From positions 544,001 through 608,000 of the forward strand of contig CAWHXD010000008.1 in assembly GCA_963833225.1 (NCBI GenBank): a DNA stretch of 64,000 nt. The letters run 5' to 3'. The translations under genes and the position numbers were made by a program. A model generated the notes under the pieces. That model searched no databases. It worked only from the letters and a program-made list of their open reading frames with translations, and was not told where the DNA came from. Origin of the DNA: an uncultured Chloroflexia bacterium. Lineage in GTDB: Bacteria; Chloroflexota; Limnocylindria; Limnocylindrales; CSP1-4. Shown one piece after another: positions 1 through 64,000 of this stretch. Within the stretch, counting starts at the first letter, position 1; each line of letters opens with the position of its first letter.

Positions 1-759
1 TTCCGCGGTCTCGACGAGGAGGACGGCGGCATCCACGAGGCGTGGACCCTGCTCTCGGCGCTGGCGGCGGTGACGGACCGGGCGGCCCTTGGCACGATCG
101 TGCTGGGCACCGGCTTCCGGCCGCCCGCGCTCACCGCGAAGATGGCGGCGACGCTCGATGAGGTGTCCGACGGCCGGCTCATCCTGGGGCTCGGCACGGG
201 CTGGCACGAGCCCGAGTACCGCGCGTTCGGCTACCCCTTCGACCACCGGGCCGGCCGGTTCGAGGAGACGCTCCAGATCATCGTCCCGCTGCTCCGGGGC
301 GAGCACGTGACGTTGGACGGCCAGTGGCACCAGGTGGAGGACGCCTTCCTGATCCCGCCGCCTCCCCGTCCCACGCGCCTTCCGGGCACGGTCCCCATCC
401 TGATCGCGGCCAAGGGCGAGCGCGTCCTGCGGCTGACCGCCCGCTGGGCCGATGCCTGGAACACGGCCTGGTTCGGTCTTCCCGACGAGCGGTTCGCCGG
501 GCGGCGCGCGGACCTGCGGGCCGCCTGCGAGGCCGAGGGTCGAGACCCGGGCACGCTCGAGGTCACCGTCGGGGTGTCCGTCGGCGAGGACGGGGCGTCG
601 AGCCTGCCGCTGGATGCGGACGCGGTGGCGCGAGCCCTCGACGCGTGGCGCGACGAGGGCGTCGGACACGTCCAGGTCTCGCTGGGAAGCGTCGATGAAC
701 GGACCGTGGAGGTGATCCTCGAGGCGCGCGCCCGGCACCTCGGCGAGACGGTTCCGTGA
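1..759 (+). CDS. LLM-class flavin-dependent oxidoreductase (5' truncated by window edge)
   Basis: Frame is open from base 1 (FRGLDEEDGGIHEAWTLLSALAAVT...); LLM motifs AKMAATLDEVSDGRLILGLGTGW and ARWADAWN. Confidence 0.9.
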   Translation, partial: FRGLDEEDGGIHEAWTLLSALAAVTDRAALGTIVLGTGFRPPALTAKMAATLDEVSDGRLILGLGTGWHEPEYRAFGYPFDHRAGRFEETLQIIVPLLRGEHVTLDGQWHQVEDAFLIPPPPRPTRLPGTVPILIAAKGERVLRLTARWADAWNTAWFGLPDERFAGRRADLRAACEAEGRDPGTLEVTVGVSVGEDGASSLPLDADAVARALDAWRDEGVGHVQVSLGSVDERTVEVILEARARHLGETVP

Positions 760-1586
760 CGGGCGCGCCCGGGGAGCCGCCGAACGAGCCCCGAGCCGTG
801 CCGCCGGAGGAGCCGCTGCCCGAGCACGTCGCCATCAACCGGGCGTGGTGGGATGACGAGGCGGCGCGGTACGTCGAGCCTGGCGAGCGCGCGTGGCGGA
901 CGCAGCCCGGCGACGAGGACTGGGGCATGTTCGACGTGCCCGAGTCGGAGCTGCGGATGCTCCCCGACGATCTCGCGGGCCTCGACGCGATCGAGCTCGG
1001 CTGCGGCACGGCGTACGTGTCGGCGTGGATGGCGCGGCGTGGGGCCAGGCCGGTGGGGATCGACAACTCCGCGAAGCAGCTCGAGACGGCCGCCCGCCTC
1101 CAGCGGGAGCACGGGATCGAGTTCCCGCTCATCCATGGGAACGCGGAACGGGTCCCCTACCCCGACGCCTCGTTCGACTTCGCGATCAGCGAGTACGGCG
1201 CGGTCCTGTGGGCCGACCCGGAGGCGTGGGTGCCCGAGGCCGCCCGCCTGCTGCGCCCGGGTGGCCGGCTCCACGTCCTGACCAACCACGTGCTCTCCAT
1301 CCTCGCGACCGCCGAGGATGCGGGCGACGACGACCCCATCGAGGAGCGTCTGGCGCGCAGCGCCTTCGGGCCGGCCCGCGTGGCGTGGCCGGACGGCAGC
1401 AGCGTGGAGTTCCATCCGTCGCACGGGGAATGGATCCGCCTGTTCCGGTCGGCCGGCTTCGAGATCGAGGCCCTGCTGGAGCCACAGGCGCCCGAGGGGG
1501 CCACGACCCGGTACGCCTGGGCGCCGTATGCGTGGGCTCGCCGGTGGCCGATCGAGGAGGTCTGGAAGGTCCGCAAGCGCGGCTGA
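756..1586 (+). CDS. Class I SAM-dependent methyltransferase
   Basis: Motif I IELGCGTA, FDFAISEYG, LLRPGG; GTGA overlap with upstream gene. Confidence 0.9.
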   Translation: MTGAPGEPPNEPRAVPPEEPLPEHVAINRAWWDDEAARYVEPGERAWRTQPGDEDWGMFDVPESELRMLPDDLAGLDAIELGCGTAYVSAWMARRGARPVGIDNSAKQLETAARLQREHGIEFPLIHGNAERVPYPDASFDFAISEYGAVLWADPEAWVPEAARLLRPGGRLHVLTNHVLSILATAEDAGDDDPIEERLARSAFGPARVAWPDGSSVEFHPSHGEWIRLFRSAGFEIEALLEPQAPEGATTRYAWAPYAWARRWPIEEVWKVRKRG

Positions 1587-1668
1587 GCCGGGCGGTCGCC
1601 CGCCCGGCTCGAGGGTCCGCGGCTGGTGGCCCGGGGGAGTCGGCACCCAGGCTGGGTGGTCCGGCAGG

Positions 1669-2178
1669 TCAGCTTGCGACGTGGATCACCCGCTCGCAGT
1701 CGGCCGCCACGGTGTCGGTCGGACCGACGATCACGACATCCCAGCCGCGGCCACACGAGACCACGTCCGCCGCGTTGTCGTAGCCGACGGTGATGACGTC
1801 ATTGCCCGGGCCACCAAAGATGCGGTCACGGCCCCCACCACCGGTGATCGTGTCGCGGCCCTGGCCGCCGCGGATCCGGTCCGCGCCGCCGCCACCGCGG
1901 ATGACGTCCGGACCCGGGCCGCCGTAGAGCCGGTCGTCGCCCGCGTTGCCACGGAGCCGGTCCCGGCCGGCGTCGCCCCACAGCTCGTCATCGCCGGCGA
2001 GCCCGGTCAGCACGTCGTTCCCGGCCAGGCCGTGGATGACATCGGCCTCGGCGGTGCCTTCAAGCCGGTCGTTGTCCGGCGTGCCGTCGATGGTCGCGGC
2101 GAGCGTGGTCGCCGGGAGGGCGAGGGCCGCCAGCAGCGCCACCGCTGCGACTCCCCGCCGTGCAATGTGGATCGACAT
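1669..2178 (-). CDS. Secreted protein with RTX/hemolysin-type Ca-binding nonapeptide repeats
   Basis: Signal peptide MSIHIARRGVAAVALLAALALPATTLA followed by about 10 GxxGxDxLx repeats; C-terminal D-C-E motif. Confidence 0.85.
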   Translation of the reverse strand: MSIHIARRGVAAVALLAALALPATTLAATIDGTPDNDRLEGTAEADVIHGLAGNDVLTGLAGDDELWGDAGRDRLRGNAGDDRLYGGPGPDVIRGGGGADRIRGGQGRDTITGGGGRDRIFGGPGNDVITVGYDNAADVVSCGRGWDVVIVGPTDTVAADCERVIHVAS

Positions 2179-2386
2179 GGATCTGAGCCTCCGATTGATG
2201 GGCCCGGCCCCTCCGGGCAACACGCCAACCGTCGCGGCCGGGCCTGTGTGATGCCTGTGAACCAGCCACGAACGGGCGCACAAGCGGGCGCACGCGCCGG
2301 CAGGCCAAAACGGCTTGCATCGGGCGTCATGCGTGCCCCACCATGGGCCGAACGCGGTCGGGCCGAGACGAGGGAGACACAACCGC

Positions 2387-3388
2387 ATGACCATCGACAC
2401 GCCAGCCACCGGCTCAGCGGTTCCCGGCGAGGCTCGGGATCAGCGGCCGGTCGTCCTCGACGTCCGGGACCTGCGCAAGCGCTACGGCGCGATCGAGGCC
2501 GTCAAGGGCGTCTCGTTCCGGATCCACGAGGGCGAGACCTACGGGCTGCTCGGTCCCAACGGGGCGGGCAAGACGACGACGATCTCGATGGTCTGCGGGC
2601 TGCTCGCGAGCGACGCGGGCGAGGTGACGCTTGACGGCACGCCGATCGATGTCGGGGCGGTGGCGGCCAAGGCCGGCATCGGCTACGTGCCCCAGGAGCT
2701 GGCCATCTACCCCGATCTCTCCGCCCGCGAGAACCTCGTGTTCTTCGGCCGGCTGTACGGCCTGGGCGGGGCCGGGCTCAAGGCCCGGGTGGAGGAGGTC
2801 CTCGACCTGGTCGGGCTTGCCGAGCGTGGCAACGACCGCACGGACCGCTACAGCGGCGGCATGCAGCGCCGGCTCAACATCGGCATCGGGCTGCTCCACC
2901 GGCCACGCCTGCTCCTCCTCGACGAGCCCACCGTGGGCGTGGATCCCCAGAGCCGGAACGCGATCCTGGAGTCGATCGCGGCGCTCGGCCGGGAGGGCAT
3001 GGCCATCCTGTACACGACCCACTACATGGAAGAGGCGGAACGCCTGTGTGACCGGATCGGGATCATCGACGGTGGGGAGATCCGCGCGGAGGGGACCCAG
3101 AAGCAGCTGGTCACCCTCATCGGACAGCAGGAGCAGGTGCGGCTGACGCTCAACGGCGACGTCCTCGGGGCATCGCGGGCGGCGACCGCGGTCCCCGGCG
3201 TGACATCGGCAGGCGTGCTGGGCGACGTGCTCGAGGTCCTCACCGGCGACACCGGCCGCGTGCTGCCTCGGCTGCTCGTCGCCGTCGAGGGCGCCGGCGC
3301 CCATGTCCGGGGCGTGGAGCTCGTGGCGCCGGACCTCGAAGCCGTCTTCCTGCACCTCACCGGGCGCGCGCTGCGCGACGTCGAGTAG
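2387..3388 (+). CDS. ABC-2 exporter ATP-binding subunit (DrrA/LnrL-like)
   Basis: Walker A GPNGAGKT, YSGGMQRR, LLLDEPT; GGGAG RBS upstream of ATG at 2387. Confidence 0.92.
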   Translation: MTIDTPATGSAVPGEARDQRPVVLDVRDLRKRYGAIEAVKGVSFRIHEGETYGLLGPNGAGKTTTISMVCGLLASDAGEVTLDGTPIDVGAVAAKAGIGYVPQELAIYPDLSARENLVFFGRLYGLGGAGLKARVEEVLDLVGLAERGNDRTDRYSGGMQRRLNIGIGLLHRPRLLLLDEPTVGVDPQSRNAILESIAALGREGMAILYTTHYMEEAERLCDRIGIIDGGEIRAEGTQKQLVTLIGQQEQVRLTLNGDVLGASRAATAVPGVTSAGVLGDVLEVLTGDTGRVLPRLLVAVEGAGAHVRGVELVAPDLEAVFLHLTGRALRDVE

Positions 3389-3403
3389 CGGGCGGGATCC
3401 GGC

Positions 3404-4607
3404 GTGCGCGTCATCCTGCTCGTCGCGGCGAAGGACCTGCGCCAGCGGATCCGCGATCGCACGGCGCTGCTCGTGTCCATCGTTGCCCCGCTCGGGCTGG
3501 CGGTCATCTTCAGCCAGCTGCTGGCCGGGACGTCCCACTTCGGGGCCGTCTACGTCGTCGCCGACATGGATGGCGGCGAGCTCGCCAGGATCCTGCGCCA
3601 GGACGTGCTCGGATCGCTCGAGAGCGACCCGGCGTTCACCATCACCGACGTCCCGACCGAGGCGGCTGCGCGTACCGCCGTCGAGGATGAGGTCGCCGAC
3701 GCGGCATTCATCGTCCCTCCCGGGTTCACGATGGCCATCTCGGCCGGACAGGCGGTGACCCTCGAGGTGGTCGGTGCACGCGATGCGGGTCTCGGGACCG
3801 AGGTGGCTCGGGCCTTGGCCCAGCGGTTTGGAGACGGGGTCGTGACCGTGCAGCTTTCGGTCGCCACCGCGAGGACGCTGGCCGGCGCGGCCGCGTCTCC
3901 GGGCGCCACGTCCGACCCGGCGCTCGATGGGCGGATCGTCGCGGCCGCCTCGACCGCGGCCCCGCCGGTCCGGATCGTGGACGACACCACGGACCTGCGC
4001 CAGCTTGCCCTCCCGACCTACTTCTCGGCGTCGATGGCCGATCATGTTCCTGTTCTTCTCGGCCCAGACGGGTCTGGTGAGCCTGTTCGAGGAACGGCGG
4101 CACGGAACCCTCGGGCGGATCCTGGCGGGGCCTGTCCGGCCGTGGACCGTGCTGGCGGGCAAGACGCTCGGCTCGTTCCTCCAGGCCACCGCCGCCATGA
4201 CCGTGCTGGTGATCGCCACCACACTGCTGATCGGGGCGGCGTGGGGACCACCGGTCGGCGTCGTGCTCATGGTCGGCGGTGCGATCACGGCGGCCATCGG
4301 GATATCGGCCCTGGTGATCTCGTTCACGCGCACCGCGGAGGCGGCCGGGGCCGCGAGCTCCGCCGTGGCCATCACGCTGGCCGTCCTCGGTGGCTCGTTC
4401 TCGCCGGCCGCGGCGCAGGCGCCGGACATCATGGCGACCGTGTCGCTGCTCACGCCGCACGGCTGGTTCCTGCGCGGCCTCGGTGAGATGCAGGGCGGCG
4501 GATCCGTCGTGGACGCACTGCCCGCCGTCGGGGTGCTGTTCGCGATGGGGCTGGTGACCGGGGTCATCGGCCTGCGACGGGCACGATCCGTGGTGCGGGC
4601 ACGATGA
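3404..4607 (+). CDS. ABC-2 exporter permease (frameshift near 4040)
   Basis: N-half in ORF 3404..4486 and C-half (MFLFF...EERRHGTLGRIL...TPHGW) in ORF 3927..4607 join into one permease. Confidence 0.85.
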
Positions 4608-5779
4608 CCGGCCTGACCAAGGTCGTCGCGATCGGATGGGCGAACCTGCTCCGCCAGGTCCGCGACCGGAGCGACCTGTTCTTCGTGTTCGTGCTGCCGA
4701 CGATCATCATCATCGCGCTCGGACTCCAGTTCGGCGGCACCTCCCGGGCGCGACTGGGGATCGTTGCCCCCGCCGGCGACACCGCGGCCGAGGAGCTGGT
4801 CACCACGCTCACGGCCGATGGGACCCGGTTCGACATCCGGCTGCTCACGGATGCCGCGACCCTCCGAGCAGAGGTCGAGCGCGGCCGGCTCGAGGCCGGC
4901 CTGCTGATCCCGGACGGGTTCAGCGCGGGGCTCGACGGGACGGGCACCGTCGAGGTCCGCTACCTGGGCACGACCGATTCGCTGACCGCCGGGCTCCGGG
5001 CCCCCATCGAGGCGGCCGTCGCGCAGCTTGGCGCGATCACCACGGCTACCCGGGTATCGGTGGCCGAGGGCCTCGGCACCCCGGACCAGGCCCGCGTCGC
5101 GGCCGTCGAGGCGTACGCGACTGTGCCCGGCGTCGAGGTGTCGGTGACGCAGGTCGGTGAGCCCGGGTTGTTCGCCGGGTTCTCGCAGTTCACCTTTGGC
5201 GCGTCGACCCAGCTGGTGCTGTTCACGTTCCTGACGTCGATGACCGCCGCCGGCCGGCTCGTGTACTCCAAGCAGCTCGGGATCTCGCGACGGATGACCG
5301 CCACCCCCACGTCGGCGTGGACCATCGTCGCCGGCGAGGCGCTGGGGCGGTACCTCGTCGCCGTCCTCCAGGCGGGCTACATCGTGGCCGTCACCGCCGT
5401 TGCGTTCAATGTCGCCTGGGGCGATCCATTCGCCGTCGCGGCGCTGATGGGCCTGTTCTGTCTCGTCGCTGCGGCCACTGCCCTGCTGTTCGGGGCCGTG
5501 TCGCAGAACGCCGACCAGGCCTCGTCACTGGGGGTCTTCGCGGGCCTTGCGCTGGGGGCGCTGGGCGGCTGCATGATCCCGTTCCAGATCATGCCCGCCG
5601 CGATGCAGTCGCTCGCCCGGCTGCTCCCCCACTCCTGGGCCCTGCTCGGGCTCCAGGAGCTGGTGACCACCGGCGAGGGCGTTGGCGCCGTGCTGCCGAA
5701 CATCGCGGTGCTCGCCGGGTTTGCCGTGGTGCTGATGGGCCTTGCCGGCTGGCGGTTCCGCAAGGCGATCACCGGGTAG
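4604..5779 (+). CDS. ABC-2 exporter permease
   Basis: Hydrophobic TM pattern, LGGCMIP...LLPHSW motif; ATGA overlap with previous gene. Confidence 0.88.
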   Translation: MTGLTKVVAIGWANLLRQVRDRSDLFFVFVLPTIIIIALGLQFGGTSRARLGIVAPAGDTAAEELVTTLTADGTRFDIRLLTDAATLRAEVERGRLEAGLLIPDGFSAGLDGTGTVEVRYLGTTDSLTAGLRAPIEAAVAQLGAITTATRVSVAEGLGTPDQARVAAVEAYATVPGVEVSVTQVGEPGLFAGFSQFTFGASTQLVLFTFLTSMTAAGRLVYSKQLGISRRMTATPTSAWTIVAGEALGRYLVAVLQAGYIVAVTAVAFNVAWGDPFAVAALMGLFCLVAAATALLFGAVSQNADQASSLGVFAGLALGALGGCMIPFQIMPAAMQSLARLLPHSWALLGLQELVTTGEGVGAVLPNIAVLAGFAVVLMGLAGWRFRKAITG

Positions 5780-5952
5780 CGCCGGACCGGGAGGGTGGCT
5801 TGCGCCCCGCCGGCACCGCCGCGGCGCACCCCGGGGGGGCGCCTGCCTCCCGGCACCGCCGCGGCGCATCCCTCGCCGGCCCAGGCGCACCCCTCGCCGG
5901 GCCGAGGCGCCCGTCTCCGCCGCACCCCTCCGCCCGCCCCGCGCAGGCCCGA

Positions 5953-6224
5953 AAGATCACCACCCGTGATCAACAACGGGAATTCCGCCGGCCCCTGGCG
6001 AGATCTCGGTAAGACGATCAGCAGTGGTGATCTTCTCGCGTGAATCGCCCCTCGATTCGCGTGAACCGGGGAGTCGGAGGCCTGCAAGCCCGTCGCTGAT
6101 CAGCAGTCGTGATCGTCTCGCGTGAATCACGGCCCCCGGCCGGGGCGTGACGGATCGAGGCCCGTGGTCGTGCCGCGGCCGCTCACGGCCCCCGGCCGGG
6201 GCGTGACGGATCGAGGCCCGTGGC
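5953..6224. repeat. Intergenic REP-like cluster: 82-bp inverted/direct module plus ~41-bp direct repeat
   Basis: aagatcacca (5953) is inverted to tggtgatctt (ends 6034); gatcagcagtSgtgatcKtctcgcgtgaatc at 6016 and 6098; tcacggcccccggccggggcgtgacggatcgaggcccgtgg twice (about 6127 and 6183). Confidence 0.75.
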
Positions 6225-6326
6225 CGTGCCACGGCGGGGCGCGGCTCGAATCCGGGCCGCTTGCACCCCGGCGCCCTGTCGCATATGCTTCACGCCGCAT
6301 TGATCTTCTACCCAAGACAAAGGGCT

Positions 6327-6884
6327 ATGGACCGTCAGGCAACCCTCTCGCACATCCTCGAGGAGCTGGGCACGCACAGCCCGGCGCAGGCGATGCACAA
6401 CATGCGGCACTGGCCGGGCGGCCGCATGTCGCTCGTCCATCTCAACGTGCTGTTCATCCTCGAGGCCGACGGCCCGCTGCCGATGCGTGGCCTCGCCGAA
6501 GCGATGGACGTGAGCCAGGCGAGCGCGACCGGCATCGTGGACCGGATGGAGCAGCGCGGTCTGGTCGAGCGCCAGCGCGATGACGAGGACCGCCGTGTGG
6601 TCCGGGTCGCCATCACGGACGAGGGCCTGCAGCTGGTCGCGAGCATGGCCAACGAGCGTCGCGAACACCTCGTGCAGATGCTCGGCGAGTTCACCGACGA
6701 TGAGCTTGCCGCCTTCCTGACCGGTGCCCTCGCCATGCGACGGGCCCGGGAGCGCCTCTACGCGGCAGCCCACGACCCGGCCCACGACCCGGCGACCCGC
6801 AACCCAGGGGCCCACGACCCGGCGGCCCACGACTCGGCCCACCACCAAGACCCCAGGCCAGACCCGCAGGAGACGTCGCGATGA
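6327..6884 (+). CDS. MarR family transcriptional regulator
   Basis: ASATGIVDRMEQRGLVERQRDDEDRRVVRVAITDEG winged-helix motif; overlaps the downstream ABC gene. Confidence 0.92.
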   Translation: MDRQATLSHILEELGTHSPAQAMHNMRHWPGGRMSLVHLNVLFILEADGPLPMRGLAEAMDVSQASATGIVDRMEQRGLVERQRDDEDRRVVRVAITDEGLQLVASMANERREHLVQMLGEFTDDELAAFLTGALAMRRARERLYAAAHDPAHDPATRNPGAHDPAAHDSAHHQDPRPDPQETSR

Positions 6885-8608
6885 TCCCCATCCTCCGCCG
6901 GTATCTCGCGCCGTACCGGTGGCCGATCGTGCTGGTGGTCGTGCTGCTGCTGATCCAGGCGATCGCCAACCTGTACCTGCCGGAGCTCAACGCGGACATC
7001 ATCAACAACGGCGTCGCCAAGGGCGACACGGACTACATCCTGCGCACCGGCGGCTTCATGCTCGTGGTCACCTTCGCGCTGATGATCGCCTCGATCATCG
7101 CCGTGTTCTTCAGCGCCAGGGTCGCGATGGGCTTCGGGCGCGACGTGCGCTCGGCGATCTTCCGCACGGTGGAGACCTTCAGCCAGGTGGAGGTCAACCA
7201 TTTCGGTGCGGCGAGCCTGATCACCCGCAACACGAACGATGTCCAGCAGATCCAGCAGGTTGTCCTGCTGGCGCTGAACATGATGATCAGCGCCCCGATC
7301 CTCACCGTGGGCGGCGTGATCATGGCCCTCCGCCAGGACGTGCCCCTGACCGGGATCCTGCTCGTGATCATCCCGATCATGACCGTGCTCATCCTGGTCG
7401 TGATGAGCCGCGCGATCCCGTTGTTCCAGGCGATGCAGCGCAAGCTCGACCGCATCAACCTGGTGATGCGCGAGAAGCTGACCGGCATCCGGGTGATCCG
7501 GGCGTTCGTGCGCACGGAGTTCGAGGAGGAGCGCTTCGACGTCGCGTCGCTCGACCTCATGGACACGGGCCTGCGCGTGAACCGCCTGTTCGCGATCACG
7601 ATGCCGGCCCTGATGCTGATCATGAACCTGTCGACCGTCGCGGTCCTTTGGCTCGGCTCCTACCGGGTCGACTCGGGCGAGATGCCGATCGGCAATCTGA
7701 CCGCGTTCCTGCAGTACATCATCCAGATCCTGTTCGCGATCATGATGGCGGTGATCATGTTCGTGATGGTCCCCCGTGCGGCCGTCTCCGCGGGGCGCAT
7801 CCGCGAGGTCCTCCAGACGGAGCCCTCGATCTTTGACCCGCCCACGCCCATCTCTCCCGAGCGTCGCGGCCGGGTGGAGTTCCACGACGTGGAGTTCCGT
7901 TATCCGGGCGCCGAGGAGCCCGTGCTCACGCACATCTCCTTCGTGGCCAACCCCGGTGAGACGACGGCGATCGTCGGCTCCACCGGCTCCGGCAAGTCCA
8001 CCCTGGTCAACCTGTTGCCACGGCTCTACGACGCCACCGGCGGCGAGGTGCTGGTCGATGGCGTCAGCGTCCGCGACATGGATCGCCAGGACCTGTGGCG
8101 CCGGATCGGCATGGTGCCCCAGAAGGCATTCCTGTTCGGTGGCACGGTCGGCAGCAACGTGCGCTACGGCGATGAGCAGGCAACCGACGACGAGGTGTGG
8201 CGAGCCCTCCAGATCGCGCAGGGTCGCGACTTCGTCTCGGAGATGGCCGAGCAGCTGGAGGCGCCGATCACCCAGGGCGGAACCAACGTCTCGGGCGGCC
8301 AGCGCCAGCGCCTCGCGATCGCCAGGGCGCTCGCGAGAAAGCCGGACATCTACGTCTTTGACGACAGCTTCAGCGCCCTCGACTTCCGGACCGATGCCCG
8401 CCTGCGGGCGGCAATCGGCCGGGAGCTGGGCGGAGCGACGGTGATCATCGTCGCCCAGCGCGTCGGGACCATCCTCCACGCCGACCGGATCGTCGTCCTG
8501 GAGAACGGCGGGGTCGCCGGGATCGGCACCCACGATGAGCTGATGACCACCTGCGAGACGTACCGCGAGATCGTCCTGTCCCAGGTCACCGAGGAGGAGG
8601 TCGCATGA
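6881..8608 (+). CDS. Heterodimeric multidrug ABC exporter, subunit A (TM287-like)
   Basis: TMD + NBD; GSTGSGKST, VSGGQRQR, degenerate Walker B FDDSFSALD. Confidence 0.93.
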   Translation: MIPILRRYLAPYRWPIVLVVVLLLIQAIANLYLPELNADIINNGVAKGDTDYILRTGGFMLVVTFALMIASIIAVFFSARVAMGFGRDVRSAIFRTVETFSQVEVNHFGAASLITRNTNDVQQIQQVVLLALNMMISAPILTVGGVIMALRQDVPLTGILLVIIPIMTVLILVVMSRAIPLFQAMQRKLDRINLVMREKLTGIRVIRAFVRTEFEEERFDVASLDLMDTGLRVNRLFAITMPALMLIMNLSTVAVLWLGSYRVDSGEMPIGNLTAFLQYIIQILFAIMMAVIMFVMVPRAAVSAGRIREVLQTEPSIFDPPTPISPERRGRVEFHDVEFRYPGAEEPVLTHISFVANPGETTAIVGSTGSGKSTLVNLLPRLYDATGGEVLVDGVSVRDMDRQDLWRRIGMVPQKAFLFGGTVGSNVRYGDEQATDDEVWRALQIAQGRDFVSEMAEQLEAPITQGGTNVSGGQRQRLAIARALARKPDIYVFDDSFSALDFRTDARLRAAIGRELGGATVIIVAQRVGTILHADRIVVLENGGVAGIGTHDELMTTCETYREIVLSQVTEEEVA

Positions 8609-10614
8609 GCGGGCCGATGGGCCGCCCCATGGGTCCCGGCTCCGGCCGGCCCCGGCCCGGCAGCGGTCCCGGAAGCGGGCCTCCCCACATGGCGATGATG
8701 ATGCCCACCGCAAAGGCATCGAACTTCCGGGCATCGTTCATCCGGCTGATGCGCGAGCTCGGCCCGGAGCGGCTGCTGGTGGGAACGGTGTTCCTCCTGG
8801 GCGTCGTCAGCGTGTTCCTCGTGATCATCGGGCCCAAGATCCTGGGCGAAGCGACGAACGTCATCTTCGAGGGCGTCGTCGGCGTCCAGCTGGGCAAGAT
8901 CCCGGGCGTCGAGAACCTCTCGATCGACCAGATCGTCGCCGGGCTCCGCGCCCAGGGCCAGACCAACATGGCGGACATGCTGGCCTCGATGCCCAACGTG
9001 GTGCCCGGCCAGGGCATCGATTTCGGTCGCCTGACGCCCATCCTTGGGATCGTAGCCGGGATCTACGTGGCCAGCTCGCTGTTCAGCTGGGCCCAGAGCT
9101 ACATCATGGCCGGCGTCACCCAGCGGACCGTCTACCGGCTCCGTGGCCGCATCGACCACAAGCTCGGCCGGCTGCCGCTGGCGTACTTCGACCGCGAGAG
9201 CCGCGGCGACATCCTGTCGCGCGTGACCAACGACATCGACAACATCAGCCAGACGCTCCAGCAGAGCCTGACGCAGCTGATCACCTCGCTGCTCACCGTG
9301 GTCGGCGTGCTGATCATGATGCTCACCATCAGCCCGATCCTGGCGGCCATCTCCCTGCTCGCGGTGCCGGCCTCGATGGCCGTCGCGATGGTGATCGCGA
9401 AGCGGTCCCAGAAGGAGTTCGCCGCCCAGTGGGAGCGGACGGGCAACCTGAACGGCCACATCGAGGAAATGCACACCGGGCACGCCATCGTGAAGCTGTT
9501 CGGCCACCAGGACGAGGCGATCACCGAGTTCGATCGCCGCAACCAGGAGCTCTACCAGGCCAGCTACCGGGCACAGTTCCTGTCCGGGATGATCCAGCCG
9601 GCCATGACCTTCATCTCCAACCTCAACTACGTGGCGATCGCGGTCATCGGCGGTGTGCGCGTGGCCACCGGCACGTTGAGCCTGGGCGACGTCCAGGCGT
9701 TCATCCAGTACAGCCGCCAGTTCACGATGCCGATCATCCAGACCGCATCGATCGCGAACGTCCTCCAGAGCGCGGTCGCCTCCGCGGAGCGCGTGTTCGA
9801 GCTCCTCGATGAGCCCGAGGAGATCCCCGACCCGCGCCCCGCCACGGTCATCGTCGAGCCGGCTGCCGGTCGCGTGACCTTCGAATCGATCTCGTTCCGC
9901 TACGAGCCGGACAAGCCGCTGATCGACGATCTCTCGCTCGCGGTGGAGCCCGGCCAGACCGTGGCGATCGTCGGCCCGACGGGCGCCGGCAAGACCACGC
10001 TCGTCAACCTGCTCATGCGCTTCTACGACGTGCAGGGCGGCCGGATCACGGTCGACGGCATCGAGACACGCGAGGCAACCAGGGACAACCTGCGCCGGAC
10101 GTTCGGGATGGTGCTCCAGGATGCGTGGCTGTTCAACGGCACCATCCGGGAGAACATGGTGTATGGAGCCGAGGGCGAGGTCCCGGAGGAAGCGTTCCTC
10201 GCAGCCGCAGAGGCCGCCCACGTGGACCACTTCGTGCGGACGCTCCCCGATGCCTACGAGACCGTGCTGGACGACGAGGCCTCGAACGTGTCCGCGGGCG
10301 AGAAGCAGCTCCTGACCATCGCCCGGGCGTTCCTGGCCAACCCGCCGATCCTCATCCTCGATGAGGCGACGAGCTCCGTGGACACCCGCACCGAGGTGCT
10401 GATCCAGCGCGCGATGTCCAGGCTCATGAAGGGCCGGACCTCGTTCGTGATCGCGCACCGCCTGTCGACGATCCGCGACGCCGACATCATCCTCGTGATG
10501 AACGAGGGCAGCATCGTGGAGCAGGGCACGCACCAGGACCTGCTCGCGGCCAACGGCTTCTACCACGAGCTGTACGCGAGCCAGTTCGAGGAAGCGCTCG
10601 ACCCGGTGGCATAA
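8605..10614 (+). CDS. Heterodimeric multidrug ABC exporter, subunit B (TM288-like)
   Basis: TMD + NBD; GPTGAGKTT, SAGEKQ, ILDEATSSVD, IAHRLST. Confidence 0.93.
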   Translation: MSGPMGRPMGPGSGRPRPGSGPGSGPPHMAMMMPTAKASNFRASFIRLMRELGPERLLVGTVFLLGVVSVFLVIIGPKILGEATNVIFEGVVGVQLGKIPGVENLSIDQIVAGLRAQGQTNMADMLASMPNVVPGQGIDFGRLTPILGIVAGIYVASSLFSWAQSYIMAGVTQRTVYRLRGRIDHKLGRLPLAYFDRESRGDILSRVTNDIDNISQTLQQSLTQLITSLLTVVGVLIMMLTISPILAAISLLAVPASMAVAMVIAKRSQKEFAAQWERTGNLNGHIEEMHTGHAIVKLFGHQDEAITEFDRRNQELYQASYRAQFLSGMIQPAMTFISNLNYVAIAVIGGVRVATGTLSLGDVQAFIQYSRQFTMPIIQTASIANVLQSAVASAERVFELLDEPEEIPDPRPATVIVEPAAGRVTFESISFRYEPDKPLIDDLSLAVEPGQTVAIVGPTGAGKTTLVNLLMRFYDVQGGRITVDGIETREATRDNLRRTFGMVLQDAWLFNGTIRENMVYGAEGEVPEEAFLAAAEAAHVDHFVRTLPDAYETVLDDEASNVSAGEKQLLTIARAFLANPPILILDEATSSVDTRTEVLIQRAMSRLMKGRTSFVIAHRLSTIRDADIILVMNEGSIVEQGTHQDLLAANGFYHELYASQFEEALDPVA

Positions 10615-10620
10615 GGCCTC

Positions 10621-10765
10621 GGCCCGGGCTCGCCGCGGGACTCGCCGCCCGACGCGGGACTCGGCCCTGGGCCCGGGCTCGCCGCGGGACTCGCCGCCCG
10701 ACGCGGGACTCGGCCCTGGGCCTGGCTGCGGCGGGCCTAGACTCGCCGCCCAACGCGGGACTCGG
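10621..10765. repeat. GC-rich tandem repeat (49-bp unit, 2 copies plus a partial)
   Basis: ggcccgggctcgccgcgggactcgccgcccgacgcgggactcggccctg at 10621 and 10670. Confidence 0.8.
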
Positions 10766-10800
10766 CGCCCAGCGGCCGCTGTCGGCCATCGGCCGCTGTC

Positions 10801-11088
10801 GGCCAGATTCAGGTGAGGTGCGCACGATCCGTCTCTTCGCGGCCGTTCATGGCCAGATTCAGGTGAGGTGCGCACTATCGCGTGCCGATCGCCCTCAGGG
10901 CGGCCAGATTCTTGCGAGGTGCGCCTTCGGCCAGCTACAGGCGGCCCAACACGCACTCCATCGGAATCTGGCCGCTTCGGAACCGCGGCGGCACAGGGCA
11001 TGAGCACGACCGCGGACCAGGTGGGCGCAATCCGTTCCCAGCGTCCGGCCAGATGCCCGCGGGATGCGCACCTGGTCTGAATCTGGCC
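10801..11088. repeat. TIR-bounded non-coding element (238 bp, 10851-11088) with a duplicated left end
   Basis: ggccagattcaggtgaggtgcgca at 10801 and 10851, variant at 10902; inverted copies gaatctggcc end at 10973 and 11088 (21/24 match for the last one). Confidence 0.7.
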
Positions 11089-11118
11089 TGCTGCGCCCAC
11101 CCGGCGAGTGGATCCGCG

Positions 11119-11181
11119 GGGAACCGGGGTCGAGGCGGGAACCGGGGTCGAGGCGGGAACCGGGGTCGAGGCGGGAACCGG
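11119..11181. repeat. 18-bp tandem repeat x3.5
   Basis: gggaaccggggtcgaggc repeated. Confidence 0.9.
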
Positions 11182-11364
11182 CTGTCGCCTGACCCGGAGG
11201 CCTGTCTGCCGGTCGGGACCCACGACCTGCCGCCTCAGGACCAGCAGCCCTTCCTGCTGATCCACGGCCGAACCACGATTGACTTGGAGCCTCGACCCGA
11301 GCATCGGCGACGGGCGCGGTGGGGCGACACCGCGCGGTGCCGCGGCAGACAGGGGTGTGGACGC

Positions 11365-12282
11365 GTGCCGAACCTGGTGATCGAGGCAACCGGCCTCACC
11401 AAGTCCTATGGATCGCGACGCGGCATCGAGGATGTCACGTTCGCGGTCGAGGAAGGCCGGGCGTTCGGCTTCCTCGGCCCCAACGGGGCGGGCAAGACAA
11501 CCACGATCCGCGTCCTGCTCGGGTTCCTGCGGCCAACCGGGGGCACGGCCCGCCTGTTCGGGGCCGACGCGTTCGCGATGGCCCCGAGCCTCCACGCGAA
11601 CGTGGCCTACCTCGGCTCGGACCCGGGGTTCCTCGGCGAGCTGACCGGCGCCGAGCAGCTGGACTACCTCGCGAAGCTCCGGGGCCTGCCGCGACGAGCC
11701 TGGGCCCGTCTCGCGGAGCGGCTGGAGCTGGATCCCACGGTCCGGATCCGCCGCCTCAGCCGCGGCAACCGCCAGAAGATCGGCGTCGTCGCGGCGTTCA
11801 TGGGCACGGAGCCGCTGCTCGTCCTCGACGAGCCGACCAACGGCCTGGACCCGCTCATGCAGCGCGAGTTCCTCGCCCTCCTCGCCGATGCCCGCGAGGA
11901 TGGCCGCACCGTGTTCCTCTCGAGCCACAACCTGGTCGAGGTCGAGCGGGCGTGCGACGAGGTCGCCATCATCCGTGACGGCCACATCGTCGAGATCACG
12001 AACGTCTCGGACCTCCTCGCTTCGCACTGGCGCTCGATCAACCTCGTGCTCGCGAGGCCGGCACGCGCCGCCGACTTCGAGCTGCCCAACGTCGAGATCG
12101 CCGCGCTCACGGGCCGCGAGGTCCACCTGATGGTCCGGGGCGACATCAACCCGCTGCTGGCGCGCATCGCCGCCCACGAGGTTGCCGACATCGCGATCAC
12201 GACCCCGGACGTCGAGGACCTGTTCCTCCGCCAGTACCGCGAGCCCGGCAGTCCCACGGTCCGCGAGGAGGTGCGGGCATGA
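11365..12282 (+). CDS. ABC transporter ATP-binding protein
   Basis: GPNGAGKTT, LSRGNRQK, LVLDEPT; GTG start at 11365 (the longer ORF runs through repeats). Confidence 0.9.
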   Translation: MPNLVIEATGLTKSYGSRRGIEDVTFAVEEGRAFGFLGPNGAGKTTTIRVLLGFLRPTGGTARLFGADAFAMAPSLHANVAYLGSDPGFLGELTGAEQLDYLAKLRGLPRRAWARLAERLELDPTVRIRRLSRGNRQKIGVVAAFMGTEPLLVLDEPTNGLDPLMQREFLALLADAREDGRTVFLSSHNLVEVERACDEVAIIRDGHIVEITNVSDLLASHWRSINLVLARPARAADFELPNVEIAALTGREVHLMVRGDINPLLARIAAHEVADIAITTPDVEDLFLRQYREPGSPTVREEVRA

Positions 12283-13073
12283 CCGCACTCCGGATGGAGC
12301 TGCGTCGCAACCGCTCGCTCGTGGTCGCGCTCGCGGTCGGCATGGGGGCATACGGCGCGATCATGGGCGCCATGTACCCGTTCATGGTCGAGAACGACGC
12401 CATCTTCACCTCCTACATGGAGGCGTTCCCGCAGGAGTTCCTGGCCGCCTTCGGGATGACCGGGGGGCTCAGCGATCCCGGCGTGTTCTTCACCACCTAC
12501 ATCGCATCGTGGCTGTGGCCGATCACGGCCGCTGCCGTCGCGCTGCTGCTGGGCACCCGAGTCGCCGTGGACCTGGACCGCGGCTTCCTCGACCTCCCAC
12601 TGGCCACGCCCGTGTCCCGGATCCGGTACCTGGCCGGGTCGATCGTCGGTCAGGCCGTCGCGATGGCGCTCGTCGCAGCCGCGACGGTCGGCGCGCTGTG
12701 GGTGGTCGGGATCGTAGCTGGCGCCGCCTTCGAGCCCGGGCGCTTCTTCCTCGCCGGAGTCATGTGCTGGCTCTTCGGGTGTGCCATCGCCGGCGTCACG
12801 ACCCTGTTCGCGGTCGCCACCCTGAGCCGCGGTCGTGCGGCCGGAATCGTGAGCGCCATCCTGATCGCGATGTACCTCGTGTTCGTGGTCTCCCAGATCA
12901 GCACCGACTGGTCGTGGCTTGCCCCCGTGAGCGCGTGGAACCATTTCCGGGCCACGGAGCTCATCGACGATGGCGTCCTTCCGGCCGGTGACGTCGCCCT
13001 GTTCACGGGTATCGCGCTCGCGGGCTGGGCCGCTGCGCTGGTTGCATTCCGAAGGCGGGACCTGGCCGCCTGA
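12279..13073 (+). CDS. ABC-2 type permease
   Basis: Six hydrophobic segments, DLDRGFLDLPLATPVSR motif, FRRRDL terminus. Confidence 0.88.
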   Translation: MTALRMELRRNRSLVVALAVGMGAYGAIMGAMYPFMVENDAIFTSYMEAFPQEFLAAFGMTGGLSDPGVFFTTYIASWLWPITAAAVALLLGTRVAVDLDRGFLDLPLATPVSRIRYLAGSIVGQAVAMALVAAATVGALWVVGIVAGAAFEPGRFFLAGVMCWLFGCAIAGVTTLFAVATLSRGRAAGIVSAILIAMYLVFVVSQISTDWSWLAPVSAWNHFRATELIDDGVLPAGDVALFTGIALAGWAAALVAFRRRDLAA

Positions 13074-13102
13074 CGCCCGCTCGCGCCGAAGCCGACGCGC
13101 GG

Positions 13103-15131
13103 CTAGGAGCTCCCCGGAGACGTCGCTTCCAGCACGGCGAGGATCTCGTCGCCGTATGCCTCGATCTTTGCCGGGCCCATGCCCTTGACCCGGCGCAGCG
13201 CCGCGAGCGACCGCGGCCGTGCCTCGGCGATGGCGGCCAGGGTCGCGTCGTGGGCGACGACATAGGGCGGGGTGGCGAGCGCCCGCGCCTTCGCCGTGCG
13301 CCAGCCACGGAGCGCCTCGTACACCGGATCCCCGGAGGCGCCGGGCCGGGTACGGGTGCGGGCCTCGAGCTCGGCGGCCTGGCCGGTCGGGGGCAGCTGG
13401 CGGATCCGGGTGCCCGGTCGCGGACGCAGGTCGAGCAGGAAGCGGCTCGGCTCGCGCTTGACCTCCCGGCCGCGGGTCTCGCGGCGTTCCGCCCACGAGA
13501 GCGCGAGGTGAGCGCGGGCACGGGTGATGCCGACATACAGCAGCCGGCGCTCCTCGGCAAGCGCGGCATCATCGTCCTTCGCCTGGCGGATGGGCAGGAT
13601 CCCCTCCTCCAGGCTGGGCAGGAACACCGCGTCCCACTCGAGCCCCTTGGCCCGGTGGTAGGTCAGCAGGTTCACGCCGTCGGCCGAGCCCGCCCGCTCG
13701 TGTGCCGCGCGGGCCTCCAGGTCACCGATCACGGCGGCCACGTCCGCCGCCGGGTCCCCGGCCACCAGCCCGTCGACGATCGCGACCAGGGTGTCCAGCG
13801 ACGCCTGGCGCTCGCGGGCCTCATCGCCCTCGGGAGCCGCATCCGCCTCCCAGCCGAGCGCTTCGGCCCAGCGGGCACGGATGGCGGCCGCCAGCTCGAT
13901 CCCGTGCGCGTCGATGGCCGGGCGTCGCAGCCCGATCACCGCCGCGCGAACCTCGGGCCGGTCGTAGAAGCGCATGCCCCGGACCTGGTAGGCGATCCCC
14001 GCGCGGGTCAGCCCCTCCTCGACCGGGGCCAGCTGGGCGTTCATCCGCACCAGGACGGCGATCTCCCCGGGTGCGATCCCCTCGTCGAGGCGGGCGCGGA
14101 TCCAGGTCGTCATCGCGGCCAGCTCCCGGGCCGCGTCCCGGTGCTTCGAGATCGTCGGCAGCGGGCCGTCGGGGCGCGTGGGGACCAGGCGCTTGGCACG
14201 CCCCTCGGCCGCGATCAGCCGGTTGGCGAGCTCCAGGACCTGCGGCGTGGACCGGTAGTTGCGGTCCAGCGGCAGCACGCGGGCGTCCGGCCAGCGGGTC
14301 GCGAACGAGGTCAGGAACGTCGAGGTCGCACCCGTGAACGTGTAGATCGTCTGGTCCTCGTCGCCCACGACGCACAGGTCCCGGCTGTCGGGTCCCAGCC
14401 ACAGCTCCAGGAGCCGCTGCTGGAGGGGGTTCGTGTCCTGGTACTCGTCCACGCTGAACCAGCGCTTGCGCGCGCGGACGGTCGCCGCGGCCTCGCTCGT
14501 CGGTCTCGAGCAGGTCGCCGGTCCAGAGGAGGAGGTCGTCGAAGTCGATCCGGTGCTGGCGGGCCTTCTCGCGCTCGTAGCCCCGATAGACACGGACGAA
14601 CAGGTCGGCAGGGATCGGCGGCTCGCGGCGGTGGCCCGTGGCCCCGGTCTCGTAGTCGCCGGGGGCGATGCGGCGCGACTTCGCCCACTCGATCTCGTCG
14701 GCGAGGTCCTTGGCGGGCGTGAACCGATAGTGCCCCGGCAGCTGGCGCGCGAGCCGGCTCACGATCAGCCCCTTGGAGTCGAGCAGGCCGGGAAGCGGTT
14801 CGCCGTCGTGACGGAGCGGCCAGAAGAACCGGAGCTGGCTCAGGGCATGGGCGTGGAAGGTCCGTGCCGTGACACCCGGCAAGCCGAGGGTCCTCAGCCG
14901 CTCGACCATCTCGCCCGCGGCCTTCTCGGTGAAGGTGACGATCAGCACCTGGTCCGCCGGGACGACGTCGGTCCCGATCGCGTAGGCGGCTCGCCGGCTG
15001 ATCACGCGCGTCTTGCCGGAGCCCGCGCCCGCGAGGATCGCGACCGGCCCGCTCGTGGCGAGGACGGCGTCTCGCTGCTCCGGGTCCAGGTCGGCGAGGA
15101 GCTGCTCGGGTTCGAGGCGCGTCCGGGTCAC
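13103..15131 (-). CDS. uvrD2: UvrD2-like SF1 DNA helicase with C-terminal HRDC (frameshift near 14495)
   Basis: AGAGSGKT, VDEYQD, VGDEDQTIY, NYRS, TYHRAKGLEW, EERRLLYVGITRA, HRDC (LRGWR...PPYVV...GMGPAK). Confidence 0.88.
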
Positions 15132-15208
15132 CGCCCGAGGCTAGCAGGGCTGGCTTTGGCGCGGCTTACGAACCGGGCGGGATGTGGTGCCAGGGGTTCG
15201 ATCGCGGC

Positions 15209-15787
15209 TCAGTGCCCCACGTTGGCCCAGTAGCGGCGCAGGCAGATGTCCGCTTCGTGCTCCGCACGAGCAAGGTCGTCGCGGCAGGCCTCGAGCCACG
15301 ACTCCGTGGCGAACAGCCACGCCAGCGCAAACGGCGGGAGCGCCATCACCACCCAGGTCGCGGCCGCCGCCGGATCCGCATCCGTGATCCGCGGCCAGAG
15401 CAGCAGCGCCAGCGCGAGGAGCAGGCCCACCGGCACCCAGCCGGCGATGATGAGGCTCAGCATGGCGTCGTCGCCGTCGATGTCCTTCGCGCGCTCCCAG
15501 GCACGCTCGCGCGCCTCGTCCGGTGGCCGCCCATGCAGCCGCTGCGATCCCCGGATCCAGGTCCCGTAGCCGAGAAGCAGGCCGAAGGCAGCCCAGGCGA
15601 TCCTGTTGCAGGCCTCCTCGCCCGGGTCCGCCACGAGCGGCCACAGGGCGAGCAGCACCAGGGCGCCCACGAGCGCGACGCCACGGCCCATCACGCCGGC
15701 CAGCGCCGCTCGCACAGGTGCCTCGACCGCGGAACGCGGGTCGCTGTCCATCGCCGGAGTGTCGGCCCTGCGCGATGCCATCCGCAC
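15209..15787 (-). CDS. Hypothetical membrane protein (about 4 TM)
   Basis: Four hydrophobic stretches; CACCAT-N6-GTG leaderless-type start. Confidence 0.65.
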   Translation of the reverse strand: MRMASRRADTPAMDSDPRSAVEAPVRAALAGVMGRGVALVGALVLLALWPLVADPGEEACNRIAWAAFGLLLGYGTWIRGSQRLHGRPPDEARERAWERAKDIDGDDAMLSLIIAGWVPVGLLLALALLLWPRITDADPAAAATWVVMALPPFALAWLFATESWLEACRDDLARAEHEADICLRRYWANVGH

Positions 15788-15934
15788 GGGCCGATGGTGG
15801 TCCCCCGACCGGGGCGGTTGGCCCGATCGCTACCCGCGTCCGCGCGGCCCGCACCGCAACCGAGCGTTCGCGCGGTGCCGCCGGTTGTCCGGTGGTCCGC
15901 GCGCCGGGCGCCGCCGGTGGTCCGCGCGCCGGCC

Positions 15935-16053
15935 CAACCGTCCGCCAGAGCCAACAAGTTGACCGCCGACCGAGGCGTTCGTCGGCCAGGACAGCTCCCC
16001 ACGGAACGAACGTGCCGCCCGCCGGACCAGGTGTCCGTTGCGCCCGACCGTTG
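15935..16053. repeat. 119-bp TIR element, copy A
   Basis: Begins caaccgtccgc, ends cgaccgttg; aligns without gaps to copy C (75/119 by hand count). Confidence 0.75.
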
Positions 16054-16113
16054 ATCCGGCGCGCGGCGCGGCAGCGGGACCGGACGCCGCGTCTCCCCGT
16101 CCCACCAGCCGAC

Positions 16114-16770
16114 TCAGACGAGGAGGATGCCGCTGAGTGGCGGGATCCGACCCGCCCGCAGCGCTCGAGCCACAGCGGCGCCGTCGAGCGGAAACTGGGA
16201 CCGAAGAGCCTCGCGGTGTTCTGCGAGGATCCGGCGGTTGTGGGCCGTGTCGTTCACGACGAGGATGACGACCCCGCTGCCTGGATCGTCCCGCTGCTTG
16301 ATCGAGATGCGCCGCGAGAGCGCCTGTGCGTCGAGGATCTTCGACTCGCCCTCGATCGACGCCGTGGCACCCCCATCCGAGATCCGCCCATCCCACGCCC
16401 GAAGGTCGCCGGGAGCTGGGAGCGGAACCTCCCGCCTGAGCCGGAGCGGTGATCCGAGCATCGCGACGAAGCGATCCAGCAGAGCGAGCTGCGCCCGGTC
16501 CCGGATCCGCTCGCCCGATGGATACAGCGAGAGTGCCGGGGTCAGCCCAACCGCTCGAGCGGCGCGACACAGCAACTCCATCGGCGGGGCCGAAAGCTCG
16601 CGCCGGACCAGCCGGCCCCATCGTGAAGGCGAGACCCCGGCACGACGAGCGGCGGCGCTGCGGCTGATCCCGTGGATGACCCGTGCAGTCTCGATCTCGC
16701 GCACGGCGAACTCGACCAGGCGCCGAGCATCCTCGACACCCACGTCCATCGGGCGTGCTCGAGTTCCCAT
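16114..16770 (-). CDS. XRE-type HTH + PD-(D/E)xK/DUF559-like nuclease-fold protein
   Basis: GISRSAAARRAGVSPSRWGRL HTH; REVPL...RAWDGRI...IEGESK resembles the E...D...ExK restriction-endonuclease-like core. Confidence 0.72.
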   Translation of the reverse strand: MGTRARPMDVGVEDARRLVEFAVREIETARVIHGISRSAAARRAGVSPSRWGRLVRRELSAPPMELLCRAARAVGLTPALSLYPSGERIRDRAQLALLDRFVAMLGSPLRLRREVPLPAPGDLRAWDGRISDGGATASIEGESKILDAQALSRRISIKQRDDPGSGVVILVVNDTAHNRRILAEHREALRSQFPLDGAAVARALRAGRIPPLSGILLV

Positions 16771-16924
16771 GGCGCAACCATGACAGGCGCCCGTCATCGC
16801 GGACTTATGCGGGCGGGCCCCAGGACTGCGGTGTCGTGCCCACGACCTGGCGCCTGGGGACCCTCCGCTCGACGATCTCGAGCTCGCCGCGCTCAGCGGT
16901 CCGTCCTCGCTCCTCTCAGCGGTC

Positions 16925-17043
16925 CAACCGTCCGCTCGGACCAACGTGCGTGCCGGTCATCGACCCGACCGTCACCTGAGCGCGGTCCTGAGCCATCAGA
17001 TGTGGCGCCGGGAGACGCAAACGTCGCCGCCGACCGACCGTTG
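16925..17043. repeat. 119-bp TIR element, copy B
   Basis: Begins caaccgtccgctcgg, ends cgaccgttg; 72/119 ungapped identity to copy C by hand count. Confidence 0.75.
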
Positions 17044-17130
17044 AGCCGCGGGAGGAGGCGGAGGCGGAGGCGGAGGCGGAGCGGTGGGGGGGGAGCGACG
17101 GACGAAGCCGCGGGGCGGTTGGCCCGATCG

Positions 17131-18057
17131 CTACCCGCGTCCGCCCACCAACCGGGCCATCGTCGTGAGCCTCCGGACCTCTCCGTCGGCCAGCTCGAGA
17201 TCGGCGGCCGCGACATTCTCCTCGAGTTGCTCGACCGTGCGGGCGCCGGGGATGGCGATCGTATTGGGGTGCGCGAGAACCCAGGCAAGCGACACCTGCG
17301 CAGGCGTGGCGCCGTACGCCGTCGCCACTTCCCCGATCACATCGCGGAGCGCGTCGATGCCCGGCCGCCGGCTGGCCATCCTGCCCTGCGGCCGCGCGAA
17401 CCGGCTGCTTCCGGGCATGGTCGTCCGACCCGCGAGCACTCCCTGGCCCAGCGGCGAGTAGGCCACCACCGCCCGCCCGTTGGCAGCCGCCCACGGGACG
17501 AGATCGTCGGCAGGTTCAGGAGCGGCCAGCGAGAACTGCACCTCGTTCGCCACGACGTGCCCCCGCAGGGCGCGTTCCGACTCCTGCCACTGGGCGAGCG
17601 TGAAGTTCGACACGCCGGCATGACGCACGATCCCCTCCTCCACCAGCGGCCGGACCGACTGCATCACGCGCCGCGCGGACACGAACGGGTTCTTCCAGTG
17701 GACGTAGAGCAGGTCGATCGCGTCGGTACGCAGCCGCCGCCGAGACCCGTTGACCTGCCAGGCGACGATCTGCTCGATCGGGGCGATCGGGGTGAACTTG
17801 GTCGCGACCAGGAGCCCCGCGCGGAGCTCGGCCGGCAGGGATGCCAGCGCCTCCCCGATGATCCGCTCGGAGCGGGCCGGGCCGTACCCCTCGGCCGTGT
17901 CGAGCATCGTGATCCCGAGCTCCGCTGCCCGCCGGATCAACGCAGGCGCCGTGACGTTGGCGTATTCCTCGCCGTAGCCCCACTCCCGGGTTCCCATCTG
18001 CCAGGTGCCCAGCCCGATGCGGGAGAGCCGCATCCCCTCGATCTCGATATAGCGCAT
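17131..18057 (-). CDS. Aldo/keto reductase
   Basis: IGLGTWQ, DTAEGYG, IDLLYVHW, GVSNF, AYSPLGQG, IPGART. Confidence 0.95.
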   Translation of the reverse strand: MRYIEIEGMRLSRIGLGTWQMGTREWGYGEEYANVTAPALIRRAAELGITMLDTAEGYGPARSERIIGEALASLPAELRAGLLVATKFTPIAPIEQIVAWQVNGSRRRLRTDAIDLLYVHWKNPFVSARRVMQSVRPLVEEGIVRHAGVSNFTLAQWQESERALRGHVVANEVQFSLAAPEPADDLVPWAAANGRAVVAYSPLGQGVLAGRTTMPGSSRFARPQGRMASRRPGIDALRDVIGEVATAYGATPAQVSLAWVLAHPNTIAIPGARTVEQLEENVAAADLELADGEVRRLTTMARLVGGRG

Positions 18058-18131
18058 GACGGGAGTGTAGGTTCGATCGCCGAAGTGCTCTGTGACAGAC
18101 AGGTGGCACGGGCTCGCGCGATCATCACGCT

Positions 18132-18362
18132 ATGCACTGGCCGTTTCGGCGCCGGGACCCCGCTCCCGAACCACGCCGCCCCCACGCCCGCCCTGTCCTC
18201 CACGACCGTGTCGACGACGGCGTCTTCCCCGTGTTCGTGTGCTCCACGTGTGGCCGGACCGACCTGCCGGAAACCGGCGACTGGGACCCGCCGATCTGCG
18301 AGGAGTGCGACGCCGCCATCAACTTCGACGCGCTCACGATGGAGATGGACGACAGCGATTGA
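18132..18362 (+). CDS. Small zinc-ribbon-like protein
   Basis: CSTC...CEEC pair in 76 aa; GATCAT-N6-ATG start; fills the intergenic gap. Confidence 0.6.
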   Translation: MHWPFRRRDPAPEPRRPHARPVLHDRVDDGVFPVFVCSTCGRTDLPETGDWDPPICEECDAAINFDALTMEMDDSD

Positions 18363-18370
18363 CTCATGAG

Positions 18371-18391
18371 GATGAGCCGTCTAGGCTCATC
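18371..18391. promoter_or_regulatory. Inverted-repeat operator overlapping the -10 of the vapBC operon
   Basis: gatgagcc-gtcta-ggctcatc containing TAGGCT 6 nt before the ATG at 18394. Confidence 0.6.
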
Positions 18392-18393
18392 TT

Positions 18394-18660
18394 ATGACTA
18401 AGCGGTTGCAGGTTCTCGTCCCGGACACTGAGCTGCGCGATATCCAGCGCCTCGCCCGCCGCCGCCATCTGACGACGGCCGAGTGGGTGCGTCAGGCGCT
18501 GCGAGCCGCGCACCGGGCCGAGCTCGGCGCTTCGGCGGTTGACAAGCTCGCGGTCATTCGTCATGCGAGCGCCCATGCCTTCCCGGTCGGGGAGATCGAC
18601 TCGGTCCTGGCCGACATCGAGCGTGGCTACGCGGAGGCAGGGGTCGACGGGGAGTCGTGA
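18394..18660 (+). CDS. vapB: Ribbon-helix-helix antitoxin (VapB-like)
   Basis: MTKRLQVLV...AEWVRQAL RHH pattern; overlaps the PIN gene. Confidence 0.8.
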   Translation: MTKRLQVLVPDTELRDIQRLARRRHLTTAEWVRQALRAAHRAELGASAVDKLAVIRHASAHAFPVGEIDSVLADIERGYAEAGVDGES

Positions 18661-19058
18661 CGGCCTTCGTCGACTCCAACATCCCGATGTACCTGGTCGG
18701 GGCTGAACATCCGAACAAGCACGCGGCCCGCGCGGCCTTGGAGCGTGCCGTTGCGGACGGCGAGCGCCTCGTGACCGATGCCGAGGTGATGCAGGAGATC
18801 CTCGATCGCTACACCGCGATCAACCGGCCTGCGGCCATCGACCCAGCGATCGAGGCCCTGCTTGGCGTGGTGGACGAGGTCGTTGCGATCGATCGTGAGC
18901 TGGTGCTCGCTGCGAGCCGCCTCGTTGCCCGGGTCGCGGGGCTATCTGCACGCGATGCGATCCATGTGGCGGTCATGCGCCGACACGGCATCGACGACAT
19001 CCTGACGTTCGATACCGGGTTCGATGTCGTGACCGGGCTCCGCCGCCGCCCTGCCTGA
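18657..19058 (+). CDS. vapC: PIN-domain toxin VapC
   Basis: FVDSNI, EVMQE, LSARDAIHVA, ILTFDTGFD. Confidence 0.92.
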   Translation: MTAFVDSNIPMYLVGAEHPNKHAARAALERAVADGERLVTDAEVMQEILDRYTAINRPAAIDPAIEALLGVVDEVVAIDRELVLAASRLVARVAGLSARDAIHVAVMRRHGIDDILTFDTGFDVVTGLRRRPA

Positions 19059-19067
19059 CGGACCGAC

Positions 19068-20060
19068 TCAGGCCGTCGGGTTACGGATGAACAGGCGCAT
19101 CCGGCGCGGCGGGGGGTCGCGGCGCTCGCGGCCACGCCCCAGGCCGGCCAGCAACGCCAGGACCAGCAGGATCCACGGCGCCCCGCCCAGGAGGAGCTGT
19201 GCGACGACGCTCAGGAGGAGCTGTACGACGACGCTCAGCCAAGCGTCCTGCTGGCCCCCAAGGATGGGCAGGATCGAGACGAGGCGCGCCGCGATGAGCA
19301 CCACGCCCGCCAGCATCCCGATCGCCCAGGCGCGCCTCGGCCGTTGGCGAGCCTGGAACCCCACGAACAGCCGCACCGCCACGATGCACCACAGCACCGT
19401 GTCGACGGTGTACAGGAACAGGGCGGCGAGGTTCAGCCAGAACAACGGCTGCCCCAGCGCCGATCCCAACTCGTCGTCCTGGGGCAGGTAGAACGCTACG
19501 AGCCAAGCCCCCAGGATGACGCCCACCACGATGGCCGCTGCGAGCCGGGGCCTGCCGATGCGGGCACCGGCGTCGAGCATTCCGTCGGAGAGCGCCCAAA
19601 CCCCCGCGATCCCGATCACGCCCATACCCACCCTGAGCAGTCCAAGCGACAGCCCAACGGGCGACTCGAGGTCGAATGCGAGGTCGGTCGCCTCGAACAG
19701 CCACGTCTGCGCCAGCGTGACGGCGCCACCTCCGAGCACCTGCGTGGCGAGCAGCGCGGTCCCCCGGAGCAGCAGCGGCGTCCGCAGCCGCGCACCGGGC
19801 ACGCCCCACTCGAGCGCCGCGGGCAACGCGATGATCGAGGCGTCCGTGATGCTCCACCATGCGAGCCGCGCCACCTCGAGCCAGTTCCAGCTCCGGATGT
19901 CCCCCATGTCCAGAACGGGGCGTATCCCGTTCGCGAACCAGGCCGCGGCAACCACCAGCGAGACCCAGCCAACCCACGTGAGCGCCGAGAGGCTCGCTCC
20001 CGGGCCGCGCAGCTCGGGCGCCGGCACCCGCATGGGACGCCGATGAACGATCGTGGCCAC
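19068..20060 (-). CDS. Hypothetical polytopic membrane protein
   Basis: Eight or more hydrophobic segments; no recognised family motif. Confidence 0.65.
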   Translation of the reverse strand: MATIVHRRPMRVPAPELRGPGASLSALTWVGWVSLVVAAAWFANGIRPVLDMGDIRSWNWLEVARLAWWSITDASIIALPAALEWGVPGARLRTPLLLRGTALLATQVLGGGAVTLAQTWLFEATDLAFDLESPVGLSLGLLRVGMGVIGIAGVWALSDGMLDAGARIGRPRLAAAIVVGVILGAWLVAFYLPQDDELGSALGQPLFWLNLAALFLYTVDTVLWCIVAVRLFVGFQARQRPRRAWAIGMLAGVVLIAARLVSILPILGGQQDAWLSVVVQLLLSVVAQLLLGGAPWILLVLALLAGLGRGRERRDPPPRRMRLFIRNPTA

Positions 20061-20120
20061 GCGGTCCCCTTCGATGACGGTGGACCTCGAGTGTAGGTCG
20101 CGACCGGCTGCCGATGGGAC

Positions 20121-22173
20121 CTATTCACCGCGCGGCGTCGCCACCGCCAGCGCGAACGGGAGCACGGGACCCGCGCCATGCTCGCGGAGGAGCGAACCCG
20201 GCCACGGTCAGCGTCCAGCGGGAGTCCACCAGGTCGTCCACGAGCAGGACTGGCCGCCGACGGACCGCCGCGGGGACCACCCCCAGCCGGGAGCGCGCGT
20301 TCGCCGCCTGCGTCGCGGAGTTGGCCATCGCGGACTGGGGCTTGCCATCGGCCGAGGTCAGACACGGCGCGAACGGGAGCGCCAACGCGCTCGCGAGCCG
20401 CCGCGCGAACGCCTCCACGGAGCCCGGACGGGCAGCGGACGGCACACACGTGACCCATTCCGGCATCGGGCTCGGACGCCATCGGCCGCGGATCACCTCC
20501 ATCGCCGCACCCGCGAGATGGTCCTCGAACCGCACATCCGGCCCGGGACCCGCCCGGAGCCCCCGGGCCACGTCCCTCCCCCACCCCGGGTCGCCCAGGA
20601 TGCACAGCGCCCGCCCGATCTCGTTGGGCTTCGCGATCTTGCCGCCCTCCGGCCACTGCCGCCGCGGGTCGATGGCCCGCACGTCCCGTCGGAGGTATGC
20701 GACCGCCTCCTGGACCAGCGCCGGCGACACGGACCGCGGCCAGCGGACCCCGCCGTCGTTCGCGCAGTGCCCGCAGTCGGCGGCCGAAGGATCGTTGAGC
20801 AGCCGGCCCAGGAACGCCATCCGGCAGCCATCGGTGTCGACGTAGTCGCGCATCGACGCCAGCTCCCGCCGCCGCGCCTCCAGCACGCCCGCCACCCACG
20901 CCTCGTCCTGCTCCCAGGGCTCAGCCGTCCGGACGAAGCGGCCGCGGTCGCGAGCCACCGCGCCGTCCACCTCGAGCAGCTTGAGCGCCTTCTCGATCTG
21001 GCCGTACGGCAGGTTCACCGATGCCTGGAGGGAGCGGATCGTGGCCGAGTCGGTCGCCTCGAGCGCCGCCAGGATCTCGCGCATCCGCGCCGCCGGCGGG
21101 AACGCCGTCGCGAGGAAGTACTCCGCGATCGCGTCGTCCTCGCGCCCCGACAGCAGGATCCCGAACGCGTTCTCCACCGCGCGCCCGGCCCGGCCCACCT
21201 GCTGGTAGTAGGCAATCGGCGACCCCGGCCGCTGGTAGTGGACGACGAACCCGAGGTCCGGCTTGTCGAAGCCCATGCCCAGGGCCACCGTGGCCACCAG
21301 CGCCTTGAGCCGGTTCGCCAGCAGGTCCTGCTCCAGCGCCTCGCGCTCGGCCGGGTCCATGTCCGCGTTGTACGGCTGGGCGTCGATCCCCTGCCCGCGC
21401 AGCCAGCCCGCCACCCGCTGCGTGTCCGCGACCGTGAGGCAGTAGACGATCCCGGCCCCGGGCATACCGGGCAGGTGCTCCGCGAGCCAGGCCAGGCGCT
21501 CCGCCTGGTCCCGGAGCGGGATCGCGTCGAGGTGGAGCGTGTCGCGCGCCAGCGGCCCCCGGATGACGGACACGTCATCACCCAGCTGGCGGGCCACGTC
21601 CTCGACCACGCGATCGTTCGCCGTCGCCGTCGTTCCGAGCACCGGCACGTCGGGGCCAAGCGACGGCAGGAGGCGGCCGATGCGGCGGTAGTCCGGCACG
21701 AACTCGTGGCCCCAGTCGCTGATGCAGTGCGCCTCGTCCACCACGAACATGCCGATCGAGCGCCGGATTCCGGGCAGGAGGCGGGCGTTGAAGTCCGCGT
21801 TCGCGAACCGCTGCGCGGACACGAACAGGACATCGATCCGGTCCGCCGCCAGGTCATCCTCGATCGAGGCCCAGTCATCGCGGTTGGCCGAGTTGATCGT
21901 CACCGCGCGCAGGCCCAGGCGGTCCGCCGCCTCGATCTGGTTGCGCATCAGCGAGAGGAGCGGGCTGACCACCAGCGTGGGGCCGTGTCCCTGGTCCCGG
22001 CGGACCCGGGTGGCGATCCAGTAGACCAGCGACTTCCCCCAGCCCGTGCGCTCCACCACCAGCGTCCGCGAGCCGTCGCGGACCACCGCCTCGATCGCCT
22101 GACGCTGGCCTTCGCGGAACGCCGCCCCGGGGCCGAACATCGTCTCGAGGTGGGCGCGGATGGCGTCGGTCAT
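20121..22173 (-). CDS. RecQ-family helicase with C-terminal phosphoribosyltransferase-like domain (RqlH-like); 1-nt frameshift near 20195
   Basis: TGWGKS, DEAHCISDWGH, ATVALGMGFDKP, YYQQVGRAGR, Zn site C...CGHCAND, PRPP loop VLLVDDLVDSRWTL. Confidence 0.9.
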
Positions 22174-22272
22174 CGAAGGAGTATGCGGCCGACGCGGGTG
22201 GGGGCCGCTCCGCGGGTCCATGCATCCGCTCGGCCATCTTGCCAGCAACCCAGCATCCTGTATGCTCGGGCG

Positions 22273-22527
22273 ATGAAGGTGACCCTCGACATCGACGCAG
22301 ACCTGTACCGCTCGCTCAAGGTGGAGGCGGCTCGCACCGATCGGACCGTGCGCGAGATCGTGACCGACGCCATCTCGGACTGGCTCGAGAACCGCGAGGA
22401 GGCCGAGGATCGCGCGTCGGCGGCCGAAGCGCTGGAGGAGTACCGGCGGGACGGCGGGACCGCGGCGGAGGCCTTCTTCGAGCACCTGGCGGCCGAGACG
22501 AAGGCGACGTACGGGTCGGACGGTTGA
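22273..22527 (+). CDS. RHH/CopG-type antitoxin
   Basis: MKVTLDIDADLYRSLKVEAA...VREIVTDAI with acidic C-terminus; TATGCT-N6-ATG; upstream of a RelE gene. Confidence 0.8.
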   Translation: MKVTLDIDADLYRSLKVEAARTDRTVREIVTDAISDWLENREEAEDRASAAEALEEYRRDGGTAAEAFFEHLAAETKATYGSDG

Positions 22528-22802
22528 AGCCGGGCGGTCCTCCGTACAGGGTGGACCTCTCCCCCGCCGCGGCCAGGCAGCTCCGCAGGCTGCCGCCCGG
22601 TGAAGCCGCGCGCCTCCGGGGACCGATCCTTGCCCTTGGCCTCGAGCCGCGACCACCGGGCGCCACGAAGCTCGTGGGGAGTGATTGGTGGCGGCTTCGC
22701 GTGGGCGACCTGCGCCTCATCTACGCGATCGATGACGAGCGGCACCTCGTGGTGATCCTCCGCGCGGCGCGCCGCAACGAGGGCACCTACCGGCGGCCGT
22801 AG
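22524..22802 (+). CDS. relE: RelE/ParE family toxin
   Basis: YRVDLSPAAARQLRRL...PRPPGATKL...WRLRVGDLRLIYAIDD; TTGA overlap with the antitoxin. Confidence 0.9.
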   Translation: MKPGGPPYRVDLSPAAARQLRRLPPGEAARLRGPILALGLEPRPPGATKLVGSDWWRLRVGDLRLIYAIDDERHLVVILRAARRNEGTYRRP

Positions 22803-22845
22803 CCAGGTTCGGCAACGCCCCGGCGGGCGACCCCCTCTGCCGCGG

Positions 22846-23223
22846 TCAGGCCCCGACGGTCTTCACGCCGTACCGGGCGAACACCGGGTCCCGGGTCACG
22901 ACGACCCCACCGACACGCTCGGCCTGGGCGACCAGCATCCGGTCGAACGGGTCGCGGTGATGCGGCTCGAGGCCACCCGCATGGACACCGTCGGCTGCCG
23001 TCACGGGAAGCTCGGCGAACCCGGCCGCTTCGATCGCCTCGACCAGGGTGGGCGGTGCTTCCAGCTTGCCAAGAGCCCGCTTGATCGAGATCTCCCACAC
23101 CGTCGCCGCACTGACCAACACGTCGTTCGCGGGGTCCGCGATACGCGTCCGCGCCTCCGTGCTCAGCCCGGCGTCATCCGCCAGCCACCAGAGCAGTGTG
23201 TGCGCGTCCAGCAGCAGCTTCAT
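22846..23223 (-). CDS. vapC: PIN-domain toxin VapC
   Basis: LLLDAHTLLWW, VSAATVWEISIK, HRDPFDRMLVAQA, VTRD. Confidence 0.93.
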   Translation of the reverse strand: MKLLLDAHTLLWWLADDAGLSTEARTRIADPANDVLVSAATVWEISIKRALGKLEAPPTLVEAIEAAGFAELPVTAADGVHAGGLEPHHRDPFDRMLVAQAERVGGVVVTRDPVFARYGVKTVGA

Positions 23224-23453
23224 GCCTCGAACGCATCGAGCAGGTCAGGCGGCGTCTCATCGAAGTCCGGAGCGATGCGGACGAACCCCCGCCACAGCCC
23301 CGGCTCCCGGCGCCGTGTCCGCGCTGCGAGCGGCACGAGCCGCGCCACCGGTCGGCCGGCACGGGCGATGAGGATCTCCTCGCCCGCCTCCGCTCGCTCG
23401 ACGAGGCGCGACAGGTGGGTCTTCGCCTCGTGCATGTTCACGAGGTCCGGCAT
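23220..23453 (-). CDS. Phd/YefM family antitoxin
   Basis: VNMHEAKTHLSRLVERAEAGEEILIARAGRPVARLVP. Confidence 0.93.
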   Translation of the reverse strand: MPDLVNMHEAKTHLSRLVERAEAGEEILIARAGRPVARLVPLAARTRRREPGLWRGFVRIAPDFDETPPDLLDAFEA

Positions 23454-23478
23454 GGGCATCGACTCCCGACTGGCGGTG

Positions 23479-23502
23479 GACTTAGTCCGACTTAGTCTAG
23501 TC
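23479..23502. promoter_or_regulatory. Tandem palindromic operator of the phd-vapC operon
   Basis: gacttagtc-c-gacttagtc-tagtc, 26-49 nt upstream of the antitoxin start. Confidence 0.6.
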
Positions 23503-23577
23503 ACATGCACTGCCGTTGGCAAGACTGGACGAGGCGGGATCAGGCGGAGAGCCCGGGCTGGGAGAGGCGAGCGGCCG

Positions 23578-23739
23578 CTATCTACGCCCAATCCCGGATT
23601 GTGCCGCTCCGATCGCGGCTCCAATGACGACTCCCACGCCGATCCCGACTCCCGCGTTGTCGGTCGCAACTCCCATGGCCGCACCGATCACGATGCCCAT
23701 GGCCACCCAGATCCCCATGACCTTCGATCGCTTGTCCAT
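23578..23739 (-). CDS. 53-aa glycine-zipper membrane peptide (below ORF-track cutoff)
   Basis: MDKRSKVMGIWVAMGIVIGAAMGVATDNAGVGIGVGVVIGAAIGAAQSGIGRR; TATGCT-N7-ATG. Confidence 0.7.
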   Translation of the reverse strand: MDKRSKVMGIWVAMGIVIGAAMGVATDNAGVGIGVGVVIGAAIGAAQSGIGRR

Positions 23740-23803
23740 GAGGGGGAGCATACGTCCGGTCCGCCGGGCGCCGGCATCGCGCCGGCGCTACACGACCTGC
23801 GGC

Positions 23804-24736
23804 TCAGCCGCTGCCCGTGATCCGGTCCCAGGCCTCCTGCATCAGCTGCGGCGTGGCGGTGCCCGGGATGTGGGATGAGCCGTTGGCGAGCCGGTCGATG
23901 CGATCGTCGCCCTCCATCGCGTGCATCGACTCCTCGGGCGTGTGCCAGCCCGAGAGGTCCCGCGCCTGGCGCGTCACGCGCATCATCCGGCGGAAGATCG
24001 TCCTGTCCGGCTCGGTACCCCACTTCGCTTCCTGGGCCTCGTTGGTCGGCTGGTCGCCCTCCGGGCGCATCGGCGCCGGGAGCCGGCGCTTGAACGCCGC
24101 CCAGGCCGCCGCCTGCGCCTGCTCCACCGTGGCGCCCGTGAAGTCGTCGCCCGCCGCCATCGCGTTGATGACCGACTCCACGCGACCCCTCGTCATCTCC
24201 CACGCGCGGTCGGTGTCGGCCACGTGCTCGTTCTCGCCCACGAGCAGCTTCGCCGACCAGTCCTCGGTCACCTCCAGGATCTGGTTCCCGCGACCGTACT
24301 TGCCAATGCGATGGCGGCCCGGCGCCGGCCACCAGACCTCGTGGTGCGGCGGGGTGAGGTGGACGCTCCCGGGCTTCACGTGCCATGTCGTGTCCACCTG
24401 CTCCGTGTGCGCGATGCGGAACAGCGGCGCATCGGCCCCATAGCTGGTGCGCGTCAGGCCGCGGTTGCCGGGCCCGCTCGCGTCCATCAGGGCTCGGAGG
24501 CCGCCGGGCGGCGGCTGCTGGCGGTCCGTCCGGGTGAAGCCCAGGAGCTGGGCCGTGGCCGCGTTGCCCGCCGAGGCCTGGAGGTCCGCCGCGAGCCCGA
24601 TCCGCGACCCGAGGTCAAGGTCCGACGCGGCTCCGGCGCGGGCCGCCAGACTCGCGGGTACAGGGCGCGGCGAACGATGGGCGCCGGCCAGCGGCTCCTG
24701 GGCGTCGAGACGCCGAGCGCGGGTGCTACCGCGCAT
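23804..24736 (-). CDS. Hypothetical protein with LQxxAGNxAxxxLL motif
   Basis: About 310-aa ORF with a protein-like composition; LQASAGNAATAQLL and GENEHVAD motifs. Confidence 0.65.
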   Translation of the reverse strand: MRGSTRARRLDAQEPLAGAHRSPRPVPASLAARAGAASDLDLGSRIGLAADLQASAGNAATAQLLGFTRTDRQQPPPGGLRALMDASGPGNRGLTRTSYGADAPLFRIAHTEQVDTTWHVKPGSVHLTPPHHEVWWPAPGRHRIGKYGRGNQILEVTEDWSAKLLVGENEHVADTDRAWEMTRGRVESVINAMAAGDDFTGATVEQAQAAAWAAFKRRLPAPMRPEGDQPTNEAQEAKWGTEPDRTIFRRMMRVTRQARDLSGWHTPEESMHAMEGDDRIDRLANGSSHIPGTATPQLMQEAWDRITGSG

Positions 24737-24797
24737 CACGTCGGAGTCGTTCGAGGGCGACAACGACGTCGTCGTCGAGCGTCACGGTCCTTCTCAT
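24726..24797 (-). pseudogene. Truncated CopG/VapB-type antitoxin fragment
   Basis: MRRTVTLDDDVVVALERLRRDAR*, coupled by TGATG to the DUF2442 stop; resembles MRTTVTLDDDV-type antitoxin N-termini. Confidence 0.5.
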
Positions 24798-25126
24798 CAG
24801 TGCGCCCGGTCCCAGGACTGGCGCCGATCGACCGGAGGCCGGGGCCGCAGGACGGCGGCAGGTCGTCGGTCTTGCTCGTCCGTCGGGGTTGGACCGTCCC
24901 AGATCAGCGTTTCCGGGGCGATGTCGAGCTCGCCCGGCCACACGAGCGTCCCGTATTCGACCCTGACCTGGGCGAATAGGTCGTCGTCCCGAGCAAGCTG
25001 CCCCAGGAGCGGACCATCCAGCAGCGCGGACAGGTCGCGTTCGACCTCCGTCCCGTCTGAGAGGGTGAGGCGAACGCGTCGGCCGTGGATCGGCTGAACG
25101 GCGCGGATCTCGATCATGTGCGTCAT
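24797..25126 (-). CDS. DUF2442 domain protein
   Basis: VRLTLSDGT...DL...LFAQVRVEYGTLVWPGELDIAPETL. Confidence 0.88.
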   Translation of the reverse strand: MTHMIEIRAVQPIHGRRVRLTLSDGTEVERDLSALLDGPLLGQLARDDDLFAQVRVEYGTLVWPGELDIAPETLIWDGPTPTDEQDRRPAAVLRPRPPVDRRQSWDRAH

Positions 25127-25127
25127 G

Positions 25128-25394
25128 CTACTCAAGCGGTGCAATCGGCTCCAGCGGCAACTGGTCCCGTGCCCGCTGCCAGTCGTCCGTCAGTGCGCTA
25201 CGGTGGAGCTCCGCCCAGGATCGAACAAGGGCCAGCGCTCGGGGCGGCAATAGACCAGCCAGGAGCATTCCGTCGACGGTGATCGACGCACGATCCTCGC
25301 CGTACCGCGCGAGGAAGTGCGGCGGCGGATGGTCGTCATAATTGGTGGTGATCACGATCCCGTAGAAACGGGCGACTTCCGGCACGGTGGCCAC
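25128..25394 (-). CDS. DUF4160 domain protein
   Basis: PEVARFYGIVI...DHPPPHF...LVRSWAELHRSAL...W...IAPLE. Confidence 0.9.
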   Translation of the reverse strand: MATVPEVARFYGIVITTNYDDHPPPHFLARYGEDRASITVDGMLLAGLLPPRALALVRSWAELHRSALTDDWQRARDQLPLEPIAPLE

Positions 25395-25442
25395 GGTAGA
25401 GGCCGTCGCTCACCTGCCGCTTGCCAGCGCCTCCTGCCGAGA

Positions 25443-26306
25443 TCAGTCTCCCGCGACCAGCCGCTCCACGTCCCCGCCCACGTTGTCGATCCGGTACAGG
25501 CGCGTCTGCGGGTGGAGCATCGAGCGCAGCTCATCGCTGACCTCGGGTGATCCCCGATCGATTCCCTCCGCGAGGAGCTCCACCGGGAGCACGTGCCCAA
25601 ACCCGTCCTCGATCCCCAGGTCCAGGCGGTCCCATCGATAGCTCCCGGCCACGCGGAAGACCGACAGCTTGCCCCACACCGGCAGGTGCGGCGCCAGGAC
25701 GAGATCGTCGACCTGGACGCCGTCCGGCTCGGCTGTCCGCATCCGGAGCGACCGCCGGGCGAGCTGCTGCTCGTCACTGAGCGGCTTGTCGCGGCGGATC
25801 CGCTCGGCGATCACGTCGAGGTCCTGGCTGTCGTCCCAGCCCCAGCCCTGGCGCAGGTTGCCCTTCGCCGCCTCCGACCAGATCAGCTCCCGGCGCCCGG
25901 GGCTCGTGCGCATCACCCAGTAGTGCCGACCCGTGACCCCCGGCAGCCCGTGGATCTTCCTGGCAAGGGTGACCGACTGTGGTCGCTTCGTCGCTCGCCC
26001 GCCCCTCGACACCACCCCCAGGCCCTGGAGCGCGACATCGATGTCGCCCCCGACCCCCGGTGCCAGGTCCTCGCGATCCACCGCCTTGAGCTCCGCCACG
26101 ACGGCATCCCGGTTCTCGGCGTCGCGCCCGATCCGCTCCAGCACGCGCACCGCGAACGCCGCGAGCCGCGGGTCCGCCAGCCAGTCGGTCAGCTCATCGA
26201 TCGCGGCCTCCCCGTGGGCGGCGATCGAGTCGCGGAGCTCGATGCGATCGAGCGGGTCGGCGGTGCGCGCGCGTTCAAGCAGCTGGTCGAGAGCGGAGGA
26301 GTCCAT
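25443..26306 (-). CDS. Helical-repeat N-terminus + PUA/EVE-like (Mrr-associated) domain protein
   Basis: YWVMRT...LRQGWG...VQVDDLVLAP...FRVAGSYRW...HVLPVE resembles domains fused to Mrr/McrB nucleases; GATACT-N6-ATG. Confidence 0.6.
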   Translation of the reverse strand: MDSSALDQLLERARTADPLDRIELRDSIAAHGEAAIDELTDWLADPRLAAFAVRVLERIGRDAENRDAVVAELKAVDREDLAPGVGGDIDVALQGLGVVSRGGRATKRPQSVTLARKIHGLPGVTGRHYWVMRTSPGRRELIWSEAAKGNLRQGWGWDDSQDLDVIAERIRRDKPLSDEQQLARRSLRMRTAEPDGVQVDDLVLAPHLPVWGKLSVFRVAGSYRWDRLDLGIEDGFGHVLPVELLAEGIDRGSPEVSDELRSMLHPQTRLYRIDNVGGDVERLVAGD

Positions 26307-26692
26307 GTGACAAGTATCTACCTGCACGGAGGCGGGTGCTGAGGGCGACGCCGCCTTGTTGCGGTCTGCGGGCTACCGGCCGGGTCCGGCGCAAGTCATC
26401 GGTGAGAGCGCCACCCTGCCGTGGGCCTTGGCGTCGCCGCTCATGTCGAACACGCTGGGACCACACCCTTCTGACCGCTCGGCTCAGCCGGCGTGAGGAG
26501 TCTCACTCCAATCCCACCACTCGCGGGGACGCTCCTGCCTGCGGTCGACGTGCGCACTCGGTTCGAGTCAGCCGGTCGGCCAGGGAAGCCCTGATGGCCA
26601 TTGACAGACGCTCGATCCTCGCCCAACCGCGCTGCAAGCGAGACGGGGGTGACCCAAACGAGCGTAATCCGCGCTTCCCGGACTATGTACCG

Positions 26693-27139
26693 CTACAGGC
26701 TCGCCTTGCGTCGTCTTTGGGCGATCTCGAAGGCCAAGGCGCCGGCACGGACCGTCGCGTGGGGACGGATCTCGTGTTCCCAGATGATGATCGTCTCGAT
26801 TCCAAGTCTCTCGAGCTCCGCTTCGGCGCGACGGTCTCGCTCAAGGTTCTCCTCGAACTTCTGTCGCCAGAACTCAGCGTTCGCCTTAGGCTCGGGGAGA
26901 CGACACATCGAACACCGATGCCAGAAGCAACCATGGAGGAAGACGGCGAGGTGGAGGCGTGGGAAGTACATGTCCGGTCGACCGGGAAGTCGAGGTTGCA
27001 CACGGTAGCCGCGAATTCCGGCAGCCCATGCCGCCCTACGAAATCCAAGTTCCTGACGTGAGGTGGATCGGGTAGCGCGCATGGTTGCCAACGCGTTGGC
27101 TGAGCTTGGAGCGGGCCGTGCCCTACCCGATGACATCAT
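26693..27139 (-). CDS. vsr: Very-short-patch repair endonuclease
   Basis: LPGRPD, FLHGCFWH, NAEFWRQKFEENLERD, IIWEHE. Confidence 0.93.
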   Translation of the reverse strand: MMSSGRARPAPSSANALATMRATRSTSRQELGFRRAAWAAGIRGYRVQPRLPGRPDMYFPRLHLAVFLHGCFWHRCSMCRLPEPKANAEFWRQKFEENLERDRRAEAELERLGIETIIIWEHEIRPHATVRAGALAFEIAQRRRKASL

Positions 27140-28567
27140 CCGACGGCTTCGCGATCCCAGAACCCTGCAGCCCCGTCGACAGCCCCGTGATACCCGCGTC
27201 GGCCGCCATCCGGATTGCGAACACGGGCCCAGCCTGCTCCACGATCGCCCGTGCCAGCCAGCCGACCTGCGGCACGACCACGGCGTTGCCGAACTGTCTA
27301 TACGCTTGGCGAGAGCTGTGGGGAACGACGAAAGCCCGCTTCAGGTGCGGCGGTACGAAACCCATCAAGCGAGCACACTCTGCTGGGGCTAGGCGGCGGC
27401 AGGGAGCTTTGCCCTCTTCCTGCATCTCCTCGGGCAACCGGATGAGGATCTCGGCACCGTCCTTGTAGTACCGAGCACTGAGCGTCCTAGTTGGCCTTCC
27501 CATCGGCGCGATCGAGTATCCGAAGCCGTTTGACTGAGCTTCGTGCCATGCCCTGTGCTTCTCCAGCGCCGCCCAGACTCCCGGCGTCAGTCGGTGGGTT
27601 TCCAACACATCTCGGTCGTGCTCAGGAACTCTTCGGACAGGCCGACCACGCGAGACGGTGACTCGGGGAACTCGAATGGCCGATCGAAGAGGTCGCGCCT
27701 CAAGGCGACAATGAATACTCGTCGCCGATCCTGAGGGACCCAATGCTTGCCGCTGATAACACGATGCTGCACCCAGTACCCGCTCCGGATGAGTCGACGC
27801 CTGATCACCCGGAAGGTCCGGCCTTTATCGTGCGACTCCAGGTTCCGAACGTTCTCGAGAAGAAGTACGGGCGGCATGACGTCAAGGCGCGCTGTCCTCC
27901 CCAGGAGTCGTTCCCCTTCCCTCGCTAGGGCGACCTCGTATGCGTCGGACTCCGTGGCTTCGCGCTCGAGCTCCTTTTGCTCGAGGTTCCACGGGCCGCC
28001 GATGAGGCGGACGATCTCGAAGAAGAGGTTGCCTGAGACTGGGTCGTGGAACCCATGAGACCTCTTGACGAGCTCCTCGTCCACTGTCTGGTTGGCCGCC
28101 CTCAGACTCTTCCGCTTCAGATCCTCCTTCTTCACAACGCCAGCGAGACTGAACGGCTGACAGGGGAACCCCGCCGCAAACAGGTCGTACGCACCGAAAT
28201 CCTCGGTTTCGACGTCCTGCACTCTCAGAGGCTCCACAGCGTTCCAGTTCGCGCTGTACGTGCGGCAGGCAGGCACGTCCTTCTCGACCGTGAACACGCA
28301 GCGGCCATCGGCCATCTCCAGACCAGCACGCATTCCCCCGATCCCGGCGAATACGTCGACGAAACGGAACCTTGGCTGCAGAGATGGTGTGCTCAGGTCG
28401 ACCGTGCGTGCCGGATCGGCGGGCTTGAGGGCTCGGGCCACCACGGCGTCCACATTCACCTGCCCAGGATACTGCGTGGAGGTGACTGACGGGCTCCTGC
28501 GCGTCGCCCGGACGGCGACGATGCGTCCCGGAGCGACTGAGCCACGAATCTGCCCACTACGACCCAT
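27123..28567 (-). CDS. dcm: DNA (cytosine-5) methyltransferase, Dcm/M.EcoRII-like (frameshift near 27620-27660)
   Basis: FAGIGG, GFPCQPFSLAG, ENVRNL, PQDRRRVF, GFGY, TRTLSARYYKDGAEILI, AYRQFGNAVVVP; start position uncertain. Confidence 0.9.
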
Positions 28568-30614
28568 CGTCCTTCGGTAACTTGAAACCGAGGCGAACTG
28601 CTTCTGTGAGGATCCTCTCGGCCTGGATGGCTTGTTTGAGAGATGGGCGCTTGCCCGCGCCCGCCTGCTTCCCGAGACTGAATGCAATCCCGCGTTGCCA
28701 CCCTTGCAGGTTGTTGGTTTCCTTCGCCCAGTGGGAGAGAGCGAGCCATGTCTGGGCGGGGATCGCCACCACTCGGTCGATGAGTTCCGTCTCCTTCGGA
28801 TCTGTGTAGTCGCCTAACACGCGCGGTTGGCTGCCCACGCGACCAGCGGGCAGGAGGAGGCTGGCCGGAAGTGATCCAACCGCCGAGACAGTCAGATCCA
28901 ACACGGCTTCCCAGCACTCTCTCTTCTTGGACCACTCCGTTACGTTCCCACCGCGCGGAGGGTTCGTGATGACGGGATGAACCGCCGACGCAATCGAGGA
29001 AGTGGCGGTCTCCAGCTCCGGCGCGAGCCGTTGCAGCTTCCAGATCTGCCCAAGATCCAAGCGCTGGGCTGTGGCGTTGCTCAGGTAGGCGACCGTATAG
29101 GCGACGATGTTCGCTCGGTATCCGCCGAATCGCAGTGCAGACACCAGCCGCTCCGTCTGCCGGAAGAGGATCGCCTTTGCGATGAGGCGCTGGAAGTACT
29201 CCTCGGTAACATCCACCTTGCCGCGATCGGCCAGCCGGACCGTGAAGTCGCGGAAGTTCTTCTCAGCGCCAAGGCTGACAACATGCGGTAGCGAGGCCCA
29301 GGCGTTCTCAAACTTCGCGACATCGGTCTTCGAGAACTTCTGCGCGGCGGGATGTATCGCCTTGAATGCACGTTGACGCCCAGGCGTGCCTTCTCTGGCC
29401 ATGGCGTCCGCGTATTGGCCCCGAGCACGCTCGTAGAACCATCGGGTCTGGCGCTGCGTTCCGTCAGCGGCAGGAGCCCAAACGGTGCGTGACAACTTCT
29501 CCAACTGAACGTGGAACGGGTCGTTCGCCGAGAAGTCGGCCTCGTTGACACGGTTCTGGCTGTTCGCGAACCTGGTGATGTTCGGGACGAAGTCGTCGAT
29601 TTGAGCCGGATCGACAACCGTGACCTTCGCGGCGACCGCCAACCGTGACAGATCGGCGCCATCCTTCCGCTTTGCGGCGTGGATGGATGCTGTCGTCTGC
29701 CCGCCGTTGACAATCTGTAGATCATCGAGGGCGCCGATGCCGCGGCTCCCGTCCGCCATCTGGTCGAGACGGAGTCGTGCCGCGGTAACCGAGACGCCGT
29801 TGTTGTAGGCGAGGAAGTGCGCTGGTTCCTCGAGAATCGTGGTCCGGATTCCCTGATTCACCTTTCCTCGAGCCTGGAGGAACGACCTCACGTTCCTCTC
29901 CAACAGGCGCGGGCCGTATTCGTCGTAGATATCGGCGAGCACCTCCCCGGGGATCACAGCCAAGTAGGCCGTGTACTCGCCATCGCCCTCCCCAGCCGTG
30001 ACGCATGGCAGTGACCGGCCATACCTTGCGGAGAAATCGATTGAGATCGGCTCGCGGGCGGTGCCTGATGTCACGGCGCGATGAACACGCCTGAGATCCC
30101 AGACGTGGTACGAGATCTCGAGGTCGTCCTCGAGATCTCCCTTGAGGACATCCAAGGTCGTCAGGCCGTCCGTCACGAAGAAGAGGCGGAGTGAGCGGAT
30201 TCCACCTCCCAGGGCGTGTATGGACTGCGCCATGTCGAAGGCCGGCGAGGCTTCTTCAAGGGTACGGAACAGCCCTTCGCGCGACCGTCGGTAGAACTCG
30301 CGAAGTCGATTGAATGCGGTGCCAACGTCGCTCCTGGGAACAGTGACGGGCGGCTCGGATCCCGTGTACCTCGTGACGAGCAGGTTGAGCACGGCGAGCT
30401 CCTCGTCGACGCTGTATCCACTCGCCTCGAGTCCGCGCGTCTGGTAGAAGCACGCTTCTGCGTCGTCGATCTCACCGACGTCCGCAAGGACTCCGATCAT
30501 CCACCTGGTGAACTCGTCCGACAGAATGGCGCCATCTTCGGCCGCATCCGCCGCCGCCAGCACCTCCTGATGGACATCGACGGCGAAGGCGTCGATATCC
30601 TCGTCAGTTGTCAC
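28557..30614 (-). CDS. AIPR family protein (MzaE-like)
   Basis: LLERNVRSFLQ, FLAYNNG, QIVNGGQTTAS, ANSQN, WFYERARGQY. Confidence 0.92.
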   Translation of the reverse strand: MTTDEDIDAFAVDVHQEVLAAADAAEDGAILSDEFTRWMIGVLADVGEIDDAEACFYQTRGLEASGYSVDEELAVLNLLVTRYTGSEPPVTVPRSDVGTAFNRLREFYRRSREGLFRTLEEASPAFDMAQSIHALGGGIRSLRLFFVTDGLTTLDVLKGDLEDDLEISYHVWDLRRVHRAVTSGTAREPISIDFSARYGRSLPCVTAGEGDGEYTAYLAVIPGEVLADIYDEYGPRLLERNVRSFLQARGKVNQGIRTTILEEPAHFLAYNNGVSVTAARLRLDQMADGSRGIGALDDLQIVNGGQTTASIHAAKRKDGADLSRLAVAAKVTVVDPAQIDDFVPNITRFANSQNRVNEADFSANDPFHVQLEKLSRTVWAPAADGTQRQTRWFYERARGQYADAMAREGTPGRQRAFKAIHPAAQKFSKTDVAKFENAWASLPHVVSLGAEKNFRDFTVRLADRGKVDVTEEYFQRLIAKAILFRQTERLVSALRFGGYRANIVAYTVAYLSNATAQRLDLGQIWKLQRLAPELETATSSIASAVHPVITNPPRGGNVTEWSKKRECWEAVLDLTVSAVGSLPASLLLPAGRVGSQPRVLGDYTDPKETELIDRVVAIPAQTWLALSHWAKETNNLQGWQRGIAFSLGKQAGAGKRPSLKQAIQAERILTEAVRLGFKLPKDDGS

Positions 30615-31615
30615 GCGGATGCTCCGCGCACGCGCGCCGCGAACTCGGCGAAGTCGACGGCGAATGGCCTGATCGCATCGATGGTGATCCCGTACGTGAC
30701 ATCACCAACGCCATCCGGGAGATCCGCCTCTGTAAGCCGCGGAAACCCGTCCCCAACAATCGCGCAGAGCGCCCATCGGACAGCGTACGAGGTGTCCGAG
30801 TACAGGTGCGCGTGCTCATCGAGGTACCCAGCATCTATCAGCAGGTCCTCAAACTGCGCCCTCGCCTCCGTGTGTTCCGCGAGATCGGCTCGCAGCGCAT
30901 TGACCATATCGACGAGAGACGGGTCGCCCCCGGATCGAGGTTCGAGGGCAACCACAACCAGCCCGAGGACATCAATCCCGGTGGACTGAAGCTGCCGCTC
31001 ATTGGCGATACGGACTGACGCTGGGGCGGTCTGACGAGTTGTCTTCACCTCTGCGGCCCATCTACCGAGTTGGAAGTCCTGTACGCCCGGCTCCGGACCG
31101 CGCCACGACTTGACCCCATCAAGCGCTCCGACCGCCGTGATCACCTGTTCGCGGAGATACCAGAGTTCGCCGAATAGGCCCGACTGAGCCTCCGGAGACA
31201 GACCATCCGGTGATGAGCGCTCCAAGAACCGTTGCCAATGAGTTAGTCGAGCGGCAGCCGCTGACACCACGCTAGGTGGTTCCGTCATCCCGCCCAGCGC
31301 CTCCAAAACGTCATCCGCCAGGTGAGCGAAGATCTCGTTGTGTTCGCGGGATCGCGTGGCAATGGAAACGGTGGGTCCCCGTGACCCAACGGCGAACGGT
31401 GCCTCCGAAATCTCGAGGCCCCGGAGGCGTAGGTCGACCAGTGGTCTCACCTCCACATCGGACGCGAAGGCAAACGTCAGCATGCGGCACCCCGAAGGCT
31501 CGGCGACGGCGATGTAGACCTCGGCCGCACAGTCGACCGGTAGCAAGGATCGAAGATGGCCAGGATCACGAGGTGCGGCCCTCTCGAGCTCGGCCCAGCG
31601 TTCCTGCAGCGTCAT
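30611..31615 (-). CDS. PD-(D/E)XK motif protein DUF4420 (MzaD-like)
   Basis: GLFGELWYL, WRGP...QDF...EVKTT...IANERQL. Confidence 0.9.
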   Translation of the reverse strand: MTLQERWAELERAAPRDPGHLRSLLPVDCAAEVYIAVAEPSGCRMLTFAFASDVEVRPLVDLRLRGLEISEAPFAVGSRGPTVSIATRSREHNEIFAHLADDVLEALGGMTEPPSVVSAAAARLTHWQRFLERSSPDGLSPEAQSGLFGELWYLREQVITAVGALDGVKSWRGPEPGVQDFQLGRWAAEVKTTRQTAPASVRIANERQLQSTGIDVLGLVVVALEPRSGGDPSLVDMVNALRADLAEHTEARAQFEDLLIDAGYLDEHAHLYSDTSYAVRWALCAIVGDGFPRLTEADLPDGVGDVTYGITIDAIRPFAVDFAEFAARVRGASA

Positions 31616-34379
31616 AGCTGGTTCTCCCAGCCGTACTCGGATGCCCAGTAGACTTGATTCGCCGCGTACTCGATCTCCTTGTCAGAGCTGGCCTTCGGGA
31701 AGCTAATGGCGAACCCGAGTACTGGTCCGATGCGGTCCTCGCCGGACTTCACGGCGAGCGGATAGAGGAGCAACAGGGCTCGCTCCCGGGCTCGCTGCTC
31801 CCGGACAGCCCACCCAATCGGCACGGTTGGCTCGCGTGTACCTTTTCCAGCCGCGCGCCAGCTCTCGATCGTCCGCTCAACGGCCCTAGCTCGCTCCTCC
31901 TCGGAGAGATCAAGGGTCTCGTCGCCCGGGCTCACGACCCGTCGGATCGTCAGATTGGCCGCGTCAACGGCAATCCCTTCGCGTTCGACAAGTCCGACAC
32001 TATGACCTCCGAGAACGTGAAGGCGGCCCGCACTGACCGAGATCAGCGCAACGGTCCAGTCGATGAGTTCGCCATCTGCGTTGCTCGCCTGAATGAACTT
32101 CCCAAGGGCAATCGAGTCGGCTTTCACCGCATCCGGATGAGTCCGGTATTGGGTGAGAAAGGTGCGGATGACATCCGCCGGCACATTGCGCCAAATGCGG
32201 GTCGGCCGCTCCTTGCTAGTGGATGCCACGAAGTGCGGCCCCAGAGTCGAGACCAAGCGCTCCGTGGCGCCGAGGTTGTTCTCGATAACGTCACGGCGAA
32301 ACGTGATCGTCTCGGCGGTGCTGTCGTTGAAGGTCACTCGGATGGTTCTGGCGTATCGCATCTTTGATGGCGCGGTGACCATCAGCCCATCGGGGCTCTT
32401 CGCGTACCCGGAGTCCGAAGGTCTCGGGTGTCTGGTGCGAGGCGACCATTTCATCAAAGAGTTCCATCAGCTCCTCGTTCGCCTCGGTCACCTGTGCGTA
32501 CCAGCGAATGAGCTCCGGGGTCGTATAGAGGCGGCATAGGTCGTCGTAGCCAGGTCGGTAGCCAAACCAGCGGCCCATCTGCATGAGCGTGTCGTACATC
32601 CTGGACGCGCGCAGGAAGTAGCTGACACGTGAGGCCCTCGAGCGTGAGGCCGCGCGACGAGCTTGTCGCCGCCGACCGCGATCACCGTGAGTCCGGTTCC
32701 GGCGTTCTCGACGTAGTCGAGCACGTCTCTCCGCCGTGCCGTTGACCTCCTTGACCCGATCGTCGCCGTGATCGGCTCGAGCACGTGCTTGCGAACGTCG
32801 TCCCAAGCCAGTTCGGCTCCAGGGGGCCATCGACCGACGTCGTCGGCACGAAGTCGCGCTGCCACAGGTCGCTCGAGTTCGGCCCACGCGGACCCTGCGT
32901 CACCGTCTCCGTATCGCAGGCGCCGGCGAAGCTGGTCAACCTCCTCCTTCACGACTTCTGACGACCTGCCTCTGCACGGCGGTGAAGCGGGTGACGTGGA
33001 CGAGCATCGAGTTGTGCGTCTGCCGCTGACCTCGCGCCGCGCGCGCCGCGGCTGCGAGCAGGAAAGCGCGCACCGCCTCAACGAGCGATGGCAGGGAGTT
33101 CCGTCGACCTCAGCGCTCTTCTTGTGCCTCGTCGGCAGCCAATCCTCGTTGTCCTTGACACTGCGGATAACGGGGAGAGGCTCCTGCGCGGTGGCTCCGT
33201 CAGGGTCTCGGCCGAGGCCAAAGACCTGTACGGGGCCCATGTAGTTGGACGGGGGCAGCAGGTTGATGATGAAGCTGCGCGGGAAAGAGACCGTCGCCGA
33301 TGTACGCCGAGTCCTGTCATTCGACCGGCTGAGGATGTTCGCGAACGGTGTGGCTGTGTATCCGACGTAGGCCTTCTTCTCGAAAGCCGCGAGGAGCGCT
33401 CGGATCTGGCCGTTGATGGTCGAGGGTCGCACCTCCTCGTCCGGCGACGCCGTCCTCGTCGAGCGGGACGTCCCCGTGGCCTCGGCTGTGTCAACGGAGG
33501 CGTTGTCGGCCTCGTCATCGATCACGAGCAACGGAACGTCGCGAACGACCTTTCGGCCGGTGACCGGGTCCTCGACCTGCGTAAGGGTCGTCGCCCATTG
33601 GGTCACGTTCGCCAGGATCGACCTGTTCTTCTTGACGACGAGCAGCACAGGGTCTGCCCCAGCCGACCATAACGTTCTGGGTCTGCGCGACTCGCAGGCT
33701 GAAGTCTCCTCTGTCCGCACTACTCGTGAGTGGGTGGACGTTGAGCAGCCGGAAAGCCTGGCAGTTCGCCAACGCCCATCCGGATCGTGAGGCCGTTCGT
33801 CCGGAGCCTTCGCTGCGTGTCAAAGCCAAGGAAGCCCTCGTCGAGCCTGACCTGCGTCTGGCTTCGTAGGCTGTTATGTAGGCCCGCCAGAACGATGATC
33901 AGCCGGTACCCGGCATCGGACGCCTTCGCAATCAAGCCGATGTACGTCGAGGTCTTGCCAGACTGGACCCGACCGACGACCAAGCCGCGCCTATCCCATG
34001 CGCCGGCTCGGCGCGGGTCCTCCAATCGACTGAGTATCTCGTCGGTCACCTCGTCGAGGCGACGGACTACCCCTCGAGGCCAGTTCATTCTTCGCTCAAG
34101 AAACGCCTCGTAGCGTTCCCAGAACGGCCACCTGACACCGGCCTTCGCGGTCTGTAGCCATTCCTCGTGGCCCCTAGGATCATCGAGGATCTGTCCCGTC
34201 GGGACCCAGACCATGCACCGAGTCTCGAGTTCCCAACCAAGCTCCTCGAGGGTCGTGTGGTCATCGGGGTGGAGGATCTTCCACGTTGACAGCCGAGCCC
34301 GCCGCAACGACTCAATCTCCTCCGGGGTCGGGGTATCGGAGAGCAGGCTCAGGGCGGAGCCAATGAGGCTGCGATTCAA
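31612..34379 (-). CDS. Z1-domain protein with degenerate SF2 helicase N-terminus (MzaC-like); many frameshifts
   Basis: GRVQSGKT, LAGLHNSLRSQTQ, LVVKKN, IDDEADNAS, YVGYTATPFAN, VIAVGGDKL, YDTLMQMGRWFGYRPGY spread over several frames; TTGA overlap with upstream gene. Confidence 0.85.
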
Positions 34380-35880
34380 CGTGACCCTCGCTCGTCTGGC
34401 ACAAATGCCGCCGCGACTATTCCCGGAAAACGGTCGGAGCCCTCCATGCTGTGCAGGAGGCGAATGATCGTCGTCGTCAGCCATGCCCTGCCCGCGAAGC
34501 TGATCCCTCGCTTGCCGCACCATTTGGCCCATCTCGGCGGCCGTGACGGAGTCAAATGCAGCAGGCTGCTGCTCCGGACTTTCAGCATGGTCGATTGCAA
34601 TCAGCGGAATTGGGATCGTCTCTTCGATGAGGCGCAGTGCGGCCGCTCGCTCCGCCTTGTTTGAGTCTGCCCTCAGGATCGCCGCAATGGCCGGATGATG
34701 CCTATTGATCCGATAGCGGATGCGGTTGGCCTTCTGTTCGCGGGTCCAAACGAAGACTGCTTCGCTGCCGATGCTCGAATCACGGGCGATGATCTTGCCT
34801 CGATGTCGGTAGACGTCGATGGCGCGAGCCCGGGTCTTCTGCGCTATCCGGCGCAGGGTGTCACGAATTGGGCCGGGCGGGTGGGCGGTCGCCTTCCGAA
34901 CATCGAGCTGCCACTGCTCATCCATGGCATTTGGGATCTCGATGCTAATGCGAGCCAGCTTGGCGTGTTCTTCCTTCTGGAAGCCGAGTCCGAGCCAACT
35001 GCCCGCAACGATGAGGCGACGGTTACGATGGACGTAGAATCCCTGTTGCGCGTTCCAGCCGTGCTCACCTGCAGCCCGGCGAAATTCGGCGTCCGACAGT
35101 CGTGTGTGATGGGGTAGCACGTAGGCCCTAACCGTAGCTTGGTGCCCTCGGTAGGTGATTGTCTCCTCGCCCACGACTGCGTTGCCACATGGCCGCCTAG
35201 GAACGGGTCCCAGCTCTCAATGGGGTGCCCATTGAGGTAGATCGCCAGCGCCGTCTTCCCGGCGAGGTAGCCGTGGAAGGTGGCCGCGAGGTGCGCTTCG
35301 AGTTGTTCCACCTGCAGGAGGAACCGACCGCGCGCCTTCGCATCGTCAGCAGCCGCATCGCCAACGACGCGGTCCATTCGACGCCAGAGGACGCCGGTGC
35401 CGGATTCTGCGCGCTCGACCGGAAGGAGCCCGCGGCTCCGATCATCGATCTGCCTAGGAGTCGCCACTCGCCGCACGCTGCGACGACGTCCAGGTCCCAT
35501 CGTCGCTCCGCAATAGTGCCATCGCGGTTGGAGCGGACCGTCAGCTCCCGCGCCTGCGAGAACGAGGCAGTCTTGAGCCCGAGCCGAAACCTCCGAGGTC
35601 ATCGCTTCGGCGGACATCGCGAGGACTCCGCGACCCGGCGCGCATCGCCTCCTTGAGGTCTGACTCGGTCATGCCCGTGCCGTCGTCGATAACAGAGATC
35701 CACGACTCCTGGACCTGCCCAGTGCGCGGTGATCCAGATGCTTCGAGCCTTCGCGCCGATACTGTTGTCGATCAGATCGGCAACTGCAGCCGGCAGGGTA
35801 TATCCGAACGCCCTGAGTGATTCGACGAGCGCTCCTGCTCGAGGCTCAGCGATTTCGAAGTCCCCGTCGCCTGGCTCCAT
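34376..35880 (-). CDS. MORC/MutL-type GHKL ATPase (HATPase_c_3, MzaB-like); several frameshifts
   Basis: SLRAFGYTLPAAVADLIDNSI, WDPF, WNAQQGFYVHRNRRLI, KLARISIE...WQLDVRKATA, YRINRHHP. Confidence 0.87.
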
Positions 35881-36037
35881 CAGAATGCCTCTCGCCGCGA
35901 AGGCGGCCGCCATGTACGTGTCGCTGCCCCGTCGGACCGTGATTGTGCCATCGGGCTGCGCCGATAGGCGCCGCCGGCAGGTGGCCTGACCCTCGGCACA
36001 GGCTCGTTGGTCGCGGCTGTCGGCAGCCGCGGCAAGC

Positions 36038-39000
36038 TCACACCCGCTCCGGACACATCGCCCGATAGTTGCACCAGCGGCAGACGGCGCCCGGGTTGGC
36101 CGTGAACTCGCCGGCGCGGATCGTCCTCACGCGGGCAAGGATCTCATCGCGCGCAACGTCCAGCTCCTCGTCGGTGCGGACGGTGGACTGGCGGGTGCCG
36201 AGCTCGGTGTAGTAGAGGGTCAGCTGCTCGGGCGTGCCGAGGCCCAGGGCGTCGCGGCAGGCGAGGGCGTAGATGGTGAGCTGCAGGTTCTCGTCGACGC
36301 CCTTCTGGCTCCGCGGGCTGCCGGTCTTGTAGTCGATGACCTCGATGCCGCCGGACGGGAGGCGGTCGATGCGGTCGATGCTGCCGTGGATCTTCACGGG
36401 CGCGCTGCCGTCATCGGGCTCCAGCACGAGATCGAATCGCTGCTCCTCCGATAGCGCCTCCCCTACCGACGCGAGCTCGCCGCTCCAGAAGTTGTCCAGG
36501 AGCCGGCCGACGCGTCGCCCAAAGGCCTGCTCCTCGGTCCGGTCGCCAAAGCCGGTGGACTGCCAGTTGGCGGCGAACAGCCGCTCGAGATCCTCGCGGG
36601 TGGGCGCGGGCTCGCCGCGGGCGATGCGCTCCCGCCGCTCGCTGGTGAAGGCCTCGAAGGCGGCATGGGCGGTCGATCCGAAAGTGAGGGGCGCCTGGGG
36701 ACGGGCGGGCTCGGGGATCCGGTAGATGTACTCGAGGGCGTAGGCGAGGCCGCATCGCTCGAACGCGTTGAGGGCGGAGTAGCTGAAGTGCCCGGGCACG
36801 GGCGCGACATCGAGCAGGCTCGAACCGGCGGCGGTGTCGAGGGCGAGGTGCCGGAAGGTGAGGGGGTCGAGGCCGGCGGCCCGCGCCTGGTCCGCGACGG
36901 CTGCGGCGCCGCGCCCGATCTCGGCGAGCTGGGCGGCGAACGCGTCGCGGGCGCCCTCGGCCTCGGGATCGGTGGCGACGGTGGCCTCCATCAGGCCCAC
37001 GAGCTCGGCGGCGCGGAGGCGGCTGGCGAGTCGCCGCTCGCGGGCGGTGGGCAGGGGCATGACGCGGCGAGCGGTGGTCAGCGCATCGGACACCCTGTCG
37101 GTGGTGCGCGCCGGGCTGTCGGGCGCGACGCCGCCGTTCGCCGGGCGGACCAACGGTTCGCCCCAGGGGACGTTTGGTTCGCCCGTGGGCCCATTCGTGG
37201 GCTGTGAGGTCGCGCCGGCAAACGAACCGGCCGGTGAGCGGGGCAGTTGTTCGTTCGAGCGGACGGTTGAGCCGGTGGGCGGATCGCCGGCCGAGGGCAG
37301 CCCGCCGGCCGAGGGCAGCCCGCCGGCCGAGGGCAGCCCGCCGGCCGGCGGCGGCTCGCCGGTCGAGGGCAGGGTGCCGGCAGTGGTGGGCAGCGCACCA
37401 GGCCCGGAGCCCGCGCTATCCGTGCGATCCACCACACGAAGCTCCTCCCCCGCCCCGTCCCGCAGCTCGCCCACGAACCGCGACGGCTCCTGCCCCTCGA
37501 CCCCGGCGGGCGAGGTCAGGATGAGCCGCTCCTGCGCCCGGGTCATCGCCACGTACAGGAGCCGCCGCTCCTCGTCGGTGTGGATGTCACCGGTGGGGAC
37601 GGCCTCGCGCAGCAGCTCCCGCGGGAACCAGCCGGCGCCCTGCTCGCGAATGGGCCACTCCCCTTCCAGCAGGTTGGGGACGATCACCACGGGGAACTCC
37701 AGGCCCTTGGCCTGGTAGAGGGTCATCAGCCGGACGCCGTCGACGTCCTCGGTCAGCTCCACGCTGGTCGGCAGCTCGCCCCCGGCGGCCTTGTAGGCGT
37801 CGAGGTAGTCCACGAAGTCCGCGAGGGTGCGGGCGGGATTGGCTGCCTGCCAGTCGGACGCGAAGCGCATGAAGCTGGCGATGTTGACGACGGAGCGCCG
37901 GGCCTCGAGGGTGGCGGCGGCGAGGAGGTCCAGGACGACGCCCGTCCGCTCCAGGTACCGCTCCAGGATGGTGTACGGACCCTCGCGCCAGGTGAGCGGG
38001 TTGAGCTCCTCGATGGCGCCCAGGAGCATCCGCAGCTTGGCCCGGAGCGTGAGCGGGACGGCGGCCAGCTGCCGCCACGGCTCGCGGGACTGGCCGGTGT
38101 CCTCGTCGATGACGTCTTCGTGCTCCTGGCCCTCCTCCACCATGCGCTGCGCCGCGTCGGCGAGGCGGCTGCGGTCGAAGCGGGCGTCGCGGGCGACCCG
38201 GAGGATCTCCAGGGCGTCCATCCGCCACGGCCCGGCGGTCATCATCCGGACGAGGGCGGCGTCGTCGTGGGGATCCGCGATGGCCCGCAGGCCCTGCTCC
38301 AGGTCCCGGATCTCGGGCGCCTCGAACAGCGACAGCCCGCCCACCACCGTGTACGGGATGTCCTCGGCCCGGAGCCGCTCGACGATGGCGTCGCGGTGCC
38401 TGTGCTTGCGGTAGAGGACGGCGATGTCGTTCCAGCGGCGGCCCGTGGCGGTCCCGTGGCCGTCGGCCGGACCCGCGTGCGCGCGGATCTCGTCCACGAT
38501 CGCGACGGCCTCGTCCTCGATCCCGGCGCAGACGTGGAGCTCCACCGCGATCCCCGCTTCCCGGTCCGTCCACAGCCGCTTGTCGGGCTCGAAGCGGGTG
38601 ACGTTGCGCTCGATGAGCCGGTTGGCGGCCTCGATGACATGGCCGGTGCTGCGGAAGTTGCGATCGATGCGGAGGCGGCGCGGCGGATCCGGCGGCGGCG
38701 AGCCTGGCGCGTGCGCGGGCGGCGCCGAGAACCGGGTCATGAGCTCCGCGAAGGCCGCGAACGACGCTCCCCGGAAGCGATAGATCGACTGGTCGTCGTC
38801 GCCCACCACCATCACGTTGTCGGGCCGGTCGGGCGTGCGGCCGAGGAGCTCGATCAGCTCGATCTGGGCGACGTTGGCGTCCTGGAACTCGTCAACGAGG
38901 ATGTAGCGGAACTGGCGCTGCCAGCGACGAAGGACGTTGGGCCGCGTCTTGAACAGCCGCGCGACCAGGGCGATCTGCTCGCCGAAGTCGAGCGCCCCGC

Positions 39001-39920
39001 GAGCGCCCAGCTCCTGCTCGTAGGCGCGGTAGACGCGGGCCAGCTCCTCGAGGCGCATGACCTCGAGGGCCGCGCCGTCCCGCTCGTAGTCCGCGGCGAG
39101 GGTGTCGATCCGGGCCTGGTCGTCTCGGCCGAACTGGTGGCGGCTGCGCGCATGACCGTCTCCACCCACGGTCCGCCTTGCCTCGCGGTCCGCGGCCTTC
39201 TCGACCATCCGCGGCTCCCAGTTGCGCTCCTCGCCCGCCGTCTCCGCGCGCTCGTTCGCCCGCAGGCCGGCATAGGCGCCGCGCACCGACCGCAGCGGGC
39301 GCGAGATTGCCCTGGGTTTCGAGCCGTTCGGGGGCGCCGCTGAAGGAGCCATACCGGCGCTCGTATTCCCGGCGCTCGGTCTCCACGAACGCGTCGAAGT
39401 CGTCCGGGTCCACCAGCTCGTCCTTGGCCCGGTTGATGAACTGGACGAACCCGGGGAACGACCAGTCGCTGTGGTAGCGGAGATCCAGGGCGTGGCGCAG
39501 GTCGCGCAGGAGCAGCAGCTGGCCCACGCCGTCGAGGACGTCCGGCCTGGCCGGCAGCCCTGCATCGCCGGCGCTCTCGGTGAGCACGTGCTGGCAGAAG
39601 CTGTGGAAGTTGCTGACCGTGATCCTCGCCCGGACCGCGGGGCCCACCGCCTCGTCCAGTCGCTCCTGGAGCTCCCGCGTGGCCTTGACGTTGTACGTCA
39701 GGACCAGGATCTGCTCGGGGACCAGCGGGCCCCCGAACGGATCGCCGTGGCGGGGCGTGGGCTCCGCCGCCAGGTTGCCGCCGGGGTCGCCCTTGGACTC
39801 CAGGAGCCAGCGCACCCGCTCCACGATGACGCGCGTCTTGCCCGTCCCGGCCCCCGCGATGACGACGATCGGGCCGTCCTCGGCCTCGACGATCGCGCGC
39901 TGCTCGGGGGTCAGGTCCAT
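36038..39920 (-). CDS. UvrD-like SF1 helicase fused to Fe-S PD-(D/E)XK nuclease (AdnB/AddA-like); frameshift near 39300
   Basis: AGAGTGKT, VDEFQD, VGDDDQSIY, NFRS, QAKGLEF, EERRLLYVAMTRA; GSIDRID...IDYKTG...QLTIY; Cys ligands ERC and CRWC...C. Confidence 0.9.
37151..37269. repeat. 119-bp TIR element, copy C (inverted), inside the helicase-nuclease linker
   Basis: Reverse complement begins caaccgtccgctcgaacgaac and ends gaaccgttg; same length as copies A and B. Confidence 0.72.
37285..37348. repeat. 18-bp in-frame tandem repeat (AGGLPS)x3
   Basis: cgccggccgagggcagcc x3. Confidence 0.85.
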
Positions 39921-39921
39921 C

Positions 39922-40443
39922 TCAGTAGCGGTAGAGCGAAGCGACAAACGGGACGCGGTTGAACAGCATCAGCCCGATCGGCAGCGTGATGATCAGGAGG
40001 CACAGGGCATACCCGATCGACATCACCACCGCGGACGCCCACCAGCCCACGAACACGAACCACAGCCCGCGCGCCCACCAGGGCGGCTGGTCGATGGTCG
40101 CCTCGGTGGTGAACGTGCGCCCGGAGGCGTCCGTCCAGGCGTAGACGTAGCTGGTGCGCGGCCGGAGCGTGAGGACCGTGGGAATGCGGTTGATCAGCCA
40201 GATCCCGAGCGGGAGCCCGATGATCGTGATCATCGAGAACCACGCGATACCGGCGACGAAACCCGTCAGCCACCAGCCCACGAAGAGGAAGTAGAGGGCA
40301 CGAACCAGCAGGCCCGGCCCACTCTTCCGCTCCGCGACCACCCTCACCCCGTGGGGCGCGGGCTGAGGGGTTGGCGGGGGCGCGTGCTGGGGCGTGGGTG
40401 GGGGTGCGTACGCGGGCGGCCGCGGCGGAAGCGGCTCGGTCAC
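39922..40443 (-). CDS. YccF-domain membrane protein
   Basis: Two repeats of RALY/WFxFVGWW...ITIIGLPLG. Confidence 0.85.
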   Translation of the reverse strand: MTEPLPPRPPAYAPPPTPQHAPPPTPQPAPHGVRVVAERKSGPGLLVRALYFLFVGWWLTGFVAGIAWFSMITIIGLPLGIWLINRIPTVLTLRPRTSYVYAWTDASGRTFTTEATIDQPPWWARGLWFVFVGWWASAVVMSIGYALCLLIITLPIGLMLFNRVPFVASLYRY

Positions 40444-40513
40444 GCGACGCCTCCTCGCGATTCGACCCGGATCATCAGGGGCATCATCGATCCTCTCTGT
40501 GACAGGTTGGGTG

Positions 40514-42235
40514 TCATCGTCGCAGGCGCTCCGCGAGCGCCGGTGGAGCGATGACCACGAGCTGGGTGGTCGCCCGGGTCAGCGCCGTGTACAGCAGGGC
40601 GTCGAGCCGAGGGGAATTGGCGGACAGCTCGCACACGATGATGACCGGCCGCTCCAGGCCCTTGAAGCGGCGAATGGTCTCGAACGGGACGATCCCGTTG
40701 TCGGGCGGCGGTTCCGGGACCTTGTCGGCCGGCAGGCGGAGCGACTGCCCCTCGTCGTCGATGGCCCCGTTGCACAGGACGGCGCTGCCGAACGTCCGAT
40801 GTCGCCAGACCTCGCTGTGGGGCGCGCTCTGGCCCGAGAGGACCGCCACGTCCCAGCTGCGGACCTCCTCCTCGACGAGCAGCCGGTGAAGGTGGCGTCG
40901 CACCGCCTCGACGGTCTCCCGGCCCGGCTCCGCGATCTCGATGACGGGGGCCCGTCCGGTGTCCGCGATCGCGATGGGCGCAAACGGCCCGTGGTAGAAG
41001 CCGGCCGCGAGTGCAGCGACCGGCGCTGGCGACCGATAGTCCTCGAACAGCTCGATCCTCGGCAGGCCCAGCTCCGCGACCCGGTCGTCACGGATGAGCG
41101 CCTGGCCCGGGTCGTGGAAGATCCAGAGCACGTCCTCATCCGGGGCACGAAGCAGGAATCCGAGCGATTCCAGCCACGCGAGCTCGAAGTCCTGGCCCTC
41201 GTCGACCACGATCGCCTGGAAGCGCTCGTCGGGGAGCGCGTCGATGGCGCGGTCCAGGGCGGTGGGCAGGGCGACATCCCACCAGCCCGTCGGCAGCGGA
41301 TCGGACTTCTCCGGCAGGGTGCCTGCCCGTGCGCCCAGGGTCTCGCACAGCTGGTGGAACGTGGACACGACCGGGCGGCGATCGGGCGGCTCGCCGTCGT
41401 CCCCGATCTCGTGCATGACGGCCGTCGCGAGCGGCTGGTTGAAGCACACGAACAGCGTCCGCCAGCCCTCTCTCGCGAGGCGGCGCGCCTTCTCGATCGC
41501 GACCAGGCTCTTGCCGCTCCCCGCCGGCCCCACGACGTCGAGGCGGCGCGTCGTCCGGTGCTGGTTGAGCACCAGTCGCTGCGCGCGGGACGCATCGAGC
41601 AGCCGCCCCTGCCCCTCCTCGACATCCCGCCGCAGCAGGCGGTGCAGGCTGACGACCGGGGCGAGGAACTCGTCGATGCGGCCGAGCTGGGCGTCCGTCA
41701 GCGGGTAGTCGCGGGACCCGTCGCCCACCCACCAGGCCCAGGTGCGGTCGAGGGCGCGGCGCGTCGCGTGATCGTCGGCGAGGTCCGCCGCGTCGAGGAT
41801 CAGCTCGCGCGGCGCATCCGGGCCGAGCAGGACGTGGCCGCGAGGCAGGGTCGCGAGATCGGCGTCGGGGAACGCGACCGCGTGCCCGCAGCGGGGGCGA
41901 TGGCCGGCCGGGAGCGACAGCACCTCGCAGACCGCATTGACGAGGTCCCGCTTCGCCGCCTCGGCCTGCTCGAACGGGCTGCGATCGAGCGGGTGGCTGC
42001 CGATGAACCAGCTCCCGCCGCTGTCCCTGCCCGGTTCGCCGGCCTTGGTCTCGATCACGAGCAGGCCGTACTCCGGATGGACGATGACGAGGTCCGCCTC
42101 CCCGTCGTGCGCGGGCTTGTCGCGGCGTGAACGCGCGACGAAGCGCACGTTCGCGTAGAGGCGCGCGCCCTCGGGCAGGGCGTCGCGGATGCGTGCTTCG
42201 CTGTGTTGCTCGGCCTGTGTTCCCAGGACCCCCAA
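40514..42235 (-). CDS. NERD nuclease + SF1 helicase
   Basis: GEADLVIVHPEYGLLVIETK, GPAGSGKS, VDEGQDF, RFKGLE, YTALTRA; AAGGAG RBS before TTG at 42235. Confidence 0.88.
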   Translation of the reverse strand: MGVLGTQAEQHSEARIRDALPEGARLYANVRFVARSRRDKPAHDGEADLVIVHPEYGLLVIETKAGEPGRDSGGSWFIGSHPLDRSPFEQAEAAKRDLVNAVCEVLSLPAGHRPRCGHAVAFPDADLATLPRGHVLLGPDAPRELILDAADLADDHATRRALDRTWAWWVGDGSRDYPLTDAQLGRIDEFLAPVVSLHRLLRRDVEEGQGRLLDASRAQRLVLNQHRTTRRLDVVGPAGSGKSLVAIEKARRLAREGWRTLFVCFNQPLATAVMHEIGDDGEPPDRRPVVSTFHQLCETLGARAGTLPEKSDPLPTGWWDVALPTALDRAIDALPDERFQAIVVDEGQDFELAWLESLGFLLRAPDEDVLWIFHDPGQALIRDDRVAELGLPRIELFEDYRSPAPVAALAAGFYHGPFAPIAIADTGRAPVIEIAEPGRETVEAVRRHLHRLLVEEEVRSWDVAVLSGQSAPHSEVWRHRTFGSAVLCNGAIDDEGQSLRLPADKVPEPPPDNGIVPFETIRRFKGLERPVIIVCELSANSPRLDALLYTALTRATTQLVVIAPPALAERLRR

Positions 42236-42410
42236 GTAGGCTCCTTCCGACTCCCCCGCTCCCTTGTCAGGGACGCTACCGGAGCGTGGGGGCGCGCGCA
42301 CCGGTACGTCTGTCCCGGAAGGAGGGCGCCGACTGGCCCTGATCGGGCGCCTGGCAGGGCAGGTCCCGGCGCATTCCGGTCCGAGCGCGACCTGGTGCGG
42401 GCCCGCACCA

Positions 42411-42490
42411 GGTCGCGGGCTCCGGGTCGGGTCGCGGGCTCCGGGTCGCGGGCTCCGGGTCGCGGGTTCCGGGTCGGGTCGCGGGCTCCG
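42411..42490. repeat. Short tandem repeat (ccgggtcgcgggct-like)
   Basis: About 5 imperfect copies of gggtcgcgggctcc. Confidence 0.75.
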
Positions 42491-42824
42491 GACGCCTGAA
42501 CCGGCGCAGCCCGGTCCGATTCGGGCGTCTCGCGCCCCACGTGTCACGCGGCGGGGGCGACCGCGCAACAGGCGAGGCTCGGGACGCCCAGTGCGTCGCG
42601 CGACGGAACCGTTGGGGCGCCGGGCGCCCAGCGCCGGCGCGGACTCCCGAGGCGCGGGGCCCGGGCGCCGGGCGCCCAGCGCAGGCGCGGGGGCGCGGGG
42701 CCCGCCACGCGGACTCCCCGGCGGGGGCTCGAGCCCCACCCACGCAACCGAACGGCCGCCATCGGCGTCAGGGTGGCGACCGGCCACCATGACGCCGCTC
42801 CCCCACCCTCGTGAGGCACCATCG

Positions 42825-43631
42825 ATGAGCTCCAACCCGACCCCCGCTCCGACCGCCACCTCCTCAACCTCCCAGGCGATGCGCTGGGCTCTGCTCGCCG
42901 GCGCGGGTGCGCTGCTGGTTGGCCTGGTCGCGGGCCCGGTCCTCGCCGGCGCCGTGGCCCCCCGCACCTACGCCCCCACGAACGGCGCCACGGACCAGCC
43001 GCCGGAGCACACGATCTCGGTCGCCGGCTCGGGCAAGGTCGTGGTCGTCCCCGACATCGCCACGGTGCGCCTCGGCGTCGTCATCGAGCGCAACACGGCC
43101 AAGGCGGCCCGCACCGCGGCCGCGGAGGCCATGACCAAGGTCGTCGCCGCGGTGAAGGCCCTGGGCATCGACGACAAGGACATCGCGACCGCCAACGTGT
43201 CGCTCCAGCCGGTCTACGACTATCCCAACAACCAGTCGCCCAAGATCCGCGGTTACCAGCTCCAGAACATGATCACGGTCACGGTCCGCGACCTCGACAA
43301 GCTGTCTGACGTCCTCGACAACGGCGTCCGGGCCGGCGCCACGTCGGTTGACGGCGTCAGCTTCGACGTCTCCGATCGCACCGCCAGCGAGGCGAAGGCC
43401 CGCGAGGCGGCCGTCGCCGATGCCAAGGCCAAGGCCGAGGCGCTCGCGTCCGGGCTGGGCGTCCGCATCGAGGGCGTGGCGTCCGTCTCCGAGCAGGTCT
43501 CGACGCCGGTCTGGTACGACCGCATGTACGCGGCCGGTGACATGGTGGCCGAGGCCGCACCGCAGACCCCGGTCATGCCGGGCACGACCGACGTCGTGAT
43601 CACGGTCCAGGTGACCTTCCTGATCCCGTAA
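42825..43631 (+). CDS. SIMPL domain (DUF541) secreted protein
   Basis: TISVAGSGKVVVVPDIA, SLQPVYDY, AREAAVADAKAKAEALA, PGTTDVVITVQVTF; N-terminal TM/signal segment. Confidence 0.92.
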   Translation: MSSNPTPAPTATSSTSQAMRWALLAGAGALLVGLVAGPVLAGAVAPRTYAPTNGATDQPPEHTISVAGSGKVVVVPDIATVRLGVVIERNTAKAARTAAAEAMTKVVAAVKALGIDDKDIATANVSLQPVYDYPNNQSPKIRGYQLQNMITVTVRDLDKLSDVLDNGVRAGATSVDGVSFDVSDRTASEAKAREAAVADAKAKAEALASGLGVRIEGVASVSEQVSTPVWYDRMYAAGDMVAEAAPQTPVMPGTTDVVITVQVTFLIP

Positions 43632-43669
43632 CCCGGAGCCGCTCGCGCGGCCCGTCACCCCACGAACGA

Positions 43670-43699
43670 CAACGCGCCGGGCACCCGCCCGGCGTGTTG
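43670..43699. terminator. Hairpin between convergent genes
   Basis: caacgcgccgggc-accc-gcccggcgtgttg. Confidence 0.6.
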
Positions 43700-43718
43700 C
43701 GATGAATCGCGCCCGCGT

Positions 43719-45108
43719 CTAGCGGTCCAGCGCCTGGGCGAGATCCGCGATCACGTCGTCCGGGTGCTCGCCGCCCACGGAGAGGCGGATCAGACCGGGG
43801 GCAAGCATGGCCACCGCGCGTCCCTCCTCGCCCTGCTGCTGGTGGGTGGAGATCGACGGGATCGTGGCGATGCTCTTCACCCGCCCGAGGTCCGTCCCCC
43901 GGAAGATCAGCCCGAAGCGGTCGTAGGCCCGCCGCGCGGCGGGGAGCCCGCCCCGGAGCGTGAACCCCAGCAGCGTCGAGTACCGGACGGCCTCCGCCCC
44001 GTCCGCGTCCCCGTCGGCAAGCTGGAAGTCCCGGGCGGCGATCTCGTGGCCCGGGTGGGATTCCAGGCCTGGATACGAGACGCTCTCCACGGCCGGGTTC
44101 GCCTCGAGGAACCGCGCCACCCGCATGGTGGTCCGGCTCCAGGCGTCCATCCGCGTCCGCAGCGTGCGCAGGTCGGAGAGCAGCAGAAGCGCGCTGAACG
44201 GCGACAGCGCCGGCCCCAGGTCCCGCGCCGGGAGCAGCTTGACGTGGGTCGCGAAGTCCTCGCGCAGCTCGTCCGGCCCAACGCGGGCGGGAATGTCGTG
44301 GCGGGCGATCACGGCGCCCGCGATCGCGAGCCCGCTCGACCCGATCGCCTTCGACAGCGACTGGATCACGATGTCCGCGCCGAGCGAGAGTGGCCGAAGG
44401 AGCGCCGGGGTCGCCACCGTCGAGTCCACGATCAGCGGCATTCCGTGGGCGTGGGCGAGGGCCGCGAGCGCGGGAATGTCCGAGATGGCGAGCGCCGGGT
44501 TCGAGGGCACCTCCGCGTACAGGAAGCGGGTGTTGTCGTCGATGGCGCGCGCGAACGCGTCGGTGTCGAGCGGGTCCGACGACCCAGCGGACCTCGATCC
44601 CCCGCTCCGCGGCGTACCGGTTGAACAGCATGAACGTGCCGCCGTAGCACCTCGCCGACGCAACCAGGTTGATCCCGGCGCCGGGCCGGGCCGGGTCGAT
44701 CGCGAGCAGCGCGTTGGTCGCGAGGTGGACGGCGGCCATCCCCGAGGCCGTGACCACCGCGGACGCCTCGAGATCCGTCCCGTAGGTCTCCAGCAGCGCC
44801 AGCGTCTCCTCGAGATAGTGGGTCGAGGGGTTGGCGATCCGCGTGTAGCCCCAGGCCGGGATGAGGTAGGCAAGCGCCGCCTCGAGATGGTCCGAGTCCT
44901 CGAAGTGCTGGGCGGGCGACAGGTAGGCAGGCTCGATCAGGCTGCCCTGGTTGGCCATCGCGGCGGCGTGGTCGTACATGCCGTGGACGGCGATGGTGTC
45001 GAACCGACGGGACCGGGCGCGACGGCGCCGCTCCACCTCAGCTGCCGTGTCCTCACGGCCGCGTTGGATCCACGCCTCGAGGCCGGGCGACGGGGTGGTG
45101 GCGGTCAT
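43719..45108 (-). CDS. Cys/Met-metabolism PLP enzyme (O-acylhomoserine sulfhydrylase / MetZ-like); frameshift near 44580
   Basis: YTRIANPS, ASGMAA, CYGGT, EVPSNP, VDSTVATP, SLSK (PLP lysine), YPGL, IRLSVGGE. Confidence 0.88.
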
Positions 45109-45135
45109 CGGCTGGATCCTCCGTGCAGAGATGGG

Positions 45136-45604
45136 TCAGATGGGCAGCGCCACGGTGTCCTTCACCGTGGACAGGACGACGCTGGTCTGAATCCGGGCGA
45201 TGCCCGGCAGCGGGGTGAGCTTGTCGACCACGAAGCGCTCGAGCGCCCGGCGGTCGCGCAGCACCACCTTGAGCTGGTAGTCGAACTGCCCGGTCAGGTG
45301 ATGGCATTCGAGGACCTCGGGCAGCTCCGAGAGCGCCTTGCGCACCCGGGCGACCGCGTCCTGCTGGTGGAGGCCGATTCCGATGCTCACCAGGCACAGG
45401 AGATCGAACCCGGCCCGCTCGGCGTCCACCCGGGCGGCATAGCCCGGTGATCACGCCGCGCTCCTCCAGGCGGCGCACGCGGGCGTGCGTCGCGGCCGGG
45501 CTGAGCCCGATGGCCCTCGAGAGGTCAAGGTTGCTCGTCCGACCGTCCACCTGGAGCCGGCGAACGATGTCGCGATCGAGGTCATCGAGGCTGATGTTGG
45601 TCAC
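45136..45604 (-). CDS. Lrp/AsnC family regulator; frameshift near 45435
   Basis: LDDLDRDIVRRLQVDGR...GLSPAATHARVRRLEERGVI plus PEVLECHHLTGQFDY...IQTSVVL. Confidence 0.9.
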
Positions 45605-45808
45605 GCGGCGGCCCTCGGTGCAAGTGGATGTTCGGTCACTCGCAATGATGTCCGAAGAACCTTCGGCTTGCCCAGCCCTGCCATGACGAACATTCGGCGT
45701 GGGCGCCTACGTGGCCCGACTGCGCGAGCGCCGCGTGACCCGCGTGATCCCCGCCCGGGCGCCCGGAGATCCCCCGCCCGAGCGCGCGCGGCTGCGCGTG
45801 CGGCCTGA

Positions 45809-45822
45809 CGCAATCGATTGCA
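45809..45822. promoter_or_regulatory. LacI-type operator
   Basis: cGCAATCGATTGCa palindrome just upstream of TACGCT-N7-GTG of the DMT gene. Confidence 0.65.
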
Positions 45823-45840
45823 CGCGGTACGCTTGCGTGC

Positions 45841-46809
45841 GTGACCGCATCGCCCGATCAGACCGGCCCGACCGCATCGGCCGTCCACAGCCGCACGGCC
45901 GCGCTCGTCCTCCTGGTGCTGCTGGCCCTCGTCTGGGGCGTGCACTGGGTCGTCGTGAAGCAGGGGCTCCACTACCTGCCGCCCCTCACCTACGGCGCCC
46001 TGCGCATGCTCGGCGGCCTGCTCACGATGGTGGCGATCCTCGGGGTCCAGCGGCGGATCAAGCGGCCGCCACGCCACGACCTGCCGATCATCGCGTCCGT
46101 GTCCCTGCTCCAGATCGCGGCCGGCGTCCTGATCATGAACTTCGCCCTCCAGGCCGTGCCGGCCGGGCGCTCATCCGTCCTGCTCTACGCCATGCCGCTG
46201 TGGGTGGCCCTCCTGCTGTGGGCGTTCTTCCGCACGCCCCCTCGCCGCAACGAGGCGGTGGGCCTCGTCCTGGGCCTGGGCGGGATCCTCATCCTGGTCA
46301 ACCCGACGGTCATCGACTGGGGCGTGCCGCTCGAGCTCGCCGGCACCCTGGCGCTGGTCGTGAACGGGATCCTGTGGGCAGCCGTGACGATCCACATCCG
46401 GCGCCACACCTGGATGTCCTCGCCGCTCGACCTGCAGCCGTGGATGCTGCTCACCGCGTCTGTGCCGGTCGTCCTGGCCGCGCTCCTCCTGGAGCAGGGG
46501 CGGGAGATCCGGTGGGAGCTGCCGGCGATCCTCGCGCTGCTCTACAGCGGTCCGCTCGCGACCGCGTTCGCCAACTGGGCGAGCCAGTCGATCACCCGCT
46601 CGCTCGGCCCGCTCGCGTCCGCGATCGGCTTCCTCGCCACGCCGGTGGTCGGTCTGGTGAGCGGCGCCGTCCTGCTGGGCGAGTCGCTGGGGCTCCTCGA
46701 CCTTGCCGGGTTTGCACTGGTGCTGGGGGGCATCGCGGTCACGTCGCTGATCCCCGCGGCGCGGGTGCAGCCACCGGCCGTCGCGGAGGCCACGGCGGCG
46801 TCTCGCTAG
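45841..46809 (+). CDS. DMT/EamA family transporter
   Basis: LVWGVHW, ALRMLGG, ten TM segments, PVVGLVSGAVLLGE. Confidence 0.92.
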   Translation: MTASPDQTGPTASAVHSRTAALVLLVLLALVWGVHWVVVKQGLHYLPPLTYGALRMLGGLLTMVAILGVQRRIKRPPRHDLPIIASVSLLQIAAGVLIMNFALQAVPAGRSSVLLYAMPLWVALLLWAFFRTPPRRNEAVGLVLGLGGILILVNPTVIDWGVPLELAGTLALVVNGILWAAVTIHIRRHTWMSSPLDLQPWMLLTASVPVVLAALLLEQGREIRWELPAILALLYSGPLATAFANWASQSITRSLGPLASAIGFLATPVVGLVSGAVLLGESLGLLDLAGFALVLGGIAVTSLIPAARVQPPAVAEATAASR

Positions 46810-46825
46810 GAACGTCGCGCGGCGT

Positions 46826-48108
46826 CTACGCTCGCGTCATCCGCTCCGCGATGGCGCACCACTCCCACAGGCGCTGTGGGTCGGCCCGGCAGGTGCTGAT
46901 GTCCTTGAGCGTGAACTCGACCGGGCAGCCGTTGGCGCGCGTGGCCTCGAGGACCTCGCGGAAGTCCTTCTCCGCGATCTCCGGGACCCAGGTGTCCATG
47001 GCCACCATCGAGGGGTTGGGCTTGCGGCTGAACACGAACTCGGACCCGATGGCCTCGGCGCCTCTGCCGATCTTCGCCCATGGGCTCATGGAGATCTTCC
47101 GGACGTTGGGGATCTTGCGGACCGAGTCGATCCGGTTGTGGAGCGGGTCACAGCAGCCGAAGTAGCCGAGCCCGAACCGGTCGAACCAGCGGGCGTAGTA
47201 GGGCGGGACGAACTCGTCGAAGGTGGCGTCCCCCACCGACACGAACAGCTGGCTCCGCCCGACCGTCCAGGTATCGATCGCCCGCGGCTTCGCCGGGTCG
47301 AAGCCGGGTCCTGGGAAGCTCCGTGGTCTGGGCCCCGGTGCAGTGGATCCGGTCGTTGCCATAGCCGATGAGCCCCTTCGCCTCGAGGATGTCCAGCTCG
47401 GCAAGCCGGACCTCCGTGAGGCGGTCGGCGATCGCGTGGAGGTGCTCTGGGCGATCCATGAAGTCGAGCAGGATGGGCTCGGTGCCGCGGAACTGCTCGA
47501 TGTCGTCCCAGAGCGGGAACGCGAGCTCGTCGCCGTCGTAGCCCGTGAGCCCCTGCATCCGGACCTCGAGCAGGCCGTCGAGGCACTCGTGGGCCCAGGC
47601 CTCGCGCTCGGCGGTCCCTTCGACATCGAGGCTGGGTTCCAGGACGCGGAGCTTGTCGATGTCCTCGGGGTTCGCCAGCTGGTCCTCGTAGTGGTGGCTC
47701 TGGATCTCGCCGCCCTGGTCGATGGTGTCCTGCGTGATCCGGATCCCCCACCCCGGGCGGTCGATCACCTTCTTGATGTCGAGGTACGGCTCCACGACCA
47801 TGTCCACCCGCAGGTGGTTCCAGCGGTACAGCTCCTGGCGGAGGCGCGTCTCCAGGTCCCGGGTGAAGGGGTGGGTGCGACGCGACGCGCAGCTCGTCGG
47901 CACCCGGGACGTTGCCCGTCAGCTCGTGCCACGGGATCTCGTCGATCATCGCCATGGGCCGCTCGGGGTGGAGGTCGTTGAGCGCCTGCCACTCGCGGAT
48001 CCGCTCCGCCTGCACGGGCAGCGCGGCGAGCTCGGCGACCTTGGCGGCGAGCTCGCGGACGACGGCGACGTCCGCAGCCGGGAGGCCGGTGCTGGTCTGG
48101 GTGGTCAT
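46826..48108 (-). CDS. URO-D/MtaA-CmuA superfamily TIM-barrel protein, putative corrinoid methyltransferase; two frameshifts (near 47880 and 47315)
   Basis: FRGTEPILLDFMDRPE, SQLFVSV...FDEFVPPYY, YFGCCDPLH, ISMSPW, SRKPNP; lies directly downstream of the corrinoid protein gene. Confidence 0.75.
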
Positions 48109-48126
48109 CGGTCCGATCCCCGTTTC

Positions 48127-48754
48127 CTAGGAGGCCAGCAGGCCGCGGGCGAGGTCAACCGCGGACCCGGCATCGGGGGCGTAGCCGTCGGCGCCGATCT
48201 GGTCGGCGAACTCGGGGGTCACCGGAGCCCCGCCGATGACGACCCGGGTGGCCAGGTTCGCGGCCTTCACGGCCTCGACCACCGCCGCGCATGTTGGGCA
48301 TCGTCGTGGTCAGCAGGGCGGAGACGCCGATCAGGTGCGCGTCGTGCTCCTGCGCTGCCTCGACGAACTTCGCGGGCGGGACATTGACGCCGAGGTCGAA
48401 GACCTCGATCCCGCCGCCCTTCCACATCATGCCCACCAGGTTCTTGCCGATGTCGTGGAGGTCGCCCTCGACCGTGCCCACGACGGCGCGGAACTCGGGC
48501 TTGACCCCGGCCGCGAGCAGGACGGGCTCGAGGATCTGGGTGCCGGCCTTCATCGCCCGCGCCGCGATCAGCATCTCGGGCACGAACAGCTCGCCCTCCT
48601 GGAACTTGCGGCCCACCACGTCCATGGCGCTGGTCATCGCGTCGAGGATCGTGGTGGGGTCGATCCCCTCGTCGACGGCCGCCTGCGTGTGCTCGGCGGC
48701 GGCGGTCCGGTTGCCCGCCTCGACGGCGGCGGTGAGGGCGGCGAGGTCGGCCAT
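48127..48754 (-). CDS. Corrinoid (B12-binding) methyl-carrier protein; frameshift near 48288
   Basis: Cap motif MDVVGRKF...FVPEMLIAARAM; GDLHDIGKNLV (DxHxxG), SALLTTTM, GGAPVT...IGADGY. Confidence 0.93.
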
Positions 48755-48804
48755 GGGTGCGTCTCCTGCTCCTGGGTGGGGGCACGACGGTCCTCGGGCC
48801 GTCC

Positions 48805-48818
48805 TGTAATCGATTGCA
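48805..48818. promoter_or_regulatory. LacI-type operator upstream of the corrinoid operon
   Basis: TGTAATCGATTGCA. Confidence 0.75.
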
Positions 48819-48858
48819 TACGCTAGCGGACTGCGGGTCCGACGTCAATCCCCGTGGG

Positions 48859-49094
48859 CGTTGACTCCCAGACCACGAACTCGCCGCGCCGGGGGGCGAC
48901 TCCACCGTCAGTCCTCGGGGCGCTGCCTCGCAGTCCACGAAATCGCCGCGCCAACGGGCCTGGGGGCGTAGACGTAGCGCCACGGGCATCACCGCGTGGT
49001 GTTGCGCGGCCTTTGATGGCTGTGGGGCAACGAGATCGCCGTGTGCGGGTCTGCTGAGGCACCAATGCCCGATTTCGTGGTCTGGCAGTCAACG
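48859..49094. repeat. 236-bp element with 25-bp terminal inverted repeats
   Basis: cgttgactcccagaccacgaactcg versus reverse complement of cgatttcgtggtctggcagtcaacg (23/25); internal degenerate copy at 48921. Confidence 0.72.
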
Positions 49095-49156
49095 GCGACC
49101 GCGCGCGATGGGGAGGGGCGAAGGGCGACCGCGCGCGATGGGGAGGGGCGAAGGGC
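49094..49156. repeat. 30-bp tandem duplication
   Basis: ggcgaccgcgcgcgatggggaggggcgaag x2. Confidence 0.85.
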
Positions 49157-49174
49157 CGACGAGCCAACACGCCC

Positions 49175-50044
49175 CTACCCCGCCAGGTGGCTCCAGCCTG
49201 CGGTGCGGCGCTGGATCTCGGCGAGGTTGTGGAGGCTGGACTCCCGGGCACGCTCCTCCCAGGCGAACACGCACACGGTCATGATCCCATCGAACCGCAA
49301 CTCGCCGAGCGTCTCGAAGAACGTGTCCCAGGGAACCTCGCCCTGCCCGATGTCGAGATGCTGGTGGACCCGGACCGCGTTGCCGGGCGGGTTGGTGATG
49401 TACCGCAGCCCCGACGAGGCGCGGTGGTCAAAGCCGTCGGCGACGTGGAGCTGGGTCAGCAGCGGACCCGCGTGGCGCATGATCTCGGCCATGTTGCCGC
49501 CCTGGTGGAACGTGTGGGGCGCGCAGTAGAGGAACGACACGTTGGGTGAGTTGATGCCGCGGATCATGTCCACGGCGGCGATGCCGTCCTCGATGAAGTC
49601 GTCGGGGTGCGGCTCCAGCGCGAGGTGCATCCCGGCCCGCTCGAACACGGGCAGCAGCTCCTCGAGCGACTTCCAGAACTGCGCCTCGGAGATGGACGGG
49701 TTCTCGGGCCGGCCGTTGAACTCCGAGTTCATCACCGTGGCCCCCAGCTCCCCGGCGATCTCGATCGAGCGCTTCCAGTAGCGGACGGCGGCCTGGCGCT
49801 CGTCCTCGTCAGGCCCGGACCAGCGGAACAGCGGCAGCACGGAGCTGATCTGGACCCCGGCGGCGTCGAGCGCCCGGCGGAACGCCCGGATCCCGGCCGT
49901 GTCCACGCGCGGGTGCCGGAAGAACGGGATGCAGTCCTCGCGGGGCGACAGCTCGATGTATCGATAGCCCAGGTCGGCGACCAGCCCCGGCAGCTCCGCC
50001 AGTGGCGTCGTCCGGAACATGTACGGGTCGAGCGCGATCTTCAT
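49175..50044 (-). CDS. iolH: IolH-like sugar phosphate isomerase/epimerase
   Basis: MKIALDPYM, IELSPRED, NSEFNG, EPHPDDF, YCAPHTF, RYITNPPG...HQHLDIGQG. Confidence 0.85.
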   Translation of the reverse strand: MKIALDPYMFRTTPLAELPGLVADLGYRYIELSPREDCIPFFRHPRVDTAGIRAFRRALDAAGVQISSVLPLFRWSGPDEDERQAAVRYWKRSIEIAGELGATVMNSEFNGRPENPSISEAQFWKSLEELLPVFERAGMHLALEPHPDDFIEDGIAAVDMIRGINSPNVSFLYCAPHTFHQGGNMAEIMRHAGPLLTQLHVADGFDHRASSGLRYITNPPGNAVRVHQHLDIGQGEVPWDTFFETLGELRFDGIMTVCVFAWEERARESSLHNLAEIQRRTAGWSHLAG

Positions 50045-50116
50045 CGTGTCCTCCTCGTCGGTCGCCGGCCTGGGCCGGCCGATGGGGCTGGCCGGGGCCG
50101 GCTGATGGGTGGAACG

Positions 50117-51127
50117 CTACCGGTAGATGGCGGGCTTCTCGACGTAGTCGATGGCCACCCGCTCGCCGCTCTTCACGGCCTGGACGCCGAACTCCGTGAC
50201 CCGCGTCGCCGCGTAGCCGTCCCACGCGGACGGGCCCACGATCTCGCCCTTCTGCAGACCGGTGATCCAGGCCTGGAGCTCGGCGGTGTAGGCAGGACCG
50301 AACCGGACGCGCCAGTCGGGCGGGACCACGTCCACGTCCTGGCCATTGGCGATCGTGCTGGCGACGACCGGGTTGACCAGCGATGCCACGCCAAGCTCGC
50401 CAACGAGCTCGCACCGCACGTCGTAGCCGTACTGGCAGTTGGCGAAGAACTCCGACGTGGACAGCACGCCCGACTCCATCCCGAACAACGCGAACTGCGG
50501 GTCCTGGAGGTGCGGGAAGGCCTTGCTGGTTCGCTTGGGCGGCGCGACCTGGACCGAGGTGATCTCCTCGCCCAGGAGCCACCGGGTGGTGTCGATCTCG
50601 TGGATCATCGAATCGGTCATGGTCATGAAGCTGGTGAACGACTCAGGCACGGTGGCGTTGCGGTGCACGTTGTGGAGGATCAGCGCCGCGCCGATGTCGC
50701 CGCCGTCGAGGGTCGCCTTGACCTGACGGTAGCCCGGGTCGTAACGGCGCATGAAGCCCACGATGACCAGCCGCTTGCCATGCTTGACCTCGGCCTCGAG
50801 GATCGCCTCGCACTCCGGGGTGGTGGGCGCCAGCGGCTTCTCGCACATCACCGGCTTGCCGGCGGCGATCGACGCCAGCGTGTACTCGGCGTGCGTCTCG
50901 CCGATCGAGCAGACCAGGACGGCATCGACGAGGTCGCTGTTGACGAGCGAGATGCCGTCGTCGAACACCTTGACGTCCGGCCCGAGGTCCGCGGCGACCT
51001 GCTCCGCACGGGGGCGATTGACGTCGGTGACGGCGCTCACCGTGGAGCCGTTGATGACGTTGACGAGCTTGTTCGCGTGGTCGGTGCCGATGAGACCGGT
51101 ACCGATGACGCCGACGCGGATGGCCAT
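50117..51127 (-). CDS. iolG: myo-inositol 2-dehydrogenase
   Basis: VGVIGTGLIG, CEKPLA, GFMRRYDPGY, HRNA, IHEID...WLL, YGYDVRCE, GPSAWDGY. Confidence 0.9.
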   Translation of the reverse strand: MAIRVGVIGTGLIGTDHANKLVNVINGSTVSAVTDVNRPRAEQVAADLGPDVKVFDDGISLVNSDLVDAVLVCSIGETHAEYTLASIAAGKPVMCEKPLAPTTPECEAILEAEVKHGKRLVIVGFMRRYDPGYRQVKATLDGGDIGAALILHNVHRNATVPESFTSFMTMTDSMIHEIDTTRWLLGEEITSVQVAPPKRTSKAFPHLQDPQFALFGMESGVLSTSEFFANCQYGYDVRCELVGELGVASLVNPVVASTIANGQDVDVVPPDWRVRFGPAYTAELQAWITGLQKGEIVGPSAWDGYAATRVTEFGVQAVKSGERVAIDYVEKPAIYR

Positions 51128-51177
51128 GGGGAACACCCTTCCTTCGCGGTGGTGCGGACGCTGCGGGATTGGCGGGA

Positions 51178-52107
51178 TCAGGCGAGCGGACGGCCGGCGC
51201 CGAGACCGCAGGTCTTGAAGTACTGCTGGGTGCGGATCGCGATCGGCAGCGGCCGGTCGAAGTCGCAGGGGTACATGTCCTGCTCGACGATGCAGTACAG
51301 GTCGCGGTCGAGCGCGGCGAGGGCGTCGATGAGCGAGGGCATGTCGGGCTCGCCCAGCGGCGGCTCCACCATGGCCCCGAGACGGACGGCCGGGGCGAAG
51401 CCCAGCTTCTCCTCCCGGACCCGGGCCTGGATCGCCGGGTCCACCTGCTTGAGGTGGACGTATCCGATCCGGTCCGGGTAGTCGGCGATGAGCTTGAGGT
51501 TGTCGGCGCCGCAGTACGCAACGTGCCCGGTGTCGAGACACAGCTGCACGGTCTCGGGGTCCGTGCCGTCGAGGAAGCGCTCGATCTCCGCCTGGGTCCC
51601 CACGTGGCTGTCGGCGTGGGTGTGGAACACGAGCACCGCGCCGTGGTTGTCGGTCACGTACTTGCCGAGCTCCGACATGCCCGAGTTGAGGCTGGCCCAC
51701 TCGTCATCGGTGAGCGTCGGGCTCGCGACCAGGTTGCCGTCGAAGTCCGTGAAGCCCTCGGGCAGGATCACCAGGTGCCGGGCGCCGTTGGGCCCGATGA
51801 CCGCCATCTCCGCGTCGCAGTCGGCCTTGGCCTTCTCGAGCGCCTCCCTGCCCTTGTGGAGGGCGACGAAGACCGTGCCCCCGGAGAGCGTCAGGCCCCG
51901 GCTCGCGTACGCCTCGCGGACGATGCCCGGGTCGGTGGGCAGGTAGCCGAACGGGCCAAGCTCGCTGTATCGGTAGCCCGCCTGCTGAGCCTCGTCGAGA
52001 TAGCGCTGCCACGGGGTCTGGAGCGGGTCGTCGCCGGGGTTCCAGACACCCCAGGAGTCCGGGGCCGTCCCCAGGTGGAGCTTCGGGTAGTCGACCTGCA
52101 GGTTCAC
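51178..52107 (-). CDS. iolE: myo-inosose-2 dehydratase-like TIM barrel
   Basis: GTAPDSWGVW, ELGPFGYLP, FHTHADSHV, LDTGH, VHLKQ, IVEQD. Confidence 0.75.
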   Translation of the reverse strand: MNLQVDYPKLHLGTAPDSWGVWNPGDDPLQTPWQRYLDEAQQAGYRYSELGPFGYLPTDPGIVREAYASRGLTLSGGTVFVALHKGREALEKAKADCDAEMAVIGPNGARHLVILPEGFTDFDGNLVASPTLTDDEWASLNSGMSELGKYVTDNHGAVLVFHTHADSHVGTQAEIERFLDGTDPETVQLCLDTGHVAYCGADNLKLIADYPDRIGYVHLKQVDPAIQARVREEKLGFAPAVRLGAMVEPPLGEPDMPSLIDALAALDRDLYCIVEQDMYPCDFDRPLPIAIRTQQYFKTCGLGAGRPLA

Positions 52108-52165
52108 GTCGCGGACTCCTTGGTGGGACGCGGGCGGGTGATGGGGCGGATGCTGATGCCCATAA

Positions 52166-52179
52166 TGTAATCGATTGCG
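52166..52179. promoter_or_regulatory. LacI-type operator upstream of iolE-iolG-iolH
   Basis: TGTAATCGATTGCG. Confidence 0.75.
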
Positions 52180-52222
52180 CCACGGAATGGAAGCCCCCGG
52201 GGCAATCGACGGGCCAAGACAG

Positions 52223-52252
52223 GACCGCCGGGTCCCGAAGGTCCCGGCGGTC
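52223..52252 (-). terminator. Hairpin after the ABC permease
   Basis: gaccgccggg...cccggcggtc 10-bp stem. Confidence 0.55.
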
Positions 52253-52296
52253 TGAAGCGACAGGTGTCTGGCAGCGCCGGCAGGGCCGCCGCAGGA

Positions 52297-53304
52297 TCAG
52301 CGGTTCTTGCGCTCGTCGATGATGATCGCGACGATGATGATCACGCCCTTGACGACCTGCTGGTAGAACGGGGAGACGTTGAGCAGGTCGAGGCCGTTGT
52401 TCATGACGCCGATGATCAGCGCGCCGACAACGGTCCCCCAGACGGTGCCGATGCCGCCGGCGAAGCTGGTGCCGCCGATGACCGCGGCCGCGATCGCGTC
52501 GAGCTCGTAGCCGATGCCGAGGGCCGGGGTCGCGGACTGGACGCGGGCGGTGAGCACCACGCCACCGAGGCCCGCCATGAGACCCGAGAACGCGTAGATG
52601 CCGAGCTTTGTCCGGCCGAGGTTCACGCCCGAGACGCGGGCGGCGGTCTCGTTGCCGCCGATCGCGTAGGCGTGGCGCCCGAAGCGCGTGTAGTTGAGCA
52701 TGAGGTGCGTGAGGACGATCACGGTCAAGAACACGATGATCGGGACCGGAAGGCCCAGGATGTCGCCGCCGCCGATCCACAGGAAGTCTTCGTTGAGCGT
52801 GCTCACCGGCCGCCCGTTCGAGTAGATGTAGGCGAAGCCGCGGGCCATCGTCATCATGCCCAGGGTGGCGATGAATGGTGGGATCTTGAACGTCGCGATC
52901 AGCCCGCCGTTCACGGCCCCCAGCAGCAGGCCGGCACCGAGGCCTGCCAGCACGGCGACGAACGCCGGCAGCTGGAGACCCGGGTAGAGGGCCTCCTTCC
53001 AGCCCGGCTGCTGGACGAGGCTGGCGGACACGACGGCGGCAAAGCCGAGCACCGACCCGAGAGACAGGTCGATTCCCAGGGCGATGATGGTCAGCATCAC
53101 GCCGATCGCCAGGAGCCCGATGACCGAGATCTGGCGGACGACGTTGATCAGGTTCTGGGGCTTGAGGAACGAGTTGTTCGGGGAGAAGATGGCGAGGAGG
53201 ACGCACATCCCCAGGAAGATGAACACGATCAGGTACTTCCGGAGGAAGCCCGCCGCCGCTTCCCTGGTCACCAGTCCACCCGCGCTGGGCGCTGCTGCAG
53301 TCAT
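52297..53304 (-). CDS. Sugar (inositol/ribose-type) ABC permease
   Basis: [48 protein letters not shown]. Confidence 0.93.
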
Positions 53305-53321
53305 CGACCCTCTCTCCTGCC

Positions 53322-54824
53322 TCAGGCCGCCGGGGCGACGAGCGTCGCCGCCTCCAGGACCTTCTCCTGCGTCGCTTCCTCGCGGCTGAACTCCGCGGTG
53401 ATCCTGCCGCCCGCCATCACAAGCACGCGGTCGCTCATGCCAAGGATCTCGGGCATCTCGGACGAGACCATCAGGATGGCCTTGCCCTCCTTCGCCAACC
53501 CCGACATGAGCCGATGGATCTCGGCCTTGGCCCCGACGTCGATCCCTCGCGTCGGCTCGTCGATCATCAGGACATCGGGCAGCGTCAGCAGCCAGCGGGA
53601 GACCAGCACCTTCTGCTGATTGCCACCCGACAGGTTCTTGATCAGCTGCGAGAGCGACGGCGTCTTGATGGCCAGCGCCTCGCGCTGGCTCCGGCAAGCG
53701 ACCTCCATCTGACCCTTCCGGAGGATGCCGCCGGGGCTGAACCGGTTGAGGTTGGCGATCGTCATGTTGTCCCGGACGGACAGGGCGCCCATGATGCCCG
53801 TCAACTTCCGGTCCTCGGTCAGGAGGCCCATGCCAGCGTCGATCGCGTCGGCCGGGGACTGGATCGAGACCTTCTTGCCGCGGATCGTGATCTCGCCCGC
53901 GTCGGTCTTGGTGACCCCGAAGATCGCCTCGAGCACCTCCGTCCGGCCGGCACCCATAAGGCCGGCGAGGCCCAGGATCTCTCCCCGCTTGAGGTCGAAG
54001 CTGATGTCGCTGATCACGCCGTGCCGGGTCAGCCCCCGGACGGACATGACCACGTCGCCGATCTCGGCATCCTCCTTCGGGAACAGGTGGGTGAGCTCGC
54101 GACCGACCATCAGCGTGATCAGCTTCTGGCGATCGAGCGCGGAGGCGTCCTCGGTGGCGACATGCTTGCCGTCGCGGAAGACCGTGACCTTGTCCGCGAT
54201 CTTGAACACCTCGTCCATCTTGTGGGTGATGTAGATGACCGCCACGCCGCTCTCGCGCAGCGAGCGGATCATCCGGTGGAGGTGGTCAACCTCGCGCTCG
54301 GTGATGGCCGAGGTGGGCTCGTCCATGATGACCAGCTGGGCGTCCGTCGAGATCGCCTTGGCAATCTCGACCATCTGCATCTGCGCGACGCTCAGCGTCT
54401 TCATGACGCGCCGCGGATTGATGTCGATCGACCACTTGTCGAACACGGCCTGGGCGTCCGAGACGATGCGCCCCTTGTCAACCAGGCCAAACCTGTTGAC
54501 CGGTTCCCTGCCGAGGAACATGTTCTCCGCGACGGTCATCGCCGGAACCGGGGAAAGCTCCTGGTGGATCATCGCGATGCCGAGGCCGAGCGCCTTGGCG
54601 CTGTCGGGCACCTGGACCGGCTTGCCGTTGAGCTCGATGGTCCCGGCATCGGCGTGGTAGATCCCGGCAAGGACCTTCATCAGCGTTGACTTGCCCGCGC
54701 CGTTCTCGCCCATCAGGGCGTGGACGGTGCCCGCTTCCACCTCGAGGTGGACGTTGTCGAGCGCCTGGACCCCCGGGAATGCCTTGGAGATCCCCGTCAT
54801 CCGGAGGAGCACTGCCTCACTCAT
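53322..54824 (-). CDS. Sugar ABC ATP-binding protein (RbsA/IatA-like)
   Basis: [37 protein letters not shown]. Confidence 0.95.
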
Positions 54825-54895
54825 CCCCTGCCTCACGCTGCCCGCCTGCCGCCGGCCGGGGCCCACACCCCGGCTGCGTTCAGGCCCATGAACAA

Positions 54896-54929
54896 GGTTC
54901 GGAGGCCCGGCGAACCGGGCCTCCGAACC
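54896..54929 (-). terminator. Strong hairpin after the binding-protein gene (terminator or mRNA stabiliser)
   Basis: ggttcggaggcccgg-cgaa-ccgggcctccgaacc perfect 15-bp stem; second hairpin at 54947-54975. Confidence 0.7.
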
Positions 54930-54977
54930 GTACCACTCAGGTTTGTGCGACGGTCGGCGGTACCGACCGTCGCGATC

Positions 54978-55982
54978 CTAGTTGGCGCCCAGGTAGTCGT
55001 TGATGTTCGCCGGGGTGACGAGCACGTAGGGGATATCGACGTAGTCGGGAACCGCGACGCCGTTGATCAGGTCGACCGCGGCCTGCACGCCGCCCTCGCC
55101 CTGGCCCTTGGCGTCCTGGAAGACGGTGACCGCAAGGTCGCCGGCCTGCATGGCGGCCAGGGCCTCGGACGTGGCGTCGACGCCGCCGACAAGGACGCCG
55201 TCGCCGGCCGTCAGCGGGATCTGTGCGGCCTTCAGCGCGTTGATCGCGCCGAGCGCCATCTCGTCGTTGTTCGCGCACACGACCATGCCGGCCTTGAGGG
55301 TGCCGGACTGGATCCAGTTCTCGGTGATGGACTGGCCCTTGGCGCGGTCCCAGTCGCCGGCCTGCGTGGCGACGACCGTCATGCCCGCCGCGGCGGCCTT
55401 CTCGTTGCAGCCCTGGGTCCGGAGGACCGCGGCCTCGTTCGTGACCTGGCCCTGGAGGATGACGACGTCACCCTTGTTGCCAACCAGCTTGGCGAGCTCT
55501 TCCATCTCGACCTGGCCCGCGTAGAGGGAGTCGGAGCCGACGTACGGCACGCCCGCGATGGATGGGTTGCGGTTGACGAACACGATCGGGATGCTCGCGG
55601 CCTTGGCGGCATCCGCCATCGGCTGGGCGGCGCTGGTGTCGACCGGGACCACGATGATCGCGCTGACGCCCTGCGAGACGAAGTTCTCGACCTGGGACAG
55701 CTGCGCGGCGGTGTCGTCCTTGGCATCCGTGATGGTCACGGTGACGCCCAGCTCGGCGGCCTTGGCCTTCATGCCGTCCTGGACGCGGCTCAGGAAGGTG
55801 TCGCTGTTGGGGAACGCGACGCCGATGGTGATGTCGCCGGCCGGCGCCATGCTCTCGGGCGCCATGCTGTCGGCGGGCGCCGTGGTCGGGGCAGTGGTGG
55901 CCGCTCCGCCACCGCAGGCACCCAGGATGAGGGCGCCGGTGACCATCAGGCCGGCGACGCGCCCCGTGAACTTGAGATTTAT
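54978..55982 (-). CDS. Sugar ABC substrate-binding lipoprotein (inositol/RbsB-like)
   Basis: Lipobox LGAC; DAKDD...QVENF, VFVNR, YVGSD, ANNDEMALGA, TVFQD; apparent start is ATA at 55982 (first ATG at 55946). Confidence 0.9.
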   Translation of the reverse strand: MNLKFTGRVAGLMVTGALILGACGGGAATTAPTTAPADSMAPESMAPAGDITIGVAFPNSDTFLSRVQDGMKAKAAELGVTVTITDAKDDTAAQLSQVENFVSQGVSAIIVVPVDTSAAQPMADAAKAASIPIVFVNRNPSIAGVPYVGSDSLYAGQVEMEELAKLVGNKGDVVILQGQVTNEAAVLRTQGCNEKAAAAGMTVVATQAGDWDRAKGQSITENWIQSGTLKAGMVVCANNDEMALGAINALKAAQIPLTAGDGVLVGGVDATSEALAAMQAGDLAVTVFQDAKGQGEGGVQAAVDLINGVAVPDYVDIPYVLVTPANINDYLGAN

Positions 55983-56065
55983 CTGTGCTCTTCTCCTCCG
56001 CCAATGTGGCTTGGTCGATCACGGGTCGCCGATCGTTCCGCGCCGGTCGGACCCTCCAAGGTCGC

Positions 56066-56095
56066 GGAAACGATTACGCCGCGTAATCGATTGCA
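56066..56095. promoter_or_regulatory. Tandem LacI-type operators upstream of the ABC operon
   Basis: ggaaacgattac at 56066 and cGTAATCGATTGCA at 56082. Confidence 0.75.
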
Positions 56096-56434
56096 AGGGT
56101 AGGTGAGACGACGCGTCGCGTCAACCCCTTTGTCCGAGGTCGCAGCGGCGGCAACCTTCCCGGCCTCTGCCTGCAATCCGCCAAGGATGTCCCATCCTCC
56201 GTCTCCGCGCCAACTCACCCGCTGATCACCCCGGGTGAACACTTCGAACCCGAGGGTGGCTGAAGGGGCCGCGCTGGCGGCGCTGGCGCCTGGTTGCTGA
56301 CGTTGGGTGAACGAACCGGCAGGCAGCCTGGCTCCGGGCCGATGTCGACCAGCAAGCGTTGACGGTGAGTGAAGCAAGGGGTCTGCGGCGTCGGCAGTGC
56401 CCGCACTGGGGACCAGGATCGCGGATGGTAGGGA

Positions 56435-57366
56435 TCAGTGGTCGGTCCAGATCCTCCGTACCCGCTCCGCGACGCGCTCGGGCGTCAGGCCGTGCCGCTC
56501 GAGGAGCCACGCATTGGGGGCCGATTCCCCCACGTGTCCTCGATGCCGATGCGGATCATGGGCCGCGGCTCGTGCGTGACCAGGATCTCGGCCACGAGAC
56601 CACCGAGGCCGCCGGCCACCGTGTGCTCCTCCACCGTGACCACCATGGCCGCTTCGGCGGCGGCCGCGGCGATGGCCTCCTCGTCGCAGGGCTTGATCGA
56701 TGGCACGTGGAGGACGCCGGTGAAGAATCCTTCCGCGGCGAGCAGCTCCGCCGCCGCGAGCGTCCGGGCGGTCTGCTGCCCGGTGGACACGAGCAGCACA
56801 TCCCCGCCCTCGCGGAGCATGACCACGCGGCGCGGCTCGAACACGTAGTCCGTGCCGAACACATCCGGACCGGCCTCACGCCCCAGGCGCAGGTACACGG
56901 GACCTGGCGTCGCGGTGGCCCAGCGGGTCATCGCGGCGGTCTCGGCGGCGTCGACGGGCGCGAGCACGGTCATCCCCGGCATCGCCCGCATCACCGCGAG
57001 GTCGCTGACGTCCACGTGGGTCTTGCCCGAGAGGCCCGCCATCAGCCCGGTGTAGGCAGCGCCGATCTTGACGTTCGCGTGCGTCTGGGCCAGCGCCATC
57101 CGGACCTGGTCCAGCGCCCGGTTGGTGAAGAAGATCCCGAACGAGCTGAGCCAGGGCACGTAGCCGCAGAACGACAGCCCGGCCGCCGTCCCGACCATCC
57201 CCTGCTCCGCGATCCCCATCTGCAGGAACCGGTCCGGGTAGGCCGTGGCGAACGTGTCGGCCTTCGTGGACGTCGCGAGGTCCGCATCCATGACCAGCAG
57301 GTCCGGGTTGGTCGCGGCGAGCTCCACGAGGGTCTCGGCCCAGACGTCGCGTTGCGCCCTGCTCAC
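56435..57366 (-). CDS. Transketolase, C-terminal (pyrimidine-binding) subunit; 1-nt homopolymer frameshift near 56528
   Basis: DADLATST, QMGIAEQGM, GKTH, GPVYLRLGR, VEEH...GGLG; restoring one G gives WGESAPNAWLLERHGLTPE. Confidence 0.9.
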
Positions 57367-58268
57367 GGCACGCGGCCCTCCCCGTCCAGCTCGCGCCGGG
57401 CGGCCTCCGTCTCTTCGGCCGTGGCCGGGCGAGCGTGCCACTCGGAGCGGCCCTCGGTGAACGAGATGCCGCGGCCCTTGACCGTATGGGCGAGGATCGC
57501 CGTGGGCGTGTCCCCGGCGCTGGTGGACCGGGCATCCTCGCAGGCCGCGAGGATCTGGCCGAAATCGTGGCCGTCGATCTCGAGCACCCGCCAGCCGAAG
57601 GCCTCGAACGCCCCCCGGAGGTTGATGCCGGCCCATGGGTCGCGCCGGTTCCCGCGGTGCTCCTCGCCCTCCTCGAGCGGCCAGCCGTATTGCTGCATGC
57701 CGTTCCAGTCCACGATCGCCGTCAGGTTGCCGGCGCCATGGCGTGGGGCGACGTGCACGGTCTCCCAGACCTGGCCCTCCTGCGTCTCGCCGTCGCCGAG
57801 CATCGCGAACACCTGGCTCGGCAATCCGCGGCGGCGGGTGCCCATGGCCAGGCCCAGCGCGATCGAGATCCCCTGCCCCAGCGAGCCCGTCGACGAGTCG
57901 AGCCCGGGCAGCTTGAGCATGTCCGGGTGACCCTGGAGCCGGCTGCCCTCTCCGTCGAACGTCAGCAGCTCGGCCTCGGGGAAGTAGCCGCGCATCGCCA
58001 TCACGGTGTACAGCGCGATGGCGCTGTGGCCCTTGGACAGGACAAACCGGTCGCGCTCCGGCCAGTCGGGGCGCGCCGGGTCGATCCGCATCACGCGGAA
58101 GTAGAGCGCCACCAGCAGGTCCATCGCGGACAGCGGGCCGCCCACGTGGCCCGCCCCGGAATGGGCGACGGTCTCGATGACATGGAGGCGCCCGCGTCGG
58201 GCAAGCGCCTCGAGCTCCGCGTGGGGTCCGGCGCCGGCAGGCGTGCCCGGGGACGCGAGGCCGGCCAT
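57363..58268 (-). CDS. Transketolase, N-terminal (TPP-binding) subunit
   Basis: GHVGGPLS, RDRFVLSKGH, LQGHP, STGSLGQG, GDGETQEGQVWE, DGHD, HTVKGRG. Confidence 0.93.
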   Translation of the reverse strand: MAGLASPGTPAGAGPHAELEALARRGRLHVIETVAHSGAGHVGGPLSAMDLLVALYFRVMRIDPARPDWPERDRFVLSKGHSAIALYTVMAMRGYFPEAELLTFDGEGSRLQGHPDMLKLPGLDSSTGSLGQGISIALGLAMGTRRRGLPSQVFAMLGDGETQEGQVWETVHVAPRHGAGNLTAIVDWNGMQQYGWPLEEGEEHRGNRRDPWAGINLRGAFEAFGWRVLEIDGHDFGQILAACEDARSTSAGDTPTAILAHTVKGRGISFTEGRSEWHARPATAEETEAARRELDGEGRVP

Positions 58269-59153
58269 CAGGCCGGGGCCAGGCGCCCGAGCAGCGCTTC
58301 GAGGTACTCCCGGTTGGCCCGCGCGACGTCCTTGGGATCGTCGGGCGTGGTGTCCTGCTCCAGGACGAACCAGCCGTCGTAGCCGCGGTGGAGCAGCGCG
58401 TCCACGACCTCCGGGATCTGGGCGATCCCCTCCCCGAGGGCGGGGAAGATCCAGGTCTTGAGCGCCTGGCCGAAGCTCCACTCCTCGGCGCGCGCGCGTG
58501 GCGAGCACGTCGCCGTTGACGTCCTTGAGGTGGATGTGCCGCACGCGATCCCCGTAGGTGCCGAGCATCTCGAGGCTGTTGCCGCCGCCATAGGCCAGGT
58601 GCCCGACATCGAGGCACCAGCCGACCCTGGCCGGGTCCGTCTCGTCGAGGAGACGGGCGGTCTCGGCGGGGGTCTCCACGTACGTGCCCACGTGGTTGTG
58701 GAAGACGACGCTCATGCCCAGCGGTGACAGGTTGTCGGCAAGATCGTGGAGCCCGCGCGCGAGGTTGCTCCACTGCTCGTCGGTCAGACCGGCGGCCTCG
58801 TTGACGTGGCCCGCCTCAGCCCGGCGGCGGTCGTCGCCACCTTCCGCGGCGATCAGGAGCCGGCCACCGGTGGCGTGGAGCCGGTGGGCGATCGCCATCG
58901 CCTTGGCCATCTCCGCGTCATGCCGGTCCGCGTCGCGGAAGCCCAGGCCGACGAACGCCCCGACCATCTCCAGGCCGCGCTTGTCCAGCTCGACCTTGAG
59001 CTCGGCCGGGTCCTCGGGCATGCCGGGGCCCCACTCGGTGGCGTCGTAGCCCGCCTCGACGAACTCGTCCATCATCTGCCCATAGGGCAGCCAGGCGCGG
59101 TACTCGGGAACGTCGGGGTTGTTCCAGTTGACGGGTGCGGTCGCGATTCTCAT
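58268..59153 (-). CDS. Second IolE-like TIM-barrel dehydratase/isomerase; frameshift near 58495
   Basis: IATAPVNWNN, AGYDATEWG, FHNHVGTYVET, LDVGH, IHLKD, GYDGWFVLEQD. Confidence 0.82.
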
Positions 59154-61039
59154 CACAGCAGCTCGGCTCGCTGGCGGCCCAACGCCACCTCGTACTTCTC
59201 GCGCGCGGCGTTGACCGTGTCCGACCCGGACACGGCCGCGACCGGCACGTCCCACCAGGAGTCATAGCCCGGGGCCCGCTTGTCGGGGCTCACCGCCACG
59301 TGGATCACGGTGACGCCATCGTGCTCGCGGCCCGCGGCCACGGCGGCGCGGATGTCGTCCTCCGTGCGGGCATAGAACCCCAGAGCACCCATCGACTCGC
59401 CGTGCTTCTTGAAGTCCACCGGGATGTAGCCGCCGGTGAGCCGGCCGCTCTTCCCCTCGCGGAACCGCAGCTCGTTGCCAAACTGGGGCACCCCGCAGTT
59501 CCAGGCGAGATCCTTGATGCACTGGTAGCCATGGTTGTCGAAGACCACGATCGTGAGCTTGATGCCCTCGGCGACCGCGGTCACGATCTCCGAGTTGAGC
59601 ATCAGGTAGGTGCCGTCGCCGATGGCGACCACGACCTCTCGCTCCGGCTCCGCCATCTTGATCCCGATCCCGGCGGGGATCTCGTAGCCCATGCAGGAGT
59701 AGCCGTACTCGAGGTGGTAGGCCTTGCTGTCCTCGGGCCGCCACAGCTTGAGCAGGTCGCCCGGCAGCGAGCCGGCCGCGCACACGATCGTCGCGTGCCC
59801 ACCCACCGCGTCGTTGAGGATGCCGATGACCTCGGGCTGGGCAAGATCGCCGCCGTCATCGACGGGCGTGCGATGGAAGGTGACCCGCTCGTCCCACTCG
59901 GCCTTGAGCGATGCGACCCGGGCCCGGTAGTCCTGGGCGGTCCCCTGGTGGGCAACGGCTGCCAGCCCGGCGCCGATGGCGTCGAGGGCGGCGCGCGCGT
60001 CCGCGACCACCTGGACGGAGCGCATCTTGCCGGCATCGAAGGCGTTGACGTTGATCCCGACGAAGGTGACATCCGGATCCTGGAAGGCGGTCCGCGAGGC
60101 GGTGACGAAGTCACCCATCCGCGTGCCGACCCCGATCACGAGGTCAGCCTCGCGCGCCAGCCGGTTGGCTGCCAGGCCACCGGCAGACCCGATCGGCCCC
60201 ACGTTCCACGGGTGGTTCCAGGGCAGCACGCCCTTGCCGGCCTGAGACTCGGACACGGGGATGCCGTGCTTGGTCGCCAGCGCGTCCAGGGCAGCCTCGG
60301 CTCCCGAGTAGATGGCCCCGCCGCCGGCCACGATCAGTGGCCGCTTTGCCGCCCGGATGAGGGCGACGACCTCGTCGGTCACCTCCGCCTCGGGCCGTGG
60401 ACGGCGGACGCGCCAGACGCGCTTGTCGAAGAACCGCGCCGGCCAGTCGTAGACCTCGGCCTGGACGTCCTCCGGCAGGGACACGGTGACGGCACCGGTG
60501 TCGGCCGGGTCCGTGAGCACGCGGAAGGCCTCCGGCAAGCTCGAGATGAGCTGTTCCGGGCGGGAGATGCGGTCGAAGTAGCGCGACACCGGACGGAAGG
60601 CATCGGACGCGGAGACATCGTGCTCCACCGGATGCTCCACCTGCTGGAGCACCGGATCCACCAGGCGGTTGGCGAAGTAGTCCGAGGGCAGGAGGAGTAC
60701 CGGCAGGCGGTTCACCGAGGCCGTGGCGGCACCCGTGATCATGTTGGTGGCGCCGGGGCCGATGGAGCTGGTGCACGCGAACGCGCGGAGCCGGTTGTTG
60801 TGCTTGGCAAAGGCCGCGGCCGCATGGACCTGCGCCTGCTCGTTCTGGGGCCGGTAGTACGGCATGTCGTACTCGTCGCCCAGCTCCTCGAGGGCCTGGC
60901 CAAGGCCCGCGACGTTGCCATGGCCGAAGATCCCCCAGACGCCGGCGATGAACCGCTGCTGGCGGCCGTCGCGCTCCACGTACTGCGCGGCCATGAAGCG
61001 GACGATGGCCTGCCCCACCGTCAGTCGAATCGTGCTCAA
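59153..61039 (-). CDS. iolD: 3D-(3,5/4)-trihydroxycyclohexane-1,2-dione acylhydrolase
   Basis: IRLTVGQA, GIFGHGNVAG, TSSIGPGATN, DPVLQQVE, AAGSLPGDL, YHLEYGYSCMGYE, WWDVPVA; GAGGAG RBS before TTG. Confidence 0.95.
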   Translation of the reverse strand: MSTIRLTVGQAIVRFMAAQYVERDGRQQRFIAGVWGIFGHGNVAGLGQALEELGDEYDMPYYRPQNEQAQVHAAAAFAKHNNRLRAFACTSSIGPGATNMITGAATASVNRLPVLLLPSDYFANRLVDPVLQQVEHPVEHDVSASDAFRPVSRYFDRISRPEQLISSLPEAFRVLTDPADTGAVTVSLPEDVQAEVYDWPARFFDKRVWRVRRPRPEAEVTDEVVALIRAAKRPLIVAGGGAIYSGAEAALDALATKHGIPVSESQAGKGVLPWNHPWNVGPIGSAGGLAANRLAREADLVIGVGTRMGDFVTASRTAFQDPDVTFVGINVNAFDAGKMRSVQVVADARAALDAIGAGLAAVAHQGTAQDYRARVASLKAEWDERVTFHRTPVDDGGDLAQPEVIGILNDAVGGHATIVCAAGSLPGDLLKLWRPEDSKAYHLEYGYSCMGYEIPAGIGIKMAEPEREVVVAIGDGTYLMLNSEIVTAVAEGIKLTIVVFDNHGYQCIKDLAWNCGVPQFGNELRFREGKSGRLTGGYIPVDFKKHGESMGALGFYARTEDDIRAAVAAGREHDGVTVIHVAVSPDKRAPGYDSWWDVPVAAVSGSDTVNAAREKYEVALGRQRAELL

Positions 61040-61241
61040 CGCCAACGCTCCTCTCGCCTGTCCATCGACTCCGGCCACCGCTCCGTGGTCGCGTTCCGTT
61101 CCGGTGCGGGGTCGCGTTCCGTTGCGGCGGGTCACGATCCGTTGCGTTGCGGTCTCGCGGTCCGTTCCGTTGCGGTCTCGCGGTCAGCTCCGGCGGGGCG
61201 CCACGTGCTCCGTTGCGGTTCTCGCGGTCAGCACCGGTTGG

Positions 61242-61255
61242 TGCAATCGATTACA
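61242..61255. promoter_or_regulatory. LacI-type operator upstream of iolD
   Basis: TGCAATCGATTACA (reverse complement of the 48805 site). Confidence 0.78.
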
Positions 61256-61387
61256 AGTCTACCTTGCCAGTGCGAGCGAGGACAACCCCAATGTTCTGAT
61301 GCGGAATGGTCAGGCGGCGGGCTCGCAGCACCAGCCGCGAGCTCGTGTGGCCGGCTGGGTGTGGCGTGCAGGCCGCCGGTGCTCGCC

Positions 61388-61670
61388 GTTGCCTCCCAGG
61401 CAACGAAACGCGCCGGAGCTGGCTCCGGACCCCCGACCATTGCCTCCCAGGCAGCGAAACCCGGCCGAGCTGGCTCCGGACCCTAGGACCGTTGCCTGCC
61501 AGGCAACAAGTCGGGCGTGAAGCGTCGGCCGGGGGCGGAATCGTTGCCTGCCAGGCAACAAGTCGGGAGTGAAGCGTCGGCCGGGGGCGGAATCGTTGCC
61601 TGCCAGGCAACAAGTCGGGAGTGAAGCGTCGGCCGGGGGCGGAATCGTTGCCTGCCAGGCAACAAGTCGG
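61388..61670. repeat. Array of six 17-bp palindromes at 51-52-bp period
   Basis: gttgcctSccaggcaac at 61388, 61439 (variant), 61491, 61543, 61595 and 61647. Confidence 0.9.
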
Positions 61671-61703
61671 AACCTTGACGCCGGGGCGAACGGGCGAGTA
61701 GGC

Positions 61704-61717
61704 TGCAATCGATTACG
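61704..61717. promoter_or_regulatory. LacI-type operator upstream of the lacI-family gene
   Basis: TGCAATCGATTACG; TTGACG...TAGGCT promoter-like hexamers lie immediately upstream. Confidence 0.75.
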
Positions 61718-61854
61718 TGTGCCCGTGTCGTGCCCATCGCGCGGGTCGTTCATCGGGAGGACCTTGGGATGCTGCCAGCTCGGGTCGCCGCGGGCCTGCC
61801 AGCTCGGGTCGCCGCGGGCCTGCTCGCCCGCTCCGGCGCCCGCGGGGTCCAGGA

Positions 61855-62889
61855 ATGACCGAGCGCGCGAGCCCCGCCACGATCCGCAACGTCGCGGACC
61901 GGGCGGGGGTGTCGACGGCCACCGTCAGCAGGGTGCTCGCGGGGATCGGCCACCCCAAGCCCGATACCGCGGCTGCCGTGATGCGCGCCGTGAAGGACCT
62001 GGGCTACCGGCCCTCCGGGGTCGCCCGATCGCTGCGAATGAAGCGCACGCGGACGCTGGGCCTGATCATCACGGACATCGAGAACCCGTTCTTCCCGGAG
62101 CTCGTGGTCGCCGCGGACTCCGCGGCCCGCAGCCGGGACTACTCGATCATCTTGGGCAGCGCCGCCTACGACGAGCATCGGGCGATGCACTATCTCGACC
62201 TCATGGTCGACCGCCGGGTGGATGGCCTGATCATCGCGTCGAGCCAGCTCTCGGACCAGAGCTGGGAATGGCTGGAAGGGTCCCCGGTCCCGGTGGTGGT
62301 CGCCAACGCGGAGCCCAGCGGGCTCGGCGTGCCGGTCATCACCAGCGACAACGTGGGCGGAATGCGGCTGGCCGTTGAGCACCTCGTCGGCCTCGGCCAT
62401 CGCAAGCTGGCGTACATCCGCGGCTACGAGGGGTTCACGGCCGACGCGCCGCGGTTCGAGGGGTTCCGGGCGGCCTGCGCCGATGCCGGGCTCGCCGCCT
62501 CGGACCTTGTGGAGATCCGGGGCGACGGCCAGTTCGAGGGTGGCGAGCACGCGATGGCGGAGCTGCTCGCCCAGGGCTCCTCCATCACCGGGGTCATCTG
62601 TCACAACGACGTGACGGCAATCGGCGCGATGCGGGCGATCCGCACCGCGGGCCTGAGCATTCCGCGGGACATCAGCGTCGTGGGCTGCGACGACATCGCG
62701 GCGGCGTCATGGGTCACCCCGGCCCTCACCACCGTCGCCCAGCAGAAGGCGGAGATGGGGCGGCTGGCGGTTGAGCAGCTGGCGGCGGCCCTCGACGATC
62801 CCCTCCAGCCCGGCGCGGCGGAGACCGTCCGGATCCCGATGCTCCTTCGCGTGCGCGAGTCCAGCGGCCCCGCGCGGACGGACGGGTAG
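61855..62889 (+). CDS. LacI family transcriptional regulator
   Basis: ATIRNVADRAGVSTATVSRVL, LGYRPSGVARSL, NPFF, NDVTAIG, ISVVGCDD, PALTTV. Confidence 0.95.
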   Translation: MTERASPATIRNVADRAGVSTATVSRVLAGIGHPKPDTAAAVMRAVKDLGYRPSGVARSLRMKRTRTLGLIITDIENPFFPELVVAADSAARSRDYSIILGSAAYDEHRAMHYLDLMVDRRVDGLIIASSQLSDQSWEWLEGSPVPVVVANAEPSGLGVPVITSDNVGGMRLAVEHLVGLGHRKLAYIRGYEGFTADAPRFEGFRAACADAGLAASDLVEIRGDGQFEGGEHAMAELLAQGSSITGVICHNDVTAIGAMRAIRTAGLSIPRDISVVGCDDIAAASWVTPALTTVAQQKAEMGRLAVEQLAAALDDPLQPGAAETVRIPMLLRVRESSGPARTDG

Positions 62890-62896
62890 CAGGGAC

Positions 62897-64000
62897 ATGG
62901 CCGAGCGGGTCCGGATCGGGGTCGTGGGCACCAGCTGGTGGGCGGACTCGATGTACCTGCCCGCGCTCACCCGACATCCGCTGGCGGACGTTCGCGCCGT
63001 CGTCGGCGGGCGCCCGGAACAGACGCGCGCCTTCGCCGAGCAGTGGGCCATTCCCAACACCTACCCGACGCTCGAGGCCATGCTCGACGGTGAGGCGCTG
63101 GACGCCGTCACGATCATGGCGCCCAACCTCCATCACCACCCGTACACCATGGCCGCGCTTGCTCGCGGGCTCCACGTGCTGTGCGAGAAGCCGCTTGGAA
63201 TGACCTCCGCCCAGGCGCGGGAGATGACCGAGACCGCCGAGCGGATGGGCGTGGTCAACATGTGCCCGTTCACCTACTCGTTCATGCCCTACGCCCGGTA
63301 CACGAAGGAGCTGGTCGACAGCGGCTACATCGGGCGTCCGTACCACCTCAACATGCGCTACTACGCGGACTACGGCCGCGATGGACGGTACATCTGGCGG
63401 TTCGATCTCGGTGAGGCCGGGGCGGGCGTGTCGGGGGACCTCGCGTCGCACTGGTCATACATCGCCCGCTGGCTGTTCGGCGAGGTTGCGGCAGTCACGG
63501 CGGTGTTCGGGCGGGTGGTGCCGCGGGCGCCGCGGCCCGATGGGGCGCCATTCGAGGCGGCCGAGGACTCGGCGATGATCCTGCTGGAGTTCGCATCCGG
63601 GGCCACCGGGAACCTCCATGTGTCCTCGGTGGCGTACGAGCCATCCCGGTTCGGGCAGCTCCATGCGTGGGAGCTGCACGGGTCCGAGGGGACGCTCCAC
63701 GTCACCTGCGACTGGGATGCCACGGAGCGCGTGGAGGGGGTGCGGATCGAGGGCGCCGAGGCGGACCGGACGGCCGAACGACCCCGGATCGCGGAGCTGC
63801 CGATCCCCGACCGCCTGTTCGATGGGCTGCGCCGGGACACGGTCCACAACACGTACAAGGACACGTTCCGCGAGCAGGACAACATGGCCCGCGGGTTCGT
63901 GACCGCGATCGCCGAAGGGGGCACGGCGGCGCCATCCTTCCGGGATGCCTGGGCGGTCCAGCGGATCGTGGATGCGGCCGGGCGATCGGCGCGCGAGGGG
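62897..64000 (+). CDS. Gfo/Idh/MocA oxidoreductase (3' truncated by window edge)
   Basis: MAERVRIGVVGTSWWA, HVLCEKPLG, GDLASHW; frame is open to the window end, so it is absent from the ORF track. Confidence 0.9.
   Translation, partial: MAERVRIGVVGTSWWADSMYLPALTRHPLADVRAVVGGRPEQTRAFAEQWAIPNTYPTLEAMLDGEALDAVTIMAPNLHHHPYTMAALARGLHVLCEKPLGMTSAQAREMTETAERMGVVNMCPFTYSFMPYARYTKELVDSGYIGRPYHLNMRYYADYGRDGRYIWRFDLGEAGAGVSGDLASHWSYIARWLFGEVAAVTAVFGRVVPRAPRPDGAPFEAAEDSAMILLEFASGATGNLHVSSVAYEPSRFGQLHAWELHGSEGTLHVTCDWDATERVEGVRIEGAEADRTAERPRIAELPIPDRLFDGLRRDTVHNTYKDTFREQDNMARGFVTAIAEGGTAAPSFRDAWAVQRIVDAAGRSAREG

Follow-up and report, generated by a model that had tools for sequence, protein, structure and literature searches.

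Why should a corrinoid protein gene lie within a cluster of inositol catabolism genes? In the window, a 64-kb stretch of DNA from an uncultured Chloroflexia bacterium, the genes for a cobalamin-binding protein (CoP) and for a barrel protein with a GCCD motif (X) stand downstream of iolE, iolG and an iolH-like gene. The initial annotation of this DNA read the two as a unit that demethylates methylated cyclitols or sugars, and the gene arrangement it described is the one found here (Table 1). The computational analysis covered domains, fold, synteny, the specificity of the operator and the presence of partner genes. We see about an even chance that X and CoP are the MT-I and the cobalamin carrier of a corrinoid-dependent O-demethylase that feeds the inositol pathway, with methyl-inositols as the substrate.

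Table 1. Features of the CoP-X locus and of the surrounding iol cluster (positions in the window).
Feature	Position	Strand	Remarks
EamA/DMT transporter	45841..46809	plus	Convergent with X; own operator at 45809-45822
Gene X, URO-D/MtaA-fold barrel, unnamed family	46826..48108	minus	427 codons; proposed MT-I
CoP gene, corrinoid (cobalamin-binding) protein, MtaC/MtgC type	48127..48754	minus	About 208 codons; Pfam, NCBIfam
LacI-type palindromic operator TGTAATCGATTGCA	48805..48818		Exact match; 51 nt upstream of CoP start
IolH-like sugar isomerase/epimerase (AP_endonuc_2)	49175..50044	minus	Pfam, NCBIfam; directly upstream of CoP-X in all syntenic relatives
iolG, inositol dehydrogenase	50117..51169	minus	Best model is myo/D-chiro bifunctional type, below its cut-off
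iolE, inosose dehydratase	51178..52161	minus	TIGR04379 8.9e-43, below cut-off; Pfam
Operator before iolE	52166..52179		Palindrome search; in relatives, sole operator of the iolE-iolG-iolH-like-CoP-X operon
Operators near the LacI-family regulator gene	61242-61255, 61704-61717		Palindrome search
LacI-family regulator, presumed to repress the regulon	61717..62889	plus	Pfam, NCBIfam

By its sequence, CoP belongs to the methyltransferase-cognate corrinoid proteins, which are recognized by model TIGR02370 and consist of a helical B12-binding_2 cap and a Rossmann domain bearing DxHxxG, SxL and GG. Both Pfam domains exceed their cut-offs. The first of the two pieces into which the gene is split matches B12-binding_2 at 9.5e-19 and B12-binding at 1.4e-18, and the second matches B12-binding over positions 65-120. 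NCBIfam matches include TIGR02370 and models of the MtgC/MtbC/MtaC type; the score is 133 bits where the cut-off is 215, low because a frameshift splits the gene. Unbroken orthologues are 207-209 residues long. The motifs GDLHDIGKN, which contains the DxHxxG signature pointed out in the initial annotation, SALLTTT and GGAP show no variation across 17 aligned relatives.

Both genes are interrupted by shifts in frame, which the first reading of the sequence overlooked. The CoP gene has one extra base near 48287, and gene X has two, near 47879 and near 47309. It could be that CoP-X is a decaying remnant, with three real frameshifts and its function lost in this organism. Three frameshifts fall within 2 kb in an assembly whose 3.6-kb rpoB gene is unbroken, a paralogue on contig C19 (X3) is broken too and contains an in-frame TGA, and only 6 of 18 genomes of the same genus contain X. 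Against this, every break consists of a single extra base: compared with L012, L014 or both, the window is one base longer at every site, and relatives' contigs from other metagenomes likewise have one base fewer at 47309, 47879 and 48287. At the corrinoid gene site L014 also has an extra base, but a different letter, which is better explained by systematic consensus error than by descent. Splits of this kind also affect housekeeping-type genes elsewhere in the window, namely an AddA/UvrD-like helicase and a Cys/Met PLP enzyme, and the nearest assemblies (L012, L014, L020 and L079) have indels of their own in the CoP or X genes. Compared with intact orthologues, the genes have a dN/dS ratio of 0.17-0.25, and none of the pieces shows a loss of GC3 periodicity. 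We regard decay as unlikely. Since the extra bases are missing in relatives and likewise in contigs assembled from other metagenomes, and dN/dS is near 0.2, the three frameshifts are probably consensus errors of the assembly, and both genes are therefore probably intact in the organism. With CoP and X broken while rpoB is intact, such errors are not uniform across the assembly, and a small probability of real inactivation remains. In a search of sequencing runs, no single run contained over 0.14 of the sampled words, and the runs listed include none of RNA.

Gene X begins 18 nt after the CoP stop codon, and its product bears the motif FGCCDPLH. The URO-D/MtaA-like barrel of the initial annotation holds for the fold; membership in the Pfam URO-D family does not. 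The three window pieces of X have no match in Pfam or NCBIfam even at E<=10, none of 120 homologues among the matches listed has a precomputed Pfam domain, and four homologues (P0082, P0121, P0182 and P0213) have no match to Pfam URO-D (PF01208). A profile of X finds no sequence in PDB at E<=10. Atlas clusters that resemble X are named automatically as 'URO-D domain-containing', and in one of them PF01208 occurs on 30% of members. An AF2 model of X (pLDDT 91.8, pTM 0.90) has Foldseek matches at E 6e-7 to 1e-4, and hhalign aligns X to eight URO-D-family neighbour proteins with 96.1% probability (E 3.5e-9). By predicted structure and profile comparison, X is a member of the URO-D/MtaA-fold (beta/alpha)8 barrel superfamily, with an MT-I-type fold. 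By sequence, it stands outside PF01208 in a separate family that has no name, with 2889 representatives at 50% identity and E<=0.001. Distant members adjoin genes for glycoside hydrolases, sulfatases and URO-D proteins, and one X homologue is fused to an NPCBM domain; both observations tie the wider family to carbohydrates.

This fold would also fit a decarboxylase, lyase or hydrolase that acts on an inositol-derived intermediate, with the B12 protein serving in sensing or cofactor delivery. The top fold matches of the X model are true uroporphyrinogen decarboxylases, the canonical histidine of the MtaA-type HxC zinc motif is missing, and the NPCBM fusion exists. In the hhalign alignment the cysteine of the neighbours' HxC corresponds to the second cysteine of the invariant GCC of X, and the histidine position is glycine; the near-invariant Cys394 lies 75 residues further along the protein. 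The cognate type of CoP, with its B12-binding_2 cap and its match to TIGR02370, argues for methyl transfer.

The linkage of the two genes across the family bears on the same choice. Of 480 genome loci, 80 were taken into the comparison of neighbourhoods. A CoP gene is found upstream of X in 20 of them, directly so except in L042, and a further three have a CoP fragment or a copy at the contig edge. Each of the three X paralogues of this genome has an adjacent B12-binding gene. In a quick IQ-TREE tree of the X family (73 rows), one clade of 23 rows (SH-aLRT 98) is linked to CoP in 20 cases, in favour of the pairing. The other 50 rows have no CoP nearby, which favours a function other than methyl transfer. 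A Pfam scan of 16 distant X loci finds no CoP. Since CoP is absent at most loci of the family, X is not obligately paired with CoP in cis; even among the iol-linked loci, L003, L018 and L020 have no intact adjacent CoP. In all five CoP-less genomes tested, however, B12-binding_2 frames of stand-alone size occur elsewhere in the genome.

Partner genes point further toward methyl transfer. That the 64-kb window itself contains neither MT-II nor activase, as first annotated, was borne out. By gene content, an MT-II and a reductive activase are available to CoP-X, encoded elsewhere in the genome: contig C19 has RACo/RamA, MTHFR, a MeTr-like Pterin_bind protein and DUF1638. Fuller operons occur in relatives, with the order CoP-X-AraC-Pterin_bind in L009 and CoP-X-Pterin_bind-DUF1638-GFO/IDH in L041. 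By sequence content, these two operons, in which a pterin-binding MT-II follows CoP-X, encode no MT-I candidate other than X. P450 and Fer2-reductase genes adjoin CoP-X in L009, and X3 as well. In the window, the candidate MT-I and its CoP are encoded together, as in a three-component corrinoid methyltransferase system. On this evidence a decarboxylase, lyase or hydrolase seems improbable to us.

By the shared operator upstream, CoP-X is part of a putative LacI-controlled iol regulon. The initial annotation had reported one operator before CoP, iolE and other cluster genes, and the genome-wide search upholds this. Besides the exact match before CoP, palindromes related to TGTAATCGATTGCA start at 45809, 52166, 56082, 61242 and 61704. 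Strand-matches number 13 against 1.33 expected, a count reached in none of 100 shuffles. The pattern YGYAATCGATTRCR occurs six times in the whole 3.89-Mb genome, every time inside the iol cluster. In relatives the motif precedes CoP in L014 and L057 and precedes iolE in eight, related Chloroflexota in which the order iolE-iolG-iolH-like-CoP-X is kept behind that one operator. Promoter and terminator scans of 46700-49250 found none, with consensus sequences that may not suit Chloroflexota.

The best model for IolG, NF052679, matches at 6e-112 and scores 374 bits, short of its cut-off of 540. Sequence lends no support to a reading of the IolH-like protein as inosose isomerase IolI; its best PDB match is TM0416 (4e-9), and the list of matches at E<=0.001 does not include IolI (1i6n). 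In several relatives, such as L057, X adjoins an EamA gene. Together with CoP-X, the importer, iolG, iolE, iolD, iolB and iolA form a putatively repressor-controlled catabolic context. This setting makes it highly improbable that the pair works in the synthetic direction, from methyl-THF through CoP to inositol in order to make an osmolyte, although corrinoid methyl transfers are reversible in principle.

Homologues of X are enriched near iol and sugar genes, a pattern whose absence the initial annotation had named as grounds for rejecting its proposal. Among the 22 loci with X at least 60% identical, 15 have iolE, iolG or both at 60% identity or above. The remaining 58 loci have no iolE or iolG at that level, and their GFO/IolG-like matches are at most 34% identical. 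Five of the 22 close loci (L008, L009, L010, L016 and L057) lack an iol gene in the sequence around them, an iolD-like match is all that L011 shows, and L017 is too short to judge. These exceptions favour a corrinoid methyltransferase pair with a donor other than a cyclitol, for instance methanol, some other small methyl ether, or a methylated sugar that enters through the same ABC importer. Co-regulation or a shared habitat would in that case account for the link to iol. The other sugar contexts in which paralogues and relatives of X occur point the same way. This genome has an X2-CoP-URO-D operon adjoining genes for fucose isomerase, FucU and rhamnose mutarotase, a GH63-like hydrolase lies near CoP-X in L009, and ribose-type ABC transporters lie near X in L010, L016 and L057. 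The iol-linked X proteins, however, group together in a separate subclade (11 rows, SH-aLRT 99), X sits inside an iolE-led operon behind an iol operator in the eight relatives, and CoP-X of the window has an iol-type operator of its own. We consider a non-cyclitol donor fairly unlikely.

Because a B12 carrier and an enzyme of MT-I fold are encoded under iol repressor sites, CoP and X probably strip the methyl group from methyl-inositols such as pinitol. Fold, synteny, operator and operon make-up agree with the demethylase first proposed. Methyl transfer itself, its direction, the metal site and repressor binding are predicted from sequence, and the substrate of X from the neighbouring genes. 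In the proposed mechanism, X would bind an O-methyl-inositol, for example D-pinitol, ononitol, sequoyitol or bornesitol, and present its methyl ether to Co(I) on CoP, which would attack the methyl carbon, so that chiro- or myo-inositol is set free and CH3-Co(III)-CoP is formed. A metal or acid site made up of the invariant Cys318-Cys319, the near-invariant Cys394 and His, Asp or Glu would probably activate the ether oxygen. The freed inositol would pass through IolG, IolE, IolD, IolB and IolA in turn. The methyl group would go from CoP to tetrahydrofolate through the pterin-binding MT-II encoded elsewhere in the genome, and the RamA/RACo activase, likewise encoded elsewhere, would re-reduce Co(II). 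The LacI-family iol repressor would control expression through the operator at 48805. Somewhat more tentatively, and at a little less than even chance, we propose that the X family as a whole is a large MT-I family that cleaves aliphatic methyl ethers of carbohydrates and cyclitols by means of protein-bound cobalamin, and that the clade of the window is a methyl-inositol demethylase of pinitol/ononitol type that passes the methyl group to folate.

Three-component corrinoid systems of anaerobes include Odm/Vdm of Acetobacterium dehalogenans, the O-demethylase of Desulfitobacterium hafniense, MtvABC of Moorella and CdmBCA. As described in the available part of PMC13222342, O-demethylase and dehalogenase systems combine a UroD-fold TIM-barrel MT-I, an MtaC-type CoP of about 210 residues, a pterin-type MT-II and an ATP-dependent activase. 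X-CoP resembles them in its UroD-fold MT-I candidate, its MtaC-type CoP and the proposed attack of Co(I) on the methyl group. Those systems act on aryl methyl ethers and halomethanes, whereas X-CoP occurs in a context of cyclitol and sugar catabolism, in Chloroflexota and behind a LacI operator. Unlike the known systems, X has no sequence match in PF01208 or in PDB, and MT-II and activase are encoded outside the operon in this genome.

Cleavage of an alkyl methyl ether by Co(I) is chemically harder than that of an aryl ether, and its precedent is the activation of methanol by MtaB. In MtaB/MtaC with MtaA, from Methanosarcina and Moorella, Co(I) cleaves the aliphatic C-O bond of the methyl group with the assistance of zinc. 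CoP matches MtaC models, and the cleavage proposed here is also of an aliphatic C-O bond by Co(I), but MtaB is a different barrel family from X. MtaA moves methyl from corrinoid to a thiol; in X the HxC histidine is absent, and the proposed substrate is a bulky cyclitol.

An oxygenase, MocDEF, has reportedly been proposed for the rhizopine 3-O-methyl-scyllo-inosamine. The excerpt of PMC6668481 that was available does not mention rhizopine demethylation (mocDEF). A P450 demethylates 6-O-methyl-D-galactose, according to excerpts of PMC6292453 and PMC9400963. These oxygen-dependent systems have the physiological role proposed here, removal of an O-methyl group so that the sugar or cyclitol can follow its normal pathway, but need O2 and release formaldehyde; X-CoP would be independent of O2 and would keep the methyl group, bound to folate. 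Erwinia, Serratia and Bacillus subtilis consume D-pinitol by way of iolT/iolG/iolE (PMC9788770); the accessible portion of that paper identifies no demethylase, leaves the demethylation step unexplained, finds normal growth of vanB mutants and reports no corrinoid component. Such D-pinitol users apparently need no known demethylase, so a B12 step would not be the sole route. The mlp clusters, in the part of PMC10418091 available, concern methyl-sulfur and methyl-selenide metabolism. The literature searched, which leaves most subscription journals outside its coverage, yielded no paper on corrinoid or cobalamin demethylation of pinitol, inositol or methylated sugars, as in the first reading, which knew of no characterised B12-dependent route of this kind.

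In legumes, pines and many plants under stress, pinitol and other methyl-inositols are among the major soluble carbon compounds, and we know of no enzyme by which bacteria demethylate them. If the proposal is true, B12 methyl-ether chemistry would reach carbohydrates, beyond aromatic ethers and methanol, and several thousand "hypothetical" proteins of polysaccharide-degrading phyla, the X family, would gain a function. Plant cyclitol turnover would be tied to folate one-carbon metabolism and to the demand for cobalamin in soil, and soil Chloroflexota would have an oxygen-independent, methyl-conserving use of abundant plant cyclitols.

The corrinoid protein gene (CoP) and the gene for a putative substrate-side methyltransferase (MT-I; here X) form a pair on the minus strand of the window, which has a G+C content of 70%. 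The initial annotation of the first as a corrinoid protein with a DxHxxG motif agrees with both model libraries. Pfam finds B12-binding_2 (9.5e-19) and positions 2-69 of B12-binding (1.4e-18) in the first 165 codons, with positions 65-120 of B12-binding in a second frame, and the NCBIfam matches, TIGR02370 and the MtgC, MtbC and MtaC models, are those of methyltransferase-cognate corrinoid proteins. Intact orthologs are 207-209 aa long, and the motifs GDLHDIGKN, SALLTTT and GGAP show no variation in 17 of 17 aligned sequences.

Read in three frames, X is 87-90% identical over its full length to a 426 aa homolog, P0003. All three pieces of X have zero matches in Pfam, up to E<=10, and in NCBIfam, and a profile built from 35 homologs has no match among PDB sequences. 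A word-indexed search returned 149 proteins at E<=0.001; the best 120 of these are mostly 410-445 aa, with every source-given name shown being "hypothetical protein". Relatives number 2889 representatives (50% identity) at E<=0.001, 735 of them at E<=1e-30. Profile-profile comparison of X residues 200-395 with eight PF01208 proteins, each encoded near a member of the X family, gave 96.1% probability (E 3.5e-9) and aligned the Cys of their HxC motif with the second Cys of the invariant GCC in X. The earlier description of X as URO-D-like agrees with this profile-profile similarity to PF01208 proteins; the Pfam and NCBIfam models themselves do not match X. One family member, P0155 (595 aa), carries an N-terminal NPCBM carbohydrate-binding module as a fusion.

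Features of the window, its genome (G000; contigs C8 and C19) and related loci (L numbers); positions are in the window unless a locus or contig is named
Feature	Position	Strand	Remarks
CoP	start 48754, stop TAG 48127-48129	minus	Pfam and NCBIfam
X	48108-46826	minus	starts 18 bases past CoP stop codon
Palindrome TGTAATCGATTGCA	48805-48818		CoP start 51 nt downstream
Single base absent	47309		contig from metagenome run X3
Single base absent	47879		contigs from metagenome runs X2 and X3
Single base absent	48287		contig from metagenome run X1
Spacer between iolH-like gene and CoP	48755-49177		~420 nt, vs ~80-110 nt in most relatives; also has a 42-nt direct repeat
30-nt inverted repeat in spacer	48854-48883 / 49070-49099		87% complementary
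Tandem 30-mer in spacer	49091-49150		
EamA/DMT transporter	45809-46809		adjoins X; own iol-type operator
Cys/Met-metabolism PLP enzyme	43603-45108		profile positions 2-122 vs 122-380 across frameshift
UvrD/AddA-like helicase-nuclease	36041-39959		profile positions 1-164 and 165-268 in separate frames
Region of ~63% G+C	26310-36065	minus (defense-type set)	69-73% G+C flanks; no GC3 periodicity
Transketolase in two genes	56494-59255		IolE-like AP_endonuc_2 domain fused to N-terminal half
Transaldolase-like gene	G000:C8 613157-615335 (L084 7157-9335)		between iolB and iolA
X3 paralogue of X	G000:C19 194157-195435		multiple breaks and in-frame TGA
P450 pieces and Fer2/NAD-binding reductase	L009 5973-9274		beside CoP-X
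P450 pieces and Fer2/NAD-binding reductase	L082, G000:C19 199290-201560		near broken X3
Transposase and integrase genes	L042 5346-10001		separate CoP from X
CoP, then X tandemly duplicated	L010 10001-12621		one CoP
X, then an NPCBM protein	L031 11182-13866		

CoP-X is a real, conserved gene pair. The window's genome has three X paralogues, and a B12-binding gene adjoins all three. A neighborhood survey kept 80 related loci from 480 matches in species-representative genomes; CoP lies upstream of X at 20 of them (L001, L002, L004-L007, L009, L010, L012-L017, L019, L041, L042, L053, L057, L079), immediately so except at L042, where it is ~4 kb off. Three further loci (L008, L018, L080) have a CoP fragment or a copy at a contig edge. 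A quick tree of X was built from 73 full-length rows, omitting those without a single stop-free match (L012, L014, L020, L046, L050, L053, L063, L064, L079, L082 and the window copy). In one clade (SH-aLRT 98), X is linked to CoP in 20 of 23 rows; outside it, in 0 of 50. A Pfam scan of 114 neighbor proteins from 16 distant loci, leaving out L065, L068 and one long frame of L078 on account of size, found no B12-binding protein, and found PF01208 proteins at 6 of the 16, beside GH95, GH38, rhamnosidase, NPCBM, sulfatase and GDSL genes. Genomes with a CoP-less X encode stand-alone-size B12-binding_2 frames elsewhere in 5 of 5 tested; a corrinoid carrier acting in trans is therefore possible, and for the X family overall corrinoid dependence is putative.

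The placement of CoP-X downstream of iolE-iolG-iolH, behind a shared LacI-type operator, was confirmed. Pfam and NCBIfam identify an AP_endonuc_2 "IolH-like" gene, iolG and iolE upstream of CoP, and beyond iolE a ribose-type ABC importer, the split transketolase, iolD and a LacI gene. The operator sequence YGYAATCGATTRCR occurs six times genome-wide, every time within the iol cluster; a seventh copy, of the 12-mer core only, precedes iolB-transaldolase-like-iolA just beyond the window. The split transketolase and the transaldolase-like gene, with neither iolC nor iolJ seen in the scanned stretches, suggest a variant lower inositol pathway. Enrichment near iol genes also held: among the 22 loci with X at 60% identity or higher to P0003, iolE and/or iolG (at least 60% identity) occur at 15, vs 0 of the other 58, where GFO/IolG-like matches reach at most 34%; L011 has an iolD-like match. 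In the quick tree, X proteins with iol linkage group together in an 11-row subclade (SH-aLRT 99), with L015 outside it. Three iol-linked loci (L003, L018, L020) have no intact adjacent CoP, its place at L003 being occupied by a GFO/IDH-type frame. In eight relatives (L001, L002, L004-L007, L013, L079) a single operator lies just 5' of iolE, so that iolE-iolG-iolH-like-CoP-X looks like one operon; at L014, L057 and in the window an operator immediately precedes CoP. The long spacer before the window's CoP may be a small inserted element. The EamA/DMT gene also adjoins X at L001, L004, L005, L012, L014, L019 and L057, and the transporter might take up the methylated substrate or release a product.

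By GC3 frame plot and phase model, the reading frame changes three times within CoP-X, near 48285, 47875 and 47300. When the DNA is aligned with L012 and L014, the nearest two related loci, each change corresponds to a single extra base in the window; both loci have single-base indels of their own elsewhere, and L014 has an extra base at the same corrinoid-gene site, of a different letter. Contigs of four other metagenomes, aligned at >=88% likeness, lack exactly one base at each site (see table). Each is a single contig of depth 2-3 and individually weak; that together they match all three of the predicted sites is not weak evidence. Compared with the intact orthologs of L001 and L006, the window's CoP and X both have a dN/dS of 0.17-0.25. 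The same kind of split affects the helicase, the PLP enzyme and a Dcm methylase elsewhere in the window, in contrast to rpoB, which reads in a single frame. CoP-X may have been inactivated recently; we consider it probable that the three frameshifts are consensus errors. The broken paralogue X3 has a B12-binding fragment and an AP_endonuc_2 gene upstream. The defense-type set in the region of lower G+C comprises a frameshift-split C5 cytosine methylase, an AIPR abortive-infection protein and a DUF4420 PD-(D/E)XK protein; the four frames that come next have no match in Pfam.

Methyl-transfer partners appear in related operons, ordered CoP-X-AraC-Pterin_bind-formate/nitrite transporter-GH63-like at L009 and CoP-X-Pterin_bind-DUF1638-GFO/IDH at L041. 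Since a pterin-binding MT-II is present in both, X is their sole candidate for the substrate-side methyltransferase. The initial annotation saw no MT-II or activase in the window, and the rest of the genome supplies both: one contig region encodes three MttB homologs, CoP, RACo/RamA, MTHFR, Pterin_bind, DUF1638 and a URO-D protein. Another has X2-CoP-URO-D beside L-fucose isomerase, FucU, rhamnose mutarotase and a LacI gene. The P450 and reductase genes beside CoP-X or X3 raise the possibility that oxygen-dependent and corrinoid-dependent demethylase candidates are paired.

Carbohydrate demethylation is so far known to proceed by P450, according to the available parts of two reports (PMC6292453, PMC9400963), whereas that proposed for CoP-X is corrinoid-dependent; our literature search found no report of corrinoid-dependent demethylation of inositols or sugars. 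Pinitol use in Erwinia and Serratia requires iolT1, iolG and iolE, and the available part of that study identifies no demethylase (PMC9788770).

The most economical reading of CoP-X is a corrinoid-dependent O-demethylase, for which we infer every catalytic step. X would present methyl-inositol to Co(I)-CoP, the methyl group would depart as CH3-Co(III), and a pterin-binding enzyme would hand it on to tetrahydrofolate, with oxidized cofactor repaired by RamA; the released inositol would pass to IolG/IolE/IolD/IolB/IolA. Methyl transfer from an alkyl ether is demanding chemistry, and zinc-assisted methanol activation by MtaB is a precedent for alkyl C-O cleavage. Candidate residues for such a site in X are the invariant pair Cys318-Cys319 and Cys394, which is nearly invariant. 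The architecture, MT-I plus CoP, is ordinary; what is new in this putative demethylase is the enzyme family, together with its apparent substrate class and context.
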